This document shows, one piece after another, positions 1 through 64,000 of a DNA stretch of 64,000 nucleotides (the first letter of the stretch is position 1; each line of letters opens with the position of its first letter). The stretch is from a virus, in the IMG/VR virus record IMGVR_UViG_3300035698_012408; one strand, written 5' to 3'. The notes beneath the pieces are model-generated. The model was not told the origin of the DNA. It saw only the letters and a list, made by a program, of their open reading frames with translations, and did not search any database. The position numbers and the translations under genes are program-made.

Positions 1-222
1 CAGCGACGTGCAATCGGTGATTTGTCCGATGAGCACGCGGGCGGTTGAATTGAAACTAAGCAGCGACGCGGCAGTCTGGTTTTGCGGGTCCTGATTCGGT
101 CGCGATTGGTTGATAGGACCTGGAGCCCCGTACTGGGCCTCCATCATCTTATTACCTTGCCGCCTGCCGACAGCACCCATATCCTGCTGAGCTACCGTGC
201 GCTTGCCTGTGAGATTAGGCAT
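1..222 (-). CDS. hypothetical protein, N-terminal part only (gene runs off the window); tail-module position downstream of the tube
   Basis: Not in the ORF track because it is truncated. ATG at 222 is preceded by an AGGTGGAG SD. My translation starts MPNLTGKRTVAQQDMGAVGRRQGNKMMEAQYGAPGP and stays open to position 1. Confidence 0.4.
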   Translation of the reverse strand, partial: MPNLTGKRTVAQQDMGAVGRRQGNKMMEAQYGAPGPINQSRPNQDPQNQTAASLLSFNSTARVLIGQITDCTSL

Positions 223-346
223 CGCTCCACCTTTCTAAGGTGCAAATGGGTCGCATAACGGCCCCGGGCGGCCCAGATTGCTCCGAGCCGCCCCATACCG
301 ACTCCGCCAAACGGAATCTCAAATAAACCGTATCACCGAACTGGAG

Positions 347-784
347 TTAATTGGTTTCCAGATCGATGAAGATGAACTGCATTTGCTCGTTGATGACCAC
401 CTCCTGGGCGGTCACAGACACGGAGATGGTAGTCAGCACCGCATCTTCGAGCAAGTAGAACATCGTTGTCGCCGCGCACCCGGTGGTGGCGTTGAACTTG
501 ATGTCTTGCGGGGAGCAGATGTCATTAAACGTCTTGAGAAATGCTCCGGCAAGTGGGGAGGGTCCGACGACGCGAGACAGCGTAGCCGTACCTTGGGTAC
601 GTCCGCCTACATAGTAGACGTATTCAGAACCAATTTCATAGAGCAGCGTAACTTGCTGCGTGTACGAGAACTGAATATTTTGTACCAGGAATCCTGAGAT
701 GTCCTGGTCGGCGATCGAGATCGTCAACTGATCAGCGCGGAACCCGCCGTTGAGGGTTTGCCCGCCGGCAAATACAGATGCCAT
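347..784 (-). CDS. putative tail tube protein
   Basis: 145-aa beta-rich protein immediately downstream of the sheath-like gene, the canonical sheath-then-tube order. AGAGGTGA SD upstream. Assigned by size and position; no diagnostic motif. Confidence 0.5.
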   Translation of the reverse strand: MASVFAGGQTLNGGFRADQLTISIADQDISGFLVQNIQFSYTQQVTLLYEIGSEYVYYVGGRTQGTATLSRVVGPSPLAGAFLKTFNDICSPQDIKFNATTGCAATTMFYLLEDAVLTTISVSVTAQEVVINEQMQFIFIDLETN

Positions 785-806
785 AATTTCACCTCTTGTG
801 ATTATA

Positions 807-830
807 CGGGGCCAAGGTCATTTGACCCCG
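807..830 (-). terminator. stem-loop between the sheath and tube genes (attenuator or mRNA-stabilising hairpin candidate)
   Basis: Minus strand reads CGGGGTCAA-ATGACC-TTGGCCCCG, a 9-bp stem including one G-U pair. It is followed by TATAATCACAAGAGGTGAAATT-ATG, with no U-run. Confidence 0.3.
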
Positions 831-866
831 TTGTGCTAATGACTAAACGCTACAAACCGAGCCGTC

Positions 867-3812
867 CTATACGACCAAGTGCAGCTCGATGTTGTTCAAC
901 GGGTACGGGACAACGAGATCCACGATGATCACAACGCGATCCGCAGCAAGCGGATGGATGTAGATCATCGGTGCTTCCGTCTCCGGGTCCAAACGAATCG
1001 ACCCGCTGACCAGCTGCGCACCAAGTTCGGTCGTCACACCGTTGCTCTTGAGGAACTTGATCGTCTGGTTGACATGATACTCCAACGCGCGGAGCATCGT
1101 CGGCGTTGCATTGCTGCGACCGATGTACGGGCGGAGACGTCGCAGGAACAGGTAGGACATCGAGTCCACGTTCCGGCGAACCATCTCTTCCTTTCGATTC
1201 AGGTCGAGCATGTTGGTGGTCAACGCGTGTCGCGTATGCGGCGTGCCGTCACGGTCTTCCGTGCCGATCCACACACCACCCGCAGCGAGTTCGTCCAGCT
1301 GGCTGTCGCTGAAGTAATCACGGGTGCGAGACGACAGATCATCGAAACCAGCGATTTCGACGTTCGTCAGGCCCTGCTGCGGTACGACACCGGACGCGAG
1401 TCCAGCGAGAGCACAGCACAGGAAATAGCCATCTTGCGCGTTACCACCGGTACCGACAATGTCCGGCCACACCACACAGACGCGGCGATCCGCGAAGCTC
1501 TGGGCGATGTCGACGATCGCTTCGACGAGTTCTCCCTTTTCCTGGGTATGCCAGATTTCGATCTTCTGGGCAACCGAGATCGGGCTGCTGTGGCCGCTGA
1601 GCAGCAACAGCGAACTCTGGGAAAGCACGGTGTCCACGATAAACTCGCTGTACGACTGATTGCCGAACGCGTCAATCGTGTAGAGGAATCGCACAACATC
1701 ACCAGCTTCCACACCGTAGGTGATGAAACCAGCGTTGCTGTCCGGGACACTCAGCAGCGTGTACTGAATGGCCGTGGCATCCGGGTTGTCTTCCAACGTA
1801 GCCAGCACGACTTCGCCGTCGATGGACGTCGGAGTGAGAGCTTGCGTATCCGCATCGCTCTTTCCAACAACCATCTTCGTAGCAGGCGTCTTGGCGTTGA
1901 CGAACATCGCCTTCCAGTTGCCCGACTCCGCCGAGCTCTCGCTCGTGACGTGGGCCTGGAAGAGATTGTGAACCTCACGGGTATACGTGAGAGGCACGAA
2001 GTTGTAAAGGTCATCACGACCATCAACCCGTTCGAGCACGTCTTGCCAGCTGTCCAGATCGTCCGGGTCGGCGACGGCCGTGTAGGCCACCTTCGTACCG
2101 TTCGAGTTCTGGAGAGCACGGTAGACGCCCCACTTGAGCAGATTGAGCTCATCGAGCTGTCCGGGTATCTCGTCGATGTCGGCCACGTCGTCAATGAAAT
2201 TGACTTCGTCAGCCAGATCCGACAGCCATTCCCGATACTCGATGTACTGGATGCCCCACGAGTTCGGATCGGTGGTGCTGGCCAGTCGGCCATCCCACAC
2301 GGTCATCGGCTGTTCCACGCCGCTGTCCGTCCAATCGGCGTCGTAAGCCGTGATACCGGCCTTGACCGCCAACTGCGTCGATTCGATTTCGTAGTTGACC
2401 AGCGGGGGACTGCTGAGACGTGCTTCCGTGACTTCGATGGTCTTCGGAATGAAGAGTCGAAGATCCAGATCAGTTGCGCTCTGGATGGCGATCGGAAGAT
2501 CGTCTTGCAGGGTCAGCGTGCGGATCGGCCCGTTGGCTCCGCTAACGACCGAGACATAGAACTTATCGCCGGTCCGTAGACCTGCGAGGGAGCCGTCGCC
2601 GAGCGACACGCTGCTGGCACTGTCGATCGATTGCACACTGGAACCCTGGCAATCAACGAACTGAGCCGTGAGACCCCACGCACCGACGGGGAAGGCCACA
2701 CTGTCACTGGTGACCGTCGTCGGACCAGAGCTGTCCAATCCCTTGACCGTCGTGACGGTAACTTCGGGAAGGTCAGCCCACAAGCCACCCTTGGTGACTT
2801 CGACGACGTAAGTGTCAATGTCGGGACCTGCATAGCTGTCGTCGACAACTTCGAGACAGCCACGCTCGAACGCCTGGGTGGCGTCGATTTCCCACTTTTG
2901 ACCGACCACGAATTGGTCGCTCTCAACCGACTCCGAAGAAGCCGATAGCGAACAATCACCAGTCGTGGTGTTGAACTGCACTTCCAGCCCGCGGGTACCG
3001 ATCTCAACCCAGTCACCGAAGTCACCAGGATCAACCTCATCCACGTTGTCCGTGCCCGAGTCACTGACGATTCGCAGTCGCGCGGCTTGACAACCCGCGA
3101 TGGACGAACGAATGACTTCGACCTCGTACCGTTCGTTGACGTACCCGTCTTCCAGGCCGTCATAGTCGGCATTCGAGTTGGTGAGACCAACGCAGTTGAC
3201 GACACCATCGATTTGATCCGACGTAACAACCGCGGCGGTAGAGAGTTGGTTGTTGTCATCAACCGTGGCCGGGAACACGGTGGCAGCAACGGTATCGGCG
3301 GCAAAGCCGGTAACGGTGGTCCACAGGTCGTGCTCGTCACAGGCGCTGCCGACACCGGTCACGCCACGCACGTAGGCGACATCACCCACTTGCACGTCGC
3401 GGTCGAGGAACAGCCCGGAACGGGGCCATTGCGTGCCGTTAGCTTTGTAGCTGAGGGCCGAGGATCGAATCCAATTCTTCCGAGTGGAGACAGGCTGCAC
3501 AAGCCCGCGACCTTCAGAAGCATCGCCGATCAGGTCCTCATGGTACAGGAGCAGGGCGTCCTCGATCATGAGACGCACACTGGCCTCATCAACGAGTGAG
3601 CCAGCTTGACGTTCGGGCCACGGATAGACCGCGTCGTCATCTTTATCATACGGTCCGACGTTGATCAGGATCTTCTCGTCGTCCTCGTCGTAACGATGGA
3701 GCAACGCGTTCGGTCCCGAGATATGTGCTCGGAGCGGATCGGTCACCTCGTTGGGGACGATGCTAAATTCCTGAAAAACGAGAACCTGCGGTTTCACATA
3801 AGTGACAGACAT
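867..3812 (-). CDS. putative contractile tail sheath protein (large, with extra inserted domains)
   Basis: 981 aa. The C-terminal third (GVWIGTEDRDG...RRNVDSMSYLFLRRLRPYIG...VVIIVDLVVPYPLNNIELHLVV) has the pattern typical of sheath C-terminal domains. It is followed by a tube-sized gene. CCAGGAGGG SD upstream. Confidence 0.6.
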   Translation of the reverse strand: MSVTYVKPQVLVFQEFSIVPNEVTDPLRAHISGPNALLHRYDEDDEKILINVGPYDKDDDAVYPWPERQAGSLVDEASVRLMIEDALLLYHEDLIGDASEGRGLVQPVSTRKNWIRSSALSYKANGTQWPRSGLFLDRDVQVGDVAYVRGVTGVGSACDEHDLWTTVTGFAADTVAATVFPATVDDNNQLSTAAVVTSDQIDGVVNCVGLTNSNADYDGLEDGYVNERYEVEVIRSSIAGCQAARLRIVSDSGTDNVDEVDPGDFGDWVEIGTRGLEVQFNTTTGDCSLSASSESVESDQFVVGQKWEIDATQAFERGCLEVVDDSYAGPDIDTYVVEVTKGGLWADLPEVTVTTVKGLDSSGPTTVTSDSVAFPVGAWGLTAQFVDCQGSSVQSIDSASSVSLGDGSLAGLRTGDKFYVSVVSGANGPIRTLTLQDDLPIAIQSATDLDLRLFIPKTIEVTEARLSSPPLVNYEIESTQLAVKAGITAYDADWTDSGVEQPMTVWDGRLASTTDPNSWGIQYIEYREWLSDLADEVNFIDDVADIDEIPGQLDELNLLKWGVYRALQNSNGTKVAYTAVADPDDLDSWQDVLERVDGRDDLYNFVPLTYTREVHNLFQAHVTSESSAESGNWKAMFVNAKTPATKMVVGKSDADTQALTPTSIDGEVVLATLEDNPDATAIQYTLLSVPDSNAGFITYGVEAGDVVRFLYTIDAFGNQSYSEFIVDTVLSQSSLLLLSGHSSPISVAQKIEIWHTQEKGELVEAIVDIAQSFADRRVCVVWPDIVGTGGNAQDGYFLCCALAGLASGVVPQQGLTNVEIAGFDDLSSRTRDYFSDSQLDELAAGGVWIGTEDRDGTPHTRHALTTNMLDLNRKEEMVRRNVDSMSYLFLRRLRPYIGRSNATPTMLRALEYHVNQTIKFLKSNGVTTELGAQLVSGSIRLDPETEAPMIYIHPLAADRVVIIVDLVVPYPLNNIELHLVV

Positions 3813-3870
3813 TGGTTATTCCCTCCTGGAAATGTACTGGTATAGGCGTTTAGTTTAACCTCTGCGCGTG

Positions 3871-4641
3871 TCAGTAATCTTCAAAAATCTCTGACGCCCT
3901 AAATACTATTCGCTTCAACCGCGGTGCCTCTACCTGGAGTGACCAAGTTTCAGCCGCGACATAAGCTACGCTAACCGGAACGACGTAATTCTCGGTAGCC
4001 TCCTTGAGTGCTGACACTTTTCCAACGGCCACCGGTACAAACCGGTGCAGCTCCAATTTGTCCATAATTTCAGGACCAAACCAAAGCATAATCTTGGCGA
4101 CCTCCCATGCTAGGAGTTGCGCCTCAGCGCCGCTATTCGCAACGGCAAAAAAAGTATGGGTGCCTTGCCAGAAGCCTCCGAAGAACCGCTTGCCTGAGCG
4201 GACCTCGTAACCTGTCTGATCTCCAATACCCATCCGCTGCCATTTCCAATCGCCCTCGGCGAGGATGATTGCTGGCCGCGATTCAGTGAGTTCGGGACGC
4301 CACTTGTGCAGGGATTCAATGTAAATCCCAGTATTGGCCTCCTTACTCCAAACACCATCACGTTCAATTGACTTTCTCAATGTCCCGTTCAGGATGTTCC
4401 GTGCGTCTGCAAAATGCTGTAGCAACACCTGACGTAACGCTCCTTGCATGACCAAAGGTGATGGCCCATAGGAACATAGCGCACTAAGTGTTGGTACCCG
4501 GACCTCCGGGGAACTGCCCTCCGGGAAACGGGCTTCCGTTTCCGGGGGGTTGGAAGGGTCCGGGTTGCATTGTGGCATTTCCGACATTTCCAGCTCCATA
4601 AGCTGCGTCTTGCGTGTTACCAAGCGCCGTGTCAACGACAT
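3871..4641 (-). CDS. hypothetical virion protein (tail-completion/neck position upstream of the sheath)
   Basis: 256-aa ORF. My hand count of third-position GC over 4561-4620 favours this frame (65% versus 35% for the overlapping frame). The start is uncertain (4641, 4587 or 4449). Confidence 0.5.
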   Translation of the reverse strand: MSLTRRLVTRKTQLMELEMSEMPQCNPDPSNPPETEARFPEGSSPEVRVPTLSALCSYGPSPLVMQGALRQVLLQHFADARNILNGTLRKSIERDGVWSKEANTGIYIESLHKWRPELTESRPAIILAEGDWKWQRMGIGDQTGYEVRSGKRFFGGFWQGTHTFFAVANSGAEAQLLAWEVAKIMLWFGPEIMDKLELHRFVPVAVGKVSALKEATENYVVPVSVAYVAAETWSLQVEAPRLKRIVFRASEIFEDY

Positions 4642-4735
4642 CCTGGTCTAGCTCGAAGGCGTACATGCTCAGAGTGTCAACCATCCCGGCCGCCGCTAAG
4701 TCGTGCGGTTTAGGGGTTTTGTCGTCTTCTGGCAT
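4484..4735 (-). CDS. small hypothetical protein; 3' end overlaps the next gene
   Basis: 83-aa ORF. Codon-position GC supports it over 4622-4735. Its Gly/Pro-rich tail over 4484-4641 is probably read-through in a non-coding frame. Confidence 0.4.
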   Translation of the reverse strand: MPEDDKTPKPHDLAAAGMVDTLSMYAFELDQDVVDTALGNTQDAAYGAGNVGNATMQPGPFQPPGNGSPFPGGQFPGGPGTNT

Positions 4736-4789
4736 GTGTAACTCCGATACCTACAGGATACGTTAGTCTGCGGTACAATTCAATAGCGC

Positions 4790-6034
4790 TTAGAACGCTC
4801 CGAACGATTCGGAGGTTTCGCTGCTCTCACTGACCGAGCTGCTCACCGAGGGTGGAGCACCGGGGTCTGGCGGCTGCACGGTTAAAGCTACGGCGTCAGG
4901 GCCGTACTCACCGGCTTTCTCGAATACGACAACGTATTCGCCTGGATCTAGCATTACTGCGTAAGCCCAGTGGCCGTTGGTCGTTGTGATCGACTCAGCG
5001 ACCGCGTTGGCAGGAAGCCGGGCACCCGCATCCCAATCTTCTTTCGTGAAGACTCGAATGGTGGCCCCAGGAACCCCACAACAATCTATCTGATATGTCA
5101 AATTCTCGTCTATCGGGTAGTCATGGTCAACCGGAACACAGCCATTTCCGACAGTTGGCTCGTAATTTGGATCGTCGTCTGCCGGGTCGTAGGCGTCCGG
5201 GCTCACGGGTATTCGGTAGATTATATCGTTGAACGGCGCCAAGGCTAGCTCCAGCTCGTTGACCAGCGGGACACCTCGCCAGCTTGCCAGCGGCTTGATC
5301 GAATGGATCACATACCGCTGGTCGGTGTCGCCGTCCACCCAGAAGTCCTCCTTGGCATGATCCGGGGACGCAATGACCCGCGCGATGAATCGATCGAGTC
5401 GCGAGCTGTGCTTGGTCGGATCGGCCCCACCACGCAGCTCAGTGCATTTCTCGCCGTCGATGTCCATCGCGAACGGGACAGGCGGGTGGTATCCGACCTT
5501 GAAGGCCGTCCCCCAGGAGGAGCGATTGCGGGAATCCACAACCTCGTCCGTGAGCGGGTCGGTGGCATTCGTGTCCTTCACGCCATAACGCATGCGGCGG
5601 ACAAGGTAGCCATCCATGCTCACGAGACCATGCCGTAATGTCTCTTTCCGCACGATCTCTCGGGCGATGACCCAGTCTCGTTGATTCAAGATGCCCCATA
5701 TTGGAGCCCCGGCAGACACGTAGACGCCCAGCGACGTCGTGAGCTTCAGCCGATAATGCGACAAAAGACGCTTACCAGCGGGTTCTCGCGTGGTATCGTC
5801 TTCCAGATAGGATGGATTGATGGCCGAATCGCCAATATCAACCCAGTCCAGGGCGGTATTGGTGCCTACGTAACTAGCTTGCAGCTGGAAAACATAGGGC
5901 GACGGATCAGTGAAACGACTATCCATCTCCCACCAAACACGGGAGATGCCGTAGAATAGGTGATTCACGTAGACACGCTGAAACGGATAGCTCTCAGTCG
6001 ACGGCATCGTCATCGTCTCCGTGGGTCGCGTCAT
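4790..6034 (-). CDS. hypothetical structural protein with a C-terminal Ig/carboxypeptidase-regulatory-like beta-sandwich and a Ser/Glu-rich tail
   Basis: 414 aa. The C-terminus GATIRVFTKEDW...GEYVVVFEKAGEYG resembles CarboxypepD_reg-type domains, and the protein ends SVSSSVSESSETSESFGAF. Alternative starts at 6013 and 6007. Confidence 0.5.
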   Translation of the reverse strand: MTRPTETMTMPSTESYPFQRVYVNHLFYGISRVWWEMDSRFTDPSPYVFQLQASYVGTNTALDWVDIGDSAINPSYLEDDTTREPAGKRLLSHYRLKLTTSLGVYVSAGAPIWGILNQRDWVIAREIVRKETLRHGLVSMDGYLVRRMRYGVKDTNATDPLTDEVVDSRNRSSWGTAFKVGYHPPVPFAMDIDGEKCTELRGGADPTKHSSRLDRFIARVIASPDHAKEDFWVDGDTDQRYVIHSIKPLASWRGVPLVNELELALAPFNDIIYRIPVSPDAYDPADDDPNYEPTVGNGCVPVDHDYPIDENLTYQIDCCGVPGATIRVFTKEDWDAGARLPANAVAESITTTNGHWAYAVMLDPGEYVVVFEKAGEYGPDAVALTVQPPDPGAPPSVSSSVSESSETSESFGAF

Positions 6035-6170
6035 CTTCTGCTATGACCCGTTCCGCTTCCGGGCCAAAAAGTAACTTGCTGTCCTGCATCATCTTACTGA
6101 TTTCGGCCTGCACTGGCTTGATGGCTGGCCGCCGAGGCGTCGTGAAGTAAAGATCAACGATTTGAGTCAT
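5994..6170 (-). CDS. small acidic hypothetical protein
   Basis: ATG at 6170 is preceded by an AGGAGCAG SD. The track ORF starts at 6203. Ends with an acidic tail, DDATHGDDDDAVD. Confidence 0.35.
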   Translation of the reverse strand: MTQIVDLYFTTPRRPAIKPVQAEISKMMQDSKLLFGPEAERVIAEDDATHGDDDDAVD

Positions 6171-7200
6171 CCGATTGCTGCTCCTGCGGGTCCCATGATT
6201 CAAGACAACAGTGTAGCTGCCACCTAGTTATCATTCTACCCCAATTGAATTGCTCTAGCAAGCGTCTAACCGTCGCTCTAACCTTCCGACCCATCTGCAC
6301 TTCAGGTGAGTACCGCTCTCGAAGGCCCCGCAGCATCTCGCACGTCTCCACGTGTATTCGTGGGTCATCGCCGGCGATACCCATCGGCACCGAACCGATG
6401 TTGTTCGATGCTTCTATGTCTGCCCGTGGGAGGTTAGCGAGAGCTTGAGTGAGCTCACGGCTACGCTCCTCGGCGTCGATCTCCCGGACTGGTCGGTTGG
6501 TCTCAGTCGCTCGGTCACGATCCGGGTCGGCGACCAGCTCGCGATCGAGCTGTCCACTGTTCATCACGCGGTCCAGCTCGTCGTTCGAGATCTGCATCGG
6601 GGGCATGATGCGACGGTAAAATCCCTCTTCCCGCATCCGTGAGTAAGTAAATTCGTTTACCGCGTCGATCGCTGCCCGGTTGTCGCTGGGAGTGTTCAGT
6701 TGGTCGAACAGATGCTCATTGAGCGTCCGAGTGGTCAACCGCTCCTGTTCCTGCCTGCACGTGTGTGGAGCGGTGATGAACCGCATCCAATCTCGAACTG
6801 ACAGTCGCATCCGCTGACGCTGCGTCGGGCCGGTCCATCCGTTTCTAAGTACCGCGCGTTGCTCTTCCTCCGGCGGGTCTTCTGCGCCCCACGCCCGGAT
6901 CTCTTCTAGCAGTCTTTCCGGCAGCAGTATAGGCTCCGGCACCTGGAACGTCGGCAAGTCGTGGAGTGCTCGCTGCAAGGCCTCTCGGTTGATCCCGCCA
7001 GCGAACACGTCCCCATTGCGGTTCGGCACTTCGCCGTCCGCTGCAATCGCCAGGAGAAACCGTCGATCCTCTGCCAAGATTGTGTCGGTGATGAACTCAG
7101 GATGTCTGGCTGCCAGCGTGGCACGGTAGCTCACAAACGGGATACTAATATCCCGAGCGACTTGCTCCACGCTGCCCGTAATCACTACCGATGCCGCCAT
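6154..7200 (-). CDS. hypothetical head-associated protein carrying a copy of the major capsid protein N-terminal motif
   Basis: 348 aa. Residues LNEHLFDQLNTPSDNRAAIDAVNEFTYSRMREEGFYRRIMPPMQISNDELDR match the MCP segment LNETLFEQLQTPGMEKQAIDAVNDFTRTKMREDGFFRRILPPLQISNDELDR. Confidence 0.55.
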   Translation of the reverse strand: MAASVVITGSVEQVARDISIPFVSYRATLAARHPEFITDTILAEDRRFLLAIAADGEVPNRNGDVFAGGINREALQRALHDLPTFQVPEPILLPERLLEEIRAWGAEDPPEEEQRAVLRNGWTGPTQRQRMRLSVRDWMRFITAPHTCRQEQERLTTRTLNEHLFDQLNTPSDNRAAIDAVNEFTYSRMREEGFYRRIMPPMQISNDELDRVMNSGQLDRELVADPDRDRATETNRPVREIDAEERSRELTQALANLPRADIEASNNIGSVPMGIAGDDPRIHVETCEMLRGLRERYSPEVQMGRKVRATVRRLLEQFNWGRMITRWQLHCCLESWDPQEQQSDDSNR

Positions 7201-8209
7201 AACCCTGCTCCAGATTCATGCTGCTTTTCTTCACGCGAATGAACTGCCGCCACTCTTGTAGCCGAATGGCCGCTGCTCTTTCGTAATTGTCTTCCTTCCC
7301 CTGGTCGTCGACCTGCACCCCGCCGGCAGACACCGGAAGGCGGTTCGATCGATACTGCTCTGCGGCCATGCGGAATAGGTACCCGCAGATGGCGTTGAGC
7401 CAGTTCATTCGGAAAGGGAAATTGATCGTGTTGTAAGTTTGGATCGGCGGCGGCGTCTCGTTCCACTCTTGGACAGGTAGTCGAATCGCCAGCACGATCT
7501 CGGAATCCGAGAACTTCAGTGCGTCAAGCAACAAGTTCTCCACCGGAGCACTGTCTCGCAGGAACAGTCGCACTTCCGCAAATGACGGCGTGCCATTGAG
7601 CTGGTCCAGGGAGATCTGCGGCTCCACGTAAATGTAAAATAGGTTCGAGTAATGTCGAACCGGGTTCAGTGCATCCGTTCGATCATAAATGCCGAACTCC
7701 CCAAAGTAAACCCCGGCCCGCTGTAAACAGGTCGCCGGCAGCTCCACTCGCACAATGCCATCAGTCACGCTCTCGACAGTCACCTCGGTGTCTAGCGTCG
7801 TCTTGGTGACCGATAGTTGCTCCCGCATGGAGAACAGCACGTCAAAGTTGTCATTGCAGGTCCCTGGCATCGTGCCTTCCACCCAGGCCGCCGATTCCGA
7901 CGACGCTGAGACCGACTCCGAGGATGACTCGCTGTCAACCGGCGGTTCCGTAAAGCACCCTGCCAACGATAGCGGATTGCCGGACTGATCCAACATCTGC
8001 CATCGAATCACAGCACTTTGGTTGGCCTGCACCGTGACGCTGGCTATCCGGCCACGAATATCCTGGCCCTGGAATGTCGGCATCGTCGGGAAGACTTCAT
8101 TCTGCGTGCAGCACGTCGTAACCGGGTTGGGTGCAACCGGATGCGTCGGATTGGCGGGCGGCGGACAGCTAACTGGGTCGCCGGCCACAGGAGTCGCTTG
8201 AACAGGCAT
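7145..8209 (-). CDS. hypothetical structural protein (head-tail adaptor/neck candidate)
   Basis: 354 aa, placed between the head and tail modules. Internal Ser/Glu patch DSESSSESVSASSESAA. CAGGGAGGG SD upstream. Confidence 0.45.
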   Translation of the reverse strand: MPVQATPVAGDPVSCPPPANPTHPVAPNPVTTCCTQNEVFPTMPTFQGQDIRGRIASVTVQANQSAVIRWQMLDQSGNPLSLAGCFTEPPVDSESSSESVSASSESAAWVEGTMPGTCNDNFDVLFSMREQLSVTKTTLDTEVTVESVTDGIVRVELPATCLQRAGVYFGEFGIYDRTDALNPVRHYSNLFYIYVEPQISLDQLNGTPSFAEVRLFLRDSAPVENLLLDALKFSDSEIVLAIRLPVQEWNETPPPIQTYNTINFPFRMNWLNAICGYLFRMAAEQYRSNRLPVSAGGVQVDDQGKEDNYERAAAIRLQEWRQFIRVKKSSMNLEQGYGGIGSDYGQRGASRSGY

Positions 8210-8275
8210 TTTACCCTCCCTGGTGGAAAAAGTGACTGCGTTTCACGCATTGTAGCATATTAGTCTGCGCATAGA

Positions 8276-8316
8276 AACGTGCCCTGCGGCCGATTTTAAC
8301 CGACCGTGGGCACGTT
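8276..8316 (-). terminator. inverted repeat downstream of the repeat-tailed paralogue
   Basis: AACGTGCCC...GGGCACGTT forms a perfect 9-bp stem with a 23-nt loop. On the minus strand it is followed by TTTCTATG. Confidence 0.3.
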
Positions 8317-8360
8317 GTATAGTCACACAGCGATTTGCATCGGCGTGGTACAATTTTTGA

Positions 8361-8858
8361 CTACGCAGACGACGATGACAAGCTCGCGCTTTCGCTTACG
8401 CTCGCGCTTTCGCTTACGCTCGCACTATCGCTTACGCTCGCACTGTCGCTTACGCTCGCACTGTCGCTTACGCTCGCACTGTCGCTTACGCTCGCACTGT
8501 CGCTTACGCTCGCACTTTCGGACACAGGCACGTACGTCGGATCAACGACACCGAGAACACCCCCGACGATCTCAATCGACTTGGGTAGCTCATCGACCGT
8601 ATCCCAAAGAATGGGGGCCGGTCGGCTGTTGATACGAAGACTGCCCGTTTTCAAGGCCCGCTCCAAAGCGTCGAACTTTCGGCGTCGCCCACCTTGCTGG
8701 TGTAGGATACCGAGCGAAGCAAGCAAGTCACCGGGAACTGCGGCAACCTCGCCAGCGTCCAGTCGCATACCGCGTGGGCCAAGAAAGCCGAAAACGCGGG
8801 CACCGCCAGAAAGATTTTCGACGACGGTGTACAGCTCGTCTTGTGCTGGATTTGCCAT
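8361..8858 (-). CDS. head-module paralogue A with a C-terminal (SASVSD)n tandem-repeat tail (decoration/fibre candidate)
   Basis: 165 aa. The first ~105 aa are about 75% identical by eye to the neighbouring 129-aa ORF. The C-terminus is 8 hexapeptide repeats. Confidence 0.7.
   Translation of the reverse strand: MANPAQDELYTVVENLSGGARVFGFLGPRGMRLDAGEVAAVPGDLLASLGILHQQGGRRRKFDALERALKTGSLRINSRPAPILWDTVDELPKSIEIVGGVLGVVDPTYVPVSESASVSDSASVSDSASVSDSASVSDSASVSDSASVSESASVSESASLSSSSA
8382..8525 (-). repeat. 18-bp in-frame tandem repeat, about 8 copies
   Basis: The unit GCTCGCACTGTCGCTTAC (plus strand) is repeated head to tail with a few substitutions. It encodes SASVSD/SASVSE on the minus strand. Confidence 0.9.
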
Positions 8859-8911
8859 CAGATTATTTCTCCCTCATTATGACATTGCAAACAGGAGCCG
8901 CAGTCTCAGTA

Positions 8912-9301
8912 TTAAATTTCCGCACCCTGTACAAGGGAGCTGCTACTGAGACTGAAGCTATAACTCTTCGGCACGTACGTTGGATCAACAACGCCGAGAG
9001 TACCGCCGACGATCGCAATCGACTTCGGAACCTCGTCAACCGCGTCCCAGAGAACTGGGGCGGGGCGGCTATTGATTTGCAACGAGCCGGCCTTCAGGGA
9101 CCGCTCCAGGGCGTCGAACTTCCGACGGCGCCCACCTTGCTGGCTTTGAGAGCCAAGCGAGGCGAGCAAATCACCGGGGATCGTAACGACCTCGGAGGCA
9201 GCCAAACGCATCCCTCGGGGACCGAGGAAACCGAACACTCGCTCGCCACCAGAGAGATTCTGGACGACTGTGTAGAGTTCGTCTTGGGATGGATTTGCCA
9301 T
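8912..9301 (-). CDS. head-module paralogue B (no long repeat; Ser-rich end SYSFSLSSSSL)
   Basis: 129 aa, starting MANPSQDELYTVVQNLSGGERVFGFLGPRGMRL, versus MANPAQDELYTVVENLSGGARVFGFLGPRGMRL in paralogue A. Both share the upstream sequence GGGAGAAATAA. Confidence 0.7.
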   Translation of the reverse strand: MANPSQDELYTVVQNLSGGERVFGFLGPRGMRLAASEVVTIPGDLLASLGSQSQQGGRRRKFDALERSLKAGSLQINSRPAPVLWDAVDEVPKSIAIVGGTLGVVDPTYVPKSYSFSLSSSSLVQGAEI

Positions 9302-9364
9302 TGTTTATTTCTCCCACATTGGGGTTACGTGAACAGAGTGAACACAGCTCGGCGAGTCACGAGA

Positions 9365-9796
9365 CTACGCCGCGGGCTGTTGCTGCTGTTGTGCCGCGTG
9401 GGCATTGACAGCTTGCAGACTCAACACCGCGTGAGCGATAGTCGGGTCGAACGATGCTTGAGCGGCGGCCTGTTTGACCATTTGCGCGCTGGCGTCGAAC
9501 TTGGGCGTATCATAACCACGTGCTTGCAACTGCTGCTGGAGGTGGGCACTTGCACCAGCGAGCAACGGATTGCCGGCGGACGCTGTCTTTTCCACTTCCG
9601 TGTCGTGGGCCGACCGCAACTGGGCCGCCATCGACATCATTTCCATCGCCTCAGTTTCGTTTTGAGGACGAATTCCGTAGTCTTGAGCGAGCTTCTCAAA
9701 GAACACCGGAGCGTAAACCCGCTGATGCACGACGGCATACGCGGTTTCCGGGTCCATAACTTGAGGAGCACCCGCGTTTGGATTGTCTTGCGACAT
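9365..9796 (-). CDS. hypothetical helical protein downstream of the MCP
   Basis: 143-aa ORF, Ala/Gln-rich, with an ACGGAGA SD. No recognisable domain. Confidence 0.5.
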   Translation of the reverse strand: MSQDNPNAGAPQVMDPETAYAVVHQRVYAPVFFEKLAQDYGIRPQNETEAMEMMSMAAQLRSAHDTEVEKTASAGNPLLAGASAHLQQQLQARGYDTPKFDASAQMVKQAAAQASFDPTIAHAVLSLQAVNAHAAQQQQQPAA

Positions 9797-9837
9797 TGGG
9801 GAAATCTCCGTTACTTACGGGTAGTATGCGAATGAAA

Positions 9838-9866
9838 CCGGCCCGGCCCCGAAGGGCCGTAGCCGG
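9838..9866 (-). terminator. intrinsic terminator candidate just after the major capsid gene
   Basis: Minus strand reads CCGGC-TA-CGGCCC-TTCG-GGGCCG-G-GCCGG, an 11-bp GC stem with a UUCG tetraloop, followed by TTTCATTC. Confidence 0.5.
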
Positions 9867-9892
9867 ACAAAAATCTTCACTACCAACAACGC

Positions 9893-10822
9893 TTACGCGA
9901 AGTCGGCTCGGGCGATGCCACCGGCGTGTCCGATACTTCCACCCATCGTCTGATAGGCGAAGAATTCGAGCATGTACGCTTCACGACGAATGTACATGGT
10001 CGTATCTTCTAGCAGATACGACTTACCGATGAACTTGGGATCGGCGAACATGAACATCGAGTCGTCGGGGACCAGATCGCGCTTGATCGTGATGATCCAA
10101 CGCATGTTCATGAAGTTGGCTTCAGCCCAACCGTTCTTGATGACGTCCTGGGAGAAATCTCCGCCCATTTCGTCACGTCCAAACTTCTCGATCTCCTTGA
10201 TCGTCACGTTGTTGATCAGGCACGTATGCGATTCGAGATGACTCGGACCGCGCGGCATGATCTTACGGGCGTCTTGGAGGGTCTCACGGGTGATGCCACC
10301 TTCAATGGTTTCCCACTGAACGACATTGCCGTTGTACGGCACCGGGACGTCCGGGCCGATCATCAAAGCGTTGCACGCAGAGATGAATTTCGAGTCTTCT
10401 TCGGCTAGCATATCTTTGATGCTATTATCCGAAAGGACCTGTCGAATGTCCATGACCCATGTGCGAAGCTCGTCCACGTCCTTGACGAATCGAGGCGTGA
10501 CAATGCGGTCGAACATTACGCGGTAACGAGGACCACGAATGTAGACATTGACAGGCAACGTCGCGAACGGAATCGAGATCGCAGCCGGGGAATCCGGCTC
10601 TTTGTCGACGACTTTGACAGGCTTGTCGGTGTCGACTTGCCGGTCCAACTCGTCGTTGGAAATCTGGAGGGGTGGAAGAATTCGGCGGAAGAAGCCGTCC
10701 TCACGCATCTTGGTTCGCGTGAAGTCGTTGACGGCGTCAATCGCTTGCTTCTCCATCCCGGGAGTTTGCAGTTGCTCAAACAGTGTCTCGTTGAGCAGCT
10801 GGGTATCAGTTTGGGTTGCCAT
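9893..10822 (-). CDS. major capsid protein, HK97-fold type
   Basis: About 309 aa. The C-terminus TTMYIRREAYMLEFFAYQTMGGSIGHAGGIARADFA is typical of HK97-like MCPs, and the position after scaffold/decoration candidates fits. ATG at 10822 has an ACGGAGG SD. The track ORF starts at 10858. Confidence 0.75.
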   Translation of the reverse strand: MATQTDTQLLNETLFEQLQTPGMEKQAIDAVNDFTRTKMREDGFFRRILPPLQISNDELDRQVDTDKPVKVVDKEPDSPAAISIPFATLPVNVYIRGPRYRVMFDRIVTPRFVKDVDELRTWVMDIRQVLSDNSIKDMLAEEDSKFISACNALMIGPDVPVPYNGNVVQWETIEGGITRETLQDARKIMPRGPSHLESHTCLINNVTIKEIEKFGRDEMGGDFSQDVIKNGWAEANFMNMRWIITIKRDLVPDDSMFMFADPKFIGKSYLLEDTTMYIRREAYMLEFFAYQTMGGSIGHAGGIARADFA

Positions 10823-10907
10823 CGTAGCAAACCTCCGTGTTTTCGGGATGTCAGCCAATCATGGCCGATTGATTACAATGTACGCTCTGCTTTCGGAAGA
10901 CCACCTG

Positions 10908-11492
10908 CTACTGCGCAGCAGCAGGAAGGTAAACCGGCCAGAACGCCAGCACGCTTACGCTATGCTCGTTCTGGAATTGACCACGGCTGACACAGCCACA
11001 CGCGGGATCGGTGTACTGTCGTACGACACCAGTCGAACCACCAGCACCATCACGGTCGTTGCAAAGCACGCCGCCGGTAGCCTGGACAGTGTTGCTGGCG
11101 AGAGCCGTCAGCAACTGGTTCGGAGCGTACGCCAAATTCGGCGCAGAATCGAACTCAGTCGATTCCAGCTCGTAGCCGCCAGTGGCGACTAGACCGGACA
11201 TGTTACCCGCCGGCGAGATCGGTTGCTGCATGAAAGCACCAGCAGCGGTCGTCGAGGGGTTACTGACATCGAAGTCAGTGTCGGCCTGAAGAAGGAAGAT
11301 CGGCATCTGAGCACCGGCGATACCCATCTCAAACTCACCGCTGGCATTCACGTGAACCACGCGACCACCGAAGGCTTGAAGGGTAACGGCTGCGGCCAGT
11401 TTTGCCGAGAAATCGAGAGCGCTCGGCTCGAACCATCCCTTGGGATGGCTGAGACAATGCTCGAACTGTAGGGAAGGGGATGCGCCTGGCAT
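10908..11492 (-). CDS. putative head decoration/accessory protein
   Basis: 194 aa, immediately upstream of the MCP, which is the usual slot for decoration proteins. ACGGAGGTG SD. No firm motif. Confidence 0.35.
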   Translation of the reverse strand: MPGASPSLQFEHCLSHPKGWFEPSALDFSAKLAAAVTLQAFGGRVVHVNASGEFEMGIAGAQMPIFLLQADTDFDVSNPSTTAAGAFMQQPISPAGNMSGLVATGGYELESTEFDSAPNLAYAPNQLLTALASNTVQATGGVLCNDRDGAGGSTGVVRQYTDPACGCVSRGQFQNEHSVSVLAFWPVYLPAAAQ

Positions 11493-11575
11493 CTTAGCAC
11501 CTCCGTATGCTTGAAAAATGACCTATCGTAGGTCGTGATGTTACAAAAAACGCTGCGTCTCCTGCTTGTTGTCGC

Positions 11576-12031
11576 CTATTCCGCCGGTTGAGCCAAGCCC
11601 AATCCACTAAATAGTTTTGACGACGACTGCTTCACACGTGTCGTCCGAGCCCCAACATTGGGATCGGTCAACGAGTTGTACTGCGGCTGATTTGCACCAG
11701 CCGTTTTCGTCTGGGCATTCGGATCAACGCCGGAACCCAGTCGCGACAGCTCTTCAGGATTGCGGTGGCCGGCGACCTTCATCAACAGTTCAAGAACTTT
11801 GACGGGGTCTTGGCACATGGCCGCGAGCTTCTCGCGTTGAGTCGGCATGATTCGTTCATGCTCGACCATGACTTTGCAAACTTCGGGAATCATTTGATCC
11901 ACCTGAGCTTGCTTCTCACTTCGAGCTACCTCAGCTGCCGCTGCCTTTTCCAGTGCCGCAGACGTCACTGTGACGTGCTGAATCACCTTCTCCGGGAGCG
12001 TCAGTTCGGGAGCTTGGTTAGTATCGCTCAT
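11576..12031 (-). CDS. putative scaffolding protein
   Basis: About 151 aa, helical and charged (EKAAAAEVARSEKQAQVDQMIPE), located in the head-assembly slot. ATG at 12031 has a GGAGGG SD. The track start is 12046. Confidence 0.45.
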   Translation of the reverse strand: MSDTNQAPELTLPEKVIQHVTVTSAALEKAAAAEVARSEKQAQVDQMIPEVCKVMVEHERIMPTQREKLAAMCQDPVKVLELLMKVAGHRNPEELSRLGSGVDPNAQTKTAGANQPQYNSLTDPNVGARTTRVKQSSSKLFSGLGLAQPAE

Positions 12032-12103
12032 TCTATAGCCCTCCACGACTATGGTTGCAGCTCCGAGCTGCTGGTTGGTGGTGAATAGAACGCACCTCGC
12101 TGC

Positions 12104-13657
12104 TTAGCCCTGATAATTCATCAGTTCAAGCAAGTGTGCCTTCATTTTTTCGCGAAGTAGCCGCTCAGGCGAACCATCCGCGGCTTCCTTCTGACGATAA
12201 CGACCGGACATCTGGAATGCCTTAGCCGCACTTGCGAGCTTCATACCTTCGCTCATGGGAGGCATGGCACCTTCGGGAGGCATTCCGCCGCCGGGAGGCA
12301 TTCCGCCACCTTCGGGGGGCATTCCACCTTCGGGAGGCATGGCACCTTCGGGAGGCATTCCGCCACCGGGAGGCATTCCGCCACCTTCGGGAGGCAGCCC
12401 CATGCCCTCTTCGGGCGGAGGGCCAGCTTGCGCGAGGGCTTCGATCGGAATACCAAGCTCTTCAAGAGCTGCAATCAGCTCCATGATAGCTTCTTCTTCG
12501 GACGGACCACCGAGGCCTCCGCCACCCATCTCGCCGCCACCCATCTCGCCGCCGCCACCCATCATCGGGTCGCCGCCGCCACCTCCCATGATACCGCCGG
12601 GATCGCCGCCGCCACCAAGGAGTTCGCCGAGACTTCCGCCACCTTCACCGCCACCCTCAGCGGGCATTGGTCCACCACCGCCATCGGCGCCTTCGGCATC
12701 CGACGCACCCGAACCGCTGTCGCCAGGATTGTTATTATCCTCGGCGTCAGCCATATCGGCCGCTTGCTTCTGGTGGAAGGCAGTGAGATAGCTGCCGAAC
12801 AGATCGGCATCGACGTTGGCGTCAGCGATAGTGTCATTGAGACACTCAGCAACACTGGATTGTGCCGCCGTCTTTTCGACGCCTAGATGCGTGGCCAGCT
12901 CGTAGCCAGCCTGAAGATCGGGATTGCCAGCGGCCATCCCAGCAGTGTTACCGGCCTTCACGGCGTCGGCAGCTTGCTTGATCATGATGTCGAGCTCACT
13001 CGCTTGCTTCTCCCCAGCCGGGGCTTGGCCCGACATCTGGGTCGAAGGCGCTGCGGGTGTATTCTCGCCAGCGGCCGACGGATTCAGGTTAGCGCTGGTG
13101 GCCTGAGCCTCGGCCAGTGCTTCCTTCGTCAGTTGACCACCGAGACCGTTGGTGAGGTCAGCAAGAATGCCGTTGGCCAGACCGTCACTGAGCGTTTTCA
13201 GCTCACTGACACTGGCGTTGGCATATTTGTGACCATCGAGAGAACTGTTGTCGGTGGCCGCGGGATGTGAAGTCCCGGGGTCATCCTTACCGGCTTTGTA
13301 GTCGTTCTCCACCGAAGGGTCTTCCCCGGTAGCAGACTGGGACGTGCCGATATTCAATTGAGCGTCATCCTGACGACCGTCCGTGTTATCGGGGGTCTGG
13401 TCGACGCCGGGTGTACCTTGATCGGCTTTCACGTCAGAAGCATTTTCGCCGGAGCGAGCCCCTTCAGTGGCCGATTGGCCCCGGTTATCGACACTCGTGG
13501 TCGGATGCGTGGACGAACCTTGGTAACCTCCCGGATCAGCAGGAGTAGGAGACTCGCCCTGCTTGACGCGGGCGGCCGCCTGCTTCTCCGTTTGGATTTC
13601 GTCCGCAAGCGAATGGAGAGCCGAAAATAAACGGCCCTGCTGAGCGTTAGCGGTCAT
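12104..13657 (-). CDS. low-complexity Met/Pro/Gly-repeat protein (scaffold/internal-protein candidate)
   Basis: 517 aa with GGMPPEGAMPPEGGMPPEGGGMPPGGGMPPEG repeats and a GDPMMGGGGEMGGGEMGGGG stretch. AAGGAG SD upstream. Confidence 0.6.
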   Translation of the reverse strand: MTANAQQGRLFSALHSLADEIQTEKQAAARVKQGESPTPADPGGYQGSSTHPTTSVDNRGQSATEGARSGENASDVKADQGTPGVDQTPDNTDGRQDDAQLNIGTSQSATGEDPSVENDYKAGKDDPGTSHPAATDNSSLDGHKYANASVSELKTLSDGLANGILADLTNGLGGQLTKEALAEAQATSANLNPSAAGENTPAAPSTQMSGQAPAGEKQASELDIMIKQAADAVKAGNTAGMAAGNPDLQAGYELATHLGVEKTAAQSSVAECLNDTIADANVDADLFGSYLTAFHQKQAADMADAEDNNNPGDSGSGASDAEGADGGGGPMPAEGGGEGGGSLGELLGGGGDPGGIMGGGGGDPMMGGGGEMGGGEMGGGGLGGPSEEEAIMELIAALEELGIPIEALAQAGPPPEEGMGLPPEGGGMPPGGGMPPEGAMPPEGGMPPEGGGMPPGGGMPPEGAMPPMSEGMKLASAAKAFQMSGRYRQKEAADGSPERLLREKMKAHLLELMNYQG

Positions 13658-13698
13658 AGTGTCAACTCCTTTGACGGTGAGGCGATCCCGTGTGTGAC

Positions 13699-15219
13699 CT
13701 AAACTGCATAATTTTGCAGGACGGCCAGGGACGCTGTCAACTCATAATTGGGATCTGCGTCTTGTACCGATCCGAGGAAGGCTAGCTTGTAGAGGCAATA
13801 CTCTTGGGCTAACTTTTCCGCTGGATCACAACGTGCTGAGGCAACCTTTTCACGTTCTACTGGGCTTCGTAAACTCGGTTGCTCCTGCGTCAACGCCGCC
13901 CGTGTAACTCTGTTATACACAGAATCGACACGTAACGACAAGTCCATTGCATGCTTCGCAGCCCAATTTGCGAAGATTGGCGGGGCAGCGGCCTCTGCTG
14001 GGACATACCCGCTGGACTGGATACGGTCTGGTAAATCACCGTTCTCCAGTAATCGAGTATACGCTCCTGGGAGCTCCCTGACTACCACCCCTGCTAATTC
14101 TGCTGCTTTTTCATGCCCGTGATCCGTAGCCACTTCAATGAAGCGATGCAGCGGAAGGCAGATTCTCTGGTCAGCCAGCGCTCGAAGCGCCAATGCAAAT
14201 TTCTCCCGGAACAGCGGGGGAAGCTCCAAAGCAGTGTCACCACCTTGGACGCTGGGCTCGAACGCTAAAACATTCGCAGTTTGACAACTGCAACGTCCAT
14301 TTGCAATGTCAGACTCAATGTCTGATAGCTCGTAGGCCAGCTTAATCATCTGCTGGACATTTGCCGGCTGACCGGCGTCCACCATCAACTCGTAGGGCAC
14401 TGTAATGCCCATTTGCTTCGCCAATTCAGCACTCTTGATGACCCCACAACCACGGGCTGCGGCAGCCTTCTCCAGTACCCCTGTGACGTACGCGATTCGA
14501 TCGGCCGGGCGAAAAACATGGCTAATATCAAAAAATACCGGACGCGGGTTATCCGCGTGCAGCTGATGGATACCGCCGCCGATTTCAACCAAAGCACCGA
14601 TATTACTCTTCAGGCCACCGGCTTTGCACATGCCACCTTCTTGTGGGCTGGCACAGTAATCCTCGACCCTGGGAGCCTTATTGCCGCAGTACGAACAGAC
14701 GTCGTGTGCGACCTTACAAGCCATCGAGACAGGAATTTCCCGTCCTGAGGCCAGTTTCTCCATCTCGCGATCGGCGATAAGTCCGCCGTTTCGCTTCGCA
14801 GCCGCATCGGTACTATACAACGCTGCCACAAGTTCAATACGCTTCATGGGCTCATGAAACGCTGACTTGACCAGCCGACCGTACGACTTCTTCTTGTCTT
14901 TGTTTTTGTGGTTTCGGAAGAAACAAGCGTGCTTCACGAACGACGGATGATGATTTCGACACGTTTCGCGCCTGAAGCCGTCTCCGTTGCGGTTCGCCCC
15001 GTAGTCTTCCGTGGCCCCAACTGCTAGGAGATGCACCAGAACCTCGTCCTGAGCCGCCTTCTCCAGCAATTGATCTATTTCCTGCAACACCACAGACGAC
15101 GCCCGCTTTACGAGATCCGCCCTGTCCGCCCCGATGAGGCCGCGACTGGATCGCTTGATCATCGTGACGATTGGCTCATCAAACGTGAGTGAGTCTGGTG
15201 TTATTACTTTTACGTGCAT
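13699..15219 (-). CDS. hypothetical head-assembly protein, weak prohead-protease-like N-terminus, with a Cys cluster
   Basis: 506 aa. The N-terminal LAVGATEDYGANRNGDGFRRE...FRNHKNKD loosely resembles prohead-protease (S78-like) openers. Also has CKVAHDVCSYCGN...YCASPQEGGMC. The position between portal candidate and scaffold fits. Confidence 0.3.
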   Translation of the reverse strand: MHVKVITPDSLTFDEPIVTMIKRSSRGLIGADRADLVKRASSVVLQEIDQLLEKAAQDEVLVHLLAVGATEDYGANRNGDGFRRETCRNHHPSFVKHACFFRNHKNKDKKKSYGRLVKSAFHEPMKRIELVAALYSTDAAAKRNGGLIADREMEKLASGREIPVSMACKVAHDVCSYCGNKAPRVEDYCASPQEGGMCKAGGLKSNIGALVEIGGGIHQLHADNPRPVFFDISHVFRPADRIAYVTGVLEKAAAARGCGVIKSAELAKQMGITVPYELMVDAGQPANVQQMIKLAYELSDIESDIANGRCSCQTANVLAFEPSVQGGDTALELPPLFREKFALALRALADQRICLPLHRFIEVATDHGHEKAAELAGVVVRELPGAYTRLLENGDLPDRIQSSGYVPAEAAAPPIFANWAAKHAMDLSLRVDSVYNRVTRAALTQEQPSLRSPVEREKVASARCDPAEKLAQEYCLYKLAFLGSVQDADPNYELTASLAVLQNYAV

Positions 15220-15220
15220 A

Positions 15221-16498
15221 TTACGGGCCTCCGCCAGGGGGTGTGCCGTTGAGCGATTGAATACCTTGAGCTGGGCTTGGATTTGGCCGCCCCCACTGTG
15301 TCAGTGTCGAGCCAATAAGTCCAAGAACGCTACCGGTCCGTTTACCGGCTTTCCCCGGCGTATGCGGCACTGGTGCAGGCGTATTTCGCTTACGTGACTG
15401 CGTTACCTGCTCCTGCAACAGTTTCATCTGTGGCTCAGTGAGTTTCTCTCCTTTGAACATATCATGCTTACCGGTGCGCGGATGCGTAATTGTCTTCGTA
15501 CCACCAAACTCTTTGCCGCCCACCCACGGAATATTCTGCGGTACCGTGACCGTTTTGCCACCCACCTTGGGAACCCACTGAGGTACTGTAAACGATTTTC
15601 CGCCCAACGGCATCTTATTCGGCATCGTGAATCGCGGACCTGTGGTGGTTTTAGCGGGTAAAGGTGCCTTCTTTACCCATTGCTCTCTGAGTTTTTTGTC
15701 GATGACACTTTGAGAGCCTTCCTCCAACAACACGTCACGAGCCTCGGCTGGCCCCATCGGTGCATCCATACGCGCATTGTGGGCTTTTGCCGCACGCCAA
15801 TTCCTGATCTTGGCGATTGGCTTGTCTATGCCAAAATGCCCGGCAGCTCCGCCAGCCCCCGTCATGCCGGCACCTCGCACAAGCGTGTTCAGGTTCGTGG
15901 CATCCTGAAAAGTGTAGGTACCAAACTGTTTACCCATGTCAATCACATCACCACGCTCAAACGCATCATTGAACAAAGCCTGCCGGGCCCCGGCGTTATG
16001 ATGCTTCTGCGTAGCTTGACCCGAACCCTGTAGGCCAAGTACCTGCGATAAACGCCCAGTCTCCGCAATGTCCTTCTGCGTTGTAGCATCCGTGAATGGT
16101 AGGCCGGTAAGGGGATCTGGTTGCCCATCAGCCGATAGCTGAACCCTACCCAGCCTATAATGGTAATCCGCCACGTTTTTATTAAGCGGAGTGTCCGTCG
16201 GTGCTTTCATATTAGCGATCGCACCACCCGCGGCGCCGAGACCGCCACCAAGCGTCGCACCCATCAGTGCATTACGCAACCATCGCTTCTTCTTCCGCTT
16301 GCTCATGATGGTGGCCAGCAGCCCGCCGCCAAGGCCTACACCTGCACCCATCATTGCCATATTTGGCGTGCTGGTCCAGTCGATCGCTGCTTTGGTCATG
16401 TCCGCCGCAGGCTTACACGCGCCAAGCTGCGCACGGACAGCTACCAATTCGGCAGCTTTCTCCAGCGTCAGCTCCGCAGGATTAAATGACTGATCCAT
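15221..16498 (-). CDS. membrane-segment (glycine-zipper) protein
   Basis: 425 aa. Hydrophobic Gly-rich segments MMGAGVGLGGGLLATIM and LMGATLGGGLGAAGGAIA are separated by KRKKKRW. Confidence 0.55.
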   Translation of the reverse strand: MDQSFNPAELTLEKAAELVAVRAQLGACKPAADMTKAAIDWTSTPNMAMMGAGVGLGGGLLATIMSKRKKKRWLRNALMGATLGGGLGAAGGAIANMKAPTDTPLNKNVADYHYRLGRVQLSADGQPDPLTGLPFTDATTQKDIAETGRLSQVLGLQGSGQATQKHHNAGARQALFNDAFERGDVIDMGKQFGTYTFQDATNLNTLVRGAGMTGAGGAAGHFGIDKPIAKIRNWRAAKAHNARMDAPMGPAEARDVLLEEGSQSVIDKKLREQWVKKAPLPAKTTTGPRFTMPNKMPLGGKSFTVPQWVPKVGGKTVTVPQNIPWVGGKEFGGTKTITHPRTGKHDMFKGEKLTEPQMKLLQEQVTQSRKRNTPAPVPHTPGKAGKRTGSVLGLIGSTLTQWGRPNPSPAQGIQSLNGTPPGGGP

Positions 16499-17885
16499 CT
16501 GGCGACACTCCGTTTATTTGCGGTTGTGGGCGAGCCTGTTGTCGCATCTTGCCTTCCATGTCGACAAGCTGATCGACCTCGAACTGATCGAACTGTCCTT
16601 GTTGCAACTGCTTTCGCAGCAACGCCTGAATGGTCAGCCGCTTATCCGCGGCCGACGGCGTCAACTGCACGATGTTGTTGTAAGCCGTTGATACTTCCTC
16701 GGGTTCATACCCGCTGATCACCGGATCATTCAAGATCATGTCTTGCAACATGGCCTGACTGTTGATACGACGAAGCTGGTCCTCATGGCCTGGATCAGAT
16801 AACTGATCCAGCGTCCGCTGCACCATTTTATCTTCTTCCGGGCCTTTCAACCCTTTCACCGTATCACCTGCCAACCCTTTTATCAAGGCCATTGACCCCA
16901 TGAGTCCTAACGGTCCCGCCGAAACCTTGTCCATCATGTCAGTCGAGGATAGTTCCAAGACTGAAGGACTTACGGCGGTACGTACGAAAGGGCGGAGCAG
17001 GACCCCGGCCTGTTTCTCTGCATCTGCATGCTTCTCTTGCCACTGATGCTTGAGCTCGTTGTACGTTGCTGCTTGTGACAGCAGCAGAGCGATCTGCGGG
17101 AACGGCTCTTCCGTGGCATCCAGCTCGGTCACCGCCGCGAACTTCGCACGTCCAGTGGTGCCGAGAAGTGACTTGCCAATTCGGTGATTGGCCAGCTTCG
17201 ACAACGAAGGTGTGACCTTCACGATCTCGTCCATAATGTGCTCACCATAATCGCCGTGAAGCAGCATAACCGCTTCCTTCACTACCGGGATCGGCTTGGC
17301 ATCCGGTCGACGGAAATAATCGGTCAACCCGACGAACGTCCCGGACATATCGTCGAAAGCACTGGCCTGCTTCCGGCGGGCTTCGGCAACATCGCGATTC
17401 AGCCGATCCACGTCGGATGCAGCCTTGCGTATCGCAGTCGCGGGGTCTTGTGGGTAGGCGTCCGGCTTCGTGATTGGCTGGCCGGCAAGCGTGCCCCAGT
17501 CCTCCACACCGCTACGCTTCTCTCGCGAACCCAGCCTATCGAGCATGGGCCGTGGCGAGAAACTGTACTCCGGCGAGACTTCCGTGCTGATGGCCGCAGC
17601 CGTCTTCACGTTGTCCGGGTACATCAGATCGAGCACGGCAGCCAGATCCGCCAACTCAAACTCCGCCGATTTCTCGAACGCGCCTTCGCCTTCGGTACGC
17701 TGTCGCGACGTTTGGCCGGTATTGTACGCGTGGACGACGAGCTTGACCTCGCCAGGGGCCACACCAGTCGCCTGGGCTGCTTTCACGATAGCGTCGTTGG
17801 GGCACAAACCATTATTGACATTGTCACTTGTCTGGTTGATGCAATCCATCAGCTTTCGCTCAGTTTTTGGAGTTAGCTTTTTCAT
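16482..17885 (-). CDS. hypothetical protein (head-module region)
   Basis: 467-aa ORF with an ATGA overlap to the upstream gene. No recognisable domain. Confidence 0.55.
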   Translation of the reverse strand: MKKLTPKTERKLMDCINQTSDNVNNGLCPNDAIVKAAQATGVAPGEVKLVVHAYNTGQTSRQRTEGEGAFEKSAEFELADLAAVLDLMYPDNVKTAAAISTEVSPEYSFSPRPMLDRLGSREKRSGVEDWGTLAGQPITKPDAYPQDPATAIRKAASDVDRLNRDVAEARRKQASAFDDMSGTFVGLTDYFRRPDAKPIPVVKEAVMLLHGDYGEHIMDEIVKVTPSLSKLANHRIGKSLLGTTGRAKFAAVTELDATEEPFPQIALLLSQAATYNELKHQWQEKHADAEKQAGVLLRPFVRTAVSPSVLELSSTDMMDKVSAGPLGLMGSMALIKGLAGDTVKGLKGPEEDKMVQRTLDQLSDPGHEDQLRRINSQAMLQDMILNDPVISGYEPEEVSTAYNNIVQLTPSAADKRLTIQALLRKQLQQGQFDQFEVDQLVDMEGKMRQQARPQPQINGVSPDGSVI

Positions 17886-18865
17886 TTATCCGCCTCGATC
17901 AGTTGAGTTGCCTCGGTGACTGGGAACGACAGAGCAACAAGCGTTGCCGCGTTTGCGATAGGCTGCCGCACGGAGACTCGCATTGTCTCCTCATACGTCA
18001 GCTCGATCGCGCTCTGTTCGTAAGCTGCCAACGGTCCACGGTCGAGTGCCACTTGATCGTTACGTGGATCGCGACCGCCGATGTTAAACGGCAGGCATGT
18101 CATCATCGCTTGAATATGGTCCAGGACAGCAGCTTGCGCCTTTCCGGCGGTATCCGTGTTCCGTTCCACCTCTACGAATTTCGTAAACTGTTCCATGATA
18201 GCCAGTTGCGTGTGCTGGTTCACTGGAACAGTCTTGGCTGCTATGGACGCTTTCAACTTCAACGTCCCTACGGCGTCATCGAGCACGGTGGACCCAACAG
18301 CGTCTGGCGTGTTGCACCATGTCGGAGACGAGAACTTGCTTTCCATCGCGTCAAGCATGCACGGGCCCAGGAAGTATCCATAGAGTTTCCAAAGCAGGTC
18401 GAACTCCCGCTCTGATAATCCCCGATGAATGGCTGGGCCCATGATGCAGTTCAACACGTATTTCGGATGCACGAGCTTCTCCCGTGCATTGAAGAACACT
18501 GATTCGTATGCCTCAACAACCGTCGGCGGCAACCCGCAACGATAACCAATTTCAAAATCAGTTTCGCGAGCCAGGATATGTGCCTCGATCGAGAACTTCT
18601 GCGGGTTGACAGCACTGTCGTAAGCCCAGTGGGCCCAGAAGATGTCTGGTGTCGACTCCGCCAGCAGCATCTTCTGCCGATCGTTGCGGCACGCGTCGAA
18701 CTGCTCCAGGTACCGCACTGCCCGACTGATCCATTTGTACCCCATGATGCCATCACGTCGCCGCGTGGCATTCAGTCCCATCCCATCCACGATCTCGCGA
18801 GCGCGTTGCCACCGCCAGTCAGCAGGGCGGAATGGGTTGTCAGCACAAATATGAATCGACGACAT
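17882..18865 (-). CDS. hypothetical protein
   Basis: 327-aa ORF, tightly packed in the same-strand operon. No recognisable domain. Confidence 0.55.
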   Translation of the reverse strand: MSSIHICADNPFRPADWRWQRAREIVDGMGLNATRRRDGIMGYKWISRAVRYLEQFDACRNDRQKMLLAESTPDIFWAHWAYDSAVNPQKFSIEAHILARETDFEIGYRCGLPPTVVEAYESVFFNAREKLVHPKYVLNCIMGPAIHRGLSEREFDLLWKLYGYFLGPCMLDAMESKFSSPTWCNTPDAVGSTVLDDAVGTLKLKASIAAKTVPVNQHTQLAIMEQFTKFVEVERNTDTAGKAQAAVLDHIQAMMTCLPFNIGGRDPRNDQVALDRGPLAAYEQSAIELTYEETMRVSVRQPIANAATLVALSFPVTEATQLIEADK

Positions 18866-19123
18866 CTATTGCTCCGGTCCATCTATATCAATTGATCGCT
18901 GCCGTGACGGGAACACCGGATAGTCACCCTCGGGGACACCCGCACCGTCAACATCCACCTGTGACGCAAAACACGTAAGCGTCATTTTCGGTGACATGTC
19001 TCCTGCGTTCATAGTGATCTGGACTGCCGTAACCATCTCGACGACTTGTCCAGTCTCTATGTCGAAGACAGCAACATCTACGTCGCCATCCTTCAGCTGC
19101 TTAAAGCGAAAACCCAACTTCAT
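18866..19123 (-). CDS. small hypothetical protein
   Basis: 85-aa ORF with a TAATG junction to the upstream gene. Confidence 0.45.
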   Translation of the reverse strand: MKLGFRFKQLKDGDVDVAVFDIETGQVVEMVTAVQITMNAGDMSPKMTLTCFASQVDVDGAGVPEGDYPVFPSRQRSIDIDGPEQ

Positions 19124-19557
19124 TACGAGTTCAATTCTGCCATTTCGATGGTCATGCCGATCGAATAGGCTTTATCCCCCGACCCTGCTGGCGTAATGGC
19201 TAACCACAGACGACGCACCGGGTTAGTGCTCGTGCCATCGCCGTTGCGGAATATGGTGTCCATTTCATAGTCGGCGAACTTGCCGGCGACTACGCTCTTG
19301 ACACCGAAGAGCGAATGGAGCCCGGGCTCTTGGCCCGCCACTGCGCTCGACTCACTGGAAATGCTGTCATCATCGGCCATAGCATAGGCCGCTTTTCGTG
19401 CCGAAAACAGTTGGAACGTGGCATCAACGACCCCGCCCACCTGCTCCAGCACAAGACGTCGAATGGTGCCGCGGTGCGGCACCTTCAATTCGACAACAGA
19501 CGTTTTACCGGCCTCGACGTCAAACTCCAACGGGCCGTAGTTCCAAGGAACTCCCAT
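19123..19557 (-). CDS. hypothetical beta-rich protein with the Ser patch DDDSISSESS
   Basis: 144-aa ORF directly downstream of the portal candidate. Confidence 0.5.
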   Translation of the reverse strand: MGVPWNYGPLEFDVEAGKTSVVELKVPHRGTIRRLVLEQVGGVVDATFQLFSARKAAYAMADDDSISSESSAVAGQEPGLHSLFGVKSVVAGKFADYEMDTIFRNGDGTSTNPVRRLWLAITPAGSGDKAYSIGMTIEMAELNS

Positions 19558-19570
19558 AATTCATATCTCC

Positions 19571-22120
19571 TTAGATGTCCGCGGAGTCACCGAGATCAAT
19601 GTCTCTGGCGGACTCTTCGGGGTACGGTTCAATTGTCTTCTGCTTCAGGAAGAGCACGACGTCACCGACCATCTCGAACGCGTTGCGTAACGAGTCTTCG
19701 AGTTCGGGGAGGTCCTGCTTGCCGAAGCGGTCAGCGAACTGGTCGCTGTGCCAATAGAACATGAACAGGATACGGCCGAGTCGATCCATCCCCTTCACGA
19801 GGTCGGGAATATACCGATCGATCATTGTGTCGTCACGAACCGCTCTCAGCATGCTGCTGATCATGGCCGTGTCGAAGATCTCCTTCTGGCCGGTATCTGC
19901 CGCCTGCTGGACAGCATTGATGTCCATCGGGTCGGGCATGTTGTTCGGGTTCACGTTGTAGATGTTCGGGTCGGTCGCAGCCCCTTCCAATCCGGGCACC
20001 CCGACTTCTTCTTGATACGACGGCATCGTCGGGCCATCAAAGCCCATCGGATTGTAACCACCGCGATCCGGTTCTTGCATCGGCGGAGCGGTCGGGCCAC
20101 CACTGTCAGTCAGGTACGGATCAGCATACTTGATCCGGCAACGGAACGGTCCCGGTCGCAAGCTGCGGCACTCAACCTCCGCCTGCTTGAGCAGATGGCG
20201 GCTAATGTCTTCGCGGAGTCCGTGATCCCGCACCAGCTGAACCAACGCACCGACTTCGTTCTGGCCGGCACTCTTGTTGATATGAAACTGAGTTCCGTCG
20301 TGCCGAATCTCCAGAGCCGCTGTCTTGCGCATGATCAGGTTCTGGGCGTCCAGCAGGCTGCCCGGCTGGATCGGTTCGTTGTCGCTGTGGTCGTCGCTGC
20401 CGCCCACGGCGCAAGGCTGGGCACAGCAATCGTCATTGTCATCACGATGCTTTCGCTCCCAGCGATCCGAGGACGTCTCTTTGATCTTGAGGATCTTGTA
20501 GCCATCAGGGATGTAGAGATCGCCCATATTCGAGCGGAGCTGCGTACCCTTCTTCGCGTCGAAGTGGATACGGGCTCCATGATCCCAGCTGCAATACTTA
20601 TCGTAGCTGATGCCAATCTCGTGAGACTGCGAGTGATACTTGTCCAAACCCGTGGACAAGTAACCATGCTTATCCGCGTTCTCGGAGAAGGCCACATCGT
20701 ACGAGTCGTCCCCGATCTCCTTGTGGAGTGCGAACGTCGTCGTCGCGTTGCGCCGCGGCCCGACAGCGATATAGCGGTGCTTGTCGCTCATGGAGACGGA
20801 GCCCTCGGGAATGCCGTCAAACCATTCCATCCAGCTCTCTTCGCCGCCCAGGAGCCCTTCGTCGAGCTGGCCAGCGACCCAGACCGCGTCACGATCGGCG
20901 CTGGTCCAGTCCTTGGTGTCGAGATCGACAATCACGCAATGTGGTAGCCGCCCATCCGGGCCGTGCGGCTTCATCACGATCAGGCACTTCTTGAAGTCGT
21001 TCGGCTTCGCTAGGACCATGTAGATCCCGGTCTCGCTCGGATTGCTCAGCTTTTGTTCGACCTGGACGTTGTACGGTACCGATACTTCGTCGCCCGTCCG
21101 CTTGTCTTCGATCAGCACGTGTTCCTTGAGCAGCTTCTCGGCATCCTCTTCGTCCAGTCCTTCGGGAACGCCCTCTACCCAGGACGCGTCCATCGTGATG
21201 ATCACGACTTTGCCCTTAGCATCAGGCCCCTTGTCCCCGTCCGCCGCCTCTTTCTCCAACAGATCCATGACGGACCCGTTGCACGGCTGCGTTCGCGGTT
21301 CGGGCTGACGGTACGGGTCATCCAGGATCGAGCTGCGTCGCATTCGCACGCCCGCTTCCTTGACGGCTGCCTGGAGTTCGCCGACCCCGTGCCAGCGATC
21401 GAAAGCGGCCGCCAGGACGGGTTTACGTTGCAGCGTGTCCGCAAGGACCTGCAACATGGGCAGTCCGGCCTGCTTGATGAAATGCCCGAGATCGAGCCGC
21501 TCATGGCAGTGAGCCTCGAAATCTTCGATCGCCGAACCGAAGTCACTTACGCACATGTGGGCATACTTCGGCAAGAACGGCTGGACAGACGACGCGTACT
21601 TGTAGGGTGATTGGCTGAGCCGCGTCAGATCCGGCTGCATCACACCCAGTTCGGACGTGTTCTTGTCGACGCCGGAGCCGAGAATGTTTGGCCGCCGGTT
21701 GAGAATGTAGTTGAGCCAGTTTTCCTTCATGGGCACGAACATGTCTTGATTGCTGATATACAGCAATTCGTGGCCCTTGAGATCGCCCGATAGGAAGAAC
21801 ACCGGCGCGAACAGCTGGTGGGAACCGACCTTGAAGGCCATGACACCCACTGCTTTGGTGTTCTCCTCATTCCGGTCGAGCAGCTGGAACCCAAGCTCGT
21901 GATCGAGCAACGTGGGAGCCTTGTCACGCAAAAACGCATGCGCGAGATTGCTAAATGCTTGCTCGAATGGAACATCTTGACCATCACCACCAAGCTCCGC
22001 GACTTTGATCATGACACCTTGGTCGATCATAGCCTGTTGGCATTGACCGAGCCAATGTGCCGCTTCCGCGGGCATGGGTGTAGATTGATTAAGATTAACA
22101 GCAGGTTGTGCAGTCGTCAT
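19571..22120 (-). CDS. large conserved hypothetical protein; portal-protein candidate by size and position only
   Basis: 849 aa, the first gene of the head block, with an acidic C-terminal tail (EESARDIDLGDSADI). No motif-level identification. Confidence 0.35.
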   Translation of the reverse strand: MTTAQPAVNLNQSTPMPAEAAHWLGQCQQAMIDQGVMIKVAELGGDGQDVPFEQAFSNLAHAFLRDKAPTLLDHELGFQLLDRNEENTKAVGVMAFKVGSHQLFAPVFFLSGDLKGHELLYISNQDMFVPMKENWLNYILNRRPNILGSGVDKNTSELGVMQPDLTRLSQSPYKYASSVQPFLPKYAHMCVSDFGSAIEDFEAHCHERLDLGHFIKQAGLPMLQVLADTLQRKPVLAAAFDRWHGVGELQAAVKEAGVRMRRSSILDDPYRQPEPRTQPCNGSVMDLLEKEAADGDKGPDAKGKVVIITMDASWVEGVPEGLDEEDAEKLLKEHVLIEDKRTGDEVSVPYNVQVEQKLSNPSETGIYMVLAKPNDFKKCLIVMKPHGPDGRLPHCVIVDLDTKDWTSADRDAVWVAGQLDEGLLGGEESWMEWFDGIPEGSVSMSDKHRYIAVGPRRNATTTFALHKEIGDDSYDVAFSENADKHGYLSTGLDKYHSQSHEIGISYDKYCSWDHGARIHFDAKKGTQLRSNMGDLYIPDGYKILKIKETSSDRWERKHRDDNDDCCAQPCAVGGSDDHSDNEPIQPGSLLDAQNLIMRKTAALEIRHDGTQFHINKSAGQNEVGALVQLVRDHGLREDISRHLLKQAEVECRSLRPGPFRCRIKYADPYLTDSGGPTAPPMQEPDRGGYNPMGFDGPTMPSYQEEVGVPGLEGAATDPNIYNVNPNNMPDPMDINAVQQAADTGQKEIFDTAMISSMLRAVRDDTMIDRYIPDLVKGMDRLGRILFMFYWHSDQFADRFGKQDLPELEDSLRNAFEMVGDVVLFLKQKTIEPYPEESARDIDLGDSADI

Positions 22121-22240
22121 GACAGCGCTCCGTCCCTGGTACGCGGGGTGATCGTTTCACTACATTCTATCCTATCAGGAAGCGTAGCGGAATACGATAT
22201 AGCCCTACCCTGTTATTTTAGCTTCTTCCGGTTATATCTG

Positions 22241-24142
22241 CTACTGCGTTGATTTACTGGTTGAATTATCTTGCCAACCCTGTGTCAAACCTTCTCGTCC
22301 GAAGCTCTCCCCACGTGCCAACGCTGGCACGTAACTACTGCCCGCTTCGTCTGAAACTGCCCCTCGTCGAGCACCTTCAAGCAGGCTATTCTTCTGGTAG
22401 CTTCCGAGCATCCGTGTCATCCAGTCCGGGTCGTGGGCGGCGTTGGCCATGCCCCTGATCATCTCTGGCTGGAATGGCGGCTGCTCATTATGCACCGTAA
22501 CACTCTTGACCCCGTAATTGGTCAAATCTGCTAGCATTGAAGGGCGAATCTGTGTACCGATGGAGTGATGCAGGATCGGCTGCTCCAGGTATTTACCCAC
22601 TGCCTGACCCGGCGGCAGCACCTGAAAACCATTCCGTGACTTCCAGTTGGATTCGACCAGCTGGTACGGCACCACATCATCCTGCACCCAGTCTCCCACC
22701 TCCTCGGTCAGCCGCACATGGTTGATTAACCCACGGGCCAACAGCTCAATGTTTCGTCGATCTCCGCTTGTCCCTGAGTCCTGCAAAACTTGTCGAAACG
22801 CGGACATGAGGTATCGACGACCCTCGCCAATCCCCTTGTGCTTCACGATTTCGCTCGGATTTGGTGTACCCTCGGAGAGCACGTCGCCGGCCTCCACGGT
22901 ATCACCGCGTTTCACCTTCAGCGGGAAACCACGAGCCACATAATGCTGCTCACTGCCGACATCTACGTAAGATCCACCCTGTGGGGCTTCGCGAATATCC
23001 GTGACTTTGCCATCATGTTGCGAGTGGGCTGCCCCACCTTGGAACGTCTTCGGGACCTGCACGAGCTGATTGATGTACTTGAACCCGGAAATTGCCCCGG
23101 CGCCAGCGGCTCCAGCGATCCCGCCGGTGTGCTTTGAGCTGATTTGGGCCTGCGTGATCGGTTCGGCAAGTGCCTGGGCGGCTGCGATACCCACATAGTC
23201 GCCGATCGGGGACAAACCGCCTCGTTCCCGGTGCCCGACGTCTCTTGCGTAGACACCGCCGTCTTTCGGGCCACCCACGATCGGGCTGCGTACCAGGATA
23301 TTCTCAACCCCTTCATCCTTCAACTCCCGCAGGATTTTCGGACTCAGTACGGTATTTCTGGCATACGGGCCGACAGGATGAGCCAATAAGGCCCCTTCAT
23401 TATCCATGTCGTCGGTGGATACTGCCAGCCCCCGTGGCTGCTCAATGTCATATTCGTCGTCGCTGTCGACACGAGACACGAGCAATCGATGGGCTGCCTG
23501 CACAAGCTGCTTTGCGAAGAAACCTGCGTCCTGCGTGGCCGATTTGACGTCAATTACGCCTTTTCTGGCCCCAAACGCTCCCGCGAAGTATTCGTGGGGT
23601 TTCAGCCCCATCGAATAGCTGCGGGTCACAGGGATCGGCAACACCCGCCCTCTGTGATCCGTGTATAACAAATCGGCTCCACGAAGGCTATTAAGATTAA
23701 ATTTGTTCCCTCGGGAGCCTGATATGGCTTGCTGGGCAAGCGGGTTTTGTTCTGCTTGGCTCTCTTCAAACACGTCATCTACGAGTCGCGTCTGATGTTC
23801 GCCAGTCACTTCTATGATTCGTTGCTCTTTTTGTTCCGTCGACAGCTTAGGGTCTGCATAAATAGTACGCAATTCCTTCCCAAGTTGCAACCGCATCTTA
23901 CGAGCTGCAAGACTTTGCCGCAAGGCCGATAGCCCAAATGAGTAGCCGCCTGTGGTAAAAGCAGCGTCTCGGCCGACGTCGGAAAGCTGCTTAGCGATGA
24001 CCCGATATTTGTCAGGATGATTCTTTGCGACCTCGGTCAGCAGGGCCTTTATACCCTTCTTATCAAGCACACGCTCATCATCCCGCAGTTCTGCGGGAAG
24101 CGAGCGATTGATCATGATTTGGCCGACAGTGGTCTTACGCAT
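22241..24142 (-). CDS. rpoC: DNA-directed RNA polymerase beta' subunit, C-terminal half
   Basis: 633 aa. Starts TTVGQIMINRSLP...FTTGGYSFGLSAL, like bacterial beta' after about residue 620. Has a trigger-loop-like SSKHTGGIAGAAG and RRYLMSAFRQVLQDSGTSGDRRNIELLARGLINHV (compare ...DKHIEVIVRQML). Confidence 0.85.
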   Translation of the reverse strand: MRKTTVGQIMINRSLPAELRDDERVLDKKGIKALLTEVAKNHPDKYRVIAKQLSDVGRDAAFTTGGYSFGLSALRQSLAARKMRLQLGKELRTIYADPKLSTEQKEQRIIEVTGEHQTRLVDDVFEESQAEQNPLAQQAISGSRGNKFNLNSLRGADLLYTDHRGRVLPIPVTRSYSMGLKPHEYFAGAFGARKGVIDVKSATQDAGFFAKQLVQAAHRLLVSRVDSDDEYDIEQPRGLAVSTDDMDNEGALLAHPVGPYARNTVLSPKILRELKDEGVENILVRSPIVGGPKDGGVYARDVGHRERGGLSPIGDYVGIAAAQALAEPITQAQISSKHTGGIAGAAGAGAISGFKYINQLVQVPKTFQGGAAHSQHDGKVTDIREAPQGGSYVDVGSEQHYVARGFPLKVKRGDTVEAGDVLSEGTPNPSEIVKHKGIGEGRRYLMSAFRQVLQDSGTSGDRRNIELLARGLINHVRLTEEVGDWVQDDVVPYQLVESNWKSRNGFQVLPPGQAVGKYLEQPILHHSIGTQIRPSMLADLTNYGVKSVTVHNEQPPFQPEMIRGMANAAHDPDWMTRMLGSYQKNSLLEGARRGAVSDEAGSSYVPALARGESFGREGLTQGWQDNSTSKSTQ

Positions 24143-24389
24143 TAAATCTTACATCCGGTAACGGTACTTGCCCGATCGATTGCACCATAACAGTCTTGTG
24201 CAGTCCCAGGCCATGCAAAAGCGACTGAAACTCCTGTTCCCGCCCCTCTTCCAAAGCTGAGGCTACTATCGTCCCTGGTTCCACCTCCACAGCAGCAACG
24301 ATCGGGTTGTCGTATCGATCATACACGACAACCCGCGTTACCTCAATACGCTGGGGATTACCCAGCTTGGTGTGAAACTCAACTATCAT
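24135..24389 (-). CDS. small hypothetical protein embedded between the two RNAP genes
   Basis: 84 aa, with coupling overlaps at both ends (ATGA upstream; an 8-nt overlap with the beta'-C start). Confidence 0.5.
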   Translation of the reverse strand: MIVEFHTKLGNPQRIEVTRVVVYDRYDNPIVAAVEVEPGTIVASALEEGREQEFQSLLHGLGLHKTVMVQSIGQVPLPDVRFNA

Positions 24390-25353
24390 TGTCGTCCTGC
24401 TGCTGTGCGACTGCGAAGCAAGGCGGCCACGGCGGTTGCACCTTGCATCGTCGTATGTCCTCGCATACCTTCCTCGAACGGCGTGCCGAGGGCCTGGGCG
24501 GTCTTGTTGACTGCACCCAGATCATCACCCGCCTCGGTTCGAGACAGCGGATCTTTTGAGCCGCCGGCCGAGATTGACTGCGTGGCAGGTCGACGTCCGG
24601 GATGCCCGCCAGGAAGCGGAGCCGGCGTCGAGCTCTCAGGTGGCACGCTGGCCATCTTGTCAATGAACTCGGAGAAAGAGTCTACTGCGGCACCCATCTT
24701 CTCGACAGGTGCTCCACCACCCCCGCCGCCAGCCGCCAATTCAGGCGACGCAGCTTGCATCGGATCAATGGCACCGATCGCACTACCGCCACCGCCGCCA
24801 CCGGCTGGGGCAGCGCCGCCAGCTTGTGATGGATCTTGTGGGCCGCCTTGCATCGCCGCTTCCGGCGCTGGTGTTGGCTGCCCTGGAGGCATGACGAGCA
24901 CGCCCGGGTCCAGCTTGATGTCCATCGCGTTCATCAGCGTGGTCATCTGTTGCTGCATGTTGTACATGCGGGTGTCGAGCATCTGCATGTACTGCTCTGG
25001 CTTCATCTTAGGAGGAACGCCACCGGCAGCCGCAGCAGGGTCAGTCGGGGGCATCCCGGGCGCCGGAGGCATGCCCGGAGGCATCCCACCCATCATCGCC
25101 GGGTCCATCCCAGGTGGCGGCATTCCGCCCATCATTGCCGGGTCCATCGGAGGAGCACCACCAGGAGGCATGCCGCCCATCATCGCCGGGTCCATCGGAG
25201 GAGCACCACCAGGAGGCATACCACCCATCATAGGATCGCCACCCGGCGGCATCGCGCCTTCAGGTGGAACCACGGCGGCCTTTTCCATCGGCGGCCCGCC
25301 AGCCTGCTCCCAGACCTTCTGCTGAGCCATTTTTAGTAGTACAGGATTCAACA
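24386..25353 (-). CDS. Met/Pro/Gly-repeat low-complexity protein embedded between the RNAP genes
   Basis: ATG at 25353 has a perfect AAGGAGG SD. The track ORF extends to 25684 across the upstream gene. Repeats are GGMPPGGAPPMDPAMM x3. Related in composition to the 12104-13657 product. Confidence 0.6.
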
Positions 25354-25382
25354 TCTTGTCCTCCTTAACGGTGTCTTGGCCG

Positions 25383-28300
25383 TTATTTGTCATCTTCGAC
25401 GATTTCGACCCTGCGGCCGACACCGATCTTACCTTGTTTATACGCTCTGATTGCGTCAGCCGTCGTGGCAAACACCGCAGCCGGCTTGTCTTCATCCACC
25501 CGTGCCGACGCTTCGTAGAGCCCGCCGACGTATTCCTGAGATGGCATATAGTGTACCCCGAAGTCCGCGGCAGACAATAGGTTTCTGGACGGGAGCATCT
25601 TTTCGAGGGCTTCATGTGCCTCTGCTTCCGTGGCCGGCACGTGATATTGCATCGCATCACCGTCAAAGTCAGCGTTGAAACCACTGACCACCAACGGACT
25701 TACCTTCAGCACGTCACCTTTCACCAGCTTCGGCCTAGCTGCCATCATACCATATCTGTGCAGCGTTGGCGCCCGATTGATTACGACGACGCCGTCTTGC
25801 ATCTCTTTGAGGAGCGCTTCCCGAGCGACCGGCGATCTCTCTTCAGCGGCACGGATGGCCTCACGACGGGACCATCCTTTGCGAACGAGCCGTCTGGTGA
25901 CGATGGGTTTGTAGATGCTCCAGGCTTGCTCTTCAGGAAGCCCAACTTGATCCATATCGAGGTCAGGGTCCGGCGCAATAACCGACCGCCCGACCATGTC
26001 GACGGCGCTGCCGAGCAATCGTCGCTGCACCATTCCGAGTTTTGGGGAAGTACCAAAGACATGTCGAAGAATTCCCTTAACCTTGCGTTCTTGGTTCTTC
26101 GGATGCGTCGGGTCGCCAAGGCCAGTCACCGCTCGAAACGCTTGATACAGCGCCAGCCGTTCATCGCCTATGTCCTCGTCATTGAGTAGCCCAGCCGCTT
26201 CCTTTAGGTTTTTGTTTGCATCCCATACTTCCTTGTATAGATAATTTGGATCAGCCACCAACGGCAGCTTTCTCTTACCCATCGTCGACACCGGGCGGAA
26301 GGCCGGCGGCAGCACGGGCACCTTCGACAGCAGCCAATCACGTGGGTGCATGCCAAGACGTTTCGCATCTTTCAGGTAGCCAAGCCGGCGAACCGCAGCA
26401 TCACGGGATGTGCGTTTGCCACTCTTGATCTCTTCTCGGGCTCTGGCCAGCTCGCCGTCGAGGTTCATGTTATCCAGGGCGGAGCCGACAGCCTTCGGAC
26501 CCGTGGCCCCGTTCAGCCGCTCTTTCCCGCTGAGCACGTCCTCAAACTTCTGTTTCGTTAGCCCCAACACTCGTCGAATCGGCTCTTCCATTACCGGGTT
26601 GGGTAACGGCTCATGCAGCCGAATGAAGCTCCACCGATTACCACCGCCTTCCGGCGTCATGTGGCCACCGGTGAGTGCTTGATCAAACAACCCGCCGCGA
26701 ACCGGCTCCATCGTCTTCCAGTCAACGGTTCCCACGTTCTGGAGCTCCCGGTTACCCGCGAGCTTGTCAATGTCGTCGTTGCGAAGTGCCATTATATGCG
26801 TCTGCGACCCATCGCGCACGACGTTGATACCGGCTGCCTTCAAATGCGACACATACTTCTGATACATGTGTGGCACCTTCGGCGTCGGCGGATTGTAGCC
26901 CGACATGTACTGAGCCCAATATTCAGGGCTGGCCTGTCCACGAATCATGTTACCGCTGCGTAGGAACTCTGTCGCTCCGTGGGACAGCAACGCTCCGACT
27001 TCCAGCATGCCGATTCGCTTGGCCCCTTCCGGGCCACCCTTGGCTGGTGTCTGATCCGCCGTGTAAGCTCCGAGTCCGCGACCCTGTCCTTTGGATTCGG
27101 CGGTATGGTGCAGCTTCATGAACCAGCGATTGCCGGTAAACACATCAGGTATCTTGCGACCAGTCTCCGAGTCCATGATCGTCTCGGTGTCCGCTATGCC
27201 GGCCTTCTTCAGCTCGGCCAACGCGTACTCCACGAGATCGTCTTCATCCTGGAAGTCAGGAACCTTGAACGCTTCGCCGCGGGCTGCCGCGATCTTCCCG
27301 AGAGCTGCCTCCACGATCTGGGCGGGATTGGTTCGACTGATCACACCGAGTGGGTTGAGCAGCACCTCGTACGGTTGCCCATCCTGATCCGACGGCATGT
27401 CGGCATCCGGGACGATGCGAGAGATGATACCCTTGTCGCCATACCGCCCGGACAGCTTGTCGCCGACCTCCATCGGGGCAATGGACTTCACCACCACAGC
27501 TGATCCGCCATCGTCATCCACGACGTCCGTAACCATGCCTGGAGTGTGATGATCCCACGTGACAGTCTGATTAAGGTAACCGGGTGAACGGCCACGCAGC
27601 ATTGATTTACGATTTCGTTCTCGTTCCCTCGCCACGAGGATCAGCGGATCACCGCTCTTTACCTCTGTGCCGGGGCGAATGAATCCGTTATCGTCGAAGT
27701 TCTCCAGCATGGCTTTGTCATAGGCGGCGGGGAATACCGAAATGAATGCGTTCTTTCCGCGTTGATCCTTGCCGTCCCACTCGTACCCATGCTGGTACAT
27801 GTGCTCCGAGCTCATCTTTTTGGCGAATGACTCTGAGATGACGTTGGCGTCCTCGAAGTTGAGCCCTCCGAAGGGGACGTACGCGACGCGGGCGTTCCGG
27901 CCGAGCGCTGACACGCCTTGCATGTCCGTGAAGTTCGACCGAGCGAGCAACTGCCCTTCTTCGACAGTTTCACCAACCTGGACCGTTGGCGTGTTGTGGA
28001 TGAAGGTTTTTCGATTGTAGGGGAAGTTGTCGTAGAGAGGGATTTCTTCCGTGCCGCCGCCCTCTTTCGTAACCGTGATACTATCTCGATCGACAGCGGC
28101 AACACGACCACGACCAGGACTGTCCCACCTAACAGCACCCATGTGCTTAGAGTATTCATCTTCAAAACTCCGACCGGGTTGTCCGGGGACGCCACTCTGC
28201 ACCAGCGGGGCTTCTGCACCTACGACGGGCAATGCCTGCGTCAACATGCGAGCGGCCATCACCGCGCGTTGTCCCTTGACCATTGATTTCAACGGGATCA

Positions 28301-29828
28301 TATTACCGAGCGGGGAGAACGTGCTCTCCATGTCGGGAATCTCATAATCCACCGTGTTGCGTGGCACCATGCGGACCTTGCCACTCTTCAACACCGGCAC
28401 CAACGCCTTGGGGTCGCGTTTCCCGCCACCTGGAAATGCTATCACGGCATCTGCCAAGTCCTGAGGACTTCGATATACGGTCTCACCAGTCTTAGTATCC
28501 ACCACTGGGGTGTAGACACGTCCGTCGTCACCCTTTCGCGCGGCACTTGCCATCCTCGCATCGACGCCTACCTTCCCGCTCTCTGGCGTGCGTAGAAAAT
28601 CCACAAAGCCAAACTGCGTTGGCTGCACTGCCCGAGCTTCGTCTGGTACTGCGTCCAAACTTGGGATACCACCTTCACCCATCCGCGTTACGCGGGAGTG
28701 CTGGTCGAAAATGTCTGCCGGATTGATCTCTTCCAGGGGGATACCCAGGCCGCTGCTCATGAGTGCGGCTTGAATCACGTCGTTGTAGGCTCCAGTCGGC
28801 ATCCGCTCAAGATCACCACGCCCCGAGGCCTTCCACAACAGCCTCTGCGTGACGCTACGCGCCTTGCCGAGCCGTTCCGCGAACAAGTCCTCCGGTCCCA
28901 TCATGGACTGGTAGGCCATCGAATCACGATCGTCAGGCTCTGCTTCGCCGCGAGACACGGCCAACAGCTTGCGAGTGACCGCCAGCAGCGTATCCGGCCC
29001 GACGTTCTCGAACGGTTCGCCGAGTGTCCGCTTCGTCACCTCGGGGTCCAGCGACATGGCCATGAAGGCCTCGGCAACGCGAGCCTTCTGCTCTATGGAG
29101 CTGCCTTCGCCGTCCTTGAACAGCTTGGAGTGTAGCTTGCGGATGACGGCGGGGTCATCCTTCTGGGCGTTCGTGTAAGTGAGATCATTGCCCCAGGCTT
29201 CCCGCAGCTGCGTGTCCGTCACCCCTTGGGCCCGCAAGAGCGGGAGGAGCGGCATCCTTGCCTGCCCCATTTGAATGCGGAATATCCCGCTCTGTGGGTC
29301 AAGGAATATTCGGTGACTGAAGCCCTTCTTCACGTTGACGTGGCTTTCCAGTTCACCATTGTCTTTCATGCGAGTGAACACACCCGGACGCAGTCGCATC
29401 TGGTGTGCCATCGTGTATTCGTTCCCGTTGACAACAAAAGTCCCGCGATCAGTCATCCACGGGATCTTGGCAACCGTGGCCTTCTTCCGCCCCAGTTCTG
29501 CTCCTTCCGCATCAGACAGCACCCACGTGCCACGCAGCGGCCGCGATAGACTTTTTCGCGATAGAATAGCCTTCTTTTGTTCGGCGATGGAGAAGCTCTC
29601 GGGGCCGTGGTACGCCACGTCCGTCAACGCGAGAGTATGCCGGGGGTTGGACACGGGTTCGATAGCTTGGGCGGCCGCCAACGCGTTGGCAAACAGACGT
29701 TTGCGAGTACCCGGTGTGTCACCGAACTTGCGATACGCGGGCGTAGCTTCCTCTTTGTCAGCCACGGGAGGAGCGAGGCTGGCATCAGGACCAAGTACCG
29801 ACTGAGAAATTAAACTGTCGTTAGCCAT
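25383..29828 (-). CDS. rpoB-rpoC fusion: DNA-directed RNA polymerase beta subunit fused to the N-terminal half of beta'
   Basis: Beta motifs: GTFVVNGNEYTMAHQMRLRPGVF, GRYGDKGIISRIVPDADMP...LLNPLGVISRTN, FMKLHHTAESKGQGRG, GMLEVGALLSHGA. Then, in the same frame, beta' motifs: VPVLPPAFRPV, INRAPTLHRYGMMAARP, NADFDGDAMQYHVP. The start at 29828 (MANDSL) overlaps the upstream stop as ATGGCTAA. Confidence 0.9.
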   Translation of the reverse strand: MANDSLISQSVLGPDASLAPPVADKEEATPAYRKFGDTPGTRKRLFANALAAAQAIEPVSNPRHTLALTDVAYHGPESFSIAEQKKAILSRKSLSRPLRGTWVLSDAEGAELGRKKATVAKIPWMTDRGTFVVNGNEYTMAHQMRLRPGVFTRMKDNGELESHVNVKKGFSHRIFLDPQSGIFRIQMGQARMPLLPLLRAQGVTDTQLREAWGNDLTYTNAQKDDPAVIRKLHSKLFKDGEGSSIEQKARVAEAFMAMSLDPEVTKRTLGEPFENVGPDTLLAVTRKLLAVSRGEAEPDDRDSMAYQSMMGPEDLFAERLGKARSVTQRLLWKASGRGDLERMPTGAYNDVIQAALMSSGLGIPLEEINPADIFDQHSRVTRMGEGGIPSLDAVPDEARAVQPTQFGFVDFLRTPESGKVGVDARMASAARKGDDGRVYTPVVDTKTGETVYRSPQDLADAVIAFPGGGKRDPKALVPVLKSGKVRMVPRNTVDYEIPDMESTFSPLGNMIPLKSMVKGQRAVMAARMLTQALPVVGAEAPLVQSGVPGQPGRSFEDEYSKHMGAVRWDSPGRGRVAAVDRDSITVTKEGGGTEEIPLYDNFPYNRKTFIHNTPTVQVGETVEEGQLLARSNFTDMQGVSALGRNARVAYVPFGGLNFEDANVISESFAKKMSSEHMYQHGYEWDGKDQRGKNAFISVFPAAYDKAMLENFDDNGFIRPGTEVKSGDPLILVARERERNRKSMLRGRSPGYLNQTVTWDHHTPGMVTDVVDDDGGSAVVVKSIAPMEVGDKLSGRYGDKGIISRIVPDADMPSDQDGQPYEVLLNPLGVISRTNPAQIVEAALGKIAAARGEAFKVPDFQDEDDLVEYALAELKKAGIADTETIMDSETGRKIPDVFTGNRWFMKLHHTAESKGQGRGLGAYTADQTPAKGGPEGAKRIGMLEVGALLSHGATEFLRSGNMIRGQASPEYWAQYMSGYNPPTPKVPHMYQKYVSHLKAAGINVVRDGSQTHIMALRNDDIDKLAGNRELQNVGTVDWKTMEPVRGGLFDQALTGGHMTPEGGGNRWSFIRLHEPLPNPVMEEPIRRVLGLTKQKFEDVLSGKERLNGATGPKAVGSALDNMNLDGELARAREEIKSGKRTSRDAAVRRLGYLKDAKRLGMHPRDWLLSKVPVLPPAFRPVSTMGKRKLPLVADPNYLYKEVWDANKNLKEAAGLLNDEDIGDERLALYQAFRAVTGLGDPTHPKNQERKVKGILRHVFGTSPKLGMVQRRLLGSAVDMVGRSVIAPDPDLDMDQVGLPEEQAWSIYKPIVTRRLVRKGWSRREAIRAAEERSPVAREALLKEMQDGVVVINRAPTLHRYGMMAARPKLVKGDVLKVSPLVVSGFNADFDGDAMQYHVPATEAEAHEALEKMLPSRNLLSAADFGVHYMPSQEYVGGLYEASARVDEDKPAAVFATTADAIRAYKQGKIGVGRRVEIVEDDK

Positions 29829-30810
29829 ATTGCAGTTCGTCCGCCTCATCGTCTTTGCTGGTCGGGGCATGCGTCACGGTTGTGTAGATCGGTGCTGGAG
29901 CCTTAGCAGCCCGCTGCCGTTCGCGTAACCGCATCGCCCGGTTCATTATCTCCTGCTTACTCCGGCCTGTCGTGTAGTTGTACGTGGCCAGTCCTGTGCC
30001 GCCGGCAAGTAATGCCATCGCAGCCACTAACGCACCCTTACTGCCTTGCACGTTGTCATGCCCAAACGGCGAATACATCGTGTTGAAAATATCATTAAGA
30101 CCATAAGCGAGCTTTTCACGCATGTCGCCGCCTTCCATAGCGGCAACCCGGTCATAGAGGTCATCGATACCTAATGCGTCTCCCGCGTGCTTCGCCTGCA
30201 TGGCCTGTCGATACTGCGACGCCAACGCCTTCTGGTAGTCGGCTTTCGCGTCTGTTACCTCACCTTCCTCAGTGGACTCTCGCTCGCGATCGAGCAGCCA
30301 GTCAGTGAGCTTCCAGCCGCCGTACAGACCGCCACCAGCCATGCCGATACCTGCCGTAGTTCCCCACCAATCACCCAACGGTGATGCCGTCGAGATGTTG
30401 GGCAGCATTTGCGCGAGAGAGTTCCACCACGGGGGTTTCGCGGCAGGTCCGGCGGAGCGTTTCTCACGCTCTTCATCCCTTCCGTGGATCGTGACGGGCG
30501 GCGGGGCAACATGATGAGATACCGGCGACTGGGTGTCATGTACTAGATCATTAACGCCCACCAACGCACGAGCGCCGCCGCCGAATGCTGCACCTAGACC
30601 AGCCAACCGCATGAGCTGCTTGAAGGCTTCACGTTTTGCATTTTGCTGTGCCACATGCGACGTATAAGACGGCCCAGTCAGATCAACGAAAGCCGTTTTC
30701 TCCTGCAAAGCCGCGGGCTCTTGCGAAGCCGTCTTCGCCTTCGTAGCTTGGGCGTACAGCCCCGAAAGTCCCTTCGGTGACCGCTGCTGTTGCTGTCGTT
30801 GCTTGACCAT
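29821..30810 (-). CDS. glycine-zipper membrane protein
   Basis: ATG at 30810 has an AGGAGGGGG SD. The track start is 30894. Gly-rich hydrophobic segments are LAGLGAAFGGGARALVGV, GIGMAGGGLYGGW and LVAAMALLAGGTGLA. The C-terminus is acidic. Confidence 0.55.
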   Translation of the reverse strand: MVKQRQQQQRSPKGLSGLYAQATKAKTASQEPAALQEKTAFVDLTGPSYTSHVAQQNAKREAFKQLMRLAGLGAAFGGGARALVGVNDLVHDTQSPVSHHVAPPPVTIHGRDEEREKRSAGPAAKPPWWNSLAQMLPNISTASPLGDWWGTTAGIGMAGGGLYGGWKLTDWLLDRERESTEEGEVTDAKADYQKALASQYRQAMQAKHAGDALGIDDLYDRVAAMEGGDMREKLAYGLNDIFNTMYSPFGHDNVQGSKGALVAAMALLAGGTGLATYNYTTGRSKQEIMNRAMRLRERQRAAKAPAPIYTTVTHAPTSKDDEADELQYG

Positions 30811-31183
30811 AACCCCCTCCTGGGTGTTTACCGCTAGGCGTCTCTCCGTAGATCTGGACCCATTCCAGCCATACGAGCAGCCCGCACTGTGCATCTGCCC
30901 AACGATCGATACGCTTATGCAGCATGTACCAACCGTTTACAATACGATCCATGATCTCTTCAAATTCGGTCTTCTCGTCGGGAACCCACAACTTGAATTG
31001 CTTGGAATGGTAATCGAGAGCAAGTTTCACCTGCTCTTCGTATTCATCCTGTCGCAAATCAGGAACGACGGGGCCCCGGTGTGGGAACCCCTCTGCTGTT
31101 CCTGGCCAATGCAAGGAGCCGCCGTGGCCTGTAGACTCGCCACCGCGCTCCTCAAAAAACTTCGCCATGCTGCCGTTGGGCAT
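30683..31183 (-). CDS. hypothetical protein; 3' end reads through into the next gene
   Basis: 166-aa ORF with an AGAGGT SD. The last ~40 codons overlap the better-supported downstream gene. Confidence 0.5.
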   Translation of the reverse strand: MPNGSMAKFFEERGGESTGHGGSLHWPGTAEGFPHRGPVVPDLRQDEYEEQVKLALDYHSKQFKLWVPDEKTEFEEIMDRIVNGWYMLHKRIDRWADAQCGLLVWLEWVQIYGETPSGKHPGGGYGQATTATAAVTEGTFGAVRPSYEGEDGFARARGFAGENGFR

Positions 31184-31209
31184 ATCTCAACCTCTGCTTT
31201 GGTGCGTTA

Positions 31210-31413
31210 TCAACAACGCGAGTAATCAATCGGCGCCGTTCGGGCATCCGCTTTGAGTTGTCCGACATCAAACAACTGTGTCGAACCACACGCGTGGCCG
31301 TCAAGACGGACGCTATTGTCGTCGCCGTCTACCGCCATCACTGTACCGCTCAAGCCTCGCCATTGCGAGCCTTCGTCGGCAACTGCTACTCGATCTGTCA
31401 CGATGAAAGCCAT
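31210..31413 (-). CDS. small KOW/SH3-like beta-barrel protein, paralogue 2
   Basis: ATG at 31413 has a GGGAGGG SD. MAFIVTDRVAVADEGSQWRGLSGTVMAVDGDDNSVRLDG parallels the neighbouring gene. Confidence 0.5.
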   Translation of the reverse strand: MAFIVTDRVAVADEGSQWRGLSGTVMAVDGDDNSVRLDGHACGSTQLFDVGQLKADARTAPIDYSRC

Positions 31414-31465
31414 CTGAATTACCCTCCCTGGGTTAGTTGGCTGCGAGAAAACCACACGCCACTGA

Positions 31466-31663
31466 TTACGGATACGTAATCGGCGGCGCGATCGTGGTCG
31501 TGGTGAGTTCAGCGTCCAGCAACAGCACGGACTGGGTCGGCTGCTGGCCGTCCAATCGTACATGGTTGCCGTCGCTATCGACGGAGAGAACGGTACCGCT
31601 CTTGCCTCGCCATTGCGAGCTCTGGTCGGTAACGATAACGCGATCATCAGCAGTAAAGGCCAT
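31466..31663 (-). CDS. small KOW/SH3-like beta-barrel protein, paralogue 1
   Basis: ATG at 31663 has a GAGGTG SD. Sequence MAFTADDRVIVTDQSSQWRGKSGTVLSVDSDGNHVRLDG. Confidence 0.5.
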   Translation of the reverse strand: MAFTADDRVIVTDQSSQWRGKSGTVLSVDSDGNHVRLDGQQPTQSVLLLDAELTTTTIAPPITYP

Positions 31664-31681
31664 TTGGGTCACCTCATGTGT

Positions 31682-32080
31682 TTAGCCGTTAAAGAGTTTT
31701 GGTGCGGCAGGGGCCTGTCCCCGGTACCGCCGCTGCTTCATAGACCGACGGATCTTGTCAGCCTGTTGTGAATATGTGGCGATCAGCTCTTGACGCTTCG
31801 CCTCGTCTGGGTCCGCGTCGTCTTGTTGCATCTTTGCCATCGAGTAACCGACAGCGGGACCAGCGATTGCTGCGGCACCTAAACCGACAGCCCCTAGCTG
31901 GAATGGGAGCGTCAGGTAAGCCCGCGCGGCGTTCGCCAACGCAGGCAATCCAAAAGCTGCTCCCGTGACGCCGACGAGGGCCATCTTTACGCGTCCCTCT
32001 ATCTCATCGCCGCTAAGCCCTTCCTCGGCACAGCGAAGAAGAAAGCCCATGCGGAACTGCTCTTTTGATGTTAGAGCCAT
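31682..32080 (-). CDS. small membrane protein with an N-terminal GFLLRCAEEGL motif (holin-like size; function unknown)
   Basis: 132 aa with an AAGGAGA SD. Hydrophobic Gly/Ala segments are VGVTGAAFGLPALA and GAVGLGAAAIAGPAVG. The N-terminal motif is shared with the 1548-aa protein. Confidence 0.55.
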   Translation of the reverse strand: MALTSKEQFRMGFLLRCAEEGLSGDEIEGRVKMALVGVTGAAFGLPALANAARAYLTLPFQLGAVGLGAAAIAGPAVGYSMAKMQQDDADPDEAKRQELIATYSQQADKIRRSMKQRRYRGQAPAAPKLFNG

Positions 32081-32092
32081 CCCTGGATCTCC

Positions 32093-32656
32093 TTACAAAT
32101 CGACGATAACACCACCGCGGCTCTTCTTGACAGGCCGCTTGTGGATCACGGGGAAGTCCCCGGCATGCACGTTAGGCGGAACAACAGCCTCATGGTCGAT
32201 GGCTGCGGTCTTACCGGTCTTCTTGCCGAGTGGTACAACTGGTAATTCGGGGTAACCTTCCTTGTCGGAGCCGGCATGCACTCCAAGACGGATGGTGCTG
32301 CTTCGGCGATGCCGTGACCACCATGCCTGCACGGCGGGGTCTGACGGGTCGCCCATATCACGAGCTTCACGGATGCACGCTACGACCGCATTGGCCCCGT
32401 TGACCCGCTTTTCTTGTTCTTGTCGCTGCCACGGCTTCATTTCGCACGTGGCCTGCTTCATTCTGGTATTCTTCCGCATAACCGCATTGACACGCTTCTG
32501 CATGTCGTTCGGCATCACAATGGTGGCTTCGCCCTCTTTTTTCCCGGGCCGCTCGTCAATAACGCAGATAAGCCCCTCACACGCGAAGACGGAGAGACCC
32601 TGGAAACTACGAACAGGGCCTGTGCGGCCCCCAATTGCCCATGCTGGCTTAGTCAC
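32093..32656 (-). CDS. hypothetical basic protein
   Basis: GTG at 32656 has an AGGAGAAA SD at 5-nt spacing. The track ORF starts at a TTG at 32686. Confidence 0.5.
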   Translation of the reverse strand: MTKPAWAIGGRTGPVRSFQGLSVFACEGLICVIDERPGKKEGEATIVMPNDMQKRVNAVMRKNTRMKQATCEMKPWQRQEQEKRVNGANAVVACIREARDMGDPSDPAVQAWWSRHRRSSTIRLGVHAGSDKEGYPELPVVPLGKKTGKTAAIDHEAVVPPNVHAGDFPVIHKRPVKKSRGGVIVDL

Positions 32657-32724
32657 GACATTTCTCCTGCGGTACTTAGAAACCAATTCCTACGTCTGAT
32701 TGTAACTGGTATTGCCCATAATAA

Positions 32725-33189
32725 TCAAGGGCAAGACTTCGCATAGCCTGATTGAACCATCAACTCGTTCAAGTTGACCACGTGCCCATTATCATCAGCC
32801 CCGAGCAAAACTACCAGCCATCTGCCGTATTTTCCCGTCTTTTCCTTGGGCAGGCCGCCGAACCATTTGTTCGGAGCCTTCACACTTCGGATCTTCAAAT
32901 GGTGGCCGATCGCCTCCACTGACTTGGGATCGTGGCGGTTCAGTGCGTATTTATGGATCAATTCCAGCAAATATGCCTTGGCCGCGAGGCCGTCCGAACG
33001 TGTTGCGAGCGGTCTGACCTCCACCGCGTAACAGTCTAGCAGTCTACCAGTCTGGAAGGCCGCCCACAACCCATATCCAAGCGCGGCATGGTAATAAACC
33101 GTGTCTCCGTCGTAGATGTCATGGATGTAACCATCCCTGACGTAGCTGTTTCGCAACTCAGCATCCATGTACTCTGGGAACTTTGGCAT
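32725..33189 (-). CDS. staphylococcal-nuclease (SNase/thermonuclease)-like protein
   Basis: IYDGDTVYYH...GRLLDCYAVEVRP...GLAAKAYLLELI...KTGKYGRWLVVLLG...VNLNELMVQSGYAK follows the SNase-fold pattern. ATG at 33189 lies after the terminator, so the track start at 33252 would span it. Confidence 0.6.
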   Translation of the reverse strand: MPKFPEYMDAELRNSYVRDGYIHDIYDGDTVYYHAALGYGLWAAFQTGRLLDCYAVEVRPLATRSDGLAAKAYLLELIHKYALNRHDPKSVEAIGHHLKIRSVKAPNKWFGGLPKEKTGKYGRWLVVLLGADDNGHVVNLNELMVQSGYAKSCP

Positions 33190-33206
33190 TCGATCGATCT
33201 CCATGT

Positions 33207-33239
33207 AAAAAAACCCGATCGGGTTACGGCCCGGTCGGG
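33207..33239 (-). terminator. canonical intrinsic (rho-independent) terminator
   Basis: Minus strand reads CCCGACCGGG-CCGTAA-CCCGATCGGG, with 9 of 10 stem positions paired, followed directly by TTTTTTT. Confidence 0.7.
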
Positions 33240-33280
33240 TTAGGGGGCCCACTGCGTAGGCATTCTGCTATTGCGTTCGA

Positions 33281-33676
33281 CTATTCACGCTGATTGTAGC
33301 GGTGGTATTCCACCTGTTCGCCACGGTTACCAAAGAGGCCGAAACGCTGGAGTCTGTAGATAAACCCTTCACCATCAGGTACTTGCTGTTGGCGGGTCTG
33401 TTGTGGGGCTTGACGCGGTTGATTCCAGGGGAGCAGATAGTGCCTAGCCGGGGTCGCGACCCTCGCGGGCAGTGCTGGCGTGTCCACGGTGATGACCATA
33501 TTGCTCGGGTATTGACCCGTCACGTACACCGTGCTCGACTCGATCGGTGCCGATCTTGCCGTCAGTACATCGCAACATGCTACCTGCGTGTTGGCACGAA
33601 TGCCAGCGGTCGACGCACAGCCCATGACCACGACGATCAATAGAACCGATGCGACGATTACGAAAGGTAATCTCAT
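33281..33676 (-). CDS. putative lipoprotein / exported small protein
   Basis: 131 aa. MRLPFVIVASVLLIVVVMGC-AST is a signal peptide with a lipobox-like VMGC. AAAGGAGAGG SD upstream. Confidence 0.55.
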   Translation of the reverse strand: MRLPFVIVASVLLIVVVMGCASTAGIRANTQVACCDVLTARSAPIESSTVYVTGQYPSNMVITVDTPALPARVATPARHYLLPWNQPRQAPQQTRQQQVPDGEGFIYRLQRFGLFGNRGEQVEYHRYNQRE

Positions 33677-33704
33677 CTTACCTCTCCTTTCAATTAGGGT
33701 TTCA

Positions 33705-34100
33705 CTACAGGTGTATCACGGAAGGAGGTACCGCCTCGGGCGACGTCTCCTCAGCTGGGATAGCCCCAGCTTCAACAAGGATCGCGTGGGCTCGCACGCC
33801 TAGCTCTTCCTTGAATCCCTGGTCCAATACAGCGGCCATGATAACTTTACTGGCCCACTGTGAATTTGTCAACATGATACGCTGATATTGTAAATTGGTA
33901 GCGTCCCCGCCGTCCGTATGCACGGTTGTGGGGTCCACACCACTAATACCTGCCCGCATGTCGTCCAGAATGCCCGTGAGCTCCGCATTCGCACGGATAT
34001 TCTGATTTCTTACATTGTCAATGCCCTGCTGAATAACCGCAGCTTCCTGCGGTAACTGCGGCGTTGCAGCCGCCAAAGGGATCTTGGTATCAACGGCCAA
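33705..34100 (-). CDS. hypothetical protein
   Basis: 131 aa. TTG start at 34100 with an AGGAGGG SD 8 nt upstream. Confidence 0.5.
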   Translation of the reverse strand: MAVDTKIPLAAATPQLPQEAAVIQQGIDNVRNQNIRANAELTGILDDMRAGISGVDPTTVHTDGGDATNLQYQRIMLTNSQWASKVIMAAVLDQGFKEELGVRAHAILVEAGAIPAEETSPEAVPPSVIHL

Positions 34101-34104
34101 TGGA

Positions 34105-35181
34105 TTACCCTCCTGCCGGAGGCAATGGAGTCGGTGACGGCATCGGAGCCGCCACGGGGTCTAGCGACGGAGACGTGGGCGGCGTTAGCAACGTGTTCTC
34201 CACACGCCGCATGACATCCTCTCGCAGCCCTGGGTCCATCTCGAACGCTTCGAGCACCCTGGACCCCAGTGGGGTGCGTGGTGCCGCCAACCCCTGCCCG
34301 TGCAGCACGGCCAAGGTGTCAGCCTCCGTCTCGATCACGATCGGATCAGGTGGCGTGACTTCAGGGTCACCGCCCGACAGCCACATGGCTGTTGCGGCGG
34401 CCAGCCCGGCCAATCCGGTACTCACACCGCCAACGCCGACGGCGTTACGGCGAAGCCACCCTGGCTTACGCTGCTCAGGTGCTGCCGGTGCCGGGTCCTC
34501 GACCTCTGGGCCTGTGATTCGAGCTAGTTCTGCTTGATGAGCCGCTTCTTGGGCCTGTCTTGTTTCTTCGGCCATTTCCTGCTCCCGTTGTCGGCGGGCT
34601 GCCGCGACAGCCTCCAACCGTTGTTGTTCATCCTGCTCTGCGCGTACTGCGGCTTCGCAGGCCTTTGCATCACGCCGCTGCTCATCAGCTGCGTCCTTTT
34701 CACGTTTGAGTCGTAAGATCTCGGCATCCCGCTCGGCCATCGCTCTCAAGTGAGCTGTCTGATCAACCGTCGGAGCCGCCGGTGGTGGCGTCACCACTGG
34801 TGGCGGAGTTTCCTGCGACCGTCGCAAGACTTCTTCCCGTACCTCGATCAGAGCTTCTCGTCTGGCCAGTTCCTCTCGTCGCTTCACCTCTTCGATGTCG
34901 ATGCCCTGGGTTGTTGCCGTCTGCTCGAATTCGACCTCAGAAGGCTCAGTACCAAGCACATTGCGTTCGATAGGTCCTGGCACGCCATGCTTACTCGCCG
35001 CGATCTGGCGGAACATGGCTGCTTGATCAAGACGCTCTTGCATAAACGCACGACGCTCTTCCGTCGAAAGCAGAGAGAGCAGATTCGTGCGTCGATACCG
35101 TTGGTGCGTCGTATTTGTCGGGCCGGCTACTACCTGACCCGCACCTTCCCCAACCGGTGGTGCATTGCTTGCGGTGTTCAC
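34105..35181 (-). CDS. coiled-coil protein with one glycine-rich transmembrane segment
   Basis: 358 aa. GTG start with an AAGGAG SD and a GTGA overlap. Long charged helix (EQRRDAKACEAAVRAEQDEQQRLEAVAAARRQREQEMAEE) followed by VGVGGVSTGLAGLAAATAMWL. Confidence 0.55.
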   Translation of the reverse strand: MNTASNAPPVGEGAGQVVAGPTNTTHQRYRRTNLLSLLSTEERRAFMQERLDQAAMFRQIAASKHGVPGPIERNVLGTEPSEVEFEQTATTQGIDIEEVKRREELARREALIEVREEVLRRSQETPPPVVTPPPAAPTVDQTAHLRAMAERDAEILRLKREKDAADEQRRDAKACEAAVRAEQDEQQRLEAVAAARRQREQEMAEETRQAQEAAHQAELARITGPEVEDPAPAAPEQRKPGWLRRNAVGVGGVSTGLAGLAAATAMWLSGGDPEVTPPDPIVIETEADTLAVLHGQGLAAPRTPLGSRVLEAFEMDPGLREDVMRRVENTLLTPPTSPSLDPVAAPMPSPTPLPPAGG

Positions 35182-35459
35182 AATTGGAACTCCTTTTCCG
35201 GCTGGGTAGGGCGTACGGCGTCGAGGGCTCCCGATATTCCGCCACCCACAGCACCAGCGACGACGTCGGCCGGTACTGGCACGTCTACTGGGGCGTTCGG
35301 GTCAGCATTGAAGAGCATGTCCGCAGCCCGCATTTCATTAAATGCCAAAATCGAGGCGGCCGCGGTACCTATGTTGGCATCAGAGATAGCCTGTAGGTCT
35401 TCGCGTTCATCCCGCCGCGCTGTCTTCATCAATTTCAATTGTTCAAATGGGTCCTGCAT
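35178..35459 (-). CDS. small hypothetical protein
   Basis: 93-aa ORF with an AGAGGT SD, located in the small-gene cluster with the two Ala/Gln-rich paralogues. Confidence 0.45.
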   Translation of the reverse strand: MQDPFEQLKLMKTARRDEREDLQAISDANIGTAAASILAFNEMRAADMLFNADPNAPVDVPVPADVVAGAVGGGISGALDAVRPTQPEKEFQL

Positions 35460-35473
35460 AACCGACCTCTGCT

Positions 35474-35803
35474 TTACTGCTGGATGGCGCCAGATCCCGG
35501 CGTGCCGACGCTGGTATTGAGGCCTGCCATGTGCGACGGGTCTTGTGAACCACGCAACTGTGCAGCCGCTGCTGCCTCCTGCGGGGACAATTCTGTGAGC
35601 TGCCGCTTGGAGGCGGCTTGATTTTGCATGACGCCAAGCGTCAACACAGCGGCCGGTGAAGCGGCATGTTGCCGACCGACTGCCGAATTAAGTTGGGCAT
35701 TCTGCTGCCCGGTGGCGACCGTCCGCATCGTGAGTTGTTCTGCTACGGCGGGATCAAGATCCGGTCGGTCATCGCCGATAACAACTGGAGTACGTTTTGC
35801 CAT
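35474..35803 (-). CDS. Ala/Gln-rich ~110-aa protein, paralogue B (weak RebB/R-body-like resemblance)
   Basis: 109 aa. Shares AAVLTLGV.Q and EAAAAA..R.SQDPSH.AGLNT...TP..GAI with 35926-36216. Confidence 0.5.
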   Translation of the reverse strand: MAKRTPVVIGDDRPDLDPAVAEQLTMRTVATGQQNAQLNSAVGRQHAASPAAVLTLGVMQNQAASKRQLTELSPQEAAAAAQLRGSQDPSHMAGLNTSVGTPGSGAIQQ

Positions 35804-35856
35804 GATTCTGCATCCTTATAAAAGTCCTGCTGACTGCTAAAAAAAGGAAGAGAGGC

Positions 35857-35880
35857 AACCGGGCCGTTTCCGACCCGGTT
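35857..35880 (-). terminator. hairpin between the two Ala/Gln-rich paralogues (attenuator candidate)
   Basis: Minus strand reads AACCGGG-TCGGAAACGG-CCCGGTT, a 7-bp stem. A T7 run follows 11 nt downstream. Confidence 0.3.
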
Positions 35881-35925
35881 ACCACCTCTTTGTACCTTCA
35901 CTACGCTTTCACGCAGCACAAGCAC

Positions 35926-36216
35926 TTAGCCAGTGATCGCACCAGCGCGAGGGGTGCTCGACGCGGTGTTCAAGCCGGCAAAGTGGCTCGGGTCCTGGCT
36001 CGATCGGACGTTGGCCGCAGCAGCAGCCTCCATCGGGTCAAGCGCGGTTTGCTGATTCAGAGCCGCAGCATTGATCTGCTGGACGCCGAGAGTAAGGACA
36101 GCCGCCGCGTTGGCAACCAGATTACGATCCAGCACTCCATTGAGCTGCTGGGCGTTCTGGGCCGACACGAGCGTCAGCTGCGAGAGCTGGTCCGCAATAG
36201 CGGAATCGAGTGCCAT
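35926..36216 (-). CDS. Ala/Gln-rich ~96-aa protein, paralogue A (weak RebB/R-body-like resemblance)
   Basis: ATG at 36216 has an AGGAGGTG SD. The track start is 36270. Sequence MALDSAIADQLSQLTLVSAQNAQQLNGVLDRNLVANAAAVLTLGVQQI. Confidence 0.5.
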   Translation of the reverse strand: MALDSAIADQLSQLTLVSAQNAQQLNGVLDRNLVANAAAVLTLGVQQINAAALNQQTALDPMEAAAAANVRSSQDPSHFAGLNTASSTPRAGAITG

Positions 36217-36319
36217 TTCGCACCTCCTGTGGTAAACGACGAGGAACCGGGTACTCCCCAGAAGCCTCAACTATTTGCGACTAGATTGTCGTACCTGACA
36301 ATCTTCAAAGCCGCCCGGC

Positions 36320-38008
36320 TTATTCACCTCGCGACAACGCTTGGAGCTTTTTAGACACCGAGTCACTGCCTTTGATGATTACCGGAGGTTCATCCGGCAA
36401 CGCCGGATACACGACAAGCTGCGGTAGCTCCTTGAACTGGAGACCACGACTTGCTACGTCAAACAGTATGATAGCAGGAAACTTCTTCTGCGCCTCCTCA
36501 AATTCCGCTTTTAATCGCGGCCATGAGTCGAGCGACGAATTGGCTATCAATACAATATGATCTACGCCAGTGCCTTGCTGCAAGGCCCATAACACCGAAA
36601 CGTCAACGTAACTCGGTGAAATAAACTTTGGAGATCGGACCTGGATACTGATTTCTCTGTCGGCTGTGGCTATCTCGTCCACCTGTGTTCGTAAAGTGTC
36701 GAGAGCACTGAGCATGCCAGCCTGCCCTTGCTGAAGCACGGGAGCCATGCCCGCCAATGTCTCTTGACCTACGCCTAACCGGTCCTGGCCTGTGCTTAAC
36801 TGACCCTGCCCAGCGGACAGCCCTGTGAGCGATGCTGTGTGTTCGGCCTGCGTGGCCTGCACTGCGTTCATCGCCGTCTTCAGTTCGCCGATCGCCTCCA
36901 GCACTTCGTCGTGGCTGGTGTCCGGTAACGGAAGATCAACTGAGGCGGGTGGCGGCGGTCCGACGATCAGATCAGGCTGCGGCCGTGCCGGTGTTCTCGC
37001 TCGCACAGATACCCTGCTGCCCGCTGGTACGGAGATGCTGCTACCGTATTGCGGCTGACACTGCACCTGCGTCGGTGGACACTGTGGTTGACATTGCGAC
37101 TGTCCTTGCGACTGGCCACCGCGTTGGAAAAGACCACCGCCGAAGAGACCACCACCGCTGCGACTGCTACTGCAACCCCAACTGAACGTCTCGGGCAATT
37201 GGCTGTCGAGCAACGATTGGAGCGTGCCGGCGTAGGTTCCGTAGACGTTAGTCCCGCCACCTCCCCACAACACGCCAGCCAAACGATTATCGGTAGTCAG
37301 AATACCGCCCCCGCTGTCGCCCTTGTAAATGGGAATGCGAGTGAGGTAGACCTGATTCTTCCCGGTACTCTTATACCGCGTGGTGGTCCGGGAAGCCGGA
37401 ACTACCTTTTTGGTTGCACCGTCCCAACCGACAGATACGTAACCTTTGACGGGGCCTGACCGCGCACGGAACACACCGTCGGGTCCGAAGCCGGTGACAA
37501 CGCAGGACGCTCCAGCAGCCGGATGAACGGCCAACGGAGCGACCCTTTGTGCGTCGTCGACATACACAGCCCACACGCTTACATCATTGTCCCAATCCAC
37601 CAACAAGAGCTGTGCAGCCCGAGAAGTGGTATTGGCACCGATCGCGATGACGTTCGATCGCAACCTGCGACAGACTTCAGTCGACCAACCGGTTGGAAAG
37701 ATATGTGCTACCGTGGCTACCAGCCCGACGGTCTTCCCGCTAGCCAGCTTGTGTTTATTGAACACCGTGCCAGAGCCATACTCGTAATGACAAGTACCGT
37801 CAGTCAACGTGGTATGCACGCGGAGACGGCACGTTACAGCCCGTCGGAGCTCGAAGGTGCTGCCTTGTGATACCGACATGACCCGGAGTTCGGCAGGTGG
37901 CGTTACGCCAACCTTGGCCAGGGGTACGTCAATAGCAATAGCTTGGGTCGCTGTGAAACACGTGACGAACACAAGCACCATCGTGGTAAGAATAACTCGC
38001 ATCTTCAT
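36320..38008 (-). CDS. secreted trypsin-like (S1) serine protease with a Gln/Gly linker, a coiled coil and a C-terminal domain
   Basis: Signal peptide MKMRVILTTMVLVFVTCFTATQAIA. Candidate catalytic triad: VATVAHIF (His), DNDVSVWAV (Asp), KGDSGGGIL (Ser). Confidence 0.75.
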   Translation of the reverse strand: MKMRVILTTMVLVFVTCFTATQAIAIDVPLAKVGVTPPAELRVMSVSQGSTFELRRAVTCRLRVHTTLTDGTCHYEYGSGTVFNKHKLASGKTVGLVATVAHIFPTGWSTEVCRRLRSNVIAIGANTTSRAAQLLLVDWDNDVSVWAVYVDDAQRVAPLAVHPAAGASCVVTGFGPDGVFRARSGPVKGYVSVGWDGATKKVVPASRTTTRYKSTGKNQVYLTRIPIYKGDSGGGILTTDNRLAGVLWGGGGTNVYGTYAGTLQSLLDSQLPETFSWGCSSSRSGGGLFGGGLFQRGGQSQGQSQCQPQCPPTQVQCQPQYGSSISVPAGSRVSVRARTPARPQPDLIVGPPPPASVDLPLPDTSHDEVLEAIGELKTAMNAVQATQAEHTASLTGLSAGQGQLSTGQDRLGVGQETLAGMAPVLQQGQAGMLSALDTLRTQVDEIATADREISIQVRSPKFISPSYVDVSVLWALQQGTGVDHIVLIANSSLDSWPRLKAEFEEAQKKFPAIILFDVASRGLQFKELPQLVVYPALPDEPPVIIKGSDSVSKKLQALSRGE

Positions 38009-38208
38009 GATTCGGCCTCCCGGCGTTGGCGCCGTGTGCTAACCTCCACCGCTCCGGGCCTGCTGCATAGTCCCACGCACTTGAAGAGCTGCGTTTTGGG
38101 CCTCGCCAGCCTGCCGAAGTGCAGTGAGCACAGGTGCAGGGTAATGAATCTGGTGCGGATGAGGTATCCGCCCAGGAGTTGCTGTAGATAGGCACGGACA
38201 ATCGACAT
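38005..38208 (-). CDS. possible small ORF coupled (ATGA) to the protease gene; very uncertain
   Basis: 67 aa. My hand count gives 85% GC over 38101-38160 at the positions that are codon position 3 of this frame. The plus-strand ORF 37943-38191 shares those third positions, so the count does not separate the two. No SD. It competes with the overlapping ORF 38039-38278 (MAACPQCGGFGRV...). Confidence 0.2.
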   Translation of the reverse strand: MSIVRAYLQQLLGGYLIRTRFITLHLCSLHFGRLARPKTQLFKCVGLCSRPGAVEVSTRRQRREAES

Positions 38209-38352
38209 AAGCTAGACAACCGCTAGGCTGTTTAGCCGGAACACGTCCGAATCCGCCGCATTGTGGGCAAGCTGCCATTTTACTGCTTTTCTGCTATTAA
38301 ACTGAATCGGTCTTCAGAATTACTATTATCATGACATTTCTGCCAAGTAATG

Positions 38353-39054
38353 TCAAGCCTCAACCTCAGGACAGCCGAATGCGTGCTCGTTACACGCCAC
38401 CAACGCGTCTATATTCGCGTTCGCCCGATACTTCTCCCGACACCAGTCGGTGGCGATGGTGAACTCATAATTGTAGAACAGCGACTCGGTTAGGTTCATC
38501 GGGGTGACCTGATAGTGCGGCCGTCTCGCGACCGGGTCCACCTCGCCGCCCAGATGCGTAGCCATGCTGACCGCGTGGGAGCAGAAGGGCTGACGGATGG
38601 ACTCGCCGTTCTGTGGCAGCCGATCATCTGTCGTGGGCGGGTAAAGCCGCCACAGCAGCGGCACACGCCGCACAAGCATGCGAAATAGGCCTAACCATCC
38701 GTAGTCACAGATGGTTAGGTCACGCATGGCGGCAACTGCGCCGGCAGGGTCGAATTCAGGCCACCTATTGTCCGCGTTCGGACTAAACACGTCAATCCGC
38801 CCAGGCTTCCGCATGTGGTAGGCAAACGGCTTCGTGCGACCACCGACACCCTCACGCAGCTCCAACATATCAACGTGATCATTCTCATCACGTCGAAACA
38901 TTGCCGAGTGTGAGTGGACTCCCTGCGTGCCCAACCGGATCAGCTGCGAGATGTAGGAATCACCCCGCAACTGGCAGATCCAAGCATTCTGGATCATCTC
39001 CTTGGCATATTCAGGGGACACCCACAACGGACTGCTGGTATCGAATTCCCGCAT
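38353..39054 (-). CDS. putative permuted papain-fold (NlpC/P60- or YiiX-like) hydrolase
   Basis: 233 aa. A His-bearing segment GVHSHSAMF precedes a Cys-bearing segment QPFCSHAVSMA, the order seen in permuted NlpC/P60 enzymes. AAGGAAA SD. Weak call. Confidence 0.35.
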   Translation of the reverse strand: MREFDTSSPLWVSPEYAKEMIQNAWICQLRGDSYISQLIRLGTQGVHSHSAMFRRDENDHVDMLELREGVGGRTKPFAYHMRKPGRIDVFSPNADNRWPEFDPAGAVAAMRDLTICDYGWLGLFRMLVRRVPLLWRLYPPTTDDRLPQNGESIRQPFCSHAVSMATHLGGEVDPVARRPHYQVTPMNLTESLFYNYEFTIATDWCREKYRANANIDALVACNEHAFGCPEVEA

Positions 39055-39065
39055 GACGGTTTCCT

Positions 39066-40064
39066 TTATTCTCCCACGTCGTCGCCATGAGGGACATCCT
39101 CATGGGTTTCGACGGCGGGTTCTTCCTTGGTGACTGGCGGATGCTCAATCACTTCTTCAATTCCAGCCGTGGTCAGCCCGACCTCGCCCTCCTCTGCTTC
39201 CTCCGCGTCGGCGGCATATTGCTTGGCCGGCGATTCGGTCATCTCTGGCAGCTTAACCACGATCGGTTCCGGCGTGGGTAGGACTGCCTGCGGCGGCTCC
39301 GGGGCTTCCCCGGTCTCGATCCACTCCTGGAGCTTCTTGAGGGCCGCTCCATAGAGCAACTCTTCCTGCGGCGCCAGTTGCAGCTCGATGCGTCGCAACG
39401 ACTTATTGTCATCGGCTGGGTTATTCTTCCACTCCTCACCGGGGGCGACACGCTCACGTTCGGGCTCGTCGTCATCTCGATTGAGATCCTGCACGATGAC
39501 GTACTGCTTGAGATTGATGAACTGTGTCATCACCCACTGCGACAATTGCACCTCGCGAGGCACAGGTCGGAGCTGCGACGGCTGCATGTGATTGCCCACC
39601 GCCGAGGCGTCACCGTGAGCCATGTTCCTGATGGCCTCCACGATGTGTGGCGGCATCTGGCCGCCGGTCATTCCGATCGGTTGTCCGTCCGGGCCGAGCT
39701 GGTACATCTGGAACGCACCTTCCGGCGGTCCATCCGGCCCTGTCGGCATCGACGGCATCGACGGCTGAAACGCGGGTGGCTCCGGGACCGCTTCCAGCTG
39801 CCCGCTACCTGCCCGCTTAATCAATTGAACACTCAGCTGCGGCTGCAAATGATCAACCTCCAGCATAAGCGGCTTGTCCAGCGCTTCCCCCATATCGATC
39901 ACGACACGTTGATAACCCTCTTCGGTCGGCTCTTCGTGAATTTCCAGAACTTCCCCGCCCGTCCGGGACGTGCCCTGGAGTTGGGAGAAAATGTCGGGAT
40001 GCTGCCGTGAAATTGCCATGAGTGTTGCACCGGTCAGTGCAACGGTATCACCTACTCGAAACAT
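39066..40064 (-). CDS. hypothetical acidic protein
   Basis: 332-aa ORF with an AGGAGAG SD. No recognisable domain. Confidence 0.5.
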   Translation of the reverse strand: MFRVGDTVALTGATLMAISRQHPDIFSQLQGTSRTGGEVLEIHEEPTEEGYQRVVIDMGEALDKPLMLEVDHLQPQLSVQLIKRAGSGQLEAVPEPPAFQPSMPSMPTGPDGPPEGAFQMYQLGPDGQPIGMTGGQMPPHIVEAIRNMAHGDASAVGNHMQPSQLRPVPREVQLSQWVMTQFINLKQYVIVQDLNRDDDEPERERVAPGEEWKNNPADDNKSLRRIELQLAPQEELLYGAALKKLQEWIETGEAPEPPQAVLPTPEPIVVKLPEMTESPAKQYAADAEEAEEGEVGLTTAGIEEVIEHPPVTKEEPAVETHEDVPHGDDVGE

Positions 40065-40073
40065 GCTGCTCTC

Positions 40074-41924
40074 CTATCGAAGCCCTAAGACAGATCCTGC
40101 TACGCCTCGCATGAATCCACCCCAGATGCCAAGGTCTTGAAGTTTCGTCTGGCCGGCTGGCGTAAGCCCGCCCAATGCCCCAAGCACTCCACCAGCTATC
40201 CGCGCGGTGGCGAGATCCAGGCCGGCGTTAGCCAGCCCGGAGATAAAGTGCGTGGGTCGTAATATTGGAGCTCCACCATACATCTGCTGGACTCCAGTAA
40301 CAAGCCCTGACGCCGCAGCCGCAATGTACGGCGGCGTGTTGGGCGTCCCCATGCCGTACGGGTTCGCAGTTGAACTCTGCCGCCCGTTATGCACATCATT
40401 CCAAATCGCTCGATTGAACGAGTCTACCGGTACCTGTTTCAACGACACCCCTGCCGACCCACCATAGCCGGAGTAGGCCACCTTGCAAAATCCTTCAGCT
40501 GCTCGCATGAACAGCTCAGACGGCTGAGGCAACGCTGCCTTCGTCGCCTGCCAATCGCTCCCTTTGTAGAAATTATCCCGAAGCGTCAACTCATTCGGCG
40601 ACATCGGGACTTTCGCGTGTGGCGTCATCATCGTACCCATGAAACCCATCGGCTTCCCAGCCTCTCGGGCCATCCCAGCGTTTGCAAACGCTGGCGGGAC
40701 GCTGGACAACGCACCCATCCCTCCACCTAACATGGCCAACGTCCGACGAAGTCTGTTACGCCGAACGTACTTCTCGGGCAGCAGGTGCTCCAGCAGCGTT
40801 CCGCCGAGGTACCCTCCGCCCGCCCCGAGCAAGCCACCGACTATCGAATTGGTCAATGGCGAAGGCCCGCCTGTGGCGGCCCCAGCCCACTCATACGGCT
40901 TGTTCAAGATGCTCAATGCACCAGCCGCCGATTTGATCAACACCCAGTCATCCTGCCCGTGTGGGCCGTACTCCGACTCGGTTCTGACGCTATCCACGCC
41001 ACTGATGGCCTTCAACGCGTTAGCCCACTTCTGATGGACGTTGTCGCTGTCGCCATCCGACAAGATAGCCCAGAGCTGCTTTGTCTCGGGATTCCACCAC
41101 ACGTCACCATAACCGGGGTCAGATGATGCGGGCAGATACCTGATGACCTTCTTGACCGTCTTCTGGACCGTGGCCGCCTCTTTGTAGCGAGTAGCCACGA
41201 GCGCCGGGACAGCCATCCAGGCCTCCAGTTCTCCCTGCTTTTCGATACGTTGGATGGTCTCGTCTTGCACTTTCGACCATGCCTTCCTGGCGTCTACGCC
41301 GCGATCGTCAATGTAAATATCGGCAATCAGCTTATCGCTGGTGCCATCCGGCTGATCCGGGTTCTCGTTCACATAGTCCCACGGAATGTCGTGTTCGTCA
41401 AGATAGGTCTTCGTGAGTTCGTCATCTCCCCGCACCGTGTTAATGATAACACGCCAGCCGCGACCTTTGAACTCATCCAGAGCTTTTTTAGCCCCTGGAC
41501 GTGGCTTAGGGATGTCTTCGGGATCAAACTTATCATACATCTCTGCAATGGTCCCGTCCAGATCTACTGCCACGGTCGGGACCTTTTCACCGGCTTCTGC
41601 CTGCTTTATTGTATCATCCAGGCCAGCACTTCCATCCCATAGGCCGCGGAAGGCCGCCTGCCCAGCAATCCGCTGCGGAAGTCCTCCATCTGTAGATCGT
41701 AGGCCCGCCAGTGCTTTGCTACTGCTCTGCGTTGTTGCTGTGCGACCCACAACGCTCGACGCCTTTCTGCGCCCCGCGTTGCCTGCCGTTCTCGCTTCTG
41801 CCGTTTTTGCTGGCGTCGCGAGCAGCGTTCCGATTTGCCTTTGGACTTTCCCCGTTTGGTGACCCGTTCCTTTGGCTCGTCGCATCTCATGCGTCGTCTG
41901 TCTCCTATGTGTTGTGGCCATCAT
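40074..41924 (-). CDS. HAD-superfamily phosphatase domain fused to a long glycine-zipper C-terminal region
   Basis: HAD motif I VAVDLDGTIAE, motif II VIINTVRG, motif III-like KLIADIYIDDRG. The C-terminus has IVGGLLGAGGGYLGG and IAGGVLGALGG. ATG at 41924 has a GGGAG SD. Confidence 0.6.
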   Translation of the reverse strand: MMATTHRRQTTHEMRRAKGTGHQTGKVQRQIGTLLATPAKTAEARTAGNAGRRKASSVVGRTATTQSSSKALAGLRSTDGGLPQRIAGQAAFRGLWDGSAGLDDTIKQAEAGEKVPTVAVDLDGTIAEMYDKFDPEDIPKPRPGAKKALDEFKGRGWRVIINTVRGDDELTKTYLDEHDIPWDYVNENPDQPDGTSDKLIADIYIDDRGVDARKAWSKVQDETIQRIEKQGELEAWMAVPALVATRYKEAATVQKTVKKVIRYLPASSDPGYGDVWWNPETKQLWAILSDGDSDNVHQKWANALKAISGVDSVRTESEYGPHGQDDWVLIKSAAGALSILNKPYEWAGAATGGPSPLTNSIVGGLLGAGGGYLGGTLLEHLLPEKYVRRNRLRRTLAMLGGGMGALSSVPPAFANAGMAREAGKPMGFMGTMMTPHAKVPMSPNELTLRDNFYKGSDWQATKAALPQPSELFMRAAEGFCKVAYSGYGGSAGVSLKQVPVDSFNRAIWNDVHNGRQSSTANPYGMGTPNTPPYIAAAASGLVTGVQQMYGGAPILRPTHFISGLANAGLDLATARIAGGVLGALGGLTPAGQTKLQDLGIWGGFMRGVAGSVLGLR

Positions 41925-41943
41925 AAATCTCCCGTCCCTGGAG

Positions 41944-42672
41944 TTATTCGTCGAAATAGCACTCAAGGTCGGTGCCGGTAAACTCTTGCTTCAGTTCCGT
42001 GTAATTCTCAATCTGCGATGATAAGGATCTAATCCCTACCTTCACTGTATTGGTTGTAGGCGCCGGGCACAATGCCGGATCTACATCAAGATGCTCGTAG
42101 ATGCGACGCATATACCGCAGCGGGGCTGCACACAGCGACTCGTACGTCAAAACGAAAGAATCCGTATAAGCTAGGCCCGTGGTGGACTGGAGCTGACGAA
42201 TGGCGTCAATATCCTGACGCAACGCAGCAGAGTCCACAACCAGCCGCTGATTCCGAATACGCTCAGCTTTACGCCGCCACCCCGCCTGATGCCGTCGAAT
42301 CTGCCATTTCCTGTGATGATCACCCAATTGATGAGACACGAACCGCCGCAGCAGGTTCCACCGCTGAAGCACGATAACCTTCGTGTCTTGAGGTAACAGC
42401 TTAAACAGATCATTGTACTCACGTGGGTTAGTCCAATGAGGCTGCACCCCTTGCCAGCCGTGAAACATGTGCGCGACCGCCCCGGAGCCCTGTGTCGCCA
42501 ACGTCCGCTGAATGCGGGCACTCGTACTCATTCGCGGTCGACCCGCTTTCGCTCCAGGATTAAACACCTCGCCATCACACGCCAAGTCGGGATGAGAGTT
42601 GATCAAGCCGCGGAGCATGTGCGTGCCGCACCGTGGAAAGGTCAAGACTAAAAATCCCTTTGGTTTTGCCAT
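41944..42672 (-). CDS. sulfotransferase (NodH/Stf0-like), paralogue 1
   Basis: GFLVLTFPRCGTHMLRGLINSHP (PAPS P-loop), LQRWNLLRRFVSHQL, YESLC...RRIYEHLDVDP, ends TDLECYFDE. Confidence 0.75.
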   Translation of the reverse strand: MAKPKGFLVLTFPRCGTHMLRGLINSHPDLACDGEVFNPGAKAGRPRMSTSARIQRTLATQGSGAVAHMFHGWQGVQPHWTNPREYNDLFKLLPQDTKVIVLQRWNLLRRFVSHQLGDHHRKWQIRRHQAGWRRKAERIRNQRLVVDSAALRQDIDAIRQLQSTTGLAYTDSFVLTYESLCAAPLRYMRRIYEHLDVDPALCPAPTTNTVKVGIRSLSSQIENYTELKQEFTGTDLECYFDE

Positions 42673-42688
42673 CTATTCAGTTCTCCGA

Positions 42689-43417
42689 CTATTCATTGAA
42701 ATAACACGCGATGTCAGTGTCTGCAAAACGCCTTTTCAATGACTCGTAATTGATTATCATGTCACGTAACGACCTACCCATATGCAGCGGTAGCGTCTCG
42801 GCTTCAATATTCTCGCAAGCATCCGGGTCCGCCCCGAGGTGCTCGTAAATGCGACGCATGTGAAACTCGGTGTGTAGACACAGCTGCTCATACGACACCC
42901 TGTAAGTATTTAGAAACTGGCAACCCCGCGTGGCTAGTATCACCCGAGCGGTGTGTATATCGCCTCGCAACCGCGCGGGGTCTAGCATCACACGTGCATC
43001 TCTTGCTTGCGTTACTAGAACCTGTGCATCACGCTTACTTCGCGTGACGTTCCATACGCTCTTCCTCGCCAACCGCCCCGACGCATACCGTCGCAATAGA
43101 TTCCACCGCTGAATGCACACGACTTTCGTGTCCAATGGTACTTGCTTGAACAAGTCGGCAAACCTAGTTCGTCGCCCTTTCGGCCAGCCGGTACAAGCAT
43201 GAGCTATCATACCAGTAAGCGGCCCCTGCCAATATTCATTTAGGCGAGCCTGCACGCCCCCTGATTCCTTGAACCTGCTAGGATCAAATACCTCATCATG
43301 ACACGTAATGGCTGGGTGTGCATTGAGCAGCGACCGTAAAAAATGACTGCCACTTCTCGGATACGAGAGTAACAGAAATCCTTGCTTACCTTCAGGGAAC
43401 ACCAAACGATCACTCAT
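42689..43417 (-). CDS. sulfotransferase (NodH/Stf0-like), paralogue 2
   Basis: MSDRLVFPEGKQGFLLLSYPRSGSHFLRSLLNAHP, IQRWNLLRRYASGRL, ends TDIACYFNE. ATG at 43417 overlaps the upstream stop as ATGAGTGA. Confidence 0.75.
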   Translation of the reverse strand: MSDRLVFPEGKQGFLLLSYPRSGSHFLRSLLNAHPAITCHDEVFDPSRFKESGGVQARLNEYWQGPLTGMIAHACTGWPKGRRTRFADLFKQVPLDTKVVCIQRWNLLRRYASGRLARKSVWNVTRSKRDAQVLVTQARDARVMLDPARLRGDIHTARVILATRGCQFLNTYRVSYEQLCLHTEFHMRRIYEHLGADPDACENIEAETLPLHMGRSLRDMIINYESLKRRFADTDIACYFNE

Positions 43418-44159
43418 CAAAATAACACGCAAGGTCAGTGCCCGCAAAATGCTTCTTCACCTTTCCATAATTGGTCACTATCTCCCGGATCGGCCGATCC
43501 GCGTTAAGCACCATCGTCTTGGCCTTCACGTGCTTGCACGCATCCGGGTCAGCCCCGAGGTGCTCGTAAATCCGCCGAATATGTTCTTCAGTATTAGCTC
43601 GCAGCTGCTCGTACGTTACCAGATGAGTATTCACGAATTGCAGCCCGAGCGTGGCCAATATTGCTCTGGTGACATCTACATCCAGTCGCAACTTCACCAC
43701 GTCCACACGGATTGTCTGGGTTCTCGCAGCCTCCGCACGGGCTTCAGCGTTGTCCGAACCAGTCATCACCGTCCACTCGTTACTCGCCTGCGCCAGTAAA
43801 TGCGATACGTGCCGTCGAAACAGGTTCCACCGCTGGATGCACACGATCTTCGTGTCCAGCGGCAGCGTCGGGAATAATCCGGCGAAACCACTCTTTGCCC
43901 GCCACACGCAGTCACGCTCCCCACGCCAACCAATATACGCGTGGGCAATCATGCCCGTGAGCGGCCCTTTCCAATACTGGATCAGTCGCTGCTCTACATG
44001 CCCCGGTTCCGGGTAAAGTTCACGGTTAAATATCTCGCCGTGACACTTGATGTCCGGGTGCTCGTTGAGAAGCGATCGCAGGAAATGACTACCACTTCTC
44101 GGATACGAAAGTAGCAGAAATCCTTGCTTGTCTTTGGGAAATGCTAACCGATTACTCAT
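43410..44159 (-). CDS. sulfotransferase (NodH/Stf0-like), paralogue 3
   Basis: MSNRLAFPKDKQGFLLLSYPRSGSHFLRSLLNEHP, IQRWNLFRRHVSHLL, ends TDLACYFDE. The start overlaps the upstream stop as ATGAGTAA. Confidence 0.75.
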   Translation of the reverse strand: MSNRLAFPKDKQGFLLLSYPRSGSHFLRSLLNEHPDIKCHGEIFNRELYPEPGHVEQRLIQYWKGPLTGMIAHAYIGWRGERDCVWRAKSGFAGLFPTLPLDTKIVCIQRWNLFRRHVSHLLAQASNEWTVMTGSDNAEARAEAARTQTIRVDVVKLRLDVDVTRAILATLGLQFVNTHLVTYEQLRANTEEHIRRIYEHLGADPDACKHVKAKTMVLNADRPIREIVTNYGKVKKHFAGTDLACYFDE

Positions 44160-44901
44160 CGAAATATGGCTCCATGTCTGTACCCATGCACTGGGCTTTC
44201 AGCTCTTCGTAATTTGTTACCTGTTGACTAATCGGCACCCGGGCAAACCGCACTGACGTGGTCGTAGGATTTAACTGCTTACCAGGATCTACGCCAAGGA
44301 ACTTGTAAATATCCCACATGACCCGCTTGGGCGTGCTGCAAAGCTGCTCATAGGTAATGTGTATAGCATTTTGAAACCGTAGCCCGATCGTGGACTGTGC
44401 GGCTCTGGCCATGTCCACGCTGGTACGCAGAGCACCAAGCGGAATATTTACCGTAGTCCTGTCGTACTCATCCCGCCGAAACTTCCCTGGTGCGTTAGTC
44501 CTTGCCTCCCACGCCCTGCACTTCAATGCCATGCGGTCAGACACGTAGCGTCGCAACAGATTCCAGCGATGCAGCACCACGCAAACCTGCTCAGGCCTAA
44601 AGCTAACCAGCGGCTCGGCCTTCAACATATCGGCCACGCCCGTCTCTATCCACGCCGTCTTGTCAAGCGTGTACTGGCACGTCATGTGATGCGTGTAACC
44701 AACGTGCTTCCCAGCACTGTAATGCTCCAAGACGTTCGCCACCGTGTGAGGCTGTTTCACCTTTTTTGTGTAATGCGACAGCACATTGAACAGCTCGCCG
44801 TGACAGTGCAAGTCTGGATGCGAGTTAATGTAATCGCACATCAGATGCGTCCCAGAACGTGGGAGCGACAACAGCACAAATCCTCGTTTAGACCCTGCCA
44901 T
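44152..44901 (-). CDS. sulfotransferase (NodH/Stf0-like), paralogue 4
   Basis: MAGSKRGFVLLSLPRSGTHLMCDYINSHP, LHRWNLLRRYVSDRM, ends TDMEPYFDE. ATG at 44901 forms a TAATG junction. The track start is 44931. Confidence 0.75.
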   Translation of the reverse strand: MAGSKRGFVLLSLPRSGTHLMCDYINSHPDLHCHGELFNVLSHYTKKVKQPHTVANVLEHYSAGKHVGYTHHMTCQYTLDKTAWIETGVADMLKAEPLVSFRPEQVCVVLHRWNLLRRYVSDRMALKCRAWEARTNAPGKFRRDEYDRTTVNIPLGALRTSVDMARAAQSTIGLRFQNAIHITYEQLCSTPKRVMWDIYKFLGVDPGKQLNPTTTSVRFARVPISQQVTNYEELKAQCMGTDMEPYFDE

Positions 44902-45833
44902 TACAAATACTTCTCCAATAACTGCGCCCACTTCTTATGGAACGTCGCCAACCCGAATCGTTCACGTGCGATTTCGACATTTGGCGGTGAGCCTGCCAAT
45001 GCCTTCTTAACAAATCCTGCCAATACGTTCGCGGAAACTACTGCTCCGCGTTTCGGTGGAATCCTTGTCACCATGTCAGCGAACTCTTTGCAGCTGGCAC
45101 GTGCGGAAACCACCACCCGCTTACCCATGCACGCAGCTTCGAGCACACAGTATGGGAATGCTTCATTATGTGACGGCACGCACAACACATCAGTTGCACG
45201 ATAGACGTCGCCCGGCGTATCAGTGTACCCTTGCAACGTCGTCCACCGATTATTCAACCGCCGGGAGCCTGCGACACCCTGACCAGACAGCAGTGCCGGC
45301 TCCTGCAACTTCCGGGCAGCCTTGGCCACCGCAACGGCATTCTTCAGCCCCGAGTTTCTACCAACAAACCCCAACAGGAACTGCTCCCCGTACTTCTCGC
45401 GTAGGTCCTCGCCGACGCGGTCCAACCGCTCACAATCAACACCGTTCGTGATCGTCAACGGCTCTCGGCCGAGAGTCTTCCTCATGTTCCCCGCTACGGG
45501 TGACGAAACAGCGACCAACACGTCGGCGGCCTTCATAGCATCCACCCAGCCAGCGTGCCACTTGTTACGGTGATGCCGCACGCAGATCTGCACGCCGCCA
45601 ACCCGTTTGGTCACGCCGCCACTGGAATCGATGATCACCTTCGCGTCAGTGATAACACCTTGCTGCCACTCCAGCCCTGCCGCTGTAAGCCGCGCAAGTG
45701 CCGCGGGTAGAATCATCGGACCCTGAACACGGACACGCATACCGATAGACTGCAAGTAAGGGGCTAGGCTTAACACCCATGTGAGTCCCCCGCCGCAGTC
45801 CAATTTCTTGAATGCAAATGCTATATCGATCAC
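44901..45833 (-). CDS. GT4-family (GT-B) glycosyltransferase, paralogue 1
   Basis: E-x7-E motif EAFPYCVLEAACMGKRVVVS. Collinear with the next gene. A GTG at 45833 (GTGA overlap, TGGAGAAG SD) aligns with the paralogue's MTDITFAF. Alternative start at 45860. Confidence 0.7.
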   Translation of the reverse strand: MIDIAFAFKKLDCGGGLTWVLSLAPYLQSIGMRVRVQGPMILPAALARLTAAGLEWQQGVITDAKVIIDSSGGVTKRVGGVQICVRHHRNKWHAGWVDAMKAADVLVAVSSPVAGNMRKTLGREPLTITNGVDCERLDRVGEDLREKYGEQFLLGFVGRNSGLKNAVAVAKAARKLQEPALLSGQGVAGSRRLNNRWTTLQGYTDTPGDVYRATDVLCVPSHNEAFPYCVLEAACMGKRVVVSARASCKEFADMVTRIPPKRGAVVSANVLAGFVKKALAGSPPNVEIARERFGLATFHKKWAQLLEKYL

Positions 45834-46768
45834 AGATACTTCTCCAATAACTGCATCCACTTTTTGTAGAATAATGGCAGCCCGAAACGCTCTCGGGCTA
45901 CCGCAACGTCGGGAGGCGGGCCTGCCAATGCCTTCTTCACATGTGCTACTATTGCCTCTGCCGTCGGAGTAGTCCTGGCATGCTGCACTTCGATTCGCGT
46001 AACCATATCAGCGTACTCTTCGCAATGTGCGCGAGCTGATACCACCACACGTTTACCGAGACACAGAGCTTCTACCACCGAGAATGGGAAGGCTTCGTGC
46101 TTGGATGGCACGCACATGACGTCAGCGGCTCGATAGACATCGCCTATCGTGGTCGTGTAACCAATCAACTGCGTGTAGTCGTTCTTCAGTCGACTATCCC
46201 CAGCAATGTTACCGCCCGCAAAGATAGCATGGCGATTGAATAGCTTGGCCGCCTTGGCTATCTGTGCTGCGTTCTTCAACTGAGAGTTACGACCGACGAA
46301 CCCCATCAGAAACTCACGACCGAACTTTTTACGCAGGTCCACACCAACCTTGTCCAGACGGTCAATGTCCACGCCGTTGTTGATGACCACGGGCATTCGC
46401 CCAGTGTATCGACGGGTGTTATGAGCCACCGGGATAGACACGGCGACGATTTCATCCGCTTTCTTCGTAGCCTTCACCCAACCACTCAGCCACGTCCGCC
46501 GGCTATGCCGCACGGCGATGACAGGGCCATCATGCTCCCGTGCTACCTTGCAGCCACTGGAGTCGATCACGATGCGGGTATCCTTGATGACACCGATCTC
46601 GAACGGGATGCCCGCTGCTGTCAACGTGGCTATCGCCGTTGGAAACAGCTTCGGTCCCTGGACACGGACGGTCACGCCCTGTGACTGAAGATAAGAGGCG
46701 AGCGAGATTACCCAGGTAAGCCCACCGCCATTATTTAATCCGCGGAACGCGAACGTGATGTCGGTCAT
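45830..46768 (-). CDS. GT4-family (GT-B) glycosyltransferase, paralogue 2
   Basis: 312 aa. EAFPFSVVEALCLGKRVVVS. Roughly 55-60% identical by eye to paralogue 1. ATGA overlap with the methyltransferase gene. Confidence 0.75.
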   Translation of the reverse strand: MTDITFAFRGLNNGGGLTWVISLASYLQSQGVTVRVQGPKLFPTAIATLTAAGIPFEIGVIKDTRIVIDSSGCKVAREHDGPVIAVRHSRRTWLSGWVKATKKADEIVAVSIPVAHNTRRYTGRMPVVINNGVDIDRLDKVGVDLRKKFGREFLMGFVGRNSQLKNAAQIAKAAKLFNRHAIFAGGNIAGDSRLKNDYTQLIGYTTTIGDVYRAADVMCVPSKHEAFPFSVVEALCLGKRVVVSARAHCEEYADMVTRIEVQHARTTPTAEAIVAHVKKALAGPPPDVAVARERFGLPLFYKKWMQLLEKYL

Positions 46769-47319
46769 GCCTTCTCCAGATAGAAGATCGTTTCCTTCCG
46801 ATACGTATCCTCGTGGTGGATATGCCCTTTGAGCATCTCACGCAGATCCGCTTCGCATAACCGAATGTTTGGAATGATGTGGCCTTCCCAGTTATCGTCC
46901 CTGACGTTCGTGTCCGTCTCGGCCATTCGCAAGAACAACACCAACGTCATCCGTTTCGTGTAGGACTTGAGAGCGTTTTCGAGAATCTTCCGCCAGTTGA
47001 CGTTATGTTCCAACACGTGACGCATGTTGAGGCAGGGCACGCGGGAGGTGTAGACTTCGAGATCCTTCAGGTAATCACAGAATCCCGCAGTGCCATCAAC
47101 GCCGATATATTCCGGCCGATCGGCTGGGGGCACCATGTTGTGCAGCACCTTCTCGAAGTCGCGGCAACCGCAGCCCCAGTCTTCAATCATGCCGTTGCCT
47201 TCCAGCCACGCGACAGATCGCCGATAGGAAGTTTTGCGTCCGTAGTCCCGCCGATGCGCTCCGTCTTTATAACACGGCGACCACTTACCGGCTCCACTTT
47301 CTTCTCTTGACTTCCCCAC
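46765..47319 (-). CDS. class I SAM-dependent methyltransferase
   Basis: 184 aa. Motif I-like MIEDWGCGCRDF, followed by YIGVDG and MRHVLEH. GTG start with an AAGGAGAG SD. Confidence 0.65.
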   Translation of the reverse strand: MGKSREESGAGKWSPCYKDGAHRRDYGRKTSYRRSVAWLEGNGMIEDWGCGCRDFEKVLHNMVPPADRPEYIGVDGTAGFCDYLKDLEVYTSRVPCLNMRHVLEHNVNWRKILENALKSYTKRMTLVLFLRMAETDTNVRDDNWEGHIIPNIRLCEADLREMLKGHIHHEDTYRKETIFYLEKA

Positions 47320-47329
47320 GCTACTCTCC

Positions 47330-48760
47330 TTAAATAATTCGACTTAGTAATTGTGCCACAGGCGATGCCTGCTTTACGAGAAATCCATCCGTGCCAGCCC
47401 CGACACGTGTCCCACCACTCCGCCCATTGTCTCCTGGGACATGAAGCCCATCCTGCCCGGCGGTTCCCGATCTGGAGCTCGCCCCACCACTTGGTCGTGA
47501 TCCTCCCGGAAACTCCGTGGTGCCAGCTCTCTTGGTGGTGGCATTAGGCCCTGCGGCAGGTCCTGCACCTCGTCCATGATCGGCGTGTTCGAGGTCACTC
47601 CGCGAATCCGATCGGCTGCACGTGACAGACCATGTGGCTGTCTTGGTTCGGGCAACGGCTCCAGCATTGCTGGCCGCGTGTGCAACTGCGGCGGTTCGTG
47701 AGACCGTGGCGGCTCCTGCTGGTACAGCGAATGGAACGACTGGAACGCGTGCTCCTGCGGCTCCACCGGCAGATCCCGACTTAGTTGCTCCACCTGCCGC
47801 CCGTCCTCCGTCATTATCCAAGACACTCCGATGAACCTCGGGTCGCTGTACATGTGCTTCCGTTGCGGTCGCGAGACGATCCACAGCGGACCCCCGGGCG
47901 GAGGTGGCGGGGTCCACAGTTGCGGCAGCGACAACACCCGGGACGGCGGCTCCACCAGCTTTGCTAGTGGCGGAGGTAACGGCTTCTCCGGTGGCAGCTT
48001 GATCAGACCCAAATCCCCCGACTTTATAACGCGGATCACGATATGATCGCCAGTCTCGGATCGCATCGAGGACTTGATTTCCTGTCTGAGCCTTCGACGC
48101 ATCCCCCGACTGGCTATCGGCTGCGTAACTGGTTGATTCACTTGCGTTTGTGTCATAGAAACTGCTCCCGCTCTTCCCAAAAACTGGTATGTTTTCGTGA
48201 ATTGGATCGGTACTTAGAAACCGTCCAGGGTTATGAATCAGGCTGCCCTTTTTGACATTGCCAGCCTGAAGGACTCGCTTCTTGCGAATCGCGAAGGTGC
48301 TATGGAACTTGAACTCGCCGTTCTTCGGCAGGCCGCTCAGTCCATAACTTTTACGTAGCTTCTCCAGCTCGGGGCTGTGGATTTCGATCATCCAACACTT
48401 GGAGACGTCATCCCAGCCGTGAGGTGATACTGCCCGCACTGGGCCCAACGTGTAACCGAAGGACTTACCACGTTCTGTTATCTTATCACCTCCACCGATT
48501 TCGTCAATCTCTTCTTTCCGCATTACCGAGACATGAGCCCTATAATTCCCAGAATCTTGCTTGGGTACCTCGGTCCCTGGCTCATTCAACGCTTGGAACG
48601 CACCATGCCCTAAGGCGTTCGGTACGTCCATCAGGAGCCACCCGGAGGCAGATAGGTAGAGTTTGCCCTGGAGCGAGTACGAAAGCTCAGGGGCAGCCGC
48701 AGCCATCTTGCGACCGCCCCGAGCTTCGCAACCTTGGCGGGTTGTATCAGTCATTGACAT
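47330..48760 (-). CDS. 2H-phosphoesterase-like protein (LigT / cyclic-nucleotide phosphodiesterase superfamily); only the N-terminal ~190 aa look genuine
   Basis: Two H-x-[ST]-x motifs about 78 aa apart: RAHVSVMRK and FKFHSTFAIRK. The ORF has no in-frame stop until 47330 and so overlaps the better-supported 47374-48156 frame. The likely start at 48760 lies 5 nt after the upstream stop. Confidence 0.5.
   Translation of the reverse strand: MSMTDTTRQGCEARGGRKMAAAAPELSYSLQGKLYLSASGWLLMDVPNALGHGAFQALNEPGTEVPKQDSGNYRAHVSVMRKEEIDEIGGGDKITERGKSFGYTLGPVRAVSPHGWDDVSKCWMIEIHSPELEKLRKSYGLSGLPKNGEFKFHSTFAIRKKRVLQAGNVKKGSLIHNPGRFLSTDPIHENIPVFGKSGSSFYDTNASESTSYAADSQSGDASKAQTGNQVLDAIRDWRSYRDPRYKVGGFGSDQAATGEAVTSATSKAGGAAVPGVVAAATVDPATSARGSAVDRLATATEAHVQRPEVHRSVLDNDGGRAAGGATKSGSAGGAAGARVPVVPFAVPAGAATVSRTAAVAHAASNAGAVARTKTATWSVTCSRSDSRSDLEHADHGRGAGPAAGPNATTKRAGTTEFPGGSRPSGGASSRSGTAGQDGLHVPGDNGRSGGTRVGAGTDGFLVKQASPVAQLLSRII
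47374..48156 (-). CDS. Pro-rich hypothetical protein (the frame supported by codon-position GC)
   Basis: ATG at 48156 has a GGGAG SD. Hand counts at 47701-47760 and 47941-48000 give GC3 of 85% and 70% in this frame, versus 40% and 50% in the overlapping 511-aa frame. Confidence 0.5.
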   Translation of the reverse strand: MTQTQVNQPVTQPIASRGMRRRLRQEIKSSMRSETGDHIVIRVIKSGDLGLIKLPPEKPLPPPLAKLVEPPSRVLSLPQLWTPPPPPGGPLWIVSRPQRKHMYSDPRFIGVSWIMTEDGRQVEQLSRDLPVEPQEHAFQSFHSLYQQEPPRSHEPPQLHTRPAMLEPLPEPRQPHGLSRAADRIRGVTSNTPIMDEVQDLPQGLMPPPRELAPRSFREDHDQVVGRAPDREPPGRMGFMSQETMGGVVGHVSGLARMDFS

Positions 48761-48765
48761 ACCTG

Positions 48766-49461
48766 TTATTCTTTGGATGGTGTGATTGTCGTGCGATCCA
48801 ACAACTGGGAATTGATTACATCCTGGGCCCCACGACTCTCCGCACCCCTTATGATCTGTGGCCACCGGCGATCCTGTTGCATCTGTATCGCCTCCACTTG
48901 TGTTTGCAGCCTACCGATCGACACCCACATTTCTCGACGATCAAGCTGACACTCATCCGTGATCCTATGGAGCTTCTCGACCTCGAAATGTGCATCCATC
49001 AACTGCACCTCTTCCCGTCCCAGCCGATCGATAACATCAGGATGCGCTGGCAGCGCCTCGTGCTCGCTGAGCATCTGACGCGTCTCGCCCACATCCACGC
49101 TTATCGGGGACATCGTCATGTTCACAAAGGCCACGAAGACCCCGCCAAGGGCCAATGAAGCCACGATGGCTGACATAACCAGCGGCCAGCTCACCTGACC
49201 ATGCTGCGATACTTCGTGTTGCTGTTCGTCGATTCGCCGGTGGATCTCAGCTGACCGTCCGGTCGCGCGTAAATCCGACTCCTGCATCATCCGCCGCGTC
49301 TCTTCAAACCCGGCTGTTACGGTGCGGTTTGTCTGCTCGACCATTTGCAACGTATGCTGCATGTCGCGCTCCAACCCGGTGACCCGACCTTCCAAATGTG
49401 CGTGTGCCTGGCCTGTAGCAACAGCGGCCTTCGCAGTCCCTGCTTCTTGTGTTCCAGCCAT
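48766..49461 (-). CDS. coiled-coil protein with a central transmembrane helix
   Basis: The codon-position signal supports coding only from MAGTQEAG (49461) onwards. The track start is 49653. TM segment WPLVMSAIVASLALGGVFVAFV. Confidence 0.5.
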   Translation of the reverse strand: MAGTQEAGTAKAAVATGQAHAHLEGRVTGLERDMQHTLQMVEQTNRTVTAGFEETRRMMQESDLRATGRSAEIHRRIDEQQHEVSQHGQVSWPLVMSAIVASLALGGVFVAFVNMTMSPISVDVGETRQMLSEHEALPAHPDVIDRLGREEVQLMDAHFEVEKLHRITDECQLDRREMWVSIGRLQTQVEAIQMQQDRRWPQIIRGAESRGAQDVINSQLLDRTTITPSKE

Positions 49462-49734
49462 TATCTCGTCTTTCTTGCAGCCATCCAGGGCCGCTGTTAT
49501 CGTAAGTGCGTATCGAAGAACCCTTGTCATCCCCTGCGACAAGACCGGATAGCCACTAGGACTATCACAACGACGGCATCTTGGGACGCATCCGTCATTC
49601 CACCTCCCGCCTCGTTGGCTTTTACCATGAGACGGTTGCCAAGCAGTACCCACTCCATCTTGGTATGGGTACCGCCGCTAACCGACCAGCGTCTTGGTCA
49701 ATTCGTCGATACGCACTCGCGTGCTCGCTAAATT

Positions 49735-50043
49735 CTACCATCTCCGATCTGCTGTCGCAACACAAGAGGAGCAGCTAACAGCATCTGCTGCCCCGTTGGG
49801 CCTACTACTACGAATCATTATTGTACTCTGCGGGAGGGTCGACCGCAGGAGATCTCTTCGCGGAACTCCTTTGCCCACGGCAAGGTGAAGAACGTAACCT
49901 CGCATCTGTTGGTAGGACCCGTCCCTGAATGACGGTAGGAACCTGGCCAACGCCCGACCGAAACCCCTGGCTACCCAGGTGAACGCCCCGCCAACACTTC
50001 CGAGAGGCAGAGCGCGGGGTTTGAAGGTGTCCAGGCATATCAT
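49735..50043 (-). CDS. possible small basic protein; weak
   Basis: ATG at 50043 is preceded by GGGAGGGACAGG. GC3 is about 75% in one 60-nt sample, but the first/second-position pattern is atypical. Confidence 0.25.
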   Translation of the reverse strand: MICLDTFKPRALPLGSVGGAFTWVARGFGRALARFLPSFRDGSYQQMRGYVLHLAVGKGVPRRDLLRSTLPQSTIMIRSSRPNGAADAVSCSSCVATADRRW

Positions 50044-50162
50044 GCTCTTACCTGTCCCTCCCGGGGACCGCACCACTCTCCGCAACCACCGTACTCGGCT
50101 CACCCGGTTTGTGAACTTGAGCTAGATCACGGCCGCCAGCACGTCCCGCACTCCCGCTGCTT

Positions 50163-53100
50163 TTACGTTGTCGCTGGTGCGACGTTAGCCGGCGTTGCCG
50201 CCGCCTGTGATGTTCGCCATTTGTACCAAAGATCCAAAAACTGATCCTGCTGCTCCGGCGCCACGATGTCCTCCATCATGCCAGATCGCAATCCGGTGAC
50301 GTCGCCCGCGAAGCCAATAACTGAATTACCCCAGCTGCCAAAGCCAGCAGCTCTGTCAAGTTGTTCCTGCTGATCAGGCCCGACCGCATTAAACACGGCC
50401 TCAAGTGCGTGTTCGCCGCCTTGGCCGCCGCGAAGTGCCATCGCCACCATCGGCTTCACTGCCGCCTTCATTGCGTCGGACATCGGCTCCGGTGGAGACA
50501 CCACGTCACTGCCCGCCTCGTACACCTCCTCGGCTCCTGGCTCGAACTGATCTCGCACGAAACCCTGGACGCCTTCTCCGAACATGCCTTGGCGTGCCAG
50601 CGGATAGGCTGCTCCGGCTAACCCTAGCAGGGCCATAAGCCAACTTCCAATACCGCCGCCGTCCTTGCTGGTCATCGCGGACACCAGACCGAGCAGACCA
50701 ACGCCTGCACCGCCATAGAGCAAGACCTGCTCCCAGGTGTCCATGCTTTCGAGCATCCCGCCCACTTCTTCCTCCGGTACGCCTTCAGCCACCAACGCGG
50801 CCGCTGCGTCGTCTGTGACCACCTGCGGTACCGGCTGATCATTTGCAACAGTCTGCACGATCGCCTGCTTATCGGGATCAGCAAATAGGCCAGTTATCGA
50901 CTCGCCAGCTTGATCCAGGTACTCTTGAGCCCTCTCCGGGAACTCGTTTACGAGGCCCGGTATGCCCATACTCTCAAACAGCCCTTCGATCGGGCGTAGC
51001 GGCAGATTCTGCTCTACCCCGGCTTCAGGCTGCTGTGGTCCTTGAACCGGTGCCCCAGGCTGCTGTGGTCCTTGAACCGGTGCCCCAGGCTGCTGTGGTC
51101 CTTGAACCGGCGCTCCGGGCTGCTGTGGTCCTTGCGCCGGCGCTCCGGGCTGTTGCGGACCTTGAACCGGCGCAGGTGGCGGCGTGGGCTGCGCAGGTGG
51201 CTGCGCAGGCTGCTGGGGTCCAGCCACCGGCGTGGCGGGTGTGTTAGGTGGTGTGGGTGTGTTAGGTGGTGTGGGTGTGGTAAGTGGTGCAGTCACCGGA
51301 GGTACCGACGAAACGGGTGGAGCCGCTACCGGCTCCACTGGTGGTGCTGCTGCGGGTGCGGCCGGCCCGGGCACGTTCGGCGTGGCACCAGGGAAGAACG
51401 TCTCCGTACCCTGCGGCAACGTCGTCGCCATCGGTACGTTGCCAAGCATCTCGGCCGGAGGCAGTGTCGCTGGTGGCGTCGGTACGCCTGCTGCCATCTT
51501 CACCCACGACTGTTGCTTCTCCCGCCCGTAGGCCCGGAGCAGGTCCTGCTGTGCTTGTTGCTGGGCTGCCATATCCGCAGCTTGCTCAATCTGAGCTTCG
51601 CTGATTCCCGGTTGGCCGCCGTACTGCTCTGTCAACATCACCTTATATTGCTTAGCGTATTCAGCCACCCGTTGCTCGCCACCCGTCTGCAACGCTTCAC
51701 GCGGTGTCGTGGCAAGTTGCTCTCGATCAAAATCTACAGCAAAGTCAGCGGGATTAGCAGGCTCTACCACTCCGGTGCGTTCCAGCCATCGCTGCGTACC
51801 GCCGCTCTGCTGCTGGTGATTTTCACGCATCCCCTGAACAGCGCCACCTCCGGCCGTCCACTTCAGTGGGATAGTCAGATCTTTAAGACCCTTGGTAACA
51901 GACGGATTCATTCCGGGAATCCTCTGCGACGCGCCAGACATACCACGAAGTGCCGCCCAGGACGGAAGATCTTCTACGACCCCGGCACCTGCCTCAGTAA
52001 GCATTCGCTGAGCTATATTTGCCCCGGGCTGGTTTCCTATCTCGCGAATGCGATCTGCCCCAAGCTGTTGGTAATCACCAAGATTACCGCCGCCGGGCAT
52101 CGGCACGCCATCGATACCGATCTGTATCCCTTCATACGCCGGTGCGAGTGCTTGATACTTAGCGAGCGTATTGAGTGTCGGTTGGAACCCTTTAATACCC
52201 TTCCCCAAACCCCCGAACGCCAGCGACTGAGCAACCTGTGGAGCTGCCTCGACACCGCGGCCAACCATCCGTTTAAGACCACGCCCGACGGGGCCACTCT
52301 CCAATGCCCCTTCCGACAAATCACGACGCGCGCCCGCCCGCCCGGTTCGCGTATCGCGAGCCAGCTGCCCAAGATACTTCATCCGCTGCAACATGTCTTC
52401 CCGAGATGCCTGCGGAAGACTCTGATCTATAGCCCCTTGCATAAGCCGCGGCGCACTGTACTCCGTTAGCTCGCTCATCTGATTCAGTTGTGTCTGGGCG
52501 TCAGCGTCGCCGGCACCAGCGGCTGCGCGTAGTTCATCCAGTCGGTCGCCATTGCTCAACATCTGTCGCGCATTGTGCGAGTTCCCGCGATTCACATCCT
52601 CCATCGCTAGGGTGCGTGCGAACTCTTCTGGATGGCGATTTGCTTCACGCATCTGACCACCGTAGTCGCCCAAGCTCCCCTGCGCGCTGTTCGGATGCAG
52701 CCCCACCCTTGCCGCGTGCGGATTGATACCTTCTCTCAGTGGTGTCAGAATGGGCGAGATAAGGTCATTCAAACCACCTAACGCTCCGGTGTCTGGATTT
52801 TCACCTGTAGCCGCAGCAGACATTCGACCCCCAAGCGGTCCGAGTGTCCTCAACGCGACCAGTGCCTGAGGTATATTTAGAGCGCCACGACCTACATTAG
52901 ATGCTATATCACGAGCCATATCCCCACCGGTACGTCGATCATTCGCCACCGCGTAGGAATTAGCTGCATACTGTGCTGCCTCATCGCCCAACGGCGCGAG
53001 ATTCAATATATGATTACCACGCTCTCCCCCCGGTGCCGTGGTCTTCTGCCCAAAGAAAAACCCGGCGCCTGGAGCTTGCCCGACCGGGATAGGTGCCAAG

Positions 53101-54809
53101 CCTCTGCGAAAAAGATCCTCCATTACCTTGGGATTACCGTGCAAACCAGTGTTACCCAGCCACCACCGCAGCCCGGAATTCACCGACGTATCAATGTTCT
53201 CCCGGAAGACACGAGACTTGTGATCACTGAGCAGCCCACGAACACGCTCATAAGGATCGTCGCCCGCCCCGACGGGTTTGTCATGCTGCGTCCGCAGCCG
53301 TACATTCCAAGCGTTCGGATTGGAGGTGCCAAAAAACGCCTCACCGCGAGGATCATCCTGAGCGTGGGCATAACCTGCCGGAATCTCTCGTATGTCCTGC
53401 CGTGGCTGTGCAGACCGTCCTTCTCCGTATTCTCCGTACATCTTGCTGGCGTGGTCGTACATGCCCACCTTCTGCCCGAAGTAGTTCGTAGAGAATGCGC
53501 GGAGTCGCCGCGTCACTTCCTCCGTGTCACCCCGGACCATCGGATCTGACATGATAGAGTCTGTCCGCTTCCTGAAATACCGATCAGTCTCACGCAGCTT
53601 CGTGAAGGTTGGCGTGAGTACACCGCCATTCTCAGCGTTCACGGTGTCCGCAAAAACGTCTTCAGTAGCCAGCCTTGCCATCTCCTCAGTAAAGTTGCCA
53701 GGGGCAAACGAATCAAAGGTCGGTGTTGGGTTCGAGCGAGGAGCGTTCCTCCGTGCATCCCGAGCTTTCACGCTGCGTTTCAGATAGTCCAAGCTGTTGG
53801 CATAATCATGCTTCTTGTACCCCGACAGCGCCATATTCAGGCTGTGAGGATTGTCACTGTCATCACGGGACTGATGCTCGACCATAGTCCGCCAAGCCTC
53901 TTGCGCCCCGTCGTTCCCTCTCGCTCGATAGTCGTCATCCCACAGCTTCCGGTTGTTCTGCCAATCCTTCCAAGGGCCTTCACGGTATGCGTCGAGTGCC
54001 GTGTGCTGCTCTGGGGTCATCCGCCCCTCAGGCTCTCTGAAACGTCCCGAGAAGGCCACCGAGGAGTGGTCGAACTCCGGCTTGGCTTGCCGGTTGCTGT
54101 TGTAGCCCAATAGTTGCTGGAGCTGCTCCGGCGGGGCCGGCGGCGTGTAGTAGCCCATCTCGCGGTTCAGCTGCGGCGGTGGCTGGAGCTGGTCAAGCGT
54201 CGCCGGGGAGAACTGCATAGACTCGTCCACATGAGACTGATCACGTAGATTACCCAGTTGCGCGCCTTGTGGCATGCTGCCTGTCTGGTCCAGGTAGGAC
54301 GACTGCTCTGGGGCCTGTGTTGGATTAGGGGCCCGCGGGATGGGTTGGTTCGGCTGCCCGGCCCAATTGGTCGCCGGAGGCTGCGGACCCTGCACCGGGG
54401 GCTGGGCCGGTAGGGAATCAGGGAGATTTGGCTTGTAATCAGGGGTTTGAGCGTCCGAAATAAGCCGATTCGCCGGTCTCACGCCGTCCAGATTGGGATT
54501 ACGCCACGGATGCGTGTCCGGGGTGTACGGCGACTTCCCCGCAGCGATATTGTCCTGCATGTAGGGCGGCGGACCGATCGCACACTTCTCGAACTCTGCC
54601 GCTACTGCGGGATGGAAGTCGATAGCGTGCTGAATGGCAGAAAAGACCTCCCGATCGCTGTTAAGCCCAGCTTCCTTGCAGCGCAGCAGAAAACCGGCTA
54701 CAAATGCGGACTTTTCAGGCGTTACAGCCCGTAAATTGATAGCCGCAGCTGCGGATTGCAGCTCAGCAGTGGTTTGGGTCGGACCAATCAATGAGAAAGC
54801 GCCAGCCAT
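50163..54809 (-). CDS. giant (1548-aa) hypothetical protein with Pro-rich tandem repeats and a C-terminal membrane segment
   Basis: ATG at 54809 has an AAGGAGGG SD. N-terminal motif FVAGFLLRCKEAGL. Repeats are (QGPQQPGAPV)x5 and PTPPNTPTPPNT. TM-like segment VLLYGGAGVGLLGLVSAM...WLMALLGLAGAAYPL. Confidence 0.7.
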   Translation of the reverse strand: MAGAFSLIGPTQTTAELQSAAAAINLRAVTPEKSAFVAGFLLRCKEAGLNSDREVFSAIQHAIDFHPAVAAEFEKCAIGPPPYMQDNIAAGKSPYTPDTHPWRNPNLDGVRPANRLISDAQTPDYKPNLPDSLPAQPPVQGPQPPATNWAGQPNQPIPRAPNPTQAPEQSSYLDQTGSMPQGAQLGNLRDQSHVDESMQFSPATLDQLQPPPQLNREMGYYTPPAPPEQLQQLLGYNSNRQAKPEFDHSSVAFSGRFREPEGRMTPEQHTALDAYREGPWKDWQNNRKLWDDDYRARGNDGAQEAWRTMVEHQSRDDSDNPHSLNMALSGYKKHDYANSLDYLKRSVKARDARRNAPRSNPTPTFDSFAPGNFTEEMARLATEDVFADTVNAENGGVLTPTFTKLRETDRYFRKRTDSIMSDPMVRGDTEEVTRRLRAFSTNYFGQKVGMYDHASKMYGEYGEGRSAQPRQDIREIPAGYAHAQDDPRGEAFFGTSNPNAWNVRLRTQHDKPVGAGDDPYERVRGLLSDHKSRVFRENIDTSVNSGLRWWLGNTGLHGNPKVMEDLFRRGLAPIPVGQAPGAGFFFGQKTTAPGGERGNHILNLAPLGDEAAQYAANSYAVANDRRTGGDMARDIASNVGRGALNIPQALVALRTLGPLGGRMSAAATGENPDTGALGGLNDLISPILTPLREGINPHAARVGLHPNSAQGSLGDYGGQMREANRHPEEFARTLAMEDVNRGNSHNARQMLSNGDRLDELRAAAGAGDADAQTQLNQMSELTEYSAPRLMQGAIDQSLPQASREDMLQRMKYLGQLARDTRTGRAGARRDLSEGALESGPVGRGLKRMVGRGVEAAPQVAQSLAFGGLGKGIKGFQPTLNTLAKYQALAPAYEGIQIGIDGVPMPGGGNLGDYQQLGADRIREIGNQPGANIAQRMLTEAGAGVVEDLPSWAALRGMSGASQRIPGMNPSVTKGLKDLTIPLKWTAGGGAVQGMRENHQQQSGGTQRWLERTGVVEPANPADFAVDFDREQLATTPREALQTGGEQRVAEYAKQYKVMLTEQYGGQPGISEAQIEQAADMAAQQQAQQDLLRAYGREKQQSWVKMAAGVPTPPATLPPAEMLGNVPMATTLPQGTETFFPGATPNVPGPAAPAAAPPVEPVAAPPVSSVPPVTAPLTTPTPPNTPTPPNTPATPVAGPQQPAQPPAQPTPPPAPVQGPQQPGAPAQGPQQPGAPVQGPQQPGAPVQGPQQPGAPVQGPQQPEAGVEQNLPLRPIEGLFESMGIPGLVNEFPERAQEYLDQAGESITGLFADPDKQAIVQTVANDQPVPQVVTDDAAAALVAEGVPEEEVGGMLESMDTWEQVLLYGGAGVGLLGLVSAMTSKDGGGIGSWLMALLGLAGAAYPLARQGMFGEGVQGFVRDQFEPGAEEVYEAGSDVVSPPEPMSDAMKAAVKPMVAMALRGGQGGEHALEAVFNAVGPDQQEQLDRAAGFGSWGNSVIGFAGDVTGLRSGMMEDIVAPEQQDQFLDLWYKWRTSQAAATPANVAPATT
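51031..51180 (-). repeat. 30-bp in-frame tandem repeat, 5 copies
   Basis: TGCTGTGGTCCTTGAACCGGTGCCCCAGGC recurs at 51031, 51061, 51091, 51121 and 51151 with minor variation. It encodes QGPQQPGAPV. Confidence 0.9.
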
Positions 54810-54917
54810 CGCACACGCCCTCCTTGGGTGCAAAAGAGGTTGCTGCTGGGAACCAGCTTGGTCCCACGGTGTTAATCATACCCCAACTCTCACCGCAATG
54901 CGAGAGGAGTCAAGAAT

Positions 54918-54936
54918 ATCGCCCATTAAGGGCGAT
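54918..54936 (-). terminator. hairpin enclosing the cold-shock gene stop codon
   Basis: ATCGCCC-ATTAA-GGGCGAT forms a 7-bp stem, with the TAA stop in the loop. It is followed by ATTCTTGA on the minus strand. Confidence 0.35.
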
Positions 54937-55129
54937 CCACGTTGACAGCTCTGGGCCGCTCCCGTGATTCGTCAATCTCATAGACGACAGCGTCATCGAC
55001 CTCCAATTCGTCGAATAATGCCCGGTCCGCCACGCCTGTGGCGTGGAAAAAGACGTCCTTCCCACCGTCAGCCGGCTTCAGGAACCCAAACCCCTTCTCG
55101 TGGACTATCTTAACAATCGTGCCATTCAT
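54926..55129 (-). CDS. csp: cold-shock domain protein (CspA family)
   Basis: MNGTIVKIVHEKGFGFLKPADGGKDVFFHATGV contains RNP1 (KGFGF) and RNP2-like (VFFHA) motifs. 67 aa from the ATG at 55129. Confidence 0.85.
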   Translation of the reverse strand: MNGTIVKIVHEKGFGFLKPADGGKDVFFHATGVADRALFDELEVDDAVVYEIDESRERPRAVNVDRP

Positions 55130-55188
55130 TAGCTTATCATTCCCTCTTGGAACAGTTCCATTCCTGTTCTGCCGTTCCGACGACAGTA

Positions 55189-55902
55189 TCAATCAGTTTG
55201 CGGGGCCAACCCGCATTGTTCTATTTGGTCCGGTGCATACGGGCGGGTGGGACACATCAGGCTCGGCTTATCCGAGAAGCTCAGCAGCGGCGTCTTCGCC
55301 GTAAACATGTCGAACGTGTCCCAGTGATTCCGCAGCCACATGTCAACAGGGACGCGAGCGAACGCATACCCGTGATACAGCTTCTGCAACCTCCCCGTCC
55401 TGTTATAGAGATACCCCAAGCTGCCCCAGCCGTAAATACCAGAATACAGCAAACGCGTGGCCTCTTTTTTCCTGGGTCCCGACGTCCTGGGCTCCGGCCC
55501 TTCATTCCAGCCGTACTTGCGATCGAACAGGTTGATGGCGTCCCACGAGTCGAGCTGCTTAGCGTGTGCTATCAGCGTCAACAGCGATTTCCTGAACCCA
55601 ACAAGCGGGACCACGTCATCCTCCAGCACCACCAAGTGAGGCTGCTTGTATCGTGTGATAAAGTAGTACAACGCCTTCGAGTGCCCCTCCAGGCAGCTGC
55701 GACACCGCTGAAGATAATTGCTGTCTGTGATGTCGCCGCCCGGGCGGTCGTACATCCCCGTCATATAATTGCCATTGACCTGTTCCGGCGGCGGCGAACG
55801 GATGAAGTCGAAGGGCACGCCGACAGCCTTCATGTTCTCACGCATCATCTCTTGACGATCCGTGGCTCCCGGCACTGTCACAACTAATACTTTGCAATTC
55901 AT
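55189..55902 (-). CDS. glycosyltransferase family 25-like
   Basis: CLEGHSKALYYFITRYKQPHLVVLEDDVVP matches the GT25 pattern (Cys/His region followed by ilEDDv). ATG at 55902 has a GGAGG SD. Confidence 0.6.
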   Translation of the reverse strand: MNCKVLVVTVPGATDRQEMMRENMKAVGVPFDFIRSPPPEQVNGNYMTGMYDRPGGDITDSNYLQRCRSCLEGHSKALYYFITRYKQPHLVVLEDDVVPLVGFRKSLLTLIAHAKQLDSWDAINLFDRKYGWNEGPEPRTSGPRKKEATRLLYSGIYGWGSLGYLYNRTGRLQKLYHGYAFARVPVDMWLRNHWDTFDMFTAKTPLLSFSDKPSLMCPTRPYAPDQIEQCGLAPQTD

Positions 55903-55943
55903 CAAAATAACCTCCAGCGTCGCAGTGACGCCTGCCCCTTATT

Positions 55944-56951
55944 CTAACTTGCCCACCCCTGCACGTCGAGACGTGCTCGCACCGCAGGGATATATTTATA
56001 ACAAGCGTCTATGATGCACTTTGCAAAGTATTCGACATTGAGCCAATGCTTATCCATCGCCTTCAGGTACTCGTGGGCCGCCATAATGCGATCTCGCTGC
56101 AATAATTCCGGTGCTTCCTTGATGTCATCATAGAACAACGGGTAGCCCGTGCCAAGGTATTCTTCCAGTGCCGGCTTCCGATTTAGCAGGATTGGTGCTT
56201 CCCTCGCGATGCACTCAACCACCGTGTTCGTGGCCGTCACGCCCAGGTAATGGGCAAAGATCACGCTCGACGCTACCAGCTCATTGTACTCGGCATTCGG
56301 TATCCAGCCGTGCTCCTGCACCCGTGGAGGCCGTGGGCAGTCCCGATTGTGCTCCAAGCAGTGATGATGGGCGTTCCGCTGCCACGGGTACTGATGCTCC
56401 AGCAGACGATGCTTCTCGTAGCCGGGCGGCACCCGCATCGTGTAGATCTGCGACGTGTCGCGCAGGTACCAGCCGGTCTGCACTAGCCGCCGCTTCAGCT
56501 TGTCAGGGTCCCACTTCGGGACATCCAACCGCGTCGGATGCCTGATGGGCACGACTGGACACAGCCCCCACTTCTCCAGATGTGGTATCTGCGACTCGCT
56601 CATGGCGATGAGGAAGCTGCACTTCTCTCTCGCCGCGAACCAGCGATCCTGAATGGCCCCGGTGCATTTCGACCAATGCCCGAGCGGGTTGCACCACTGG
56701 TACCGTAGCGGGCGATCGGCCGGCAGATGGCAGACCCCGAACCACGTGTCGCACTGCGAACTATTCTGGAATATGCTCCAGTCAACCGGCAGCCCCAGCG
56801 TACGCTCCACTGCATCATCAAAGATCACCGTGCTGTCGACGTCGAACAGCGGTGCCAGATGCTTCTGAATCCAGGGCCACCCATCACAGTGGTCCCAATC
56901 CTTATGATGCGGATGATCCGGGACCTTCCGAAATATCTTCTCGACCGTCAT
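55944..56951 (-). CDS. possible glycosyltransferase (GT-B-like C-terminal signature); weak
   Basis: 335 aa. VTATNTVVECIAREAPILLNRKPALEEYLGTGYPLFYDD resembles the sugar-donor half of GT-B enzymes. Trp/His/Cys-rich N-terminal half. Confidence 0.3.
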   Translation of the reverse strand: MTVEKIFRKVPDHPHHKDWDHCDGWPWIQKHLAPLFDVDSTVIFDDAVERTLGLPVDWSIFQNSSQCDTWFGVCHLPADRPLRYQWCNPLGHWSKCTGAIQDRWFAAREKCSFLIAMSESQIPHLEKWGLCPVVPIRHPTRLDVPKWDPDKLKRRLVQTGWYLRDTSQIYTMRVPPGYEKHRLLEHQYPWQRNAHHHCLEHNRDCPRPPRVQEHGWIPNAEYNELVASSVIFAHYLGVTATNTVVECIAREAPILLNRKPALEEYLGTGYPLFYDDIKEAPELLQRDRIMAAHEYLKAMDKHWLNVEYFAKCIIDACYKYIPAVRARLDVQGWAS

Positions 56952-57420
56952 GCTCTCTGCTCCCTGCCATGCCTGCTGTTACTGTTTCAACGACGTTCTG
57001 CACTTCTCCAGCTTCGGGGATCTCCCCAGCCTCAACGATCATAACAGCCATCGTGAAGCCCTCACGCGATGACGAGGCCTCCAAGCAGCTGCGACCCTTC
57101 ACAGTATACCACTTGTTGTAAGACTCCTCCAGGAACTCGTTCAGATGCTTCGCACCGGCCTTCACGCCCTCAGTCTGCCACATGGCCATGAAGTCCGAGC
57201 ACATCGTCGCGGCCGCAACCTCTCCCATCCTTTCCGCACTTGGTGGGATGAGCCGTATCGAGATCTCATAACCGTTGAGCACCACGTTCAGCAGCAGCGA
57301 GTCGTACGGGTTGTCCCGTGACGTCACTGCCTCCAACATCATGCGATGCACGGCCCGATAGGTTACCTCCGCGAGTGCCCGCTCCTTCAACACCGCAATC
57401 TGTTCTTCAGTCGTCGTCAT
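56902..57420 (-). CDS. hypothetical protein
   Basis: ATG at 57420 has an AGGAGA SD at 6 nt. The track start at 57426 is too close to the SD. The 3' end overlaps the next gene by 50 nt. Confidence 0.5.
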   Translation of the reverse strand: MTTTEEQIAVLKERALAEVTYRAVHRMMLEAVTSRDNPYDSLLLNVVLNGYEISIRLIPPSAERMGEVAAATMCSDFMAMWQTEGVKAGAKHLNEFLEESYNKWYTVKGRSCLEASSSREGFTMAVMIVEAGEIPEAGEVQNVVETVTAGMAGSREHDGREDISEGPGSSAS

Positions 57421-57468
57421 GATCATTCTCCTGCTATAGCACTGCTTATTACGTAACCACGACGGCTG

Positions 57469-58197
57469 CTATCGGCCCTCGGGGAAACACGCTTCCGCTA
57501 CACCATCATAGACTTCTTTCATCAGAAGGTCCACCACGGCTTGTTCAGTTCCGTCCAAGTCTCGTGAGCCCGGCTTGCGTTTCAGCACGTGCTTCTTCGA
57601 CCATGTGTTGTTGCCATGCCAGAACCGGCAGTAGAGCGCCGGGTCGTTGTTCAGCACCCGCAGGCGGCCCTGATTCTTGTACTTCAGGAGGAACTCGGTG
57701 TCCTCGTGCTTGCCAAGAGCAGGGAAGCGAATGCCGTCCAGGGGCCAGAGCATGGTACCAGCGAACCCACCCACCCGGGACGACTTGCCGTTGTTGACGA
57801 ACGCCGACCCGTCAAACAGGTTGATGTGGACCTCCCGGCGGAAGATCGTCACTTCCTGCGTCACGAAGTTGGTCTGGCCCCGCTGCCATGCGATCCGGTG
57901 CGGCGTGGCATGATCGTCGTCGTCCCACTGCATCATGTAGGGTGAATCCGCCGTATCCATCGCGAGGTTCCGCAGCTCGCCCAGGGTCATCCCCTGCTCG
58001 GCAACGTGCAGCTCCTCAACATTTTGGTCGGCAAACTCGTTCGGCTCCAGCAGGGGGATGGGGTTGTCGTTGACAATCAGCAGCTTGGCTGTGACCCCCA
58101 AGAGCTGTTGCGCTAGGAAAGCCCCCACGGCACATCTCGCCATCGGGTACCGATTGACCGTCTTGCCCGTCACCATTACGCATGTGATGTCTACCAT
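57469..58197 (-). CDS. GT2-family (GT-A) glycosyltransferase
   Basis: The N-terminal ITCVMVTGKTVNRYPMARCAVGAFLAQ...LLIVNDN and the DxD-type MMQWDDDDH are typical of GT2. Strong AGGAGGACAAGAGG SD. Confidence 0.6.
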   Translation of the reverse strand: MVDITCVMVTGKTVNRYPMARCAVGAFLAQQLLGVTAKLLIVNDNPIPLLEPNEFADQNVEELHVAEQGMTLGELRNLAMDTADSPYMMQWDDDDHATPHRIAWQRGQTNFVTQEVTIFRREVHINLFDGSAFVNNGKSSRVGGFAGTMLWPLDGIRFPALGKHEDTEFLLKYKNQGRLRVLNNDPALYCRFWHGNNTWSKKHVLKRKPGSRDLDGTEQAVVDLLMKEVYDGVAEACFPEGR

Positions 58198-58969
58198 CCT
58201 CTTGTCCTCCTGGTTTGTGGATTATCCCGTTACCATCTGCTTGTTGGGCACACGCCCCACTGTTCGCAATTGCTGACCCGTATGACTCATCATGCTGGAA
58301 TAACGTCTGCGTCTCTTCCAGCACCAGGGTGTTCAGCCCGTTGGCCAAATACAGGTCACACGGCATCCCGCCGCCATCCTGGGCCGTGATCCATTTCTGC
58401 CTGCCGGTCTCACCAATTAGGTAGGCCAGACAGCCCTCGTGCCACTTCATGCCCGTCCTGGGCAGCTCACGCCAATGCGTAAAGTGTGTGACAGGATAGA
58501 GATAACACCCGCTGCCCGATGGCATCTCATCACTCTGTAGCTCCCCAAACCTCTTCCCAAATAACGTAGTCACTATTTTGAAGGTGCTCGGTTTCCTCAC
58601 GTGGAAGCTGACCGCCTCGTAGCGGCCGTTGGCCAGAAAGGCCTTGCAGCGGTTGACAATTCGTGTCCATTCCGCTGTTGGTACGGTGGGGTTGGCGTCA
58701 TCCTCGAAAATGAGCGTGTAGGGCGAGCTGGCGGCAGCGCACATGGCTTGGTGGCCTCGGAAGGCTCGATACTGCCGTAGAGCGTAGCCGTGGATGAATG
58801 GCCTGTCTGCGGTCCTGTCCATCAGGTTCTCTGGATGCGACTCGTAGAACTCCCAATCTGGGTTGCAGTGCTCGTTGTACGGGATGCCTGCGATGTCGAG
58901 CTGCTCCATCGTGATAGATGGCTTCTGCCCACAGGTCATCACAAATACTTCGATGTCCTTGTCTAGCAT
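58016..58969 (-). CDS. GT25-like glycosyltransferase; last ~60 codons are read-through into the GT2 gene
   Basis: RAFRGHQAMCAAASSPYTLIFEDDANP parallels the GT25-like gene at 55189. Over 58081-58140 the codon-position GC favours the GT2 frame (70% versus 50% GC3). Confidence 0.5.
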   Translation of the reverse strand: MLDKDIEVFVMTCGQKPSITMEQLDIAGIPYNEHCNPDWEFYESHPENLMDRTADRPFIHGYALRQYRAFRGHQAMCAAASSPYTLIFEDDANPTVPTAEWTRIVNRCKAFLANGRYEAVSFHVRKPSTFKIVTTLFGKRFGELQSDEMPSGSGCYLYPVTHFTHWRELPRTGMKWHEGCLAYLIGETGRQKWITAQDGGGMPCDLYLANGLNTLVLEETQTLFQHDESYGSAIANSGACAQQADGNGIIHKPGGQEDGRHHMRNGDGQDGQSVPDGEMCRGGFPSATALGGHSQAADCQRQPHPPAGAERVCRPKC

Positions 58970-58970
58970 C

Positions 58971-59384
58971 TCACACCTTCACTGCTTTTTTGAATAACAC
59001 CATGATGTCAGTTGTCAAGATCATCATATCCTCGATCGACGTGGCCATCCCGATCGCGGAGACAATTGGCCCTACCAATGCCAGCCGCTCTGCGGTATCC
59101 GCGTCTTGCAGATACAGTCGGCACCGTGGATGCCGCCTGTGTACCGGCAGAAATACTTCTTGCCAGTGATCCCACACGGGTGTCGGCATGATCAATCGAT
59201 TGATCTCGCAGACGGGCACCTTGTCTGGCGCACCGAGCCGCACGTACTCAGCCAGCCCGCCGGGCATCTCCCAGTCCACATGATCGCCGTCCCACCCGAT
59301 CCTCACCGTTGCAGTCCGAATCGCCATCGGGTACCGAACCCCTGGCACGCGGGTGCTTGCAAATGGTATCGTAATCGTGGGCAT
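58971..59384 (-). CDS. hypothetical protein
   Basis: 137-aa ORF with a GAGGAGAG SD. It is the first gene after a terminator-like hairpin. Confidence 0.5.
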   Translation of the reverse strand: MPTITIPFASTRVPGVRYPMAIRTATVRIGWDGDHVDWEMPGGLAEYVRLGAPDKVPVCEINRLIMPTPVWDHWQEVFLPVHRRHPRCRLYLQDADTAERLALVGPIVSAIGMATSIEDMMILTTDIMVLFKKAVKV

Positions 59385-59408
59385 CCAGGCTCTCCTCTAT
59401 CTACGAAC

Positions 59409-59431
59409 AAAGGCCGGAATATCCGGCCCTT
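59409..59431 (-). terminator. intrinsic terminator candidate
   Basis: Minus strand reads AAGGGCCGGA-TAT-TCCGGCCTTT, a 10-bp stem including one G-U pair, followed by GTTCG. A second hairpin, ACGGGG-TTGTCAT-CCCCGT, lies at 59489-59507 across the upstream stop codon. Confidence 0.5.
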
Positions 59432-59497
59432 GTAGCTGCTTGGATTAGCTGCGTCTCGACCTGCTAGCTGTTAGCTTAACAAAAGTCGACGGGGTTG

Positions 59498-61252
59498 TCA
59501 TCCCCGTTCAGCGAACGAGGTAGCAAATTGCACAACATCCGCCTTCTTCGTCAGCTTCTTCAGCCGTCTGTTGTGCGGCTGCGGCATGGCCTTCTTGCCC
59601 GTCTTGTGCGTCATGGAGTAACGCGGGGCCTTGGCACAAGCAGCTGCTTGCTTCTCTTCGTCTTCCTCGTCGTCCGAGCCAAACGCACTGTAGAGCCCGT
59701 AGGCCCCTAATCCGCCGAGACCGAGAGCCGCTGGGCCAAGCCAGCCACTGTCGGAGAGCTGTCGCGTCCAGGCGTCCGGGGCTTCGCCGCCGAGGTTCTC
59801 GAACCACTTCCGAGCTGTGTCGATCGAGTTCGACATCCAACCCCGATCTTGATCCGTGCCTGGGCGTGGTGCGCGATTGGATGTCTGCTGCCCCGCCACC
59901 ATATACGGCTTCTTGGCGTAGAACAGCGAGGCCAGCCCTCGGTCATCCGGGACATCTGCCATGCTGTTGGCATACGTGATGCCCTTCGGCAATGCTGACC
60001 CGGGCGTGGGTGTCGAGCGGGCTTGCATGGCCTTCTCATAGTTCTTCCACAGCCCGGGCATGGGTGTTGGCGGTGGCGTGTCTACCGGCGGTGTGAACGT
60101 AGGCGCCCCTGGCACATAGTTCGGCTGCGGTGGTGCTTGCAATGGTGGTGGCGAGCCCGTCGGCGCTGCACCATCCATCACCGGGCCTGCTAGCTTAGTG
60201 AGAGTCATGTCATTCTCCATTCCCTGGAGTAATAGGTTTGATTTATGAGCAGCCGTCTTGAGCTCCGACTTCTCTTCTTCGTCGTCTTCTTCCTCGGCCC
60301 CGCCGCCCATGTGGAGGAGCTTGTAAATTCCTAGAAGCCCCGCAGCTGTCACGCCGAGGCCAGCGGCGGCTCTCCACGGGTTGATCTCCGGTGGAGCCAG
60401 CCCTTGCAGTTTGTTGTAATATTTCTGCGTGAAGGTTGGTGCCCCGGTCACTTTGCTCCACCCGTAGCGAGCCCAGCCTGGAACGCCTTCAACGAGCGCA
60501 TGTGGCCCACCGTCCACTGTAGCATCCCAATAATCCTTCAGCGTGTTGGAGCCGCCACCAGCTGGCTGCCCGCCATTGCGTGCGTTCTCCATCCGCTTCT
60601 TCAACAACACCATTGACATGCTGGGGAACTCGTCCTCGTGCATTGCCCAGTTAGCACCATGATTATGGATATGATGTTCGGTGTTCGGATGACGGTAGGT
60701 GGTAAGCTGCGACTGCCCTGTCTCCGGCACGGCCACAAGGCTCTCCACGAACCCCATGCGTTCGAGATCCTCCAGCCCGACACCGCGACCACGCGATGAA
60801 ATGCCTTGCGGCGACTTGGCTGCAAATGCCTCATGCAACGATGCGGGAGGAGCTGGAGCAGCTGGGTTCGCTGTTGGTGCTGCTGTCCCAAGCGATGGGG
60901 TTGTTGGTGCTGCCGGCGCCGGTGCCGGCGCCGATGCCGCCGCAGTATTCGGAAACAGCACTCGCGGTAACAACGGATCGGGTGCGTCAGGATCAGTGTC
61001 CAGTCGCTGTGCATGCTCACTCAAATTGTAAACAGGCGACTGCTCATCCGACGTCACGCCGAAACGCCGCATCACGCCCTCGGCCGACAGCGGAGAGACC
61101 GTCTCATTGTAAGCCTCCCGCCACGGTTCGATGACACCTTCCCCGGGCTGTACCTTGTGCCCTTCGGGTGCCACAATACGTGGATCGAGGTAGGACGCCG
61201 CACCAACGGCAGTCGAGGCCAAATTGAACCCTTGTAAGAGTTGCGGAAGCAT
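59498..61252 (-). CDS. Pro-rich protein with two 'glycine-zipper TM plus acidic patch' modules
   Basis: 584 aa. WRAAAGLGVTAAGLLGIYKLLHMGGGAEEEDDEEEK and WLGPAALGLGGLGAYGLYSAFGSDDEEDEEK. GGAGG SD upstream. Confidence 0.6.
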   Translation of the reverse strand: MLPQLLQGFNLASTAVGAASYLDPRIVAPEGHKVQPGEGVIEPWREAYNETVSPLSAEGVMRRFGVTSDEQSPVYNLSEHAQRLDTDPDAPDPLLPRVLFPNTAAASAPAPAPAAPTTPSLGTAAPTANPAAPAPPASLHEAFAAKSPQGISSRGRGVGLEDLERMGFVESLVAVPETGQSQLTTYRHPNTEHHIHNHGANWAMHEDEFPSMSMVLLKKRMENARNGGQPAGGGSNTLKDYWDATVDGGPHALVEGVPGWARYGWSKVTGAPTFTQKYYNKLQGLAPPEINPWRAAAGLGVTAAGLLGIYKLLHMGGGAEEEDDEEEKSELKTAAHKSNLLLQGMENDMTLTKLAGPVMDGAAPTGSPPPLQAPPQPNYVPGAPTFTPPVDTPPPTPMPGLWKNYEKAMQARSTPTPGSALPKGITYANSMADVPDDRGLASLFYAKKPYMVAGQQTSNRAPRPGTDQDRGWMSNSIDTARKWFENLGGEAPDAWTRQLSDSGWLGPAALGLGGLGAYGLYSAFGSDDEEDEEKQAAACAKAPRYSMTHKTGKKAMPQPHNRRLKKLTKKADVVQFATSFAERG

Positions 61253-61255
61253 CAG

Positions 61256-61675
61256 TTATTGCCTCCGACTGCGTAACGGCGACCTGAGGGGTGATTGCAG
61301 CCGCGAGAACATCCGCTCTCCATCGTCCTCGTCACCTTGGACCTGATCCATAAGATGACTGGTGCCCAGGTAGCCGGCACCGCCGCCAGCGATCATGGCA
61401 AGCACTCGCAGCCACGGGTTCTGGACTTTGTCGGTCAGAGCCCCGCCAAGCATCGCACCGACACCAGTGCCGGTACCCTTGGCTGCCCCACGAGTGACGT
61501 CTCGTAAGGTGTCGCCGGTGTTGCTGGCAAGAAGCCCGCCACCGAGTGCAGATGCGCCGATCATCCACGGGGCTGCCGCCCCAGCGTTCATCTCCTGGTC
61601 AGCAGCCTTCTCCAACGGAGCGGCGGCCAGATCTTGCGCCCACTTAATCATCAGCTGCGTGCCTGTGCTTGGCAT
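61256..61675 (-). CDS. small glycine-zipper membrane protein
   Basis: ATG at 61675 has a TGGAGA SD. Segments are MIGASALGGGLLAS, GTGVGAMLGGAL and LAMIAGGGAGYLG, followed by an acidic QGDEDDGE. Confidence 0.55.
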   Translation of the reverse strand: MPSTGTQLMIKWAQDLAAAPLEKAADQEMNAGAAAPWMIGASALGGGLLASNTGDTLRDVTRGAAKGTGTGVGAMLGGALTDKVQNPWLRVLAMIAGGGAGYLGTSHLMDQVQGDEDDGERMFSRLQSPLRSPLRSRRQ

Positions 61676-61704
61676 TACGATCTCCAATCCCTGGAAACGT
61701 GTCG

Positions 61705-61899
61705 TTATCGTGCTTTGTCCGGCCAGTAGACCGTGCAACCGAGGTCGTGGTTATAGCAGCTGTTGAGCCGCTTCATCTGATGCTCATCTTGGCGCCAGTG
61801 CTTCTTCAACCATTCGTAGTCAGGTGTCTTGAGTCGCCCTGTCGCGATCGCGTCTGCTCTTGCCCGTGCTCTTGGGCCCATTACGGCGGTGTCAGCCAT
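61705..61899 (-). CDS. small hypothetical protein
   Basis: 64 aa. AGGAG SD 8 nt upstream of the ATG at 61899. Overlaps the thioredoxin-like gene end by 19 nt. Confidence 0.45.
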   Translation of the reverse strand: MADTAVMGPRARARADAIATGRLKTPDYEWLKKHWRQDEHQMKRLNSCYNHDLGCTVYWPDKAR

Positions 61900-62246
61900 C
61901 GCAATAACTCCTGTCCGGTGAGTACCTCACCCGCTGCTTTGGTCTGCCGTAGCAAGACCGCTTTCCCTGTGGTAGCGTCGTAATCCACCAGGAACATCCT
62001 CGGTATCTTCGTGACACCATACTTAGTAAACGCCGAGTCGTCTGTTGCATTATCGGCATCATACGCCCAAATGGCAATACCATGTTGCCGAATTACGGCC
62101 TGAGCAGCCGCCGTGCGGAGGTGCGCTGACTGTGATTGACAGCCAGGGCACCACGCCGCACTAAACCTCATAACGACCGTTTCACCTGCTTGGCTCGATG
62201 ACATCAGAAACCATAAGAACATCAGGCACAACAGGTAACGTCGCAT
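61881..62246 (-). CDS. exported thioredoxin-fold protein (WCPGC active site)
   Basis: From the ATG at 62246: signal peptide MRRYLLCLMFLWFLMSSSQA, then FSAAWCPGCQ. The track ORF start at 62324 overlaps the peptidase gene. Confidence 0.65.
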   Translation of the reverse strand: MRRYLLCLMFLWFLMSSSQAGETVVMRFSAAWCPGCQSQSAHLRTAAAQAVIRQHGIAIWAYDADNATDDSAFTKYGVTKIPRMFLVDYDATTGKAVLLRQTKAAGEVLTGQELLRWLTPP

Positions 62247-62250
62247 AATC

Positions 62251-62895
62251 TTACTCCCAGGCCCTCTTCTCGACCGGAACGCACGCCTCGCCCTGAGCCG
62301 CCAGCAGCAACGCCATGTCATCAAAGCTGATCTTGGCGTAGCCCTTCTTGCCCCAGTTCTCGCCCCAGGAGTTCTTGATCTTGAAGAACCCCTTGGTGAC
62401 GTTGACGCCGCAGCATAGGTAGGCGTGACCGCCGTGAATGGCCCCTGTGGCGTGGATGAAGCCCTTCTTGTCGGTCTCCATCATGCCCGCCATCCAGTTC
62501 GTGCCCAAGACAATAGGGCCGATCTCCAGCAGTGTGTCGACCATCTCCTGTAACGTCTTGGCCCACCAATACGACTCGACCATGCCGAGACGCTGGGCTA
62601 CCTTGACGCCAGCACGCACCGACGTCCCGTCGTAGCTCTCGCCCACCCACTCGTCATTCTGCTGTGCGAAGGCATAGATGCCATTCGGGTTCAGCATCTG
62701 GCGGATCGGGTGGGCAGCCAGGAAGTGAGCAACCGAGAAGCCCACACAACGAGGCGTGGAGCCTTGGTCGCCAGTCCACCAGCCGGTGTTCCAGTAACGG
62801 TAGGTCCGCGCGTCCAAAGCGACGGCCCAAGTAGGTATGCGGAACTTCTCGTCACGCTTATCGGGAGCGTAATGACGTGCGAATTGACGAATCAT
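62251..62895 (-). CDS. papain-family (C1) cysteine peptidase
   Basis: DQGSTPRCVGFSVAHF (Gln/Cys region), GGHAYLCCG (His) and KIKNSWGENWGKKGYAKI (Asn-Ser-Trp-Gly) match the C1A catalytic motifs in order. Confidence 0.8.
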   Translation of the reverse strand: MIRQFARHYAPDKRDEKFRIPTWAVALDARTYRYWNTGWWTGDQGSTPRCVGFSVAHFLAAHPIRQMLNPNGIYAFAQQNDEWVGESYDGTSVRAGVKVAQRLGMVESYWWAKTLQEMVDTLLEIGPIVLGTNWMAGMMETDKKGFIHATGAIHGGHAYLCCGVNVTKGFFKIKNSWGENWGKKGYAKISFDDMALLLAAQGEACVPVEKRAWE

Positions 62896-62908
62896 CTGAT
62901 TCTCCAGG

Positions 62909-63760
62909 TTATAGTTTGACTTTGGTCATCCCTAGTGTTCCCACTGGGATGTTGACAGCTTGTTCTTTGCCGAGCAGGATGCCCCCGGCGACCACCCAGG
63001 CGAAGGCCTCGAACATGTAGGCCTGCTTAGCGGCGTAGACCTCGATCGGCTTCCGCTGCTTCACCTCGACAATCGTCTCACCCTTGCCGCGGGTGGTACG
63101 CATGTGTTTTCGGGCAGTCTTGGTCTTGGCGTTTAGCTCCTGGGCAATGCCTATGAGCATCTGGGCCAGCAGGTCTGCCAAAGCATAGCAGTCCAGCTCC
63201 TCCAGGTCTATGCAGTAACGGGCCGAGACGATGCGATCCTTCTTAATTCCCGGCTGTCCGAACTGCCTGGGCAGCTGGGTCGTAATCTCGTCCACCAGTG
63301 TCCAATCGCCGCGACGCTGGCGAGTAGCCCGAGAGCTCCATGTCTGCAAGACGGCTTGGATCTCCGCCTGCCCGCCATGTGCGAGCACCGGCAGCAGTAG
63401 AGTATGAATCTTCGGCTCAGGCACGTGCCGATTGAGTTCCTTATCGGTCCGCAGATACACGTTGATGGGGATCGTGGCGAACGGGATGCTCATGGCCACG
63501 TCGCGAGCAGGGCCCCCACGTCTGCCTCTTCGGTTGCGGTGCCGAGTACAGCGGGTCACATACCAGTCCAGCTCGCGGATGATCTGATCAATCTCCTGCT
63601 TGGTCAGTGTGGACGGTAGGCGGCCACGCATTATCGCCTCGTGGTCCTGCCGGACTCCGTGCGTCGGATTAGGCTCTGGATGTCCTGCCAGTGTGTCGGC
63701 ACCGATAACTGCAAAAGCGGCCGAAGCCGCCACACCCGTGATCATGTCTCTGCGTTTCAT
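62909..63760 (-). CDS. diverged capsid-like (HK97-motif) protein with a twin-arginine-type N-terminal leader
   Basis: MKRRDMITGVAASAAFAVIGA resembles a Tat signal. AMSIPFATIPINVYLRT matches the MCP's AISIPFATLPVNVYIRG, and QAYMFEAFAWVVAGGIL matches the MCP's EAYMLEFFAYQTMGGSI. Confidence 0.45.
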   Translation of the reverse strand: MKRRDMITGVAASAAFAVIGADTLAGHPEPNPTHGVRQDHEAIMRGRLPSTLTKQEIDQIIRELDWYVTRCTRHRNRRGRRGGPARDVAMSIPFATIPINVYLRTDKELNRHVPEPKIHTLLLPVLAHGGQAEIQAVLQTWSSRATRQRRGDWTLVDEITTQLPRQFGQPGIKKDRIVSARYCIDLEELDCYALADLLAQMLIGIAQELNAKTKTARKHMRTTRGKGETIVEVKQRKPIEVYAAKQAYMFEAFAWVVAGGILLGKEQAVNIPVGTLGMTKVKL

Positions 63761-63776
63761 CTCTCTGCCTTTCTAC

Positions 63777-64000
63777 TTAATCTGCATATAAATCCAACGG
63801 ATACCGATGCAGCAGCTGCACACACTCCTTTGTAACCATCGCATCACGGAGATTGTAAGCACTCCAAATAAACTCAGATGAATCAGGGTGCAGGCCCCAC
63901 GTAAAGGTGTGGATGCCGGCAGCTCTCGCCTCGTCGTAATCCATGAAATCTATTTCTTCATCCGACTCCCAGTCATTCGAGCACGCCGGGGCATCGAAAA
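63777..64000 (-). CDS. hypothetical protein, C-terminal part only (gene starts beyond the window)
   Basis: Not in the ORF track. My translation is open from 64000 to the TAA at 63777-63779 and reads ...SNDWESDEEIDFMDYDEARAAGIHTFTWGLHPDSSEFIWSAYNLRDAMVTKECVQLLHRYPLDLYAD. Confidence 0.45.
   Translation of the reverse strand, partial: FDAPACSNDWESDEEIDFMDYDEARAAGIHTFTWGLHPDSSEFIWSAYNLRDAMVTKECVQLLHRYPLDLYAD

Follow-up and report, generated by a model that had tools for sequence, protein, structure and literature searches.

The rhizobial enzymes NodH, NoeE and LpsS are PAPS-dependent carbohydrate O-sulfotransferases of bacteria, and the glycan machineries of chloroviruses and mimivirus represent virus-encoded glycosylation of the virion. 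To our knowledge, none of the virus systems for virion glycosylation involves sulfotransferases, and the phage cassette analysed here differs from them in this respect. In general design there is likeness: the gene sets of these systems differ from lineage to lineage, as do those of the cassette, and in them viral glycosyltransferases, sometimes together with methyltransferases, modify proteins of the virion in the cytoplasm, with nucleotide sugars taken from the host. Glycosylation of capsid and tail tube has been described for mycobacteriophages (Freeman et al. 2023, cited in PMC12619734). Single Sulfotransfer_3 genes, their function stated to be unknown, have been annotated in giant viruses and in phages, the latter including the Synechococcus phages S-SRM01 and S-SCSM1, OM43-phage genomes, Xanthomonas phage FoX4 and uncultured Caudovirales (PMC10580990, PMC12285232; BFVD matches). 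The sulfotransferases (STs) considered here share the fold of these proteins but form an array of four in the window, that is, the whole 64-kb stretch of viral DNA that was analysed. No published description of an ST array, of an operon combining methyltransferase (MT), glycosyltransferase (GT) and ST genes, or of the methylated and multiply sulfated glycan that such an operon would build was found for any bacteriophage. The similarity of the window STs to the STs already annotated in viruses is below detection by tblastn, which gave no match in 50,697 phage records. The suggestion of an earlier sequence-only reading that such an array is undescribed in phages holds for array and operon, yet it does not extend to single phage ST genes, which were already annotated.

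Among described enzymes, the fucose 2-O-sulfotransferase Stam10 (Sam10) acts in saccharomicin biosynthesis, and its activity has been proven biochemically. Mutagenesis has identified R13 and S16 of its 5'-PSB loop, E34, which contacts the acceptor, and R108 and S117 of its 3'-PB motif as each essential, and S17 likewise (PMC13291958). Its structure (PDB 9VKI) was deposited as 'LPS sulfotransferase NodH'. Like Stam10, the phage STs consist of one domain of the same fold, carry the 5'-PSB and 3'-PB motifs and, by prediction, sulfate a sugar hydroxyl with PAPS. However, the identity is low, S17 is replaced by His in the whole phage-ST family, H37 by Asn, and H155 by Asp or Ser. Because H37 and H155, which are acceptor residues of Stam10, are not conserved, the acceptor specificity of Stam10 is not transferable to the phage STs. 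Stam10 is, moreover, a single-copy actinomycete enzyme acting on a natural product, whereas the phage genes constitute a four-copy array.

The sulfotransferase array and its operon

The DNA belongs to an uncultured jumbo phage of ~215 kb, and the phage setting that had been assumed from the letters is backed by a match to a tail-sheath PHROG, by genes for RNA polymerase and by relatives in IMG/VR. The array consists of four adjacent ORFs at positions 41944-44901 (242, 242, 249 and 249 aa), confirming the consecutive, same-strand arrangement described before; the strand, on which that description was silent, is minus, and tblastn finds exactly four ST copies in the window. They form the distal end of an operon of seven minus-strand genes with the order MT, GT1, gene GT2, STa, STb, STc, STd (Table 1). 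Stop/start overlaps couple the genes from MT through STc: ATGA at MT/GT1, GTGA at GT1/gene GT2, TAATG at gene GT2/STa, where the STa ATG overlaps the gene GT2 stop codon, and two 8-nt overlaps, ATGAGTAA at STa/STb and ATGAGTGA at STb/STc. STc and STd do not overlap and are separated by a 16-nt spacer with GGAG. Three coupling overlaps had originally been placed among the STs; the two 8-nt overlaps are found there, and TAATG is not. The operon context, a SAM-dependent methyltransferase and two GT4 genes directly upstream of the array, was absent from that account.

Table 1. Features of the operon and its flanks
Feature	Position	Strand	Description
Upstream flank	47330-48865	-	2H-SAK phosphoesterase ('Swiss Army Knife' polyvalent-type) protein
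MT	46765-47319	-	class I SAM-dependent methyltransferase, 184 aa; opens cassette
GT1	45830-46768	-	GT4-family glycosyltransferase, 312 aa
Gene GT2	44901-45833	-	GT4-family (GT-B) glycosyltransferase, 310 aa from GTG at 45833
STa	44152-44901	-	first sulfotransferase, 249 aa from ATG; GTG extension to 44931
STb	43410-44159	-	second sulfotransferase, 249 aa
STc	42689-43417	-	third sulfotransferase, 242 aa from ATG; TTG extension to 43447
STd	41944-42672	-	fourth sulfotransferase, 242 aa
Downstream flank	40074-41966	-	HAD-IIIA phosphatase domain protein, 615-630 aa

GT1 and gene GT2 are 59% identical. Above Pfam gathering scores, GT1 matches Glycos_transf_1 (1.4e-12), Glyco_trans_1_4 and Glyco_transf_4, and gene GT2 matches Glyco_trans_1_4 (3.7e-10) and Glycos_transf_1 (2.3e-9); the E-x7-E motif reads EAFPFSVVE in the translation of the former and EAFPYCVLE in that of the latter. 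Gene GT2 falls into PHROG 2170, a glycosyltransferase family. GT1 has only 5 close relatives among 5.8 billion proteins, and the two whose contigs were read (P0163, P0164) are in related phages. MT has no sequence match in Pfam, NCBIfam or PDB; the top 50 Foldseek matches of its AlphaFold2 model (pLDDT 90.9) in the PDB are enzymes with the class I SAM-methyltransferase fold, and almost every one is a methyltransferase. Some MT homologues match PF13489 or have been given the name SAM-dependent methyltransferase.

The protein upstream of the operon (Pfam PF22547, 2H-SAK, 3.1e-8) has orthologues directly upstream of the cassette in three related phages (L001, L017, L106). It is a marker of the conserved cassette insertion point and is taken as context only, not counted in the chemistry. 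The downstream protein is syntenic and 53-66% conserved in all relatives. Its HAD-IIIA phosphatase domain spans residues ~126-244 (NCBIfam BT0820-family HAD phosphatase, 4.2e-9; PHROG 1238, 2.1e-22; PDB sequence match, 2obb), and its C-terminal half is glycine-rich and hydrophobic. This protein, too, is taken as context; that it might dephosphorylate PAP, the by-product of the sulfotransferases, would be pure speculation.

Sulfotransferase identity and divergence of the four copies

In the HMM search that the sequence-only reading had proposed, each of the four STs exceeds the gathering score (27 bits) of Pfam Sulfotransfer_3 (PF13469), with 41.4 bits for STa (profile positions 4-213 of 216), 40.0 for STb, 37.7 for STc and 34.5 for STd. 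The AlphaFold2 model of STb (pLDDT 89.9, pTM 0.88) shows a strand (residues 14-18), a loop and a helix (24-31) at the 5'-PSB, and a strand (104-109) followed by a helix (113-126) at the 3'-PB; each of its top 50 Foldseek matches in the PDB is a PAP(S)-binding protein of the sulfotransferase fold, at low TM-scores of 0.4-0.53. Searched against the PDB, a profile of the ST family has Stam10 as its best match, over nearly its full length (E=1.5e-19). The Stam10 residues R13, S16, E34, R108 and S117 correspond to R21, S/T24, E42, R110 and S119 of the phage STs. Across the four STs of the window and six from related phages, these positions are invariant. Profile scores, fold and the retained cofactor and catalytic residues collectively bear out the identification of the ORFs as sulfotransferases.

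The initial label of NodH/Stf0 type is kept only in its first half. PF09037 (Stf0) gives 17.2 and 18.5 bits in two copies compared to a gathering score of 22, the Pfam scan finds no match to it in the other two, and the score with the NCBIfam Stf0 model is 16 bits compared to a cut-off of 400; membership in the Stf0 family is rejected on these scores. The Stf0 trehalose 2-sulfotransferase (PDB 1TEX) nonetheless has the same fold and is among the top Foldseek matches. Since the Stf0 family threshold is missed, the phage STs are understood as NodH/Stam10-like rather than Stf0. They belong to the same broad class as NodH, NoeE and LpsS but are not orthologues, the NCBIfam NoeE matches being 16-29 bits against a cut-off of 500. 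No PHROG family covers them in a PHROG profile search. Some cellular homologues bear the JGI label 'LPS sulfotransferase NodH', which is a COG-level name only.

A different class of acceptor was considered, namely tyrosine in phage or host proteins, sulfated by four TPST/RaxST-like enzymes to which the GTs would be functionally unrelated. A four-sequence profile has human TPST1 and TPST2 as its best PDB matches (E about 2e-8), the PRSG(T/S)...HP(D)...C..E stretch aligns well with TPSTs, and TPST structures occur among the Foldseek matches. We consider tyrosine sulfation very unlikely, however, for the TPST match takes in no more than the PSB loop and a short stretch in the C-terminal part, and the deeper profile favours the carbohydrate enzyme Stam10, nearly full length, by ten orders of magnitude. 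Additionally, the translational coupling to the GTs, the co-occurrence of ST and GT in at least 5 phage lineages and the existence of GT-ST fusions point to a sugar acceptor.

Given between-copy tblastn E-values of 1e-31 to 1e-50, the paralogy of the STs is far beyond chance. Their pairwise identity of about 35-56% (STb/STc 56%, other pairs about 35-42%) agrees with the substantial divergence noted by eye, STa being the most divergent copy (35-39% to the other three). The motifs GF[LV][LV]L[ST]xPR[SC]G[ST]H, [QH]RWNL[LF]RR[FYH][VA]S and TD[LIM][AE][CP]YF[DN]E occur in all four copies, as had been claimed, but YE[QS]LC...RRIYEHL is not strictly universal (YEQLR in STb, WDIYKFLGVDP in STa). Between paralogues, the cofactor and catalytic segments are 53-62% identical and four surface segments, which contain most of the indel columns, 20-30%. 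The cofactor core has been kept and the variable surface loops have diverged, and the STb/STc pair appears to be the most recent duplication. A neighbour-joining tree unites the STs of the close phages in one clade (67% bootstrap), suggesting their monophyly with moderate support, and joins STb with STc (72%); the placement of STa is not resolved. STd is nearest to STs of related phages (52% to the second ST of L001, 43-44% to those of L017 and L106).

One or two STs suffice in the relatives, and it might be argued that just one copy is functional here, the rest being redundant products of a recent amplification en route to loss. Such decay is hardly to be expected. The duplications are old, because the copies are about 35-56% identical; all four ORFs are intact, with every cofactor and catalytic residue kept and translational coupling still in place; the divergence is concentrated in surface loops instead of being even; and 4 independent datasets contain the phage at 99.98% identity.

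Cassettes in related phages and cellular relatives

At the same locus, related phages have smaller cassettes of the composition MT-GT-ST (L106), MT-GT-ST-ST (L001 and L019) and MT-GT-GT-ST (L017). In more distant jumbo phages, between one and three STs occur next to enzymes of another GT family, the GT2 family: an ST lies beside a GT2-family enzyme above the Pfam gathering score in L021 and L024, and three STs lie beside a weak, below-threshold GT2-family-like ORF in L009. The ST:GT ratio varies among relatives (1:1, 2:1, 1:2, 4:2) and follows no simple rule by which each sugar would receive n sulfates.

The STs of L009 are accompanied by two PhyH-type dioxygenases and a methyltransferase. This flavour of tailoring enzymes would be consistent with a small-molecule target, such as a diffusible glycoside or a natural-product-like or signalling molecule, as would the fact that Stam10, the nearest relative with a solved structure, has a glycosylated natural product as its substrate. 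Sugars on hypermodified phage DNA could also be envisaged, for phage GTs that take part in DNA hypermodification are known (cited in PMC12619734). Targets of this kind are nevertheless improbable: neither an enzyme that would form a scaffold (PKS, NRPS, terpene) nor a hydroxymethylase or other DNA-modification gene was detected in the window, and 5-hmdU DNA kinase emerged only as a non-significant Foldseek match (E 0.06, probability 0.18). We also know of no sulfated DNA modification.

In cells, the same ST family is found in sulfated-polysaccharide clusters and in fusions of a GT2-family domain with two or three ST domains, exemplified by Candidatus Peribacter (GT2-ST-ST-ST, MBT5149504.1). 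One homologue (L016) is part of a Wzy-type polysaccharide cluster that also encodes PAPS synthase, a PAP-phosphatase-like domain, GT2-family and GT4 enzymes and other STs; another adjoins a GT4 and a WcbI gene. As in the phage, several STs occur together with GTs, in cells either within a cluster or within a single polypeptide. The cellular systems, however, add PAPS synthase, Wzy, flippase-type functions or TPR scaffolds, whereas the phage cassette is pared to MT, GT and ST enzymes and has GT4 instead of the GT2 family.

Proposed glycan and its acceptor

We regard it as fairly probable that all four sulfotransferases of the array are active and sulfate a glycan which the neighbouring GTs produce. 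Each ST is proposed as a soluble, cytoplasmic, PAPS-dependent O-sulfotransferase, in which the loop that follows strand 1, PR[SC]G[ST]H, would hold the 5'-phosphosulfate, R110 and S119 of RWNLLRRxxS would hold the 3'-phosphate, and the invariant Glu42 (C-x-x-E-x-F) may contact or deprotonate the acceptor hydroxyl. In the 64-kb window, with ~150 kb of the genome outside it, neither a gene for PAPS or sugar-nucleotide synthesis nor a glycosylated acceptor protein was found.

As the acceptor, a protein of the phage virion or an ejected protein is tentatively favoured, by analogy with mycobacteriophage virion glycosylation and from the position of the cassette among virion-associated genes. The main alternative is a lipid-linked glycan of the host envelope: undecaprenyl-linked repeat units of O-antigen, capsule or exopolysaccharide would be sulfated at the cytoplasmic membrane face, and the resulting more anionic surface could block superinfection or prevent re-adsorption of progeny to debris, similar to the effect of seroconversion enzymes of phages. 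The location of cellular ST homologues in Wzy-type clusters or beside GT4 and WcbI capsule genes is consistent with this, as are the best PDB sequence match of GT1, a weak one, to PglA, a GT4 enzyme acting on an undecaprenyl-diphosphate-linked sugar, and the variation in GT and ST copy number among relatives, which fits a surface arms race. Seroconversion, however, is typical of temperate phages, and the present phage of ~215 kb has its own RNA polymerase and no integrase in Pfam scans of the window. The cassette is without flippase, Wzy or initiating phosphoglycosyl transferase, and its neighbours (2H-SAK, proteases) are typical of virion or ejected proteins. Remodelling of the host envelope thus appears doubtful.

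Sulfation of a glycan with host PAPS, as originally put forward, is considered likely in view of the adjacent GT4 and MT genes, the recurrent pairing of ST with GT and the cellular homologues. In the infected cell, the two GTs would draw on nucleotide sugars of the host to assemble a short glycan, which the methyltransferase would cap, and the four STs would sulfate different positions or sugars, with host PAPS, its availability being assumed, as the donor. The array would have evolved by duplication inside this phage lineage, starting from a minimal MT-GT-ST cassette. Judged from its genes, the product of the operon is most likely a methylated, multiply sulfated sugar chain, which would present itself as a polyanionic, methylated oligosaccharide, possibly on the virion or on an ejected protein of the phage.

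Sulfotransferase identity of the tandem array

By every criterion that can be computed, the predicted products of STa, STb, STc and STd (four sulfotransferase genes, named in transcription order) belong to the PAPS sulfotransferase superfamily (Sulfotransfer_3). The genes lie where the sequence-only reading had placed four consecutive same-strand ORFs, at 41944-44901 on the minus strand, and tblastn finds exactly four copies in the 64-kb window. All of them pass the gathering score of Pfam Sulfotransfer_3 (PF13469, 27 bits), with 41.4 bits for STa, 40.0 for STb, 37.7 for STc and 34.5 for STd, and STb alone also passes Sulfotransfer_1 (PF00685; 27.9 bits vs 22). A full-length alignment of the copies has 47 invariant columns; they share 36-56% identity in pairs (STb/STc closest at 56%, STa most divergent) and retrieve one another by tblastn with E-values of 1e-31 to 1e-50. 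The shared motifs reported earlier are present, except that STb reads YEQLR rather than YEQLC and STa reads WDIYKFL rather than RRIYEHL. No hint of a signal peptide or membrane anchor was seen in STa-STd. An AlphaFold2 model of STb, the sole sulfotransferase modelled (alignment of 33 sequences), is confident (pLDDT 89.9, pTM 0.88), and each of its best 50 Foldseek matches in the PDB is a sulfotransferase-fold, PAP(S)-binding protein, found with probability near 1.0 at moderate TM-scores of 0.4-0.53. Bacterial sulfotransferase 3RNL, StaL, Teg12 and Stf0 are among these matches, as are heparan 3-OSTs, TPSTs and cytosolic SULTs. In the STb model the first strand begins at residue 14, and the PR[SC]G[ST]H motif connects strand 14-18 to helix 24-31; R110 comes after strand 104-109 and helix 113-126 contains S119, the pair forming the predicted 3'-phosphate-binding motif. 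The proposed PAPS-binding loop and RWNLLRR segment thus have R21, S/T24, R110 and S119 where they are expected, and R21, G23 and S/T24 of the 5'-phosphosulfate loop are invariant in STa-STd.

Within the superfamily the four proteins are best described, from their sequences, as NodH/Stam10-like and not as Stf0, NoeE or TPST, because the curated thresholds are missed. Of the earlier label "NodH/Stf0-like", the first half is retained in this extended form and the second is dropped: Stf0 (PF09037) stays below its 22 bits for STa (18.5) and STb (17.2) and gives no match for STc or STd in the Pfam scan, and the NCBIfam Stf0 model NF047724 reaches 16.4 bits vs a cut-off of 400. Membership of the rhizobial NoeE equivalog (NF052394) is likewise rejected, with 15.7-28.8 bits vs 500. 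A TPST or RaxST type, and with it tyrosine sulfation, had to be weighed given that a profile of the four sequences found TPST1/2 as its best PDB match (about 2e-8, local), ahead of 9VKI at 1.4e-7, and aligned E42 with the Glu of the TPST 'CGEE' motif, which we take to be the TPST2 base E99. The TPST match spans only positions 10-36 and roughly 161-197 of the profile, with TM-scores of 0.34-0.49; the type is rejected since the homology is not full-length, and tyrosine sulfation is unlikely. The deeper family profile (A3) has 9VKI as its clear best PDB match (E=1.5e-19, profile positions 6-202 of 236). This is the structure of Stam10, a homologue (84% identity) of Sam10, the PAPS-dependent fucose 2-O-sulfotransferase of saccharomicin biosynthesis (PMC13291958). 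In Stam10 the 5'-phosphate is bound by R13, S16 and S17, and E34 touches the acceptor O2; alanine at R13, S16 or S17 abolishes or markedly reduces activity, alanine at R108, S117 or E34 abolishes it, and H37, Q87 and H155 are further essential residues (PMC13291958). R13, G15, S16, E34, R108 and S117 of Stam10 correspond to R21, G23, S/T24, E42, R110 and S119 of the phage proteins, and R21, S/T24, E42, R110 and S119 are invariant in all four window copies and in six sulfotransferases of related phages. The positions of S17 (His throughout the phage family), H37 (Asn) and H155 (Asp or Ser) are not conserved. They are read as acceptor-side or second-shell positions, such that the chemistry may be kept and the specificity not.

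The four copies thus present themselves as intact paralogues with a predicted sulfotransferase fold and, judged by alignment, the full cofactor-binding and catalytic residue set. Identity between them is 53-62% in the cofactor and catalytic segments and 20-30% in four surface segments, at STb residues 46-67, 74-103, 127-153 and 202-229, where the majority of indel columns is found. This pattern is the one expected if PAPS chemistry is retained while acceptor sites diverge; that the array consists of decaying duplicates is unlikely.

A coupled cassette and its relatives among phages

The array is operon-linked to a methyltransferase gene (MT) and two GT4-family glycosyltransferase genes (GT1 and the GT2 gene), all 5' of STa (see table; ST, sulfotransferase). 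On the coding strand the STa/STb junction reads ATGAGTAA and the STb/STc junction ATGAGTGA, each with an 8-nt overlap, and STc and STd are separated by a 16-nt spacer containing GGAG. Of the three coupling overlaps claimed for the array, two therefore hold, but the TAATG assigned to the third joins the GT2 gene to STa. With ATGA at MT/GT1 and GTGA at GT1/GT2 gene, the overlapping junctions indicate that MT-GT-GT-ST-ST-ST-ST, 5.4 kb long, is a single translationally coupled unit. A promoter and terminator scan gave the same counts as shuffled sequence. GT1 and the GT2 gene are tandem paralogues with 59% identity; both exceed the Pfam gathering scores of Glycos_transf_1 and Glyco_trans_1_4, match glycosyltransferase PHROG 2170 and carry an E-x7-E motif in translation. 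Their C-termini are near-identical (..KKW[MA]QLLEKYL). The MT product has no sequence match in Pfam, NCBIfam or the PDB and is called a methyltransferase because its predicted structure (pLDDT 90.9) matched: the top 50 hits are class I SAM-methyltransferase-fold proteins, nearly all methyltransferases. Its family counts at least 283 homologues, mostly unannotated metagenomic proteins, some with PF13489.

Cassette genes, surrounding features and comparison loci
Locus	Feature	Coordinates	Strand	Length or content
Window	2H-SAK phosphoesterase protein	47330-48865	minus	upstream of cassette
Window	MT	46765-47319	minus	184 aa; class I SAM-methyltransferase fold (AlphaFold model)
Window	GT1	45830-46768	minus	GT4 glycosyltransferase
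Window	GT2 gene	44901-45833	minus	GT4 glycosyltransferase
Window	STa	44152-44901	minus	249 aa
Window	STb	43410-44159	minus	249 aa
Window	STc	42689-43417	minus	242 aa
Window	STd	41944-42672	minus	242 aa
Window	HAD/glycine-rich protein	40074-41966	minus	615-630 aa; HAD-IIIA (BT0820-type) domain, ~residues 126-244
Window	233-aa protein	38353-39054	minus	233 aa
Window	ORF	55189-55905	minus	sub-threshold GT25 similarity
Window	ORF	55944-56951	minus	sub-threshold Glyco_trans_1_2 similarity
Window	fused RNA polymerase beta/beta'-like protein	25383-29870	minus	1495 aa
Window	RNA polymerase piece	22241-24142	minus	633 aa
Window (about 215-kb contig)	cassette			MT-GT-GT-ST×4
L106 (Logan ERR10503146)	cassette			MT-GT-ST
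L106	2H-SAK orthologue	7178-9457		InPase + SET domains; 744-766 aa across the three orthologues
L001 = L019 (JGI 3300037628; Logan SRR12613172)	cassette			MT-GT-ST-ST
L001	2H-SAK orthologue	3902-6202		InPase + SET domains
L017 (230-kb contig; ENA ERZ23486252 scaffold_25, NCBI SDBU01000034.1)	cassette			MT-GT-GT-ST
L017	2H-SAK orthologue	7765-9999		InPase + SET domains
L107 (1.2-kb fragment)	ST genes			at least 2 STs
L009 = L020 (IMGVR_UViG_3300018080_000105, 184 kb)	tailoring island	5248-12421		three tandem STs
L021 (IMG/VR, 202 kb)	ST locus			two GT2-family genes + one ST
L024 (IMG/VR, 208 kb)	ST locus			one ST + one GT2-family gene
L016 (GCA_947259115.1)	Sulfotransfer_4-Inositol_P (CysQ-like, PAP phosphatase-type) fusion	4393-5736		

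Related phages were found through the neighbouring HAD, MT and GT proteins; in a metagenome-wide scan with the four-sulfotransferase alignment, none of 150 pattern matches was a true relative. The cassette is conserved among these phages with varying copy numbers. In the four closest relatives it occupies one locus, between the gene of a 2H-SAK 'polyvalent' protein and that of a HAD-phosphatase/glycine-rich protein; in the window no recognised capsid gene adjoins it. In three further phages (L009, L021, L024) homologues of both flanking genes are nearby and the sulfotransferase genes lie upstream of the SAK gene. The L009 island additionally encodes a Methyltransf_11/12 methyltransferase, two PhyH-type Fe/2OG dioxygenases, a 255-aa protein of unknown type and a weak GT2-like ORF; its methyltransferase differs from, and has no similarity to, that of the window, and the phage is more distant. 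Pairing of sulfotransferase and glycosyltransferase genes recurs, by these gene contents, across lineages even with differing glycosyltransferase family. A fixed ratio of two sulfotransferases per glycosyltransferase (4:2 in the window, 2:1 in L001) is refuted by L017, with one for two, and by L106, at 1:1. Doubling of a (GT-ST-ST) module is contradicted by the GT2 gene being nearer to the single glycosyltransferase of L001 than to GT1, and by the sulfotransferases grouping as a, b/c and d types, not as repeated pairs. In a neighbour-joining tree the eight close-relative sulfotransferases form one clade (bootstrap 67%), with STb and STc joined at 72% and the L017 protein and the first of L001 at 100%; STa is not placed. 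Growth of the array through duplication within the phage lineage is most likely, as judged from sequence. The family is rare, with 10 proteins at E≤1e-30 vs 1,406 at ≤1e-10 among 1.84 billion representative proteins, and the cassette glycosyltransferase has just five close relatives among 5.8 billion proteins, two of which (P0163 and P0164, contigs read) are both in related phages.

The flanking HAD/glycine-rich protein is conserved at 53-66% in all relatives and has a long hydrophobic glycine-rich C-terminal half resembling a glycine zipper; it may be ejected and act on membranes. The HAD domain on its own occurs at 70 IMG/VR loci, and one may speculate that the phosphatase clears PAP, the by-product of sulfotransfer. 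A host search with this protein in a genome collection returned HAD-domain matches only, in unrelated MAGs. The 2H-SAK copy of the window, instead of the InPase and SET domains of its orthologues, ends in a long Ala/Gly/Ser/Thr-rich low-complexity half, and gene calls vary among datasets (474 aa, or 198 + 260 aa). The 233-aa protein at 38353-39054 is 67-70% conserved in relatives and matches PHROG 1128 'enoyl-CoA hydratase-like' (E 5.9e-10) without a Pfam family.

The window, with 57% GC, has nearly all long ORFs on the minus strand and a negative GC skew throughout in 2-kb bins; no tRNA genes were found in its 64 kb. It encodes a tail-sheath-like protein, a trypsin-like protease and, besides the fused RNA polymerase, further pieces of that enzyme; a Pfam search of 27 pooled ORFs adds a cold-shock domain protein and a papain-family (Peptidase_C1) protease. 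Proteins of Salmonella phage Arash and Vibrio phages D181, D148 and D69 share ~31% identity with the 1495-aa RNA polymerase, and ten records from Rhizobium phages appear among its weaker matches; the phage is thereby placed in an RNA-polymerase-encoding lineage that has been little described. The sulfotransferase proteins are carried on a 215-kb contig, the phage is 99.98% identical across four independent datasets, and 50,697 phage records gave no nucleotide match to the region (blastn) and no tblastn match to STb or GT1; no PHROG family covers the sulfotransferases. On these sequence comparisons the source is taken to be an uncultured jumbo phage from a lineage that has been little sampled.

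Proposed pathway, acceptor and significance

The cassette would act in the cytoplasm of the infected cell: the glycosyltransferases would use nucleotide sugars of the host to assemble a short glycan, the methyltransferase would O-methylate it, and STa-STd would move sulfate from PAPS onto distinct hydroxyls. The PAPS would be supplied by the host; neither APS kinase nor ATP sulfurylase was found in the 64-kb window. A carbohydrate acceptor is suggested by the linkage to GT4 genes in the operon, the pairing of sulfotransferases and glycosyltransferases in phages, homologues in polysaccharide clusters and cellular fusions of GT2-family domains with sulfotransferases; small-molecule or DNA-linked targets are unlikely. 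The cellular relatives likewise appear to point towards glycans. The homologue at L016 belongs to a Wzy-type polysaccharide cluster that also has a fused ATP-sulfurylase/APS-kinase, GT2- and GT4-family genes, two further sulfotransferases and a polysaccharide deacetylase. Together with the sulfotransferase-phosphatase fusion listed in the table, its gene content indicates that sulfated-polysaccharide clusters can supply their own cofactor and remove the by-product. A second cellular homologue adjoins a GT4 gene and the gene of a WcbI-domain protein. The best non-phage matches include GT2-sulfotransferase fusions, namely P0167 (MBT5149504.1, Candidatus Peribacter, annotated as glycosyltransferase; GT2 plus three sulfotransferase stretches), P0171 (GT2 plus two) and P0192 (three sulfotransferases plus GT2), and P0169 is built likewise. 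These proteins are a one-polypeptide counterpart of the separate phage genes and, at the level of domain architecture, offer independent evidence that several sulfotransferases of the family cooperate with a glycosyltransferase. Elsewhere in the window two ORFs have sub-threshold similarity to GT25 (55189-55905, E 0.0064) and Glyco_trans_1_2 (55944-56951, E 4.8e-4); the phage may have additional glycan enzymes outside the cassette.

As the acceptor, a phage virion or ejected protein is tentatively favoured because of the analogy to mycobacteriophages, which glycosylate their virions according to work cited in PMC12619734, and because the genes around the cassette are of kinds that typically encode packaged proteins. 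A lipid-linked envelope glycan of the host ranks second and is rather unlikely. Starting from the favoured virion or ejected protein, it is conceivable, if on the doubtful side, that the phage gives its own capsid, tail or ejected proteins a polyanionic coat of methylated, polysulfated oligosaccharide, which expansion of the sulfotransferases diversifies under selection.

Virus-encoded sulfotransferases as such are not new. Gene lists from marine and saline viromes include them time and again, with a role given as 'unclear' in 2023 (PMC10580990), and marine phage papers report single Sulfotransfer_3 genes with function stated as unclear (PMC10580990, PMC12285232). BFVD holds sulfotransferases of Synechococcus phage S-SCSM1, Xanthomonas phage FoX4, uncultured Caudovirales and giant viruses. 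The suggestion that a sulfotransferase array is an undescribed phage feature agrees with a limited literature search, which found no description of such an array, of a conserved MT-GT-ST cassette or of a phage-made sulfated glycan. The locus is the first coherent context found for phage sulfotransferases, a conserved, translationally coupled MT-GT-ST cassette in which sulfotransferase and glycosyltransferase copy numbers differ between sister phages, with the maximum of four sulfotransferases here. By its predicted gene products the cassette is classed with virus-encoded glycan-tailoring cassettes, a coherent reading that is testable in vitro. The cassette is also a source of four putative carbohydrate sulfotransferases that are compact and soluble and have diverged in nature, enzymes of a kind useful for making defined sulfated sugars.

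Phage-encoded glycan chemistry has so far comprised glycosylation, methylation and acetylation. Should the cassette yield a sulfated glycan on the virion or on the surface of the infected cell, sulfation would enter this repertoire, and this would bear on adsorption, on defence or immune evasion and on how viruses draw on the PAPS and sulfur of their hosts. A coat on the phage's own virion, if true, would be the first sulfated glycoconjugate of bacteriophage making, and the expansion of its sulfotransferases from one to two to four copies among relatives would reflect selection from host receptors, defences or a sulfated exopolymer matrix crossed by the virion.

Follow-up and report, generated by a model that had tools for sequence, protein, structure and literature searches.

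The locus at 47330–48760 on the minus strand of the window (the whole 64,000-nucleotide stretch of viral DNA analysed here) encodes a 2H-SAK family protein that is intact and has a single domain. Its frame runs on, free of stops, into a long tail in which a second gene is nested. This second gene, which we call gene B, is complete and separate, with its own GGGAG ribosome-binding site and the normal codon pattern of the genome. As an enzyme the 2H protein is unremarkable; what is unusual at the locus is the overlap. We regard the chances as evenly divided that it represents a real embedded-gene overlap, with the tail frame kept open by selection and both products made. Selection may maintain the overlap, or it may be an accident that the phage tolerates.

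The open reading frame list and a three-frame translation place the full 2H ORF (frame A) at 47330–48754 on the minus strand, with 474 codons followed by a TAA at 47332–47330. An alternative start at ATG 48760 gives a 476-residue protein, but ATG 48754 is preferred by gene callers on other assemblies; the 2H start has no GGAG ribosome-binding site. Counting from ATG 48760, the 2H-SAK catalytic domain spans residues ~25–170 (48251–48688, minus strand). Reading of the sequence locates the first catalytic motif, A-H76-V-S78-V-M, at 48538–48521 and the second, F-H153-S-T155-F-A, at 48307–48290, with 77 residues from H76 to H153. The C-terminal tail (47333–48250, minus strand) is ~305 residues long and rich in Ala, Gly, Ser, Thr and Arg. 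Gene B (47374–48156, minus strand) is a 260-codon, Pro-rich ORFan in the +1 frame of the 2H ORF. It ends at a TAA (47376–47374) and overlaps, out of frame, the 260 tail codons that precede the final 14. Its GGGAG (48165–48169, minus strand) lies 8 nt 5′ of its ATG. The TAA of the 2H ORF sits 10 nt before the next gene (46765–47319, minus strand; 184 residues, GTG start), whose AAGGAG ribosome-binding site directly follows that TAA. The first-pass annotation had thus read the layout correctly: the ORF, both motifs, at a spacing that it gave as about 78 residues, the ATGA at the start of gene B and the frame open past the domain down to its TAA are all present.

The same annotation assigned the protein to the 2H phosphoesterase superfamily, which is borne out by profile, conservation and structure. 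The Pfam family PF22547 (2H-SAK) matches residues 52–162 over profile positions 13–122 of 124, with 34.5 bits against a gathering cut-off of 27 (E = 2.7e-8), and no other Pfam family was found for the 2H protein at E ≤ 1. Homology searches collected 64 protein homologues with E-values of 1e-25 to 1e-60 and 44–63% identity. In the resulting set of 65 sequences, A75, H76 and V79 are invariant and H153 is conserved in at least 90%, being invariant in 49 IMG/VR relatives; all the invariant and nearly invariant residues of the family are present in the window protein. At the level of sequence, the 2H signal is therefore far beyond chance. The AlphaFold2 model of the 2H protein has a pLDDT of 89 overall and above 95 over residues 21–160, and in it both motifs open β-strands (76–80 and 152–160). 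Foldseek searches with the model returned annotated 2H enzymes. In BFVD, these included proteins named SAK 2H, cyclic phosphodiesterase and 2′-5′ RNA ligase superfamily (probability about 1.0, TM 0.35–0.45), and closer matches were unnamed giant-virus proteins (TM 0.50–0.58). The best informative PDB matches were the ns2 phosphodiesterase, PDE-9 and Acb1, with E-values of 0.06 or worse and TM scores below 0.5. The suggestion that a low GC3 marks a separately acquired gene did not hold: the GC3 of the 2H part is 0.61, within one standard deviation of the mean of the 43 genes of the window (0.644 ± 0.056), and thus no outlier.

The 2H-SAK type of 2H domain is usually found at the N-terminus of multi-domain ‘polyvalent’ proteins of jumbo phages. 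Burroughs and Aravind reportedly treated in 2016 the 2H domains of such phage ‘Swiss Army Knife’ or polyvalent proteins. About 200 relatives of the domain were found, mostly in jumbo-phage contigs of ~200 kb, and many of the 130 IMG/VR loci with relatives are on contigs of 190–235 kb. The window itself carries split RNA polymerase β/β′-like genes, and the same protein is encoded on a contig of 215,361 bp; the host genome is that of a jumbo phage of about 215 kb. Among 49 non-redundant IMG/VR relatives, the domain is fused to DUF5661 (27 proteins) or NUDIX (7), other partners being SET, HAD, GNAT, InPase, LigD 3′-phosphoesterase and P-loop kinase domains. The window protein resembles PF22547 proteins (Iyer et al. 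2017, PMC5512222) in its score above the cut-off, in both HxS/T motifs, in the invariant residues and in its jumbo-phage setting. In contrast with these multi-domain relatives, which combine at least two disparate domains as polyvalent proteins do, it has a single domain, and its 300-residue extension has no detectable domain and overlaps another gene.

By sequence, the protein is not a member of the Acb1 or LigT families. The family profile found no hit at E ≤ 10 among all PDB sequences, Acb1 entries included, and no Pfam or NCBIfam match to the LigT/2′-5′ RNA ligase, CPDase or AKAP7-type families was obtained at E ≤ 1. LigT and CPDase nevertheless belong to the same 2H superfamily. Acb1, PDE-9 of Burkholderia phage BCSR5 (PDB 9Q2Y/9Q2G) and MHV ns2, which rank with the best structural hits in PDB and BFVD, share with the predicted model the superfamily fold and the catalytic dyad, but they have no sequence-level relationship to the window protein, and their structural similarity is limited to TM scores of 0.29–0.50 at E-values of 0.04 or worse (0.04–0.7 for Acb1, over the same range of TM scores). 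By analogy, Acb1-like hydrolysis of a nucleotide immune messenger could be a common mechanism.

The two His-x-Ser/Thr motifs would cut a 2′,3′-cyclic or a 2′-5′/3′-5′ phosphodiester bond, either in a small oligonucleotide or at the end of an RNA. Judging from the family context, this activity would most likely serve counter-defence, either by removing a nucleotide immune signal or by processing RNA ends damaged by nucleases. An immune-signal-degrading role, which the first-pass annotation had put forward, has been published as a proposal for phage 2H domains of precisely this kind (PMC5512222; bioRxiv 10.1101/2025.08.21.671373), and it is plausible for the window protein. None of 18 messengers was cleaved by two structural groups of viral 2H enzymes (bioRxiv 10.1101/2025.08.21.671373). 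The fusions of the relatives to kinase, HAD phosphatase and LigD 3′-phosphoesterase domains recall RNA end-healing sets. The versions described in PMC5512222 have no link to an RNA ligase, and among the genes inspected here, in the window and in four related loci with gene calls, no RNA ligase neighbour was present either. With the window protein, a large group of phage 2H phosphodiesterases on which no experiments have been done gains one more member; immune messengers and RNA>p ends would be sensible substrates on which to screen this group.

Several measures mark gene B as a real gene. Its codon score is +40, for true frames at 61 ± 13 and off-frames at −91 and −103, and no off-frame window scores above −27. 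Its GC1/2/3 values are 0.68/0.48/0.70, and in synonymous usage it scores 0.18 bits, where true frames score 0.11 ± 0.07. A GGAG at positions −16 to −5 precedes 24 of 35 confident starts and only 4.8% of the other ATGs on the same strand, so the ribosome-binding site of gene B, with its typical spacing, carries a likelihood ratio of about 14. Searches for promoter or terminator signals gave nothing above shuffled sequences. The word-indexed homology search returned gene B alone, and a full phmmer scan of 1.8 billion representatives matched only two proteins, one repetitive and of low complexity, the other with PEGA repeats. AlphaFold2, run without an alignment, gave gene B no confident fold (pLDDT 41, uninformative).

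In the tail frame, Ala makes up 19% of the residues, Gly 14%, Ser 11% and Arg 8%. The GC1/2/3 values of the tail are 0.69/0.67/0.47, and its synonymous-usage score of −0.07 is off-frame-like. None of the 43 genes of the window has a GC3 as low as this 0.47. The first-pass annotation had favoured the other frame in this stretch, and the better coding signal is indeed found there downstream of 48156; the preference for that frame holds downstream of ~48100, and its measured GC3 is 0.70 versus 0.47 for the tail. Its hand-counted GC3 values were rougher than the measured ones, though correct in direction. Thus, the tail looks like an off-frame in composition and yet is stop-free.

The tail frame is unusually free of stops. 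It contains none when about 5 are expected. We define a stop-prone junction as a site where a T-ending codon of gene B would create a stop in frame A; T-ending codons occupy none of the 47 such junctions, versus 28 of 212 positions elsewhere in gene B (Fisher p = 0.0026). Genome-wide, such junctions show no avoidance (18.8% vs 20.6%). When gene B was permuted synonymously, frame A remained open in 0.24% of the trials, and at least 4 stops interrupted the +2 frame in each of 707 control windows, all 260 codons long. The third frame of the same stretch scores −154 and has many stops, like an ordinary off-frame, so the region is not generally stop-poor. Frame A codes past the end of the domain: the BLASTP alignment with the homologue P0014 stays in this frame through ‘SLIHNPG’, up to residue 179.

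Nevertheless, an alternative frame open over 280 codons was also found inside the gene for a 981-residue protein at 867–3812, with a permutation probability of 0.002. Such events thus occur in this genome, and the look-elsewhere effect weakens the p-value of 0.003 for the tail. The competing explanation is an accidental read-through, in which the 2H stop was lost or a C-terminal module was replaced, and a translated but functionless tail, running by chance through gene B to the first in-frame stop, is tolerated with nothing keeping the frame open. We consider this rather unlikely. It would account for the off-frame composition and codon usage of the tail and for the absence of homologues or of any trace of an extension module. 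Furthermore, the second long open frame of the window scores as a passenger, and as many genes were inspected, an event at the 0.2–0.3% level is not extraordinary. Against it, a stop would be expected after 20–50 codons and the frame stays open for 290, the stop-prone junctions are specifically cleared, and all three genotypes, which come from at least five samples, have the arrangement fixed. Should it be an accident nonetheless, a junk tail of 290 residues on an enzyme has been tolerated and fixed in a phage population.

Many of the relatives carry extensions of 200–800 residues past the 2H domain, and their genuine tails retain the GC3 of their domain. Most stand-alone relatives finish 12–29 residues past the second motif, and the closest ones, ~63–64% identical, either stop 12–29 residues after the domain or run into recognisable domains. 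Searches with the tail against Pfam and PHROG gave no match, and the only homologue retrieved was the window’s own protein. The extensions of six relatives, searched with phmmer, matched the region in no frame, and an extension profile built with jackhmmer, which matches more than 50 relatives, found nothing in it at E ≤ 100; by these searches neither the tail nor gene B is recognisable as an extension module of the family. The last residues, ‘SPVAQLLSRII’, resemble the C-terminal motif of the family (HPVDQLLG and similar), but at an empirical p of 0.047 against a background of 1245 ORF ends of the window the resemblance is too weak to count as evidence. An arrangement with an embedded gene is absent from all the related genomes found. 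For closer relatives, phage BLAST searches gave no match, and a metagenome scan gave one contig of 1.2 kb, 64% identical and with a normal stop.

The closest precedent for the embedded-gene overlap is the Rz/Rz1 pair of phage lambda, in which a whole inner gene lies in the +1 frame on the same strand and has a Pro-rich product. Gene B is similarly a complete second ORF with its own start signals, in the +1 frame, on the same strand and proline-rich. Unlike Rz1, it has no signal peptide and no cysteine, hence no lipobox, and the overlap of 780 nt is much longer. The outer gene also differs, being an enzyme with a polar N-terminus and no transmembrane segment. A spanin pair was ruled out by the lack of cysteine in gene B. 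With an Rz/Rz1-type geometry, one transcript would give rise to a 2H enzyme whose long tail is of low complexity and probably disordered, and to an independently initiated Pro-rich protein, the tail frame being held open by selection. In a more specific form, to which we give slightly less than even credence, ~780 nt of a jumbo-phage genome would be a same-strand dual-coding stretch kept by selection, with an ORFan inside the extension of a 2H counter-defence enzyme and one of the two frames born de novo by overprinting. If the overlap is selected, it would be an embedded gene pair of unusual length for a jumbo phage and might exemplify gene birth by overprinting; if dual coding is true, a natural population would offer for study a coding sequence of recent birth, either the disordered tail or the Pro-rich protein.

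Public assemblies differ in their annotation of this DNA. The identical 474-residue product is called on four other contigs of up to 215 kb, and gene B is called on two other contigs. For the same DNA, some assemblies have the 2H ORF, others the embedded ORF and none both, so that protein databases miss one product each time. The possibility that the long 2H ORF is the only gene, frame B being a spurious product of the Ala/Gly-rich composition of the tail, is in line with the choice of the 474-codon ORF by gene callers on the 215-kb contig and two others, with the long extensions of many relatives, and with gene B being an ORFan that lacks a predicted fold. In addition, when the codons of the tail are taken as given, 14% of permutations leave frame B open. 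We nonetheless find it very unlikely. The GC1/2/3 pattern and codon usage of the genome appear in frame B and not in the tail, and a canonical ribosome-binding site precedes, at typical spacing, the ATG of gene B. Moreover, when frame A was kept and its codons resampled with genome usage, the frame-B score was −24 ± 10.5, which leaves the observed +40 about 6 standard deviations too high (z = 6.1).

The first-pass annotation had also proposed that a programmed frameshift yields a compact 2H protein of ~200 residues, ending at a third-frame TGA (48155–48153) that overlaps the ATG of gene B as ATGA (48153–48156, minus strand). The TGA is present, but an earlier TAA of the third frame (frame C; 48231–48233, minus strand) had been missed, and with it in place the TGA can be reached only by a shift inside 48230–48156. 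Codon-by-codon reading found no canonical X XXY YYZ heptamer in that interval. Around the end of the domain, the 2H frame has a single near-slippery heptamer, C AAA AAG (48248–48254, minus strand), which is not canonical because its first base is C. AAAAAG is prone to shifting in other systems. Recoding might take two routes by which some ribosomes would leave the 2H frame and make a short form, either in addition to the long one or in its place. On the first, ribosomes would slip by −1 at C AAA AAG and terminate at the TAA just downstream, which gives an enzyme of ~176 residues; on the second, they would slip later and terminate at the TGA. With its end ‘...NVKKGQPDS*’, the −1 product would match the stand-alone relatives in size. 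Recoding by either route is very doubtful, whether by a −1 or a +1 shift. No stable stimulatory structure was detected downstream of the heptamer (minimum free energy −28.5 kcal/mol vs −23.5 ± 3.4 for shuffles, z = −1.46), and the frame-A homology to P0014 crosses the heptamer and continues past the third-frame TAA. Coupling through the ATGA is not supported either, an A after an ATG being expected by chance in 1 of 4 cases.

Lastly, the DNA is correct as assembled. An assembly or sequencing indel masking a stop soon after the domain, which had been suspected near 48160–48260, is hardly credible: in its favour there is only the prior that unexpected frames are often homopolymer errors, with a run of five A at 48253–48249, and five contigs from different JGI, ENA and Logan samples and different assemblers (L007, L008, L090, L091 and L092) agree with the window base for base over 47330–48760, including 48100–48300 where a check for indels had been advised, with no indel and no substitution. 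These five contigs represent three genotypes, told apart by positions 48869 and 44261 and by an indel of a 30-nt repeat outside this region.

The sequence features described by the first-pass annotation (a long ORF, two 2H motifs, an embedded second frame and an ATGA overlap) were all found, on the minus strand. Frame A, the 2H ORF, runs from ATG 48760 or ATG 48754 to TAA 47332-47330 (476 or 474 aa) and carries the motifs AHVSVM (48538-48521, His76) and FHSTFA (48307-48290, His153). Frame B lies entirely within frame A with a +1 shift, from ATG 48156 to TAA 47376-47374 (260 aa). In frame C, stops are found at TAA 48233-48231 and TGA 48155-48153, the latter overlapping the ATG of gene B. As read from the sequence, a ribosome starting on the 2H gene would meet no stop before 47332, so whatever the history of the overlap, the predicted product is the domain followed by a low-complexity tail of ~300 aa.

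The ORF does encode an intact 2H domain, whose earlier assignment to the 2H superfamily holds. Its sole Pfam match is PF22547, '2H-SAK' (34.5 bits for a cut-off of 27 bits, residues 52-162). Residues 1-228 matched 64 proteins at 44-63% identity (E 1e-25 to 1e-60), with PF22547 in 64/64, and all the invariant or near-invariant residues of the family are kept (VPN46-48, A75, H76, S78, V79, R136, Y139, H153, T155, R159). An AlphaFold2 model based on a 65-sequence alignment (pLDDT 89; core >95) places both motifs at beta-strand starts. Foldseek searches of viral models matched 2H proteins with probabilities of ~1.0 and overall TM scores of 0.35-0.58; the named matches were the SAK 2H domain, cyclic phosphodiesterase, the 2'-5' RNA ligase superfamily and Acb1, and the top TM scores belonged to unnamed giant-virus proteins. 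The informative matches in the PDB were weak (E 0.06 or worse, TM 0.29-0.47), with a weak structural resemblance to MHV ns2 PDE, phage BCSR5 PDE-9 and Acb1. Structure comparison bore out the proposed fold. At the sequence level, searches of Pfam, PDB sequences and NCBIfam connected the protein neither with Acb1, LigT or CPDase nor with any solved structure. The enzyme is a further member of a known family, a predicted phosphoesterase unsurprising to the specialist.

All long ORFs of the window are on one strand. An identical 474-aa protein is encoded on a 215,361-bp contig, and many of the 130 IMG/VR relatives are found on contigs of 190-235 kb. The family is a jumbo-phage family; the window also carries split genes resembling those for multisubunit RNA-polymerase beta/beta', as is typical of jumbo phages, at 22241-24142 and 25383-29870 (minus). 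Most protein matches are 165-230 aa long and end 12-29 residues past the second motif. In the IMG/VR loci, the 2H domain more commonly sits N-terminally in a long protein of several domains, with DUF5661 (27/49 non-redundant ORFs), NUDIX (7/49) or, more rarely, SET, HAD phosphatase, GNAT, InPase, LigD 3'-phosphoesterase or P-loop kinase domains as partners. Such proteins are called 'polyvalent' by Iyer et al. (PMC5512222), according to whom 2H domains of this kind are never linked to RNA ligases and may act as RNases or degrade 2-5A or other defence nucleotides. Across diverse viral 2H enzymes, the immune messengers that are cleaved differ from group to group, and two structural groups cleaved nothing in the panel (Doherty et al., bioRxiv 10.1101/2025.08.21.671373). 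Given these proposals and activities, degradation of immune signals, already in the literature for this 2H class, is a reasonable candidate function. A conserved segment of ~130 aa is also found C-terminal to 2H-SAK, often after DUF5661, in >50 relatives (loci L025, L027, L040, L042, L068 and others; proteins P0001, P0013, P0014), with the consensus ...VYLNQARNLL...YDPNKPVFQNVQNHLQEVKQRGD...DPQYRYQ...HPVDxLL; Pfam reported no domain there.

The tail of frame A has the composition of an off-frame, with GC1/2/3 of 0.69/0.67/0.47, a GC3 lower than in all 43 window genes, and a synonymous-usage score of -0.07. The genuine tails of relatives have the same GC3 as the domain, and their alternative frames are broken. 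Searches detected neither a homologue of the tail nor, within it, any sign of the extension module that >50 relatives carry after the domain. At the gene B junctions where a T-ending codon creates a frame-A stop, 0/47 carry one, versus 28/212 elsewhere in gene B (Fisher p = 0.0026), and no genome-wide avoidance of T-ending codons at stop-prone junctions was seen. Frame A stays open in 0.24% of synonymous permutations of gene B, and the +2 frame of 707 control windows always contained at least 4 stops (mean 11.2). Frame C over the same stretch resembles an ordinary off-frame, with many stops and a score of -154. Mainly through its lack of stops, the tail reaches a codon score of +1.9, which is 4 standard deviations higher than expected for an off-frame. 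The reading that we favour over any other, at about even odds, is that the embedded-gene overlap is real and that selection keeps the frame open. Ranked second, and rather unlikely, is a read-through that arose by accident and is tolerated: such runs can arise in this genome, as a +1 frame stays open for 280 codons in the 981-aa gene (867-3812), where its permutation probability is similar and its score otherwise passenger-like. The last residues of the ORF, SPVAQLLSRII, weakly resemble the family C-terminal motif; if true, this would be a reason for keeping the frame open, but at p = 0.047 we do not rely on it. The nested arrangement is an unusual variant, present in none of the relatives examined, and the dual-coding question is testable.

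Frame B is very probably a gene, most likely separately initiated at 48156. GGGAG is found 8 nt upstream of its ATG; GGAG at -16 to -5 precedes 24/35 confident starts, versus 4.8% of other ATGs. Its GC1/2/3 is 0.68/0.48/0.70, versus 0.64/0.46/0.645 for the genome, and its synonymous-usage score is what true frames typically give, at 0.18 bits per codon. Over its 260 codons, the codon log-odds amounts to +40, for control values of 61 +/- 13 in true frames and -91 +/- 24 and -103 +/- 26 in off-frames. When the tail protein was fixed and its codons redrawn from genome usage, frame B scored -24 +/- 10.5 (observed z = 6.1). No homologues of gene B were found, other matches being only a low-complexity repeat protein and, weakly, PEGA repeats; an AlphaFold2 run without alignment was uninformative. 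That gene B is spurious is nevertheless improbable. Its residues 82-118 (47803-47913, minus) show a weak, repeated likeness to the first half of PEGA repeats (PPPxGxLxIxSRPxxxxxYxDxxFxG) in a 797-aa metagenomic protein (pairwise E 1e-4), and no Pfam PEGA match was obtained.

Recoding to a short 2H form, proposed earlier as a programmed frameshift, is slightly less probable again. C AAA AAG (48254-48248) alone comes near to a slippery site, and no X XXY YYZ occurs within 48230-48156, the only interval giving access to the ATGA stop; the downstream RNA fold is no better than shuffles (z = -1.46). Furthermore, the BLASTP alignment with the homologous 2H protein P0014 stays in frame A up to and including 'SLIHNPG' (residue 179, coordinate 48224), downstream of the A-run as well as of the frame-C TAA. 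The other proposal, a 1-nt indel, and with it a sequence error behind the long open frame, can be dismissed almost entirely, as the window has exactly the sequence of five other contigs over 47330-48760. These contigs come from JGI, ENA and Logan samples and represent three genotypes, told apart by positions 48869 and 44261 and by a 30-nt repeat indel within the 1556-aa gene. The 3' end is thus neither an error nor a detectable recoding site.

The practical consequence of the nesting is inconsistent annotation, with one ORF or the other reported and never both. Among the contigs from other samples compared for gene calls (L007, L008, L090-L092), the same DNA yields the 474-aa 2H ORF on three and the 260-aa embedded ORF on two, and the latter leave 600 bp across the 2H domain uncalled. 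As a result, the window's own 2H protein was missing from the first homologue search.

Other features of the window were noted. The 184-aa gene just downstream (46765-47319, minus) had no significant match in Pfam or NCBIfam; its 'DWGCGCRDF' recalls motif I of SAM-dependent methyltransferases. The region 40074-46768 (minus) resembles a glycan-sulfation cluster, an unusual phage cargo, with a 630-aa protein containing a phosphoheptose-isomerase-like part (40074-41966), four tandem sulfotransferase paralogues (41944-44931) and two GT4 glycosyltransferases (44901-46768). The 981-aa ORF (867-3812, minus) has a clear coding signal and no family match; nested in it on the same strand are ORFs of 280, 180 and 127 aa, an ORF of 566 aa lies on the opposite strand, and it is the only other site of the window with an alternative frame open for 260 codons. 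Lastly, a 1556-aa ORF (50163-54833, minus) without family match harbours Pro/Gln-rich tandem repeats (PVQGPQQPGA...), and its length varies among assemblies by the 30-nt indel, the gene calls giving a product of 1538 aa or of 1548 aa.

Follow-up and report, generated by a model that had tools for sequence, protein, structure and literature searches.

Proteins with the HK97 fold are known as capsid shells and as cellular encapsulins, and in both cases the full fold is present and the protein is cytoplasmic. Encapsulins form closed nanocompartment shells in the cytoplasm, keep the A-domain, the P-domain and the E-loop, and have no twin-arginine (Tat) leader. The protein gp24 of phage T4, a vertex paralogue of the major capsid protein (MCP) gp23, also kept the full fold and is located at capsid vertices; to our knowledge, the A-domain is used by every capsomer-forming HK97 protein. 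Bacterial substrates of the Tat pathway are exemplified by CueO, the leader of which begins with MQRRDFLK…, and by the small and large subunits of hydrogenase, which represent a hitch-hiking pair. Phage proteins blocking superinfection from the cell envelope, such as Sim of P1, Sp and Imm of T4 and Llp of T5, reach it by Sec or lipoprotein routes and do not descend from capsid proteins. No report of a Tat-exported derivative of a capsid protein was found in the literature.

Here we analyse a gene for a protein of 283 amino acids (aa), located in a 64,000-nucleotide stretch of viral DNA (IMG/VR record IMGVR_UViG_3300035698_012408; hereafter, the window). With HK97-fold MCPs, namely the phage's own one and that in PDB entry 6wkk_A, this protein shares the order of elements over the E-loop strands, spine helix and P-domain strands, but it has neither A-domain nor N-arm, possesses a helical domain at the E-loop tip and a predicted Tat leader, has its gene at a great distance from the head genes and matches no capsid protein over the whole structure. 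Like T4 gp24 it appears to be a diverged MCP duplicate retained in its own genome, whereas the capsomer-forming domain is missing and an export signal is predicted. With encapsulins it would share only the use of an HK97-derived protein outside the virion, while none of their defining features is present. Similarity to bacterial Tat substrates includes the (S/T)RRxFLK-like motif, the mildly hydrophobic Ala/Gly-rich h-region and the small-x-small site; unlike them, however, the protein is phage-encoded, capsid-derived and devoid of a cofactor-binding motif, and its export is predicted from sequence. As for Sim, Sp, Imm and Llp, the parallel is a functional analogy only: the 283-aa protein may also be a non-structural phage protein directed to the envelope, but it has no sequence or structural relationship to any of them.

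Results

The gene and its two downstream neighbours, encoding a cysteine peptidase and a thioredoxin-fold protein, were found on the minus strand at the positions given by the initial annotation (Table 1).

Table 1. Positions of the analysed genes and protein segments in the window
Feature	Position	Strand	Comment
283-aa ORF	62909..63760	-	ATG start, purine-rich RBS
Predicted Tat signal peptide, residues 1-26: MKRRDMITGVAASAAFAVIGADTLAG	63683..63760	-	Candidate cleavage after IGA21 or LAG26
Shared ascending E-loop strand, residues 90-105: MSIPFATIPINVYLRT	63446..63493	-	MCP counterpart by profile alignment
Family-specific helical insert (~65 aa), residues 106-172	63245..63445	-	At the E-loop tip; hhalign gap of ~60 residues
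Descending E-loop strand (DRIVSARYCID) and long helix, residues 175-224	63089..63238	-	Helix corresponds to the MCP spine helix
Three C-terminal P-domain strands, residues 230-264 (…IEVYAAKQAYMFEAFAWVVAGGIL)	62969..63073	-	Family HMM 218-241 corresponds to MCP 287-310
214-aa papain-family (C1) cysteine peptidase, no signal peptide	62251..62895	-	Pfam PF00112
121-aa thioredoxin-fold protein (ResA/TlpA/DsbE type), predicted to be exported, WCPGC	61881..62246	-	Pfam PF00085
Major capsid protein (MCP), 309 aa from MATQ…	9893..10822	-	Source of shared segments

The window MCP matched the NCBIfam model of HK97-fold MCPs (1e-6) and is 27% identical to the annotated MCP of Salmonella phage Arash, while its profile matched PDB entry 6wkk_A ('Gp27 major capsid protein') with an E-value of 3.8e-7. 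Judged from these matches, it is a genuine capsid protein of the HK97 type. The motif SIPFATLPxNVY is not present in the more distant MCPs of Arash and a Vibrio phage, which suggests that the duplication discussed below arose within this clade.

Both strand pairs previously quoted as common to the 283-aa ORF and the MCP proved to be exact in sequence: MSIPFATIPINVYLRT is opposed by ISIPFATLPVNVYIRG in the MCP (10532..10579), and QAYMFEAFAWVVAGGIL (62975..63025) by EAYMLEFFAYQTMGGSI (9932..9982). Identical residues number 11 out of 16 in the first motif and 8 out of 17 in the second, and 8 and 4 of them, respectively, are specified by different codons. Many synonymous differences had indeed been reported for these motifs, and they rule out recent gene conversion. 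Chance similarity was rejected as well: the best 16-residue window contains 12 identities against 6–8 in 100 shuffles, phmmer registered the match with E-values of 1.7e-5 to 3.1e-5 among 696 window ORFs, and the HMM of the family described below aligned with the window MCP at E 9.2e-18. This latter alignment consists of three collinear stretches (family residues 68–92, 150–172 and 218–241 on MCP residues 86–110, 113–135 and 287–310), so that the sharing of MCP strands stands, while their number, initially given as two, does not. The middle of the protein, thought not to align to the MCP, does so in part, with DRIVSARYCIDLEELDCYAL corresponding to MCP DRIVTPRFVKDVDELRTWVM and the similarity continuing into the spine helix. 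In hhalign the family matched the MCP with 98.2% probability (E 3.1e-14), family residues 84–220 lying on MCP residues 76–153 with an insertion of ~60 residues in the family, relative to the MCP, between NVYxR and DRIVxPR. The homology to the HK97-type MCP is partial and covers only the E-loop strands, the spine helix and the P-domain strands. The hhalign and HMM comparisons bear out the HK97 ancestry proposed for the protein and support its derivation from the phage's own MCP. Pfam, PHROGs and NCBIfam gave no matches to it. The protein is basic (pI 9.9), and a haloarchaeal host was therefore rejected.

Pieces of the MCP are also carried by two other ORFs of the window (6154..7200 and 47374..48180), and MCP fragments are scattered across the genomes of these phages. 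Their presence in several other genes points to a use of capsid modules as building blocks or docking elements.

The structure of the 283-aa protein was predicted by AF2 from the 68-sequence family alignment (pLDDT 85.5, pTM 0.80); an alignment of just two sequences, the window protein and P0002 (its closest homologue), was insufficient for a usable model (pLDDT 31). In the model from 68 sequences, the leader is followed by a disordered linker, a helix, short strands, the helical insert, a hairpin, a helix of 34 residues and three strands, with residues 14–50 being disordered or of low confidence. The MCP profile aligns the stretch of residues 90–105 to the E-loop hairpin of the solved capsid protein 6wkk_A. 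Further on, at the place of the bare E-loop turn (IRGPRY) of the MCP, the family has its insert with a conserved PEPxI motif and helices predicted at residues 107–112, 119–128 and 131–148 with high pLDDT; PEP is part of the family consensus, and E115 and P116 are common to the 283-aa ORF and P0002. Strands 175–178 and 181–185, helix 191–224 and strands 230–236, 240–246 and 249–264 complete the model.

The A-domain (about 130 aa) has no counterpart in this model, where helix 191–224 runs directly into strands 230–264, and neither hhalign nor the family HMM found in the family an equivalent of MCP residues from about 160 to 265. The MCP-type N-arm is also missing. Foldseek returned nothing significant, the best E-values being 0.3 against PDB and 0.015 against BFVD; its matches to capsid proteins had a query TM-score of about 0.1, and not even a local match to HK97 P-domains was registered in these two databases. 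Structural equivalence therefore rests on the sequence-profile alignment and the order of secondary structure elements, and not on three-dimensional superposition. According to the model the 283-aa protein is not a complete HK97 fold, and in this respect the expectation of the initial annotation was not confirmed.

Residues 2–8 of the window protein read K-R-R-D-M-I-T; 16 uncharged residues come after the arginine pair, their hydropathy over 11 residues reaching at most 2.14 (2.73 for the leader of the neighbouring thioredoxin). Many relatives have a stronger small-x-small site than the IGA|D or LAG|H of the window protein, and the TAT_signal models (PF10518 / TIGR01409) gave no match to this protein at E <= 0.1, or at E <= 10 for NCBIfam, short models being often lost to HMMER filters. 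Among the family members, 68 of 95 carry RR with a run of 12 or more uncharged residues behind it. The leader consensus is [SN]RR[DE][LFM]LK[GA], and conservation of R3 in the family alignment (A2) is 90% or higher. Family leaders have a hydropathy of 1.83 ± 0.23 and a short, Ala/Gly-rich uncharged hydrophobic stretch of 12–22 residues; a small-x-small site is present in all 68 RR-bearing members, and Pfam TAT_signal (PF10518) matches 14 of them, at best with 4.4e-4. The other 27 representatives have no RR leader; many of them look N-terminally truncated and some may truly lack it. Weak sequence matches in PDB fell solely on leaders of Tat substrates (nitrite reductase, Rieske subunit, PaoA and Dyp peroxidase). 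The suggestion of a Tat-type leader thus gained from the family-wide comparison, and its assignment as a twin-arginine signal is supported by its conservation across the divergent family more than by the window sequence itself. No TatA-like ORF was found in the window or in the fetched family loci.

Exhaustive HMMER search of 1.84 billion proteins revealed 95 representatives of the family at E < 1e-3 (50 of them below 1e-10), each being a cluster at the 50% identity level. Members are 220–300 aa long. Judged by these comparisons, the 283-aa ORF belongs to an undescribed protein family. All members with visible context reside on phage-like contigs, three of which are 213–222 kb long: the contig of the window reaches 215 kb (a jumbo phage), and relatives were found on contigs of 222.5 kb, 213 kb and several of 24–63 kb. 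Genes in these contigs are densely packed, mostly lie on the same strand and are largely without Pfam matches. The 283-aa gene itself is located 53 kb away from the head genes, among non-structural ones. The window contains no tRNA, and promoter or terminator signals around the locus did not exceed the shuffled expectation.

All-against-all BLAST of seven family loci detected no conserved partner gene. In 50,697 phage genomes tblastn matched neither the 283-aa protein nor the family consensus, and blastn of the locus gave no match. Scans of IMG/VR for family members either came back empty or picked up just MCP genes from related phages, while a scan with the peptidase revealed three relatives. 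In GTDB genomes a motif pattern detected six MCP genes in metagenome-assembled (MAG) bins and no family member; the bins were assigned to Gemmataceae, Phycisphaerae, Nannocystaceae, Nanopelagicales and Alphaproteobacteria or were unclassified, and this set is too mixed for a host to be named. Three further family loci and many MCPs came from the metagenome scan, with no contig carrying both.

The peptidase gene starts 13 nt after the 283-aa gene and is separated from the thioredoxin gene by 4 nt. Its product scored 35.6 bits with Peptidase_C1 (PF00112; cut-off 20.7, 1.3e-8) and matched phrog_16701 at 8e-54; DQGSTPRC, GGHAYLC and IKNSWG align to the Gln/Cys and His/Asn catalytic motifs of PDB 3ois_A. 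For the thioredoxin-fold protein the likely start is the ATG at 62246 (121 aa, MRRYLL...) rather than the TTG giving 147 aa, in agreement with the metagenome gene call. The leader reads MRRYLLCLMFLWFLMSSSQA|GE, PF00085 scored 28.1 bits (cut-off 23.5), and weak NCBIfam matches were to thioredoxin, ResA and DsbE, the best solved relative, also a weak one, being ResA. Both neighbours are therefore what they had been taken for: a C1 peptidase without signal peptide and with intact catalytic motifs, and a thioredoxin-fold protein with a hydrophobic leader and the WCPGC site. Their adjacency to the 283-aa gene is real in this phage, where the three genes are probably co-transcribed, which suggests an envelope-directed module, but it is not conserved elsewhere: of seven other contigs one (L018) has a peptidase gene 7 kb from the family gene, and the rest have none within the flank of up to 10 kb.

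Membrane proteins are encoded downstream of the three-gene cluster. In another viral contig, L023, a peptidase domain with 39% identity is fused to a domain that by eye looks muramidase-like and to a transmembrane segment.

Discussion

We consider it rather probable that the 283-aa protein is an MCP-derived module, which is exported in the folded state via the host Tat pathway and acts in the envelope and not in the capsid. The family would have originated from duplication of the phage's own HK97-type MCP followed by radical trimming, in the course of which two E-loop base strands, the spine helix and three C-terminal P-domain strands were presumably kept, the entire A-domain and the MCP-type N-arm were lost, and a helical insert of ~65 residues replacing the E-loop tip was gained together with the N-terminal twin-arginine signal peptide. 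The protein would fold in the cytoplasm, where it may form an oligomer or a complex with a partner, and would then be exported folded by the Tat translocase, provided that the host has, as we assume, a Tat system and a periplasm. Removal of the leader by signal peptidase would yield a basic protein of about 29 kDa, acting in the periplasm or envelope. Thus, the phage appears to have retained only the P-domain core of its own MCP and to have added a conserved, predicted Tat export signal, so that a piece of capsid architecture seems to have found new use in a protein leaving the cytoplasm. If export is true, the capsid fold would have taken a new evolutionary route, in which domains were lost and the protein was moved to the envelope; reliance of a core phage protein on the host Tat pathway would be a rarity, and the family could help to learn how large uncultured phages affect the host envelope.

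The same leader might remain uncleaved, as in Rieske proteins, and tether the MCP-derived domain on the outer face of the inner membrane. The weak cleavage site of the window protein and the Pro-rich low-confidence linker that follows the leader in the AF2 model are consistent with such anchoring, as are weak matches of the family profile to Rieske Tat signal-anchors in PDB and of one member each to Pfam UCR_Fe-S_N and TM_PetC. However, many relatives have good AxA-type sites (…LSA|GEP, …VFA|GDP, …ALA|A) and the hydrophobic stretch is short and Ala/Gly-rich, which makes a membrane anchor rather unlikely. Somewhat more doubtful is the role of a Tat carrier, with the 283-aa protein binding the C1 peptidase and taking it out by hitch-hiking and the thioredoxin keeping the catalytic cysteine reduced in the periplasm, within a module for envelope degradation or lysis. 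The tight packing of the three genes, the catalytically intact but leaderless peptidase, the resemblance of the thioredoxin to extracytoplasmic reductants of the ResA/DsbE type, the downstream membrane proteins and the fusion in L023, which points to cell-wall action, all fit this scheme; against it stand the unconserved linkage and the far higher conservation of the family than of any neighbour, which argues for a core role of the family independent of this peptidase.

Retention of the most conserved MCP segments, together with the other ORFs carrying MCP pieces and suggesting reuse of docking elements, would fit a minor capsid component, i.e. a vertex-specific, portal-proximal or lattice-capping paralogue of the MCP, which would dock on the shell by the MCP contact surfaces it kept, the leader serving as a cleaved propeptide or assembly tag. 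We regard this as quite improbable, in view of the missing A-domain, the location of the gene far outside the head module and the Tat consensus held across members with 20–30% identity, which a propeptide does not need. Both a vertex paralogue of the T4 gp24 type and an encapsulin-like shell, put forward by the initial annotation, become unlikely because both need the A-domain for capsomers. A closed encapsulin-like shell, or else a decaying functionless fragment of an MCP pseudogene, is hardly credible at all: descent from an HK97 protein and the scattering of MCP fragments through these genomes agree with either, but the former was rejected on the absence of the A-domain, of a Pfam encapsulin match and of a structural match, and the latter on the intact ORF preserved in 95 clusters, the confident fold and the motif conservation resembling that under purifying selection.

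Returning to the folded export of an MCP-derived module, one may go further and suppose, as a rather long shot, that this clade dismantled the capsid protein into modules and that the Tat-exported P-domain/E-loop-base module preserves capsid-type contacts in the periplasm, either self-assembling there into a sheet or filament or binding a partner. In both cases the outcome could be superinfection exclusion, remodelling of the envelope or hitch-hiking delivery of a signal-less cell-wall peptidase. If self-assembly is true, a capsid-derived structure would for the first time be seen to form outside the cytoplasm. The C-terminus of the window protein, AVNIPVGTL, is a second copy of the E-loop strand, which is present in some members of the family and could serve as a donor strand.

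Homology of the 283-aa protein with the major capsid protein

The gene that shares motifs with the 283-aa ORF does encode the phage's capsid protein (MCP). Evidence for this is a match to the NCBIfam model 'HK97-fold major capsid protein' (E 1e-6), a weak one to phrog_2522 'major head protein', and 27% identity, across 95% of the protein, with the MCP annotated in Salmonella phage Arash. A profile of the MCP and its relatives matched, at E 3.8e-7, a solved structure named 'Gp27 major capsid protein' (PDB 6wkk_A); in the profile alignment AISIPFATLPVNVYIRG-PRYRVMFDRIVTPRF of the MCP takes the position of the E-loop hairpin and DVDELRTW… the start of the spine helix.

Both peptide matches quoted in the initial annotation are exact, and the synonymous differences that it reported were found in 8/11 and 4/8 identical residues of the two motifs. 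With codons differing so often, the match is an old one that has been kept at the level of the protein and is no recent DNA copy. The middle of the protein, described there as not aligning to the MCP, contains a third collinear segment that had been overlooked (DRIVSARYCIDLEELDCYAL versus DRIVTPRFVKDVDELRTWVM). Among 696 window ORFs the 283-aa ORF and the MCP matched with phmmer E-values of 1.7e-5 to 3.1e-5, and the best 16-residue window holds 12 identities against 6–8 in shuffles (n = 100), so that the similarity exceeds chance.

A word-indexed search returned a single relative (P0002, 37% identity). Exhaustive HMMER search seeded with this sequence and the 283-aa protein gave a family of 95 representatives (50%-identity clusters, E < 1e-3), 50 of them at E < 1e-10, mostly 220–300 aa long and sharing only 20–30% overall identity. 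The family HMM matched the MCP of the window at about E 1e-17, and likewise all related MCPs retrieved, in three collinear stretches (family 68-92, 150-172 and 218-241 versus MCP 86-110, 113-135 and 287-310). Homology was borne out by profile-profile comparison (probability 98.2%, E 3.1e-14), with an MCP gap of about 60 residues from NVYxR to DRIVxPR. SIPFATLPxNVY is invariant across the window phage's MCP clade and was not found in the MCPs of Arash or Vibrio phages; this confinement places the duplication within this group of phages.

Features of the window and of the 283-aa protein (AlphaFold2 model)
Feature	Position	Strand	Remarks
283-aa ORF	62909..63760	-	ATG start; purine-rich ribosome-binding site
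C1 peptidase, 214-aa ORF	62251..62895	-	begins 13 nt past 283-aa ORF
Thioredoxin-fold ORF, 121 aa	61881..62246	-	sensible start ATG 62246, 4 nt beyond peptidase stop, also chosen in metagenome gene calls
Probable glycine-zipper membrane protein, about 140-160 aa	61256..61738	-	weak Pfam Rick_17kDa_Anti
584-aa Pro/Ala-rich protein, probably membrane	59498..61252	-	two hydrophobic segments, each followed by acidic DDEEE cluster
Sugar-modifying genes	55189..56951	-	weak GT25- and GT1-like matches
511-aa ORF	47330..48865	-	overlaps 268-aa ORF
268-aa ORF	47374..48180	-	Pro-rich
MCP	9893..10858	-	NCBIfam, PHROG, Arash MCP, 6wkk_A matches
348-aa ORF	6154..7200	-	structural region
Degenerate E-loop strand motif	62912..62959	-	residues 268-283 of 283-aa protein
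Leader helix	residues 3-13
Pro-rich linker	residues 14-50		low confidence
Helix	residues 54-77
Short strands	residues 90-92, 100-102
Insertion of three helices	residues 107-148
Hairpin	residues 175-185
34-residue helix	residues 191-224
Three strands	residues 230-264

Predicted structure

AlphaFold2 with a two-sequence alignment gave an unusable model (pLDDT 31); 68 sequences gave a confident one (pLDDT 85.5, pTM 0.80). Judging from sequence alignment and element order, it would comprise the E-loop base, the spine helix and the P-domain sheet of the MCP. Unlike in the MCP, the E-loop tip is exchanged for a helical domain and the A-domain (about 130 residues) has no counterpart. Foldseek found no significant match in PDB and BFVD, so the HK97 fold anticipated for this protein is not complete: it is an HK97 derivative cut to its P-domain core and probably relocated.

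The second, degenerate E-loop strand lies in a low-confidence region of the model. It recurs at the C-termini of a subset of members (P0002, P0005, P0006, P0038) and internally in P0007 and P0017, with variants such as AVNIPVGTL…, APLGTLPLHQY and LPIATLPLNVY. Interaction of the C-terminal copy in trans is possible.

The leader and its genomic surroundings

Taken singly, the N-terminus of the 283-aa protein (MKRRDMITGVAASAAFAVIGADTLAG) is only suggestive of a Tat signal. Across the family this part of the initial annotation gained strong support. In 68 of the 95 representatives the first residues include twin arginines, after which come 12 or more uncharged residues; the consensus [SN]-R-R-[DE]-[LFM]-L-K-[GA] is the classical Tat motif (S/T)RRxFLK. 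All 68 carry a small-x-small site, many of them textbook (…LSA|GEP), and Pfam TAT_signal matches 14; most of the 27 RR-less members look N-terminally truncated. Their hydrophobic cores are mild (1.83 ± 0.23 versus 2.73 in the adjoining thioredoxin's leader), and at the sequence level the family profile matched in the PDB, weakly, only the N-termini of known Tat substrates. Retention of the motif at such low overall identity favours a role as Tat signal.

The window's genes are all on the minus strand. A tail-sheath gene near that of the MCP and contigs with the 283-aa gene of up to 215 kb assign the window to a jumbo myovirus-like phage. Seven further family contigs (222.5, 213, 62.6, 41, 23.7 (two) and 21.7 kb; the smallest nearly duplicates the 222.5-kb locus) are dense with mostly one-strand genes, few having Pfam matches. 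They encode Dam-type and other methyltransferases, ThyX, nucleoside deoxyribosyltransferase, a tubulin-like protein (L057:1-841, weak Pfam Tubulin match) and numerous glycosyltransferases and sugar-nucleotide enzymes, consistent with large phages; some jumbo phages carry tubulin homologues. Searches of 50,697 isolate phage genomes, of IMG/VR with four patterns and of GTDB genomes with a motif pattern yielded no family member.

The sole gene common to all these loci is the family gene itself; no conserved partner was found across them. Sugar-modifying genes are abundant around it in the window and in relatives' loci L015, L021, L022 and L058 (GT1, GT2, GT29, GT47, UDP-glucose dehydrogenase, CMP-sugar synthetase, sulfotransferase). 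Methyltransf_24 occurs at three loci, the window phage's own contig included, and a cold-shock-domain gene at two (L001, which runs past the window's right end, and L022). Just past the right edge of the window, two genes upstream of the 283-aa ORF, lies a gene for 369 aa (L001:8349-9458) with a precomputed AcrVA2-like Pfam match (PF26125), which hmmscan did not reproduce at E <= 0.01.

Possible role of the 283-aa protein

The adjacent peptidase is, as annotated, a genuine C1 enzyme (Gln/Cys and His/Asn motifs) devoid of a leader. Its homologue in a viral contig (IMGVR_UViG_3300003324_000515, L023:8816-10666; 39% identity) forms the C-terminus of a 617-aa ORF, in which a GH25-like muramidase region at the N-terminus, a linker rich in Pro and Thr and a single transmembrane segment can be made out by eye; this composition may point to a cell-wall target. 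The thioredoxin resembles ResA/DsbE-type extracytoplasmic reductants. The Sec signal ascribed to it agrees with its far more hydrophobic core, but the leader likewise opens with twin arginine (MRRYLLCLMF…); the Sec route seems more likely, though ambiguous. With the glycine-zipper and then the 584-aa protein downstream, this stretch looks like an envelope-directed block in the window phage.

On balance we think it rather probable that the 283-aa protein is an MCP-derived P-domain module, which would be exported folded via Tat and act in the envelope. Proteins usually take Tat rather than Sec because they fold fast, oligomerise or have bound a partner. As variants, the leader may serve as an uncleaved signal anchor, or the protein may carry the signal-less peptidase, which in relatives' loci lies 7 kb off in one and not nearby in the others. 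A capsid role at a vertex or in docking, including the vertex-specific MCP paralogue proposed initially, is unlikely given the lack of an A-domain, the conserved Tat consensus and the distance of the gene from the head module. The encapsulin-like shell also proposed is effectively excluded, as are pseudogene and chance readings. To our knowledge, all uses of the HK97 fold are cytoplasmic shells, hence the interest of this family; we found no Tat-exported capsid-protein derivative described in the literature, an absence that is no proof.

Other MCP-derived pieces

The 348-aa ORF combines pieces of the MCP into a mosaic whose order is permuted. It has DISIPF close to its N-terminus and the spine-helix-like ITDTILAEDRRFL, followed by a weak A-domain-like stretch (residues 42-130 versus MCP 147-247) and then by the MCP N-arm (residues 160-234, MCP 17-91; domain E 7e-24). 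A tandem duplication of the MCP may be its origin. The 268-aa ORF contains MYSDPRFIGVSWIM (MCP 268-286) and an exactly MCP-like terminus (FMSQETMGGVVGHVSGLARMDFS*, versus MCP 296-321). Of the 511-aa ORF that overlaps it, just the first ~215 residues look real; they hold two HxS/T motifs, HVSV and HSTF (2H phosphoesterase-like by eye). Codon-position GC changes frame near 48200.

Other phage contigs have short ORFs with a single MCP segment (N-arm helix, E-loop strand with IRGPRY turn, spine helix or C-terminal strand) no more than a few kb away from the family gene, some directly adjoining it (L017:1393-1821, L018:3433-3669, L057:12874-13212, L015:19785-20138, L021:10974-11072, L014:2-190). 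From this recurrence, MCP fragments seem to have been repeatedly reused or left behind in this clade.
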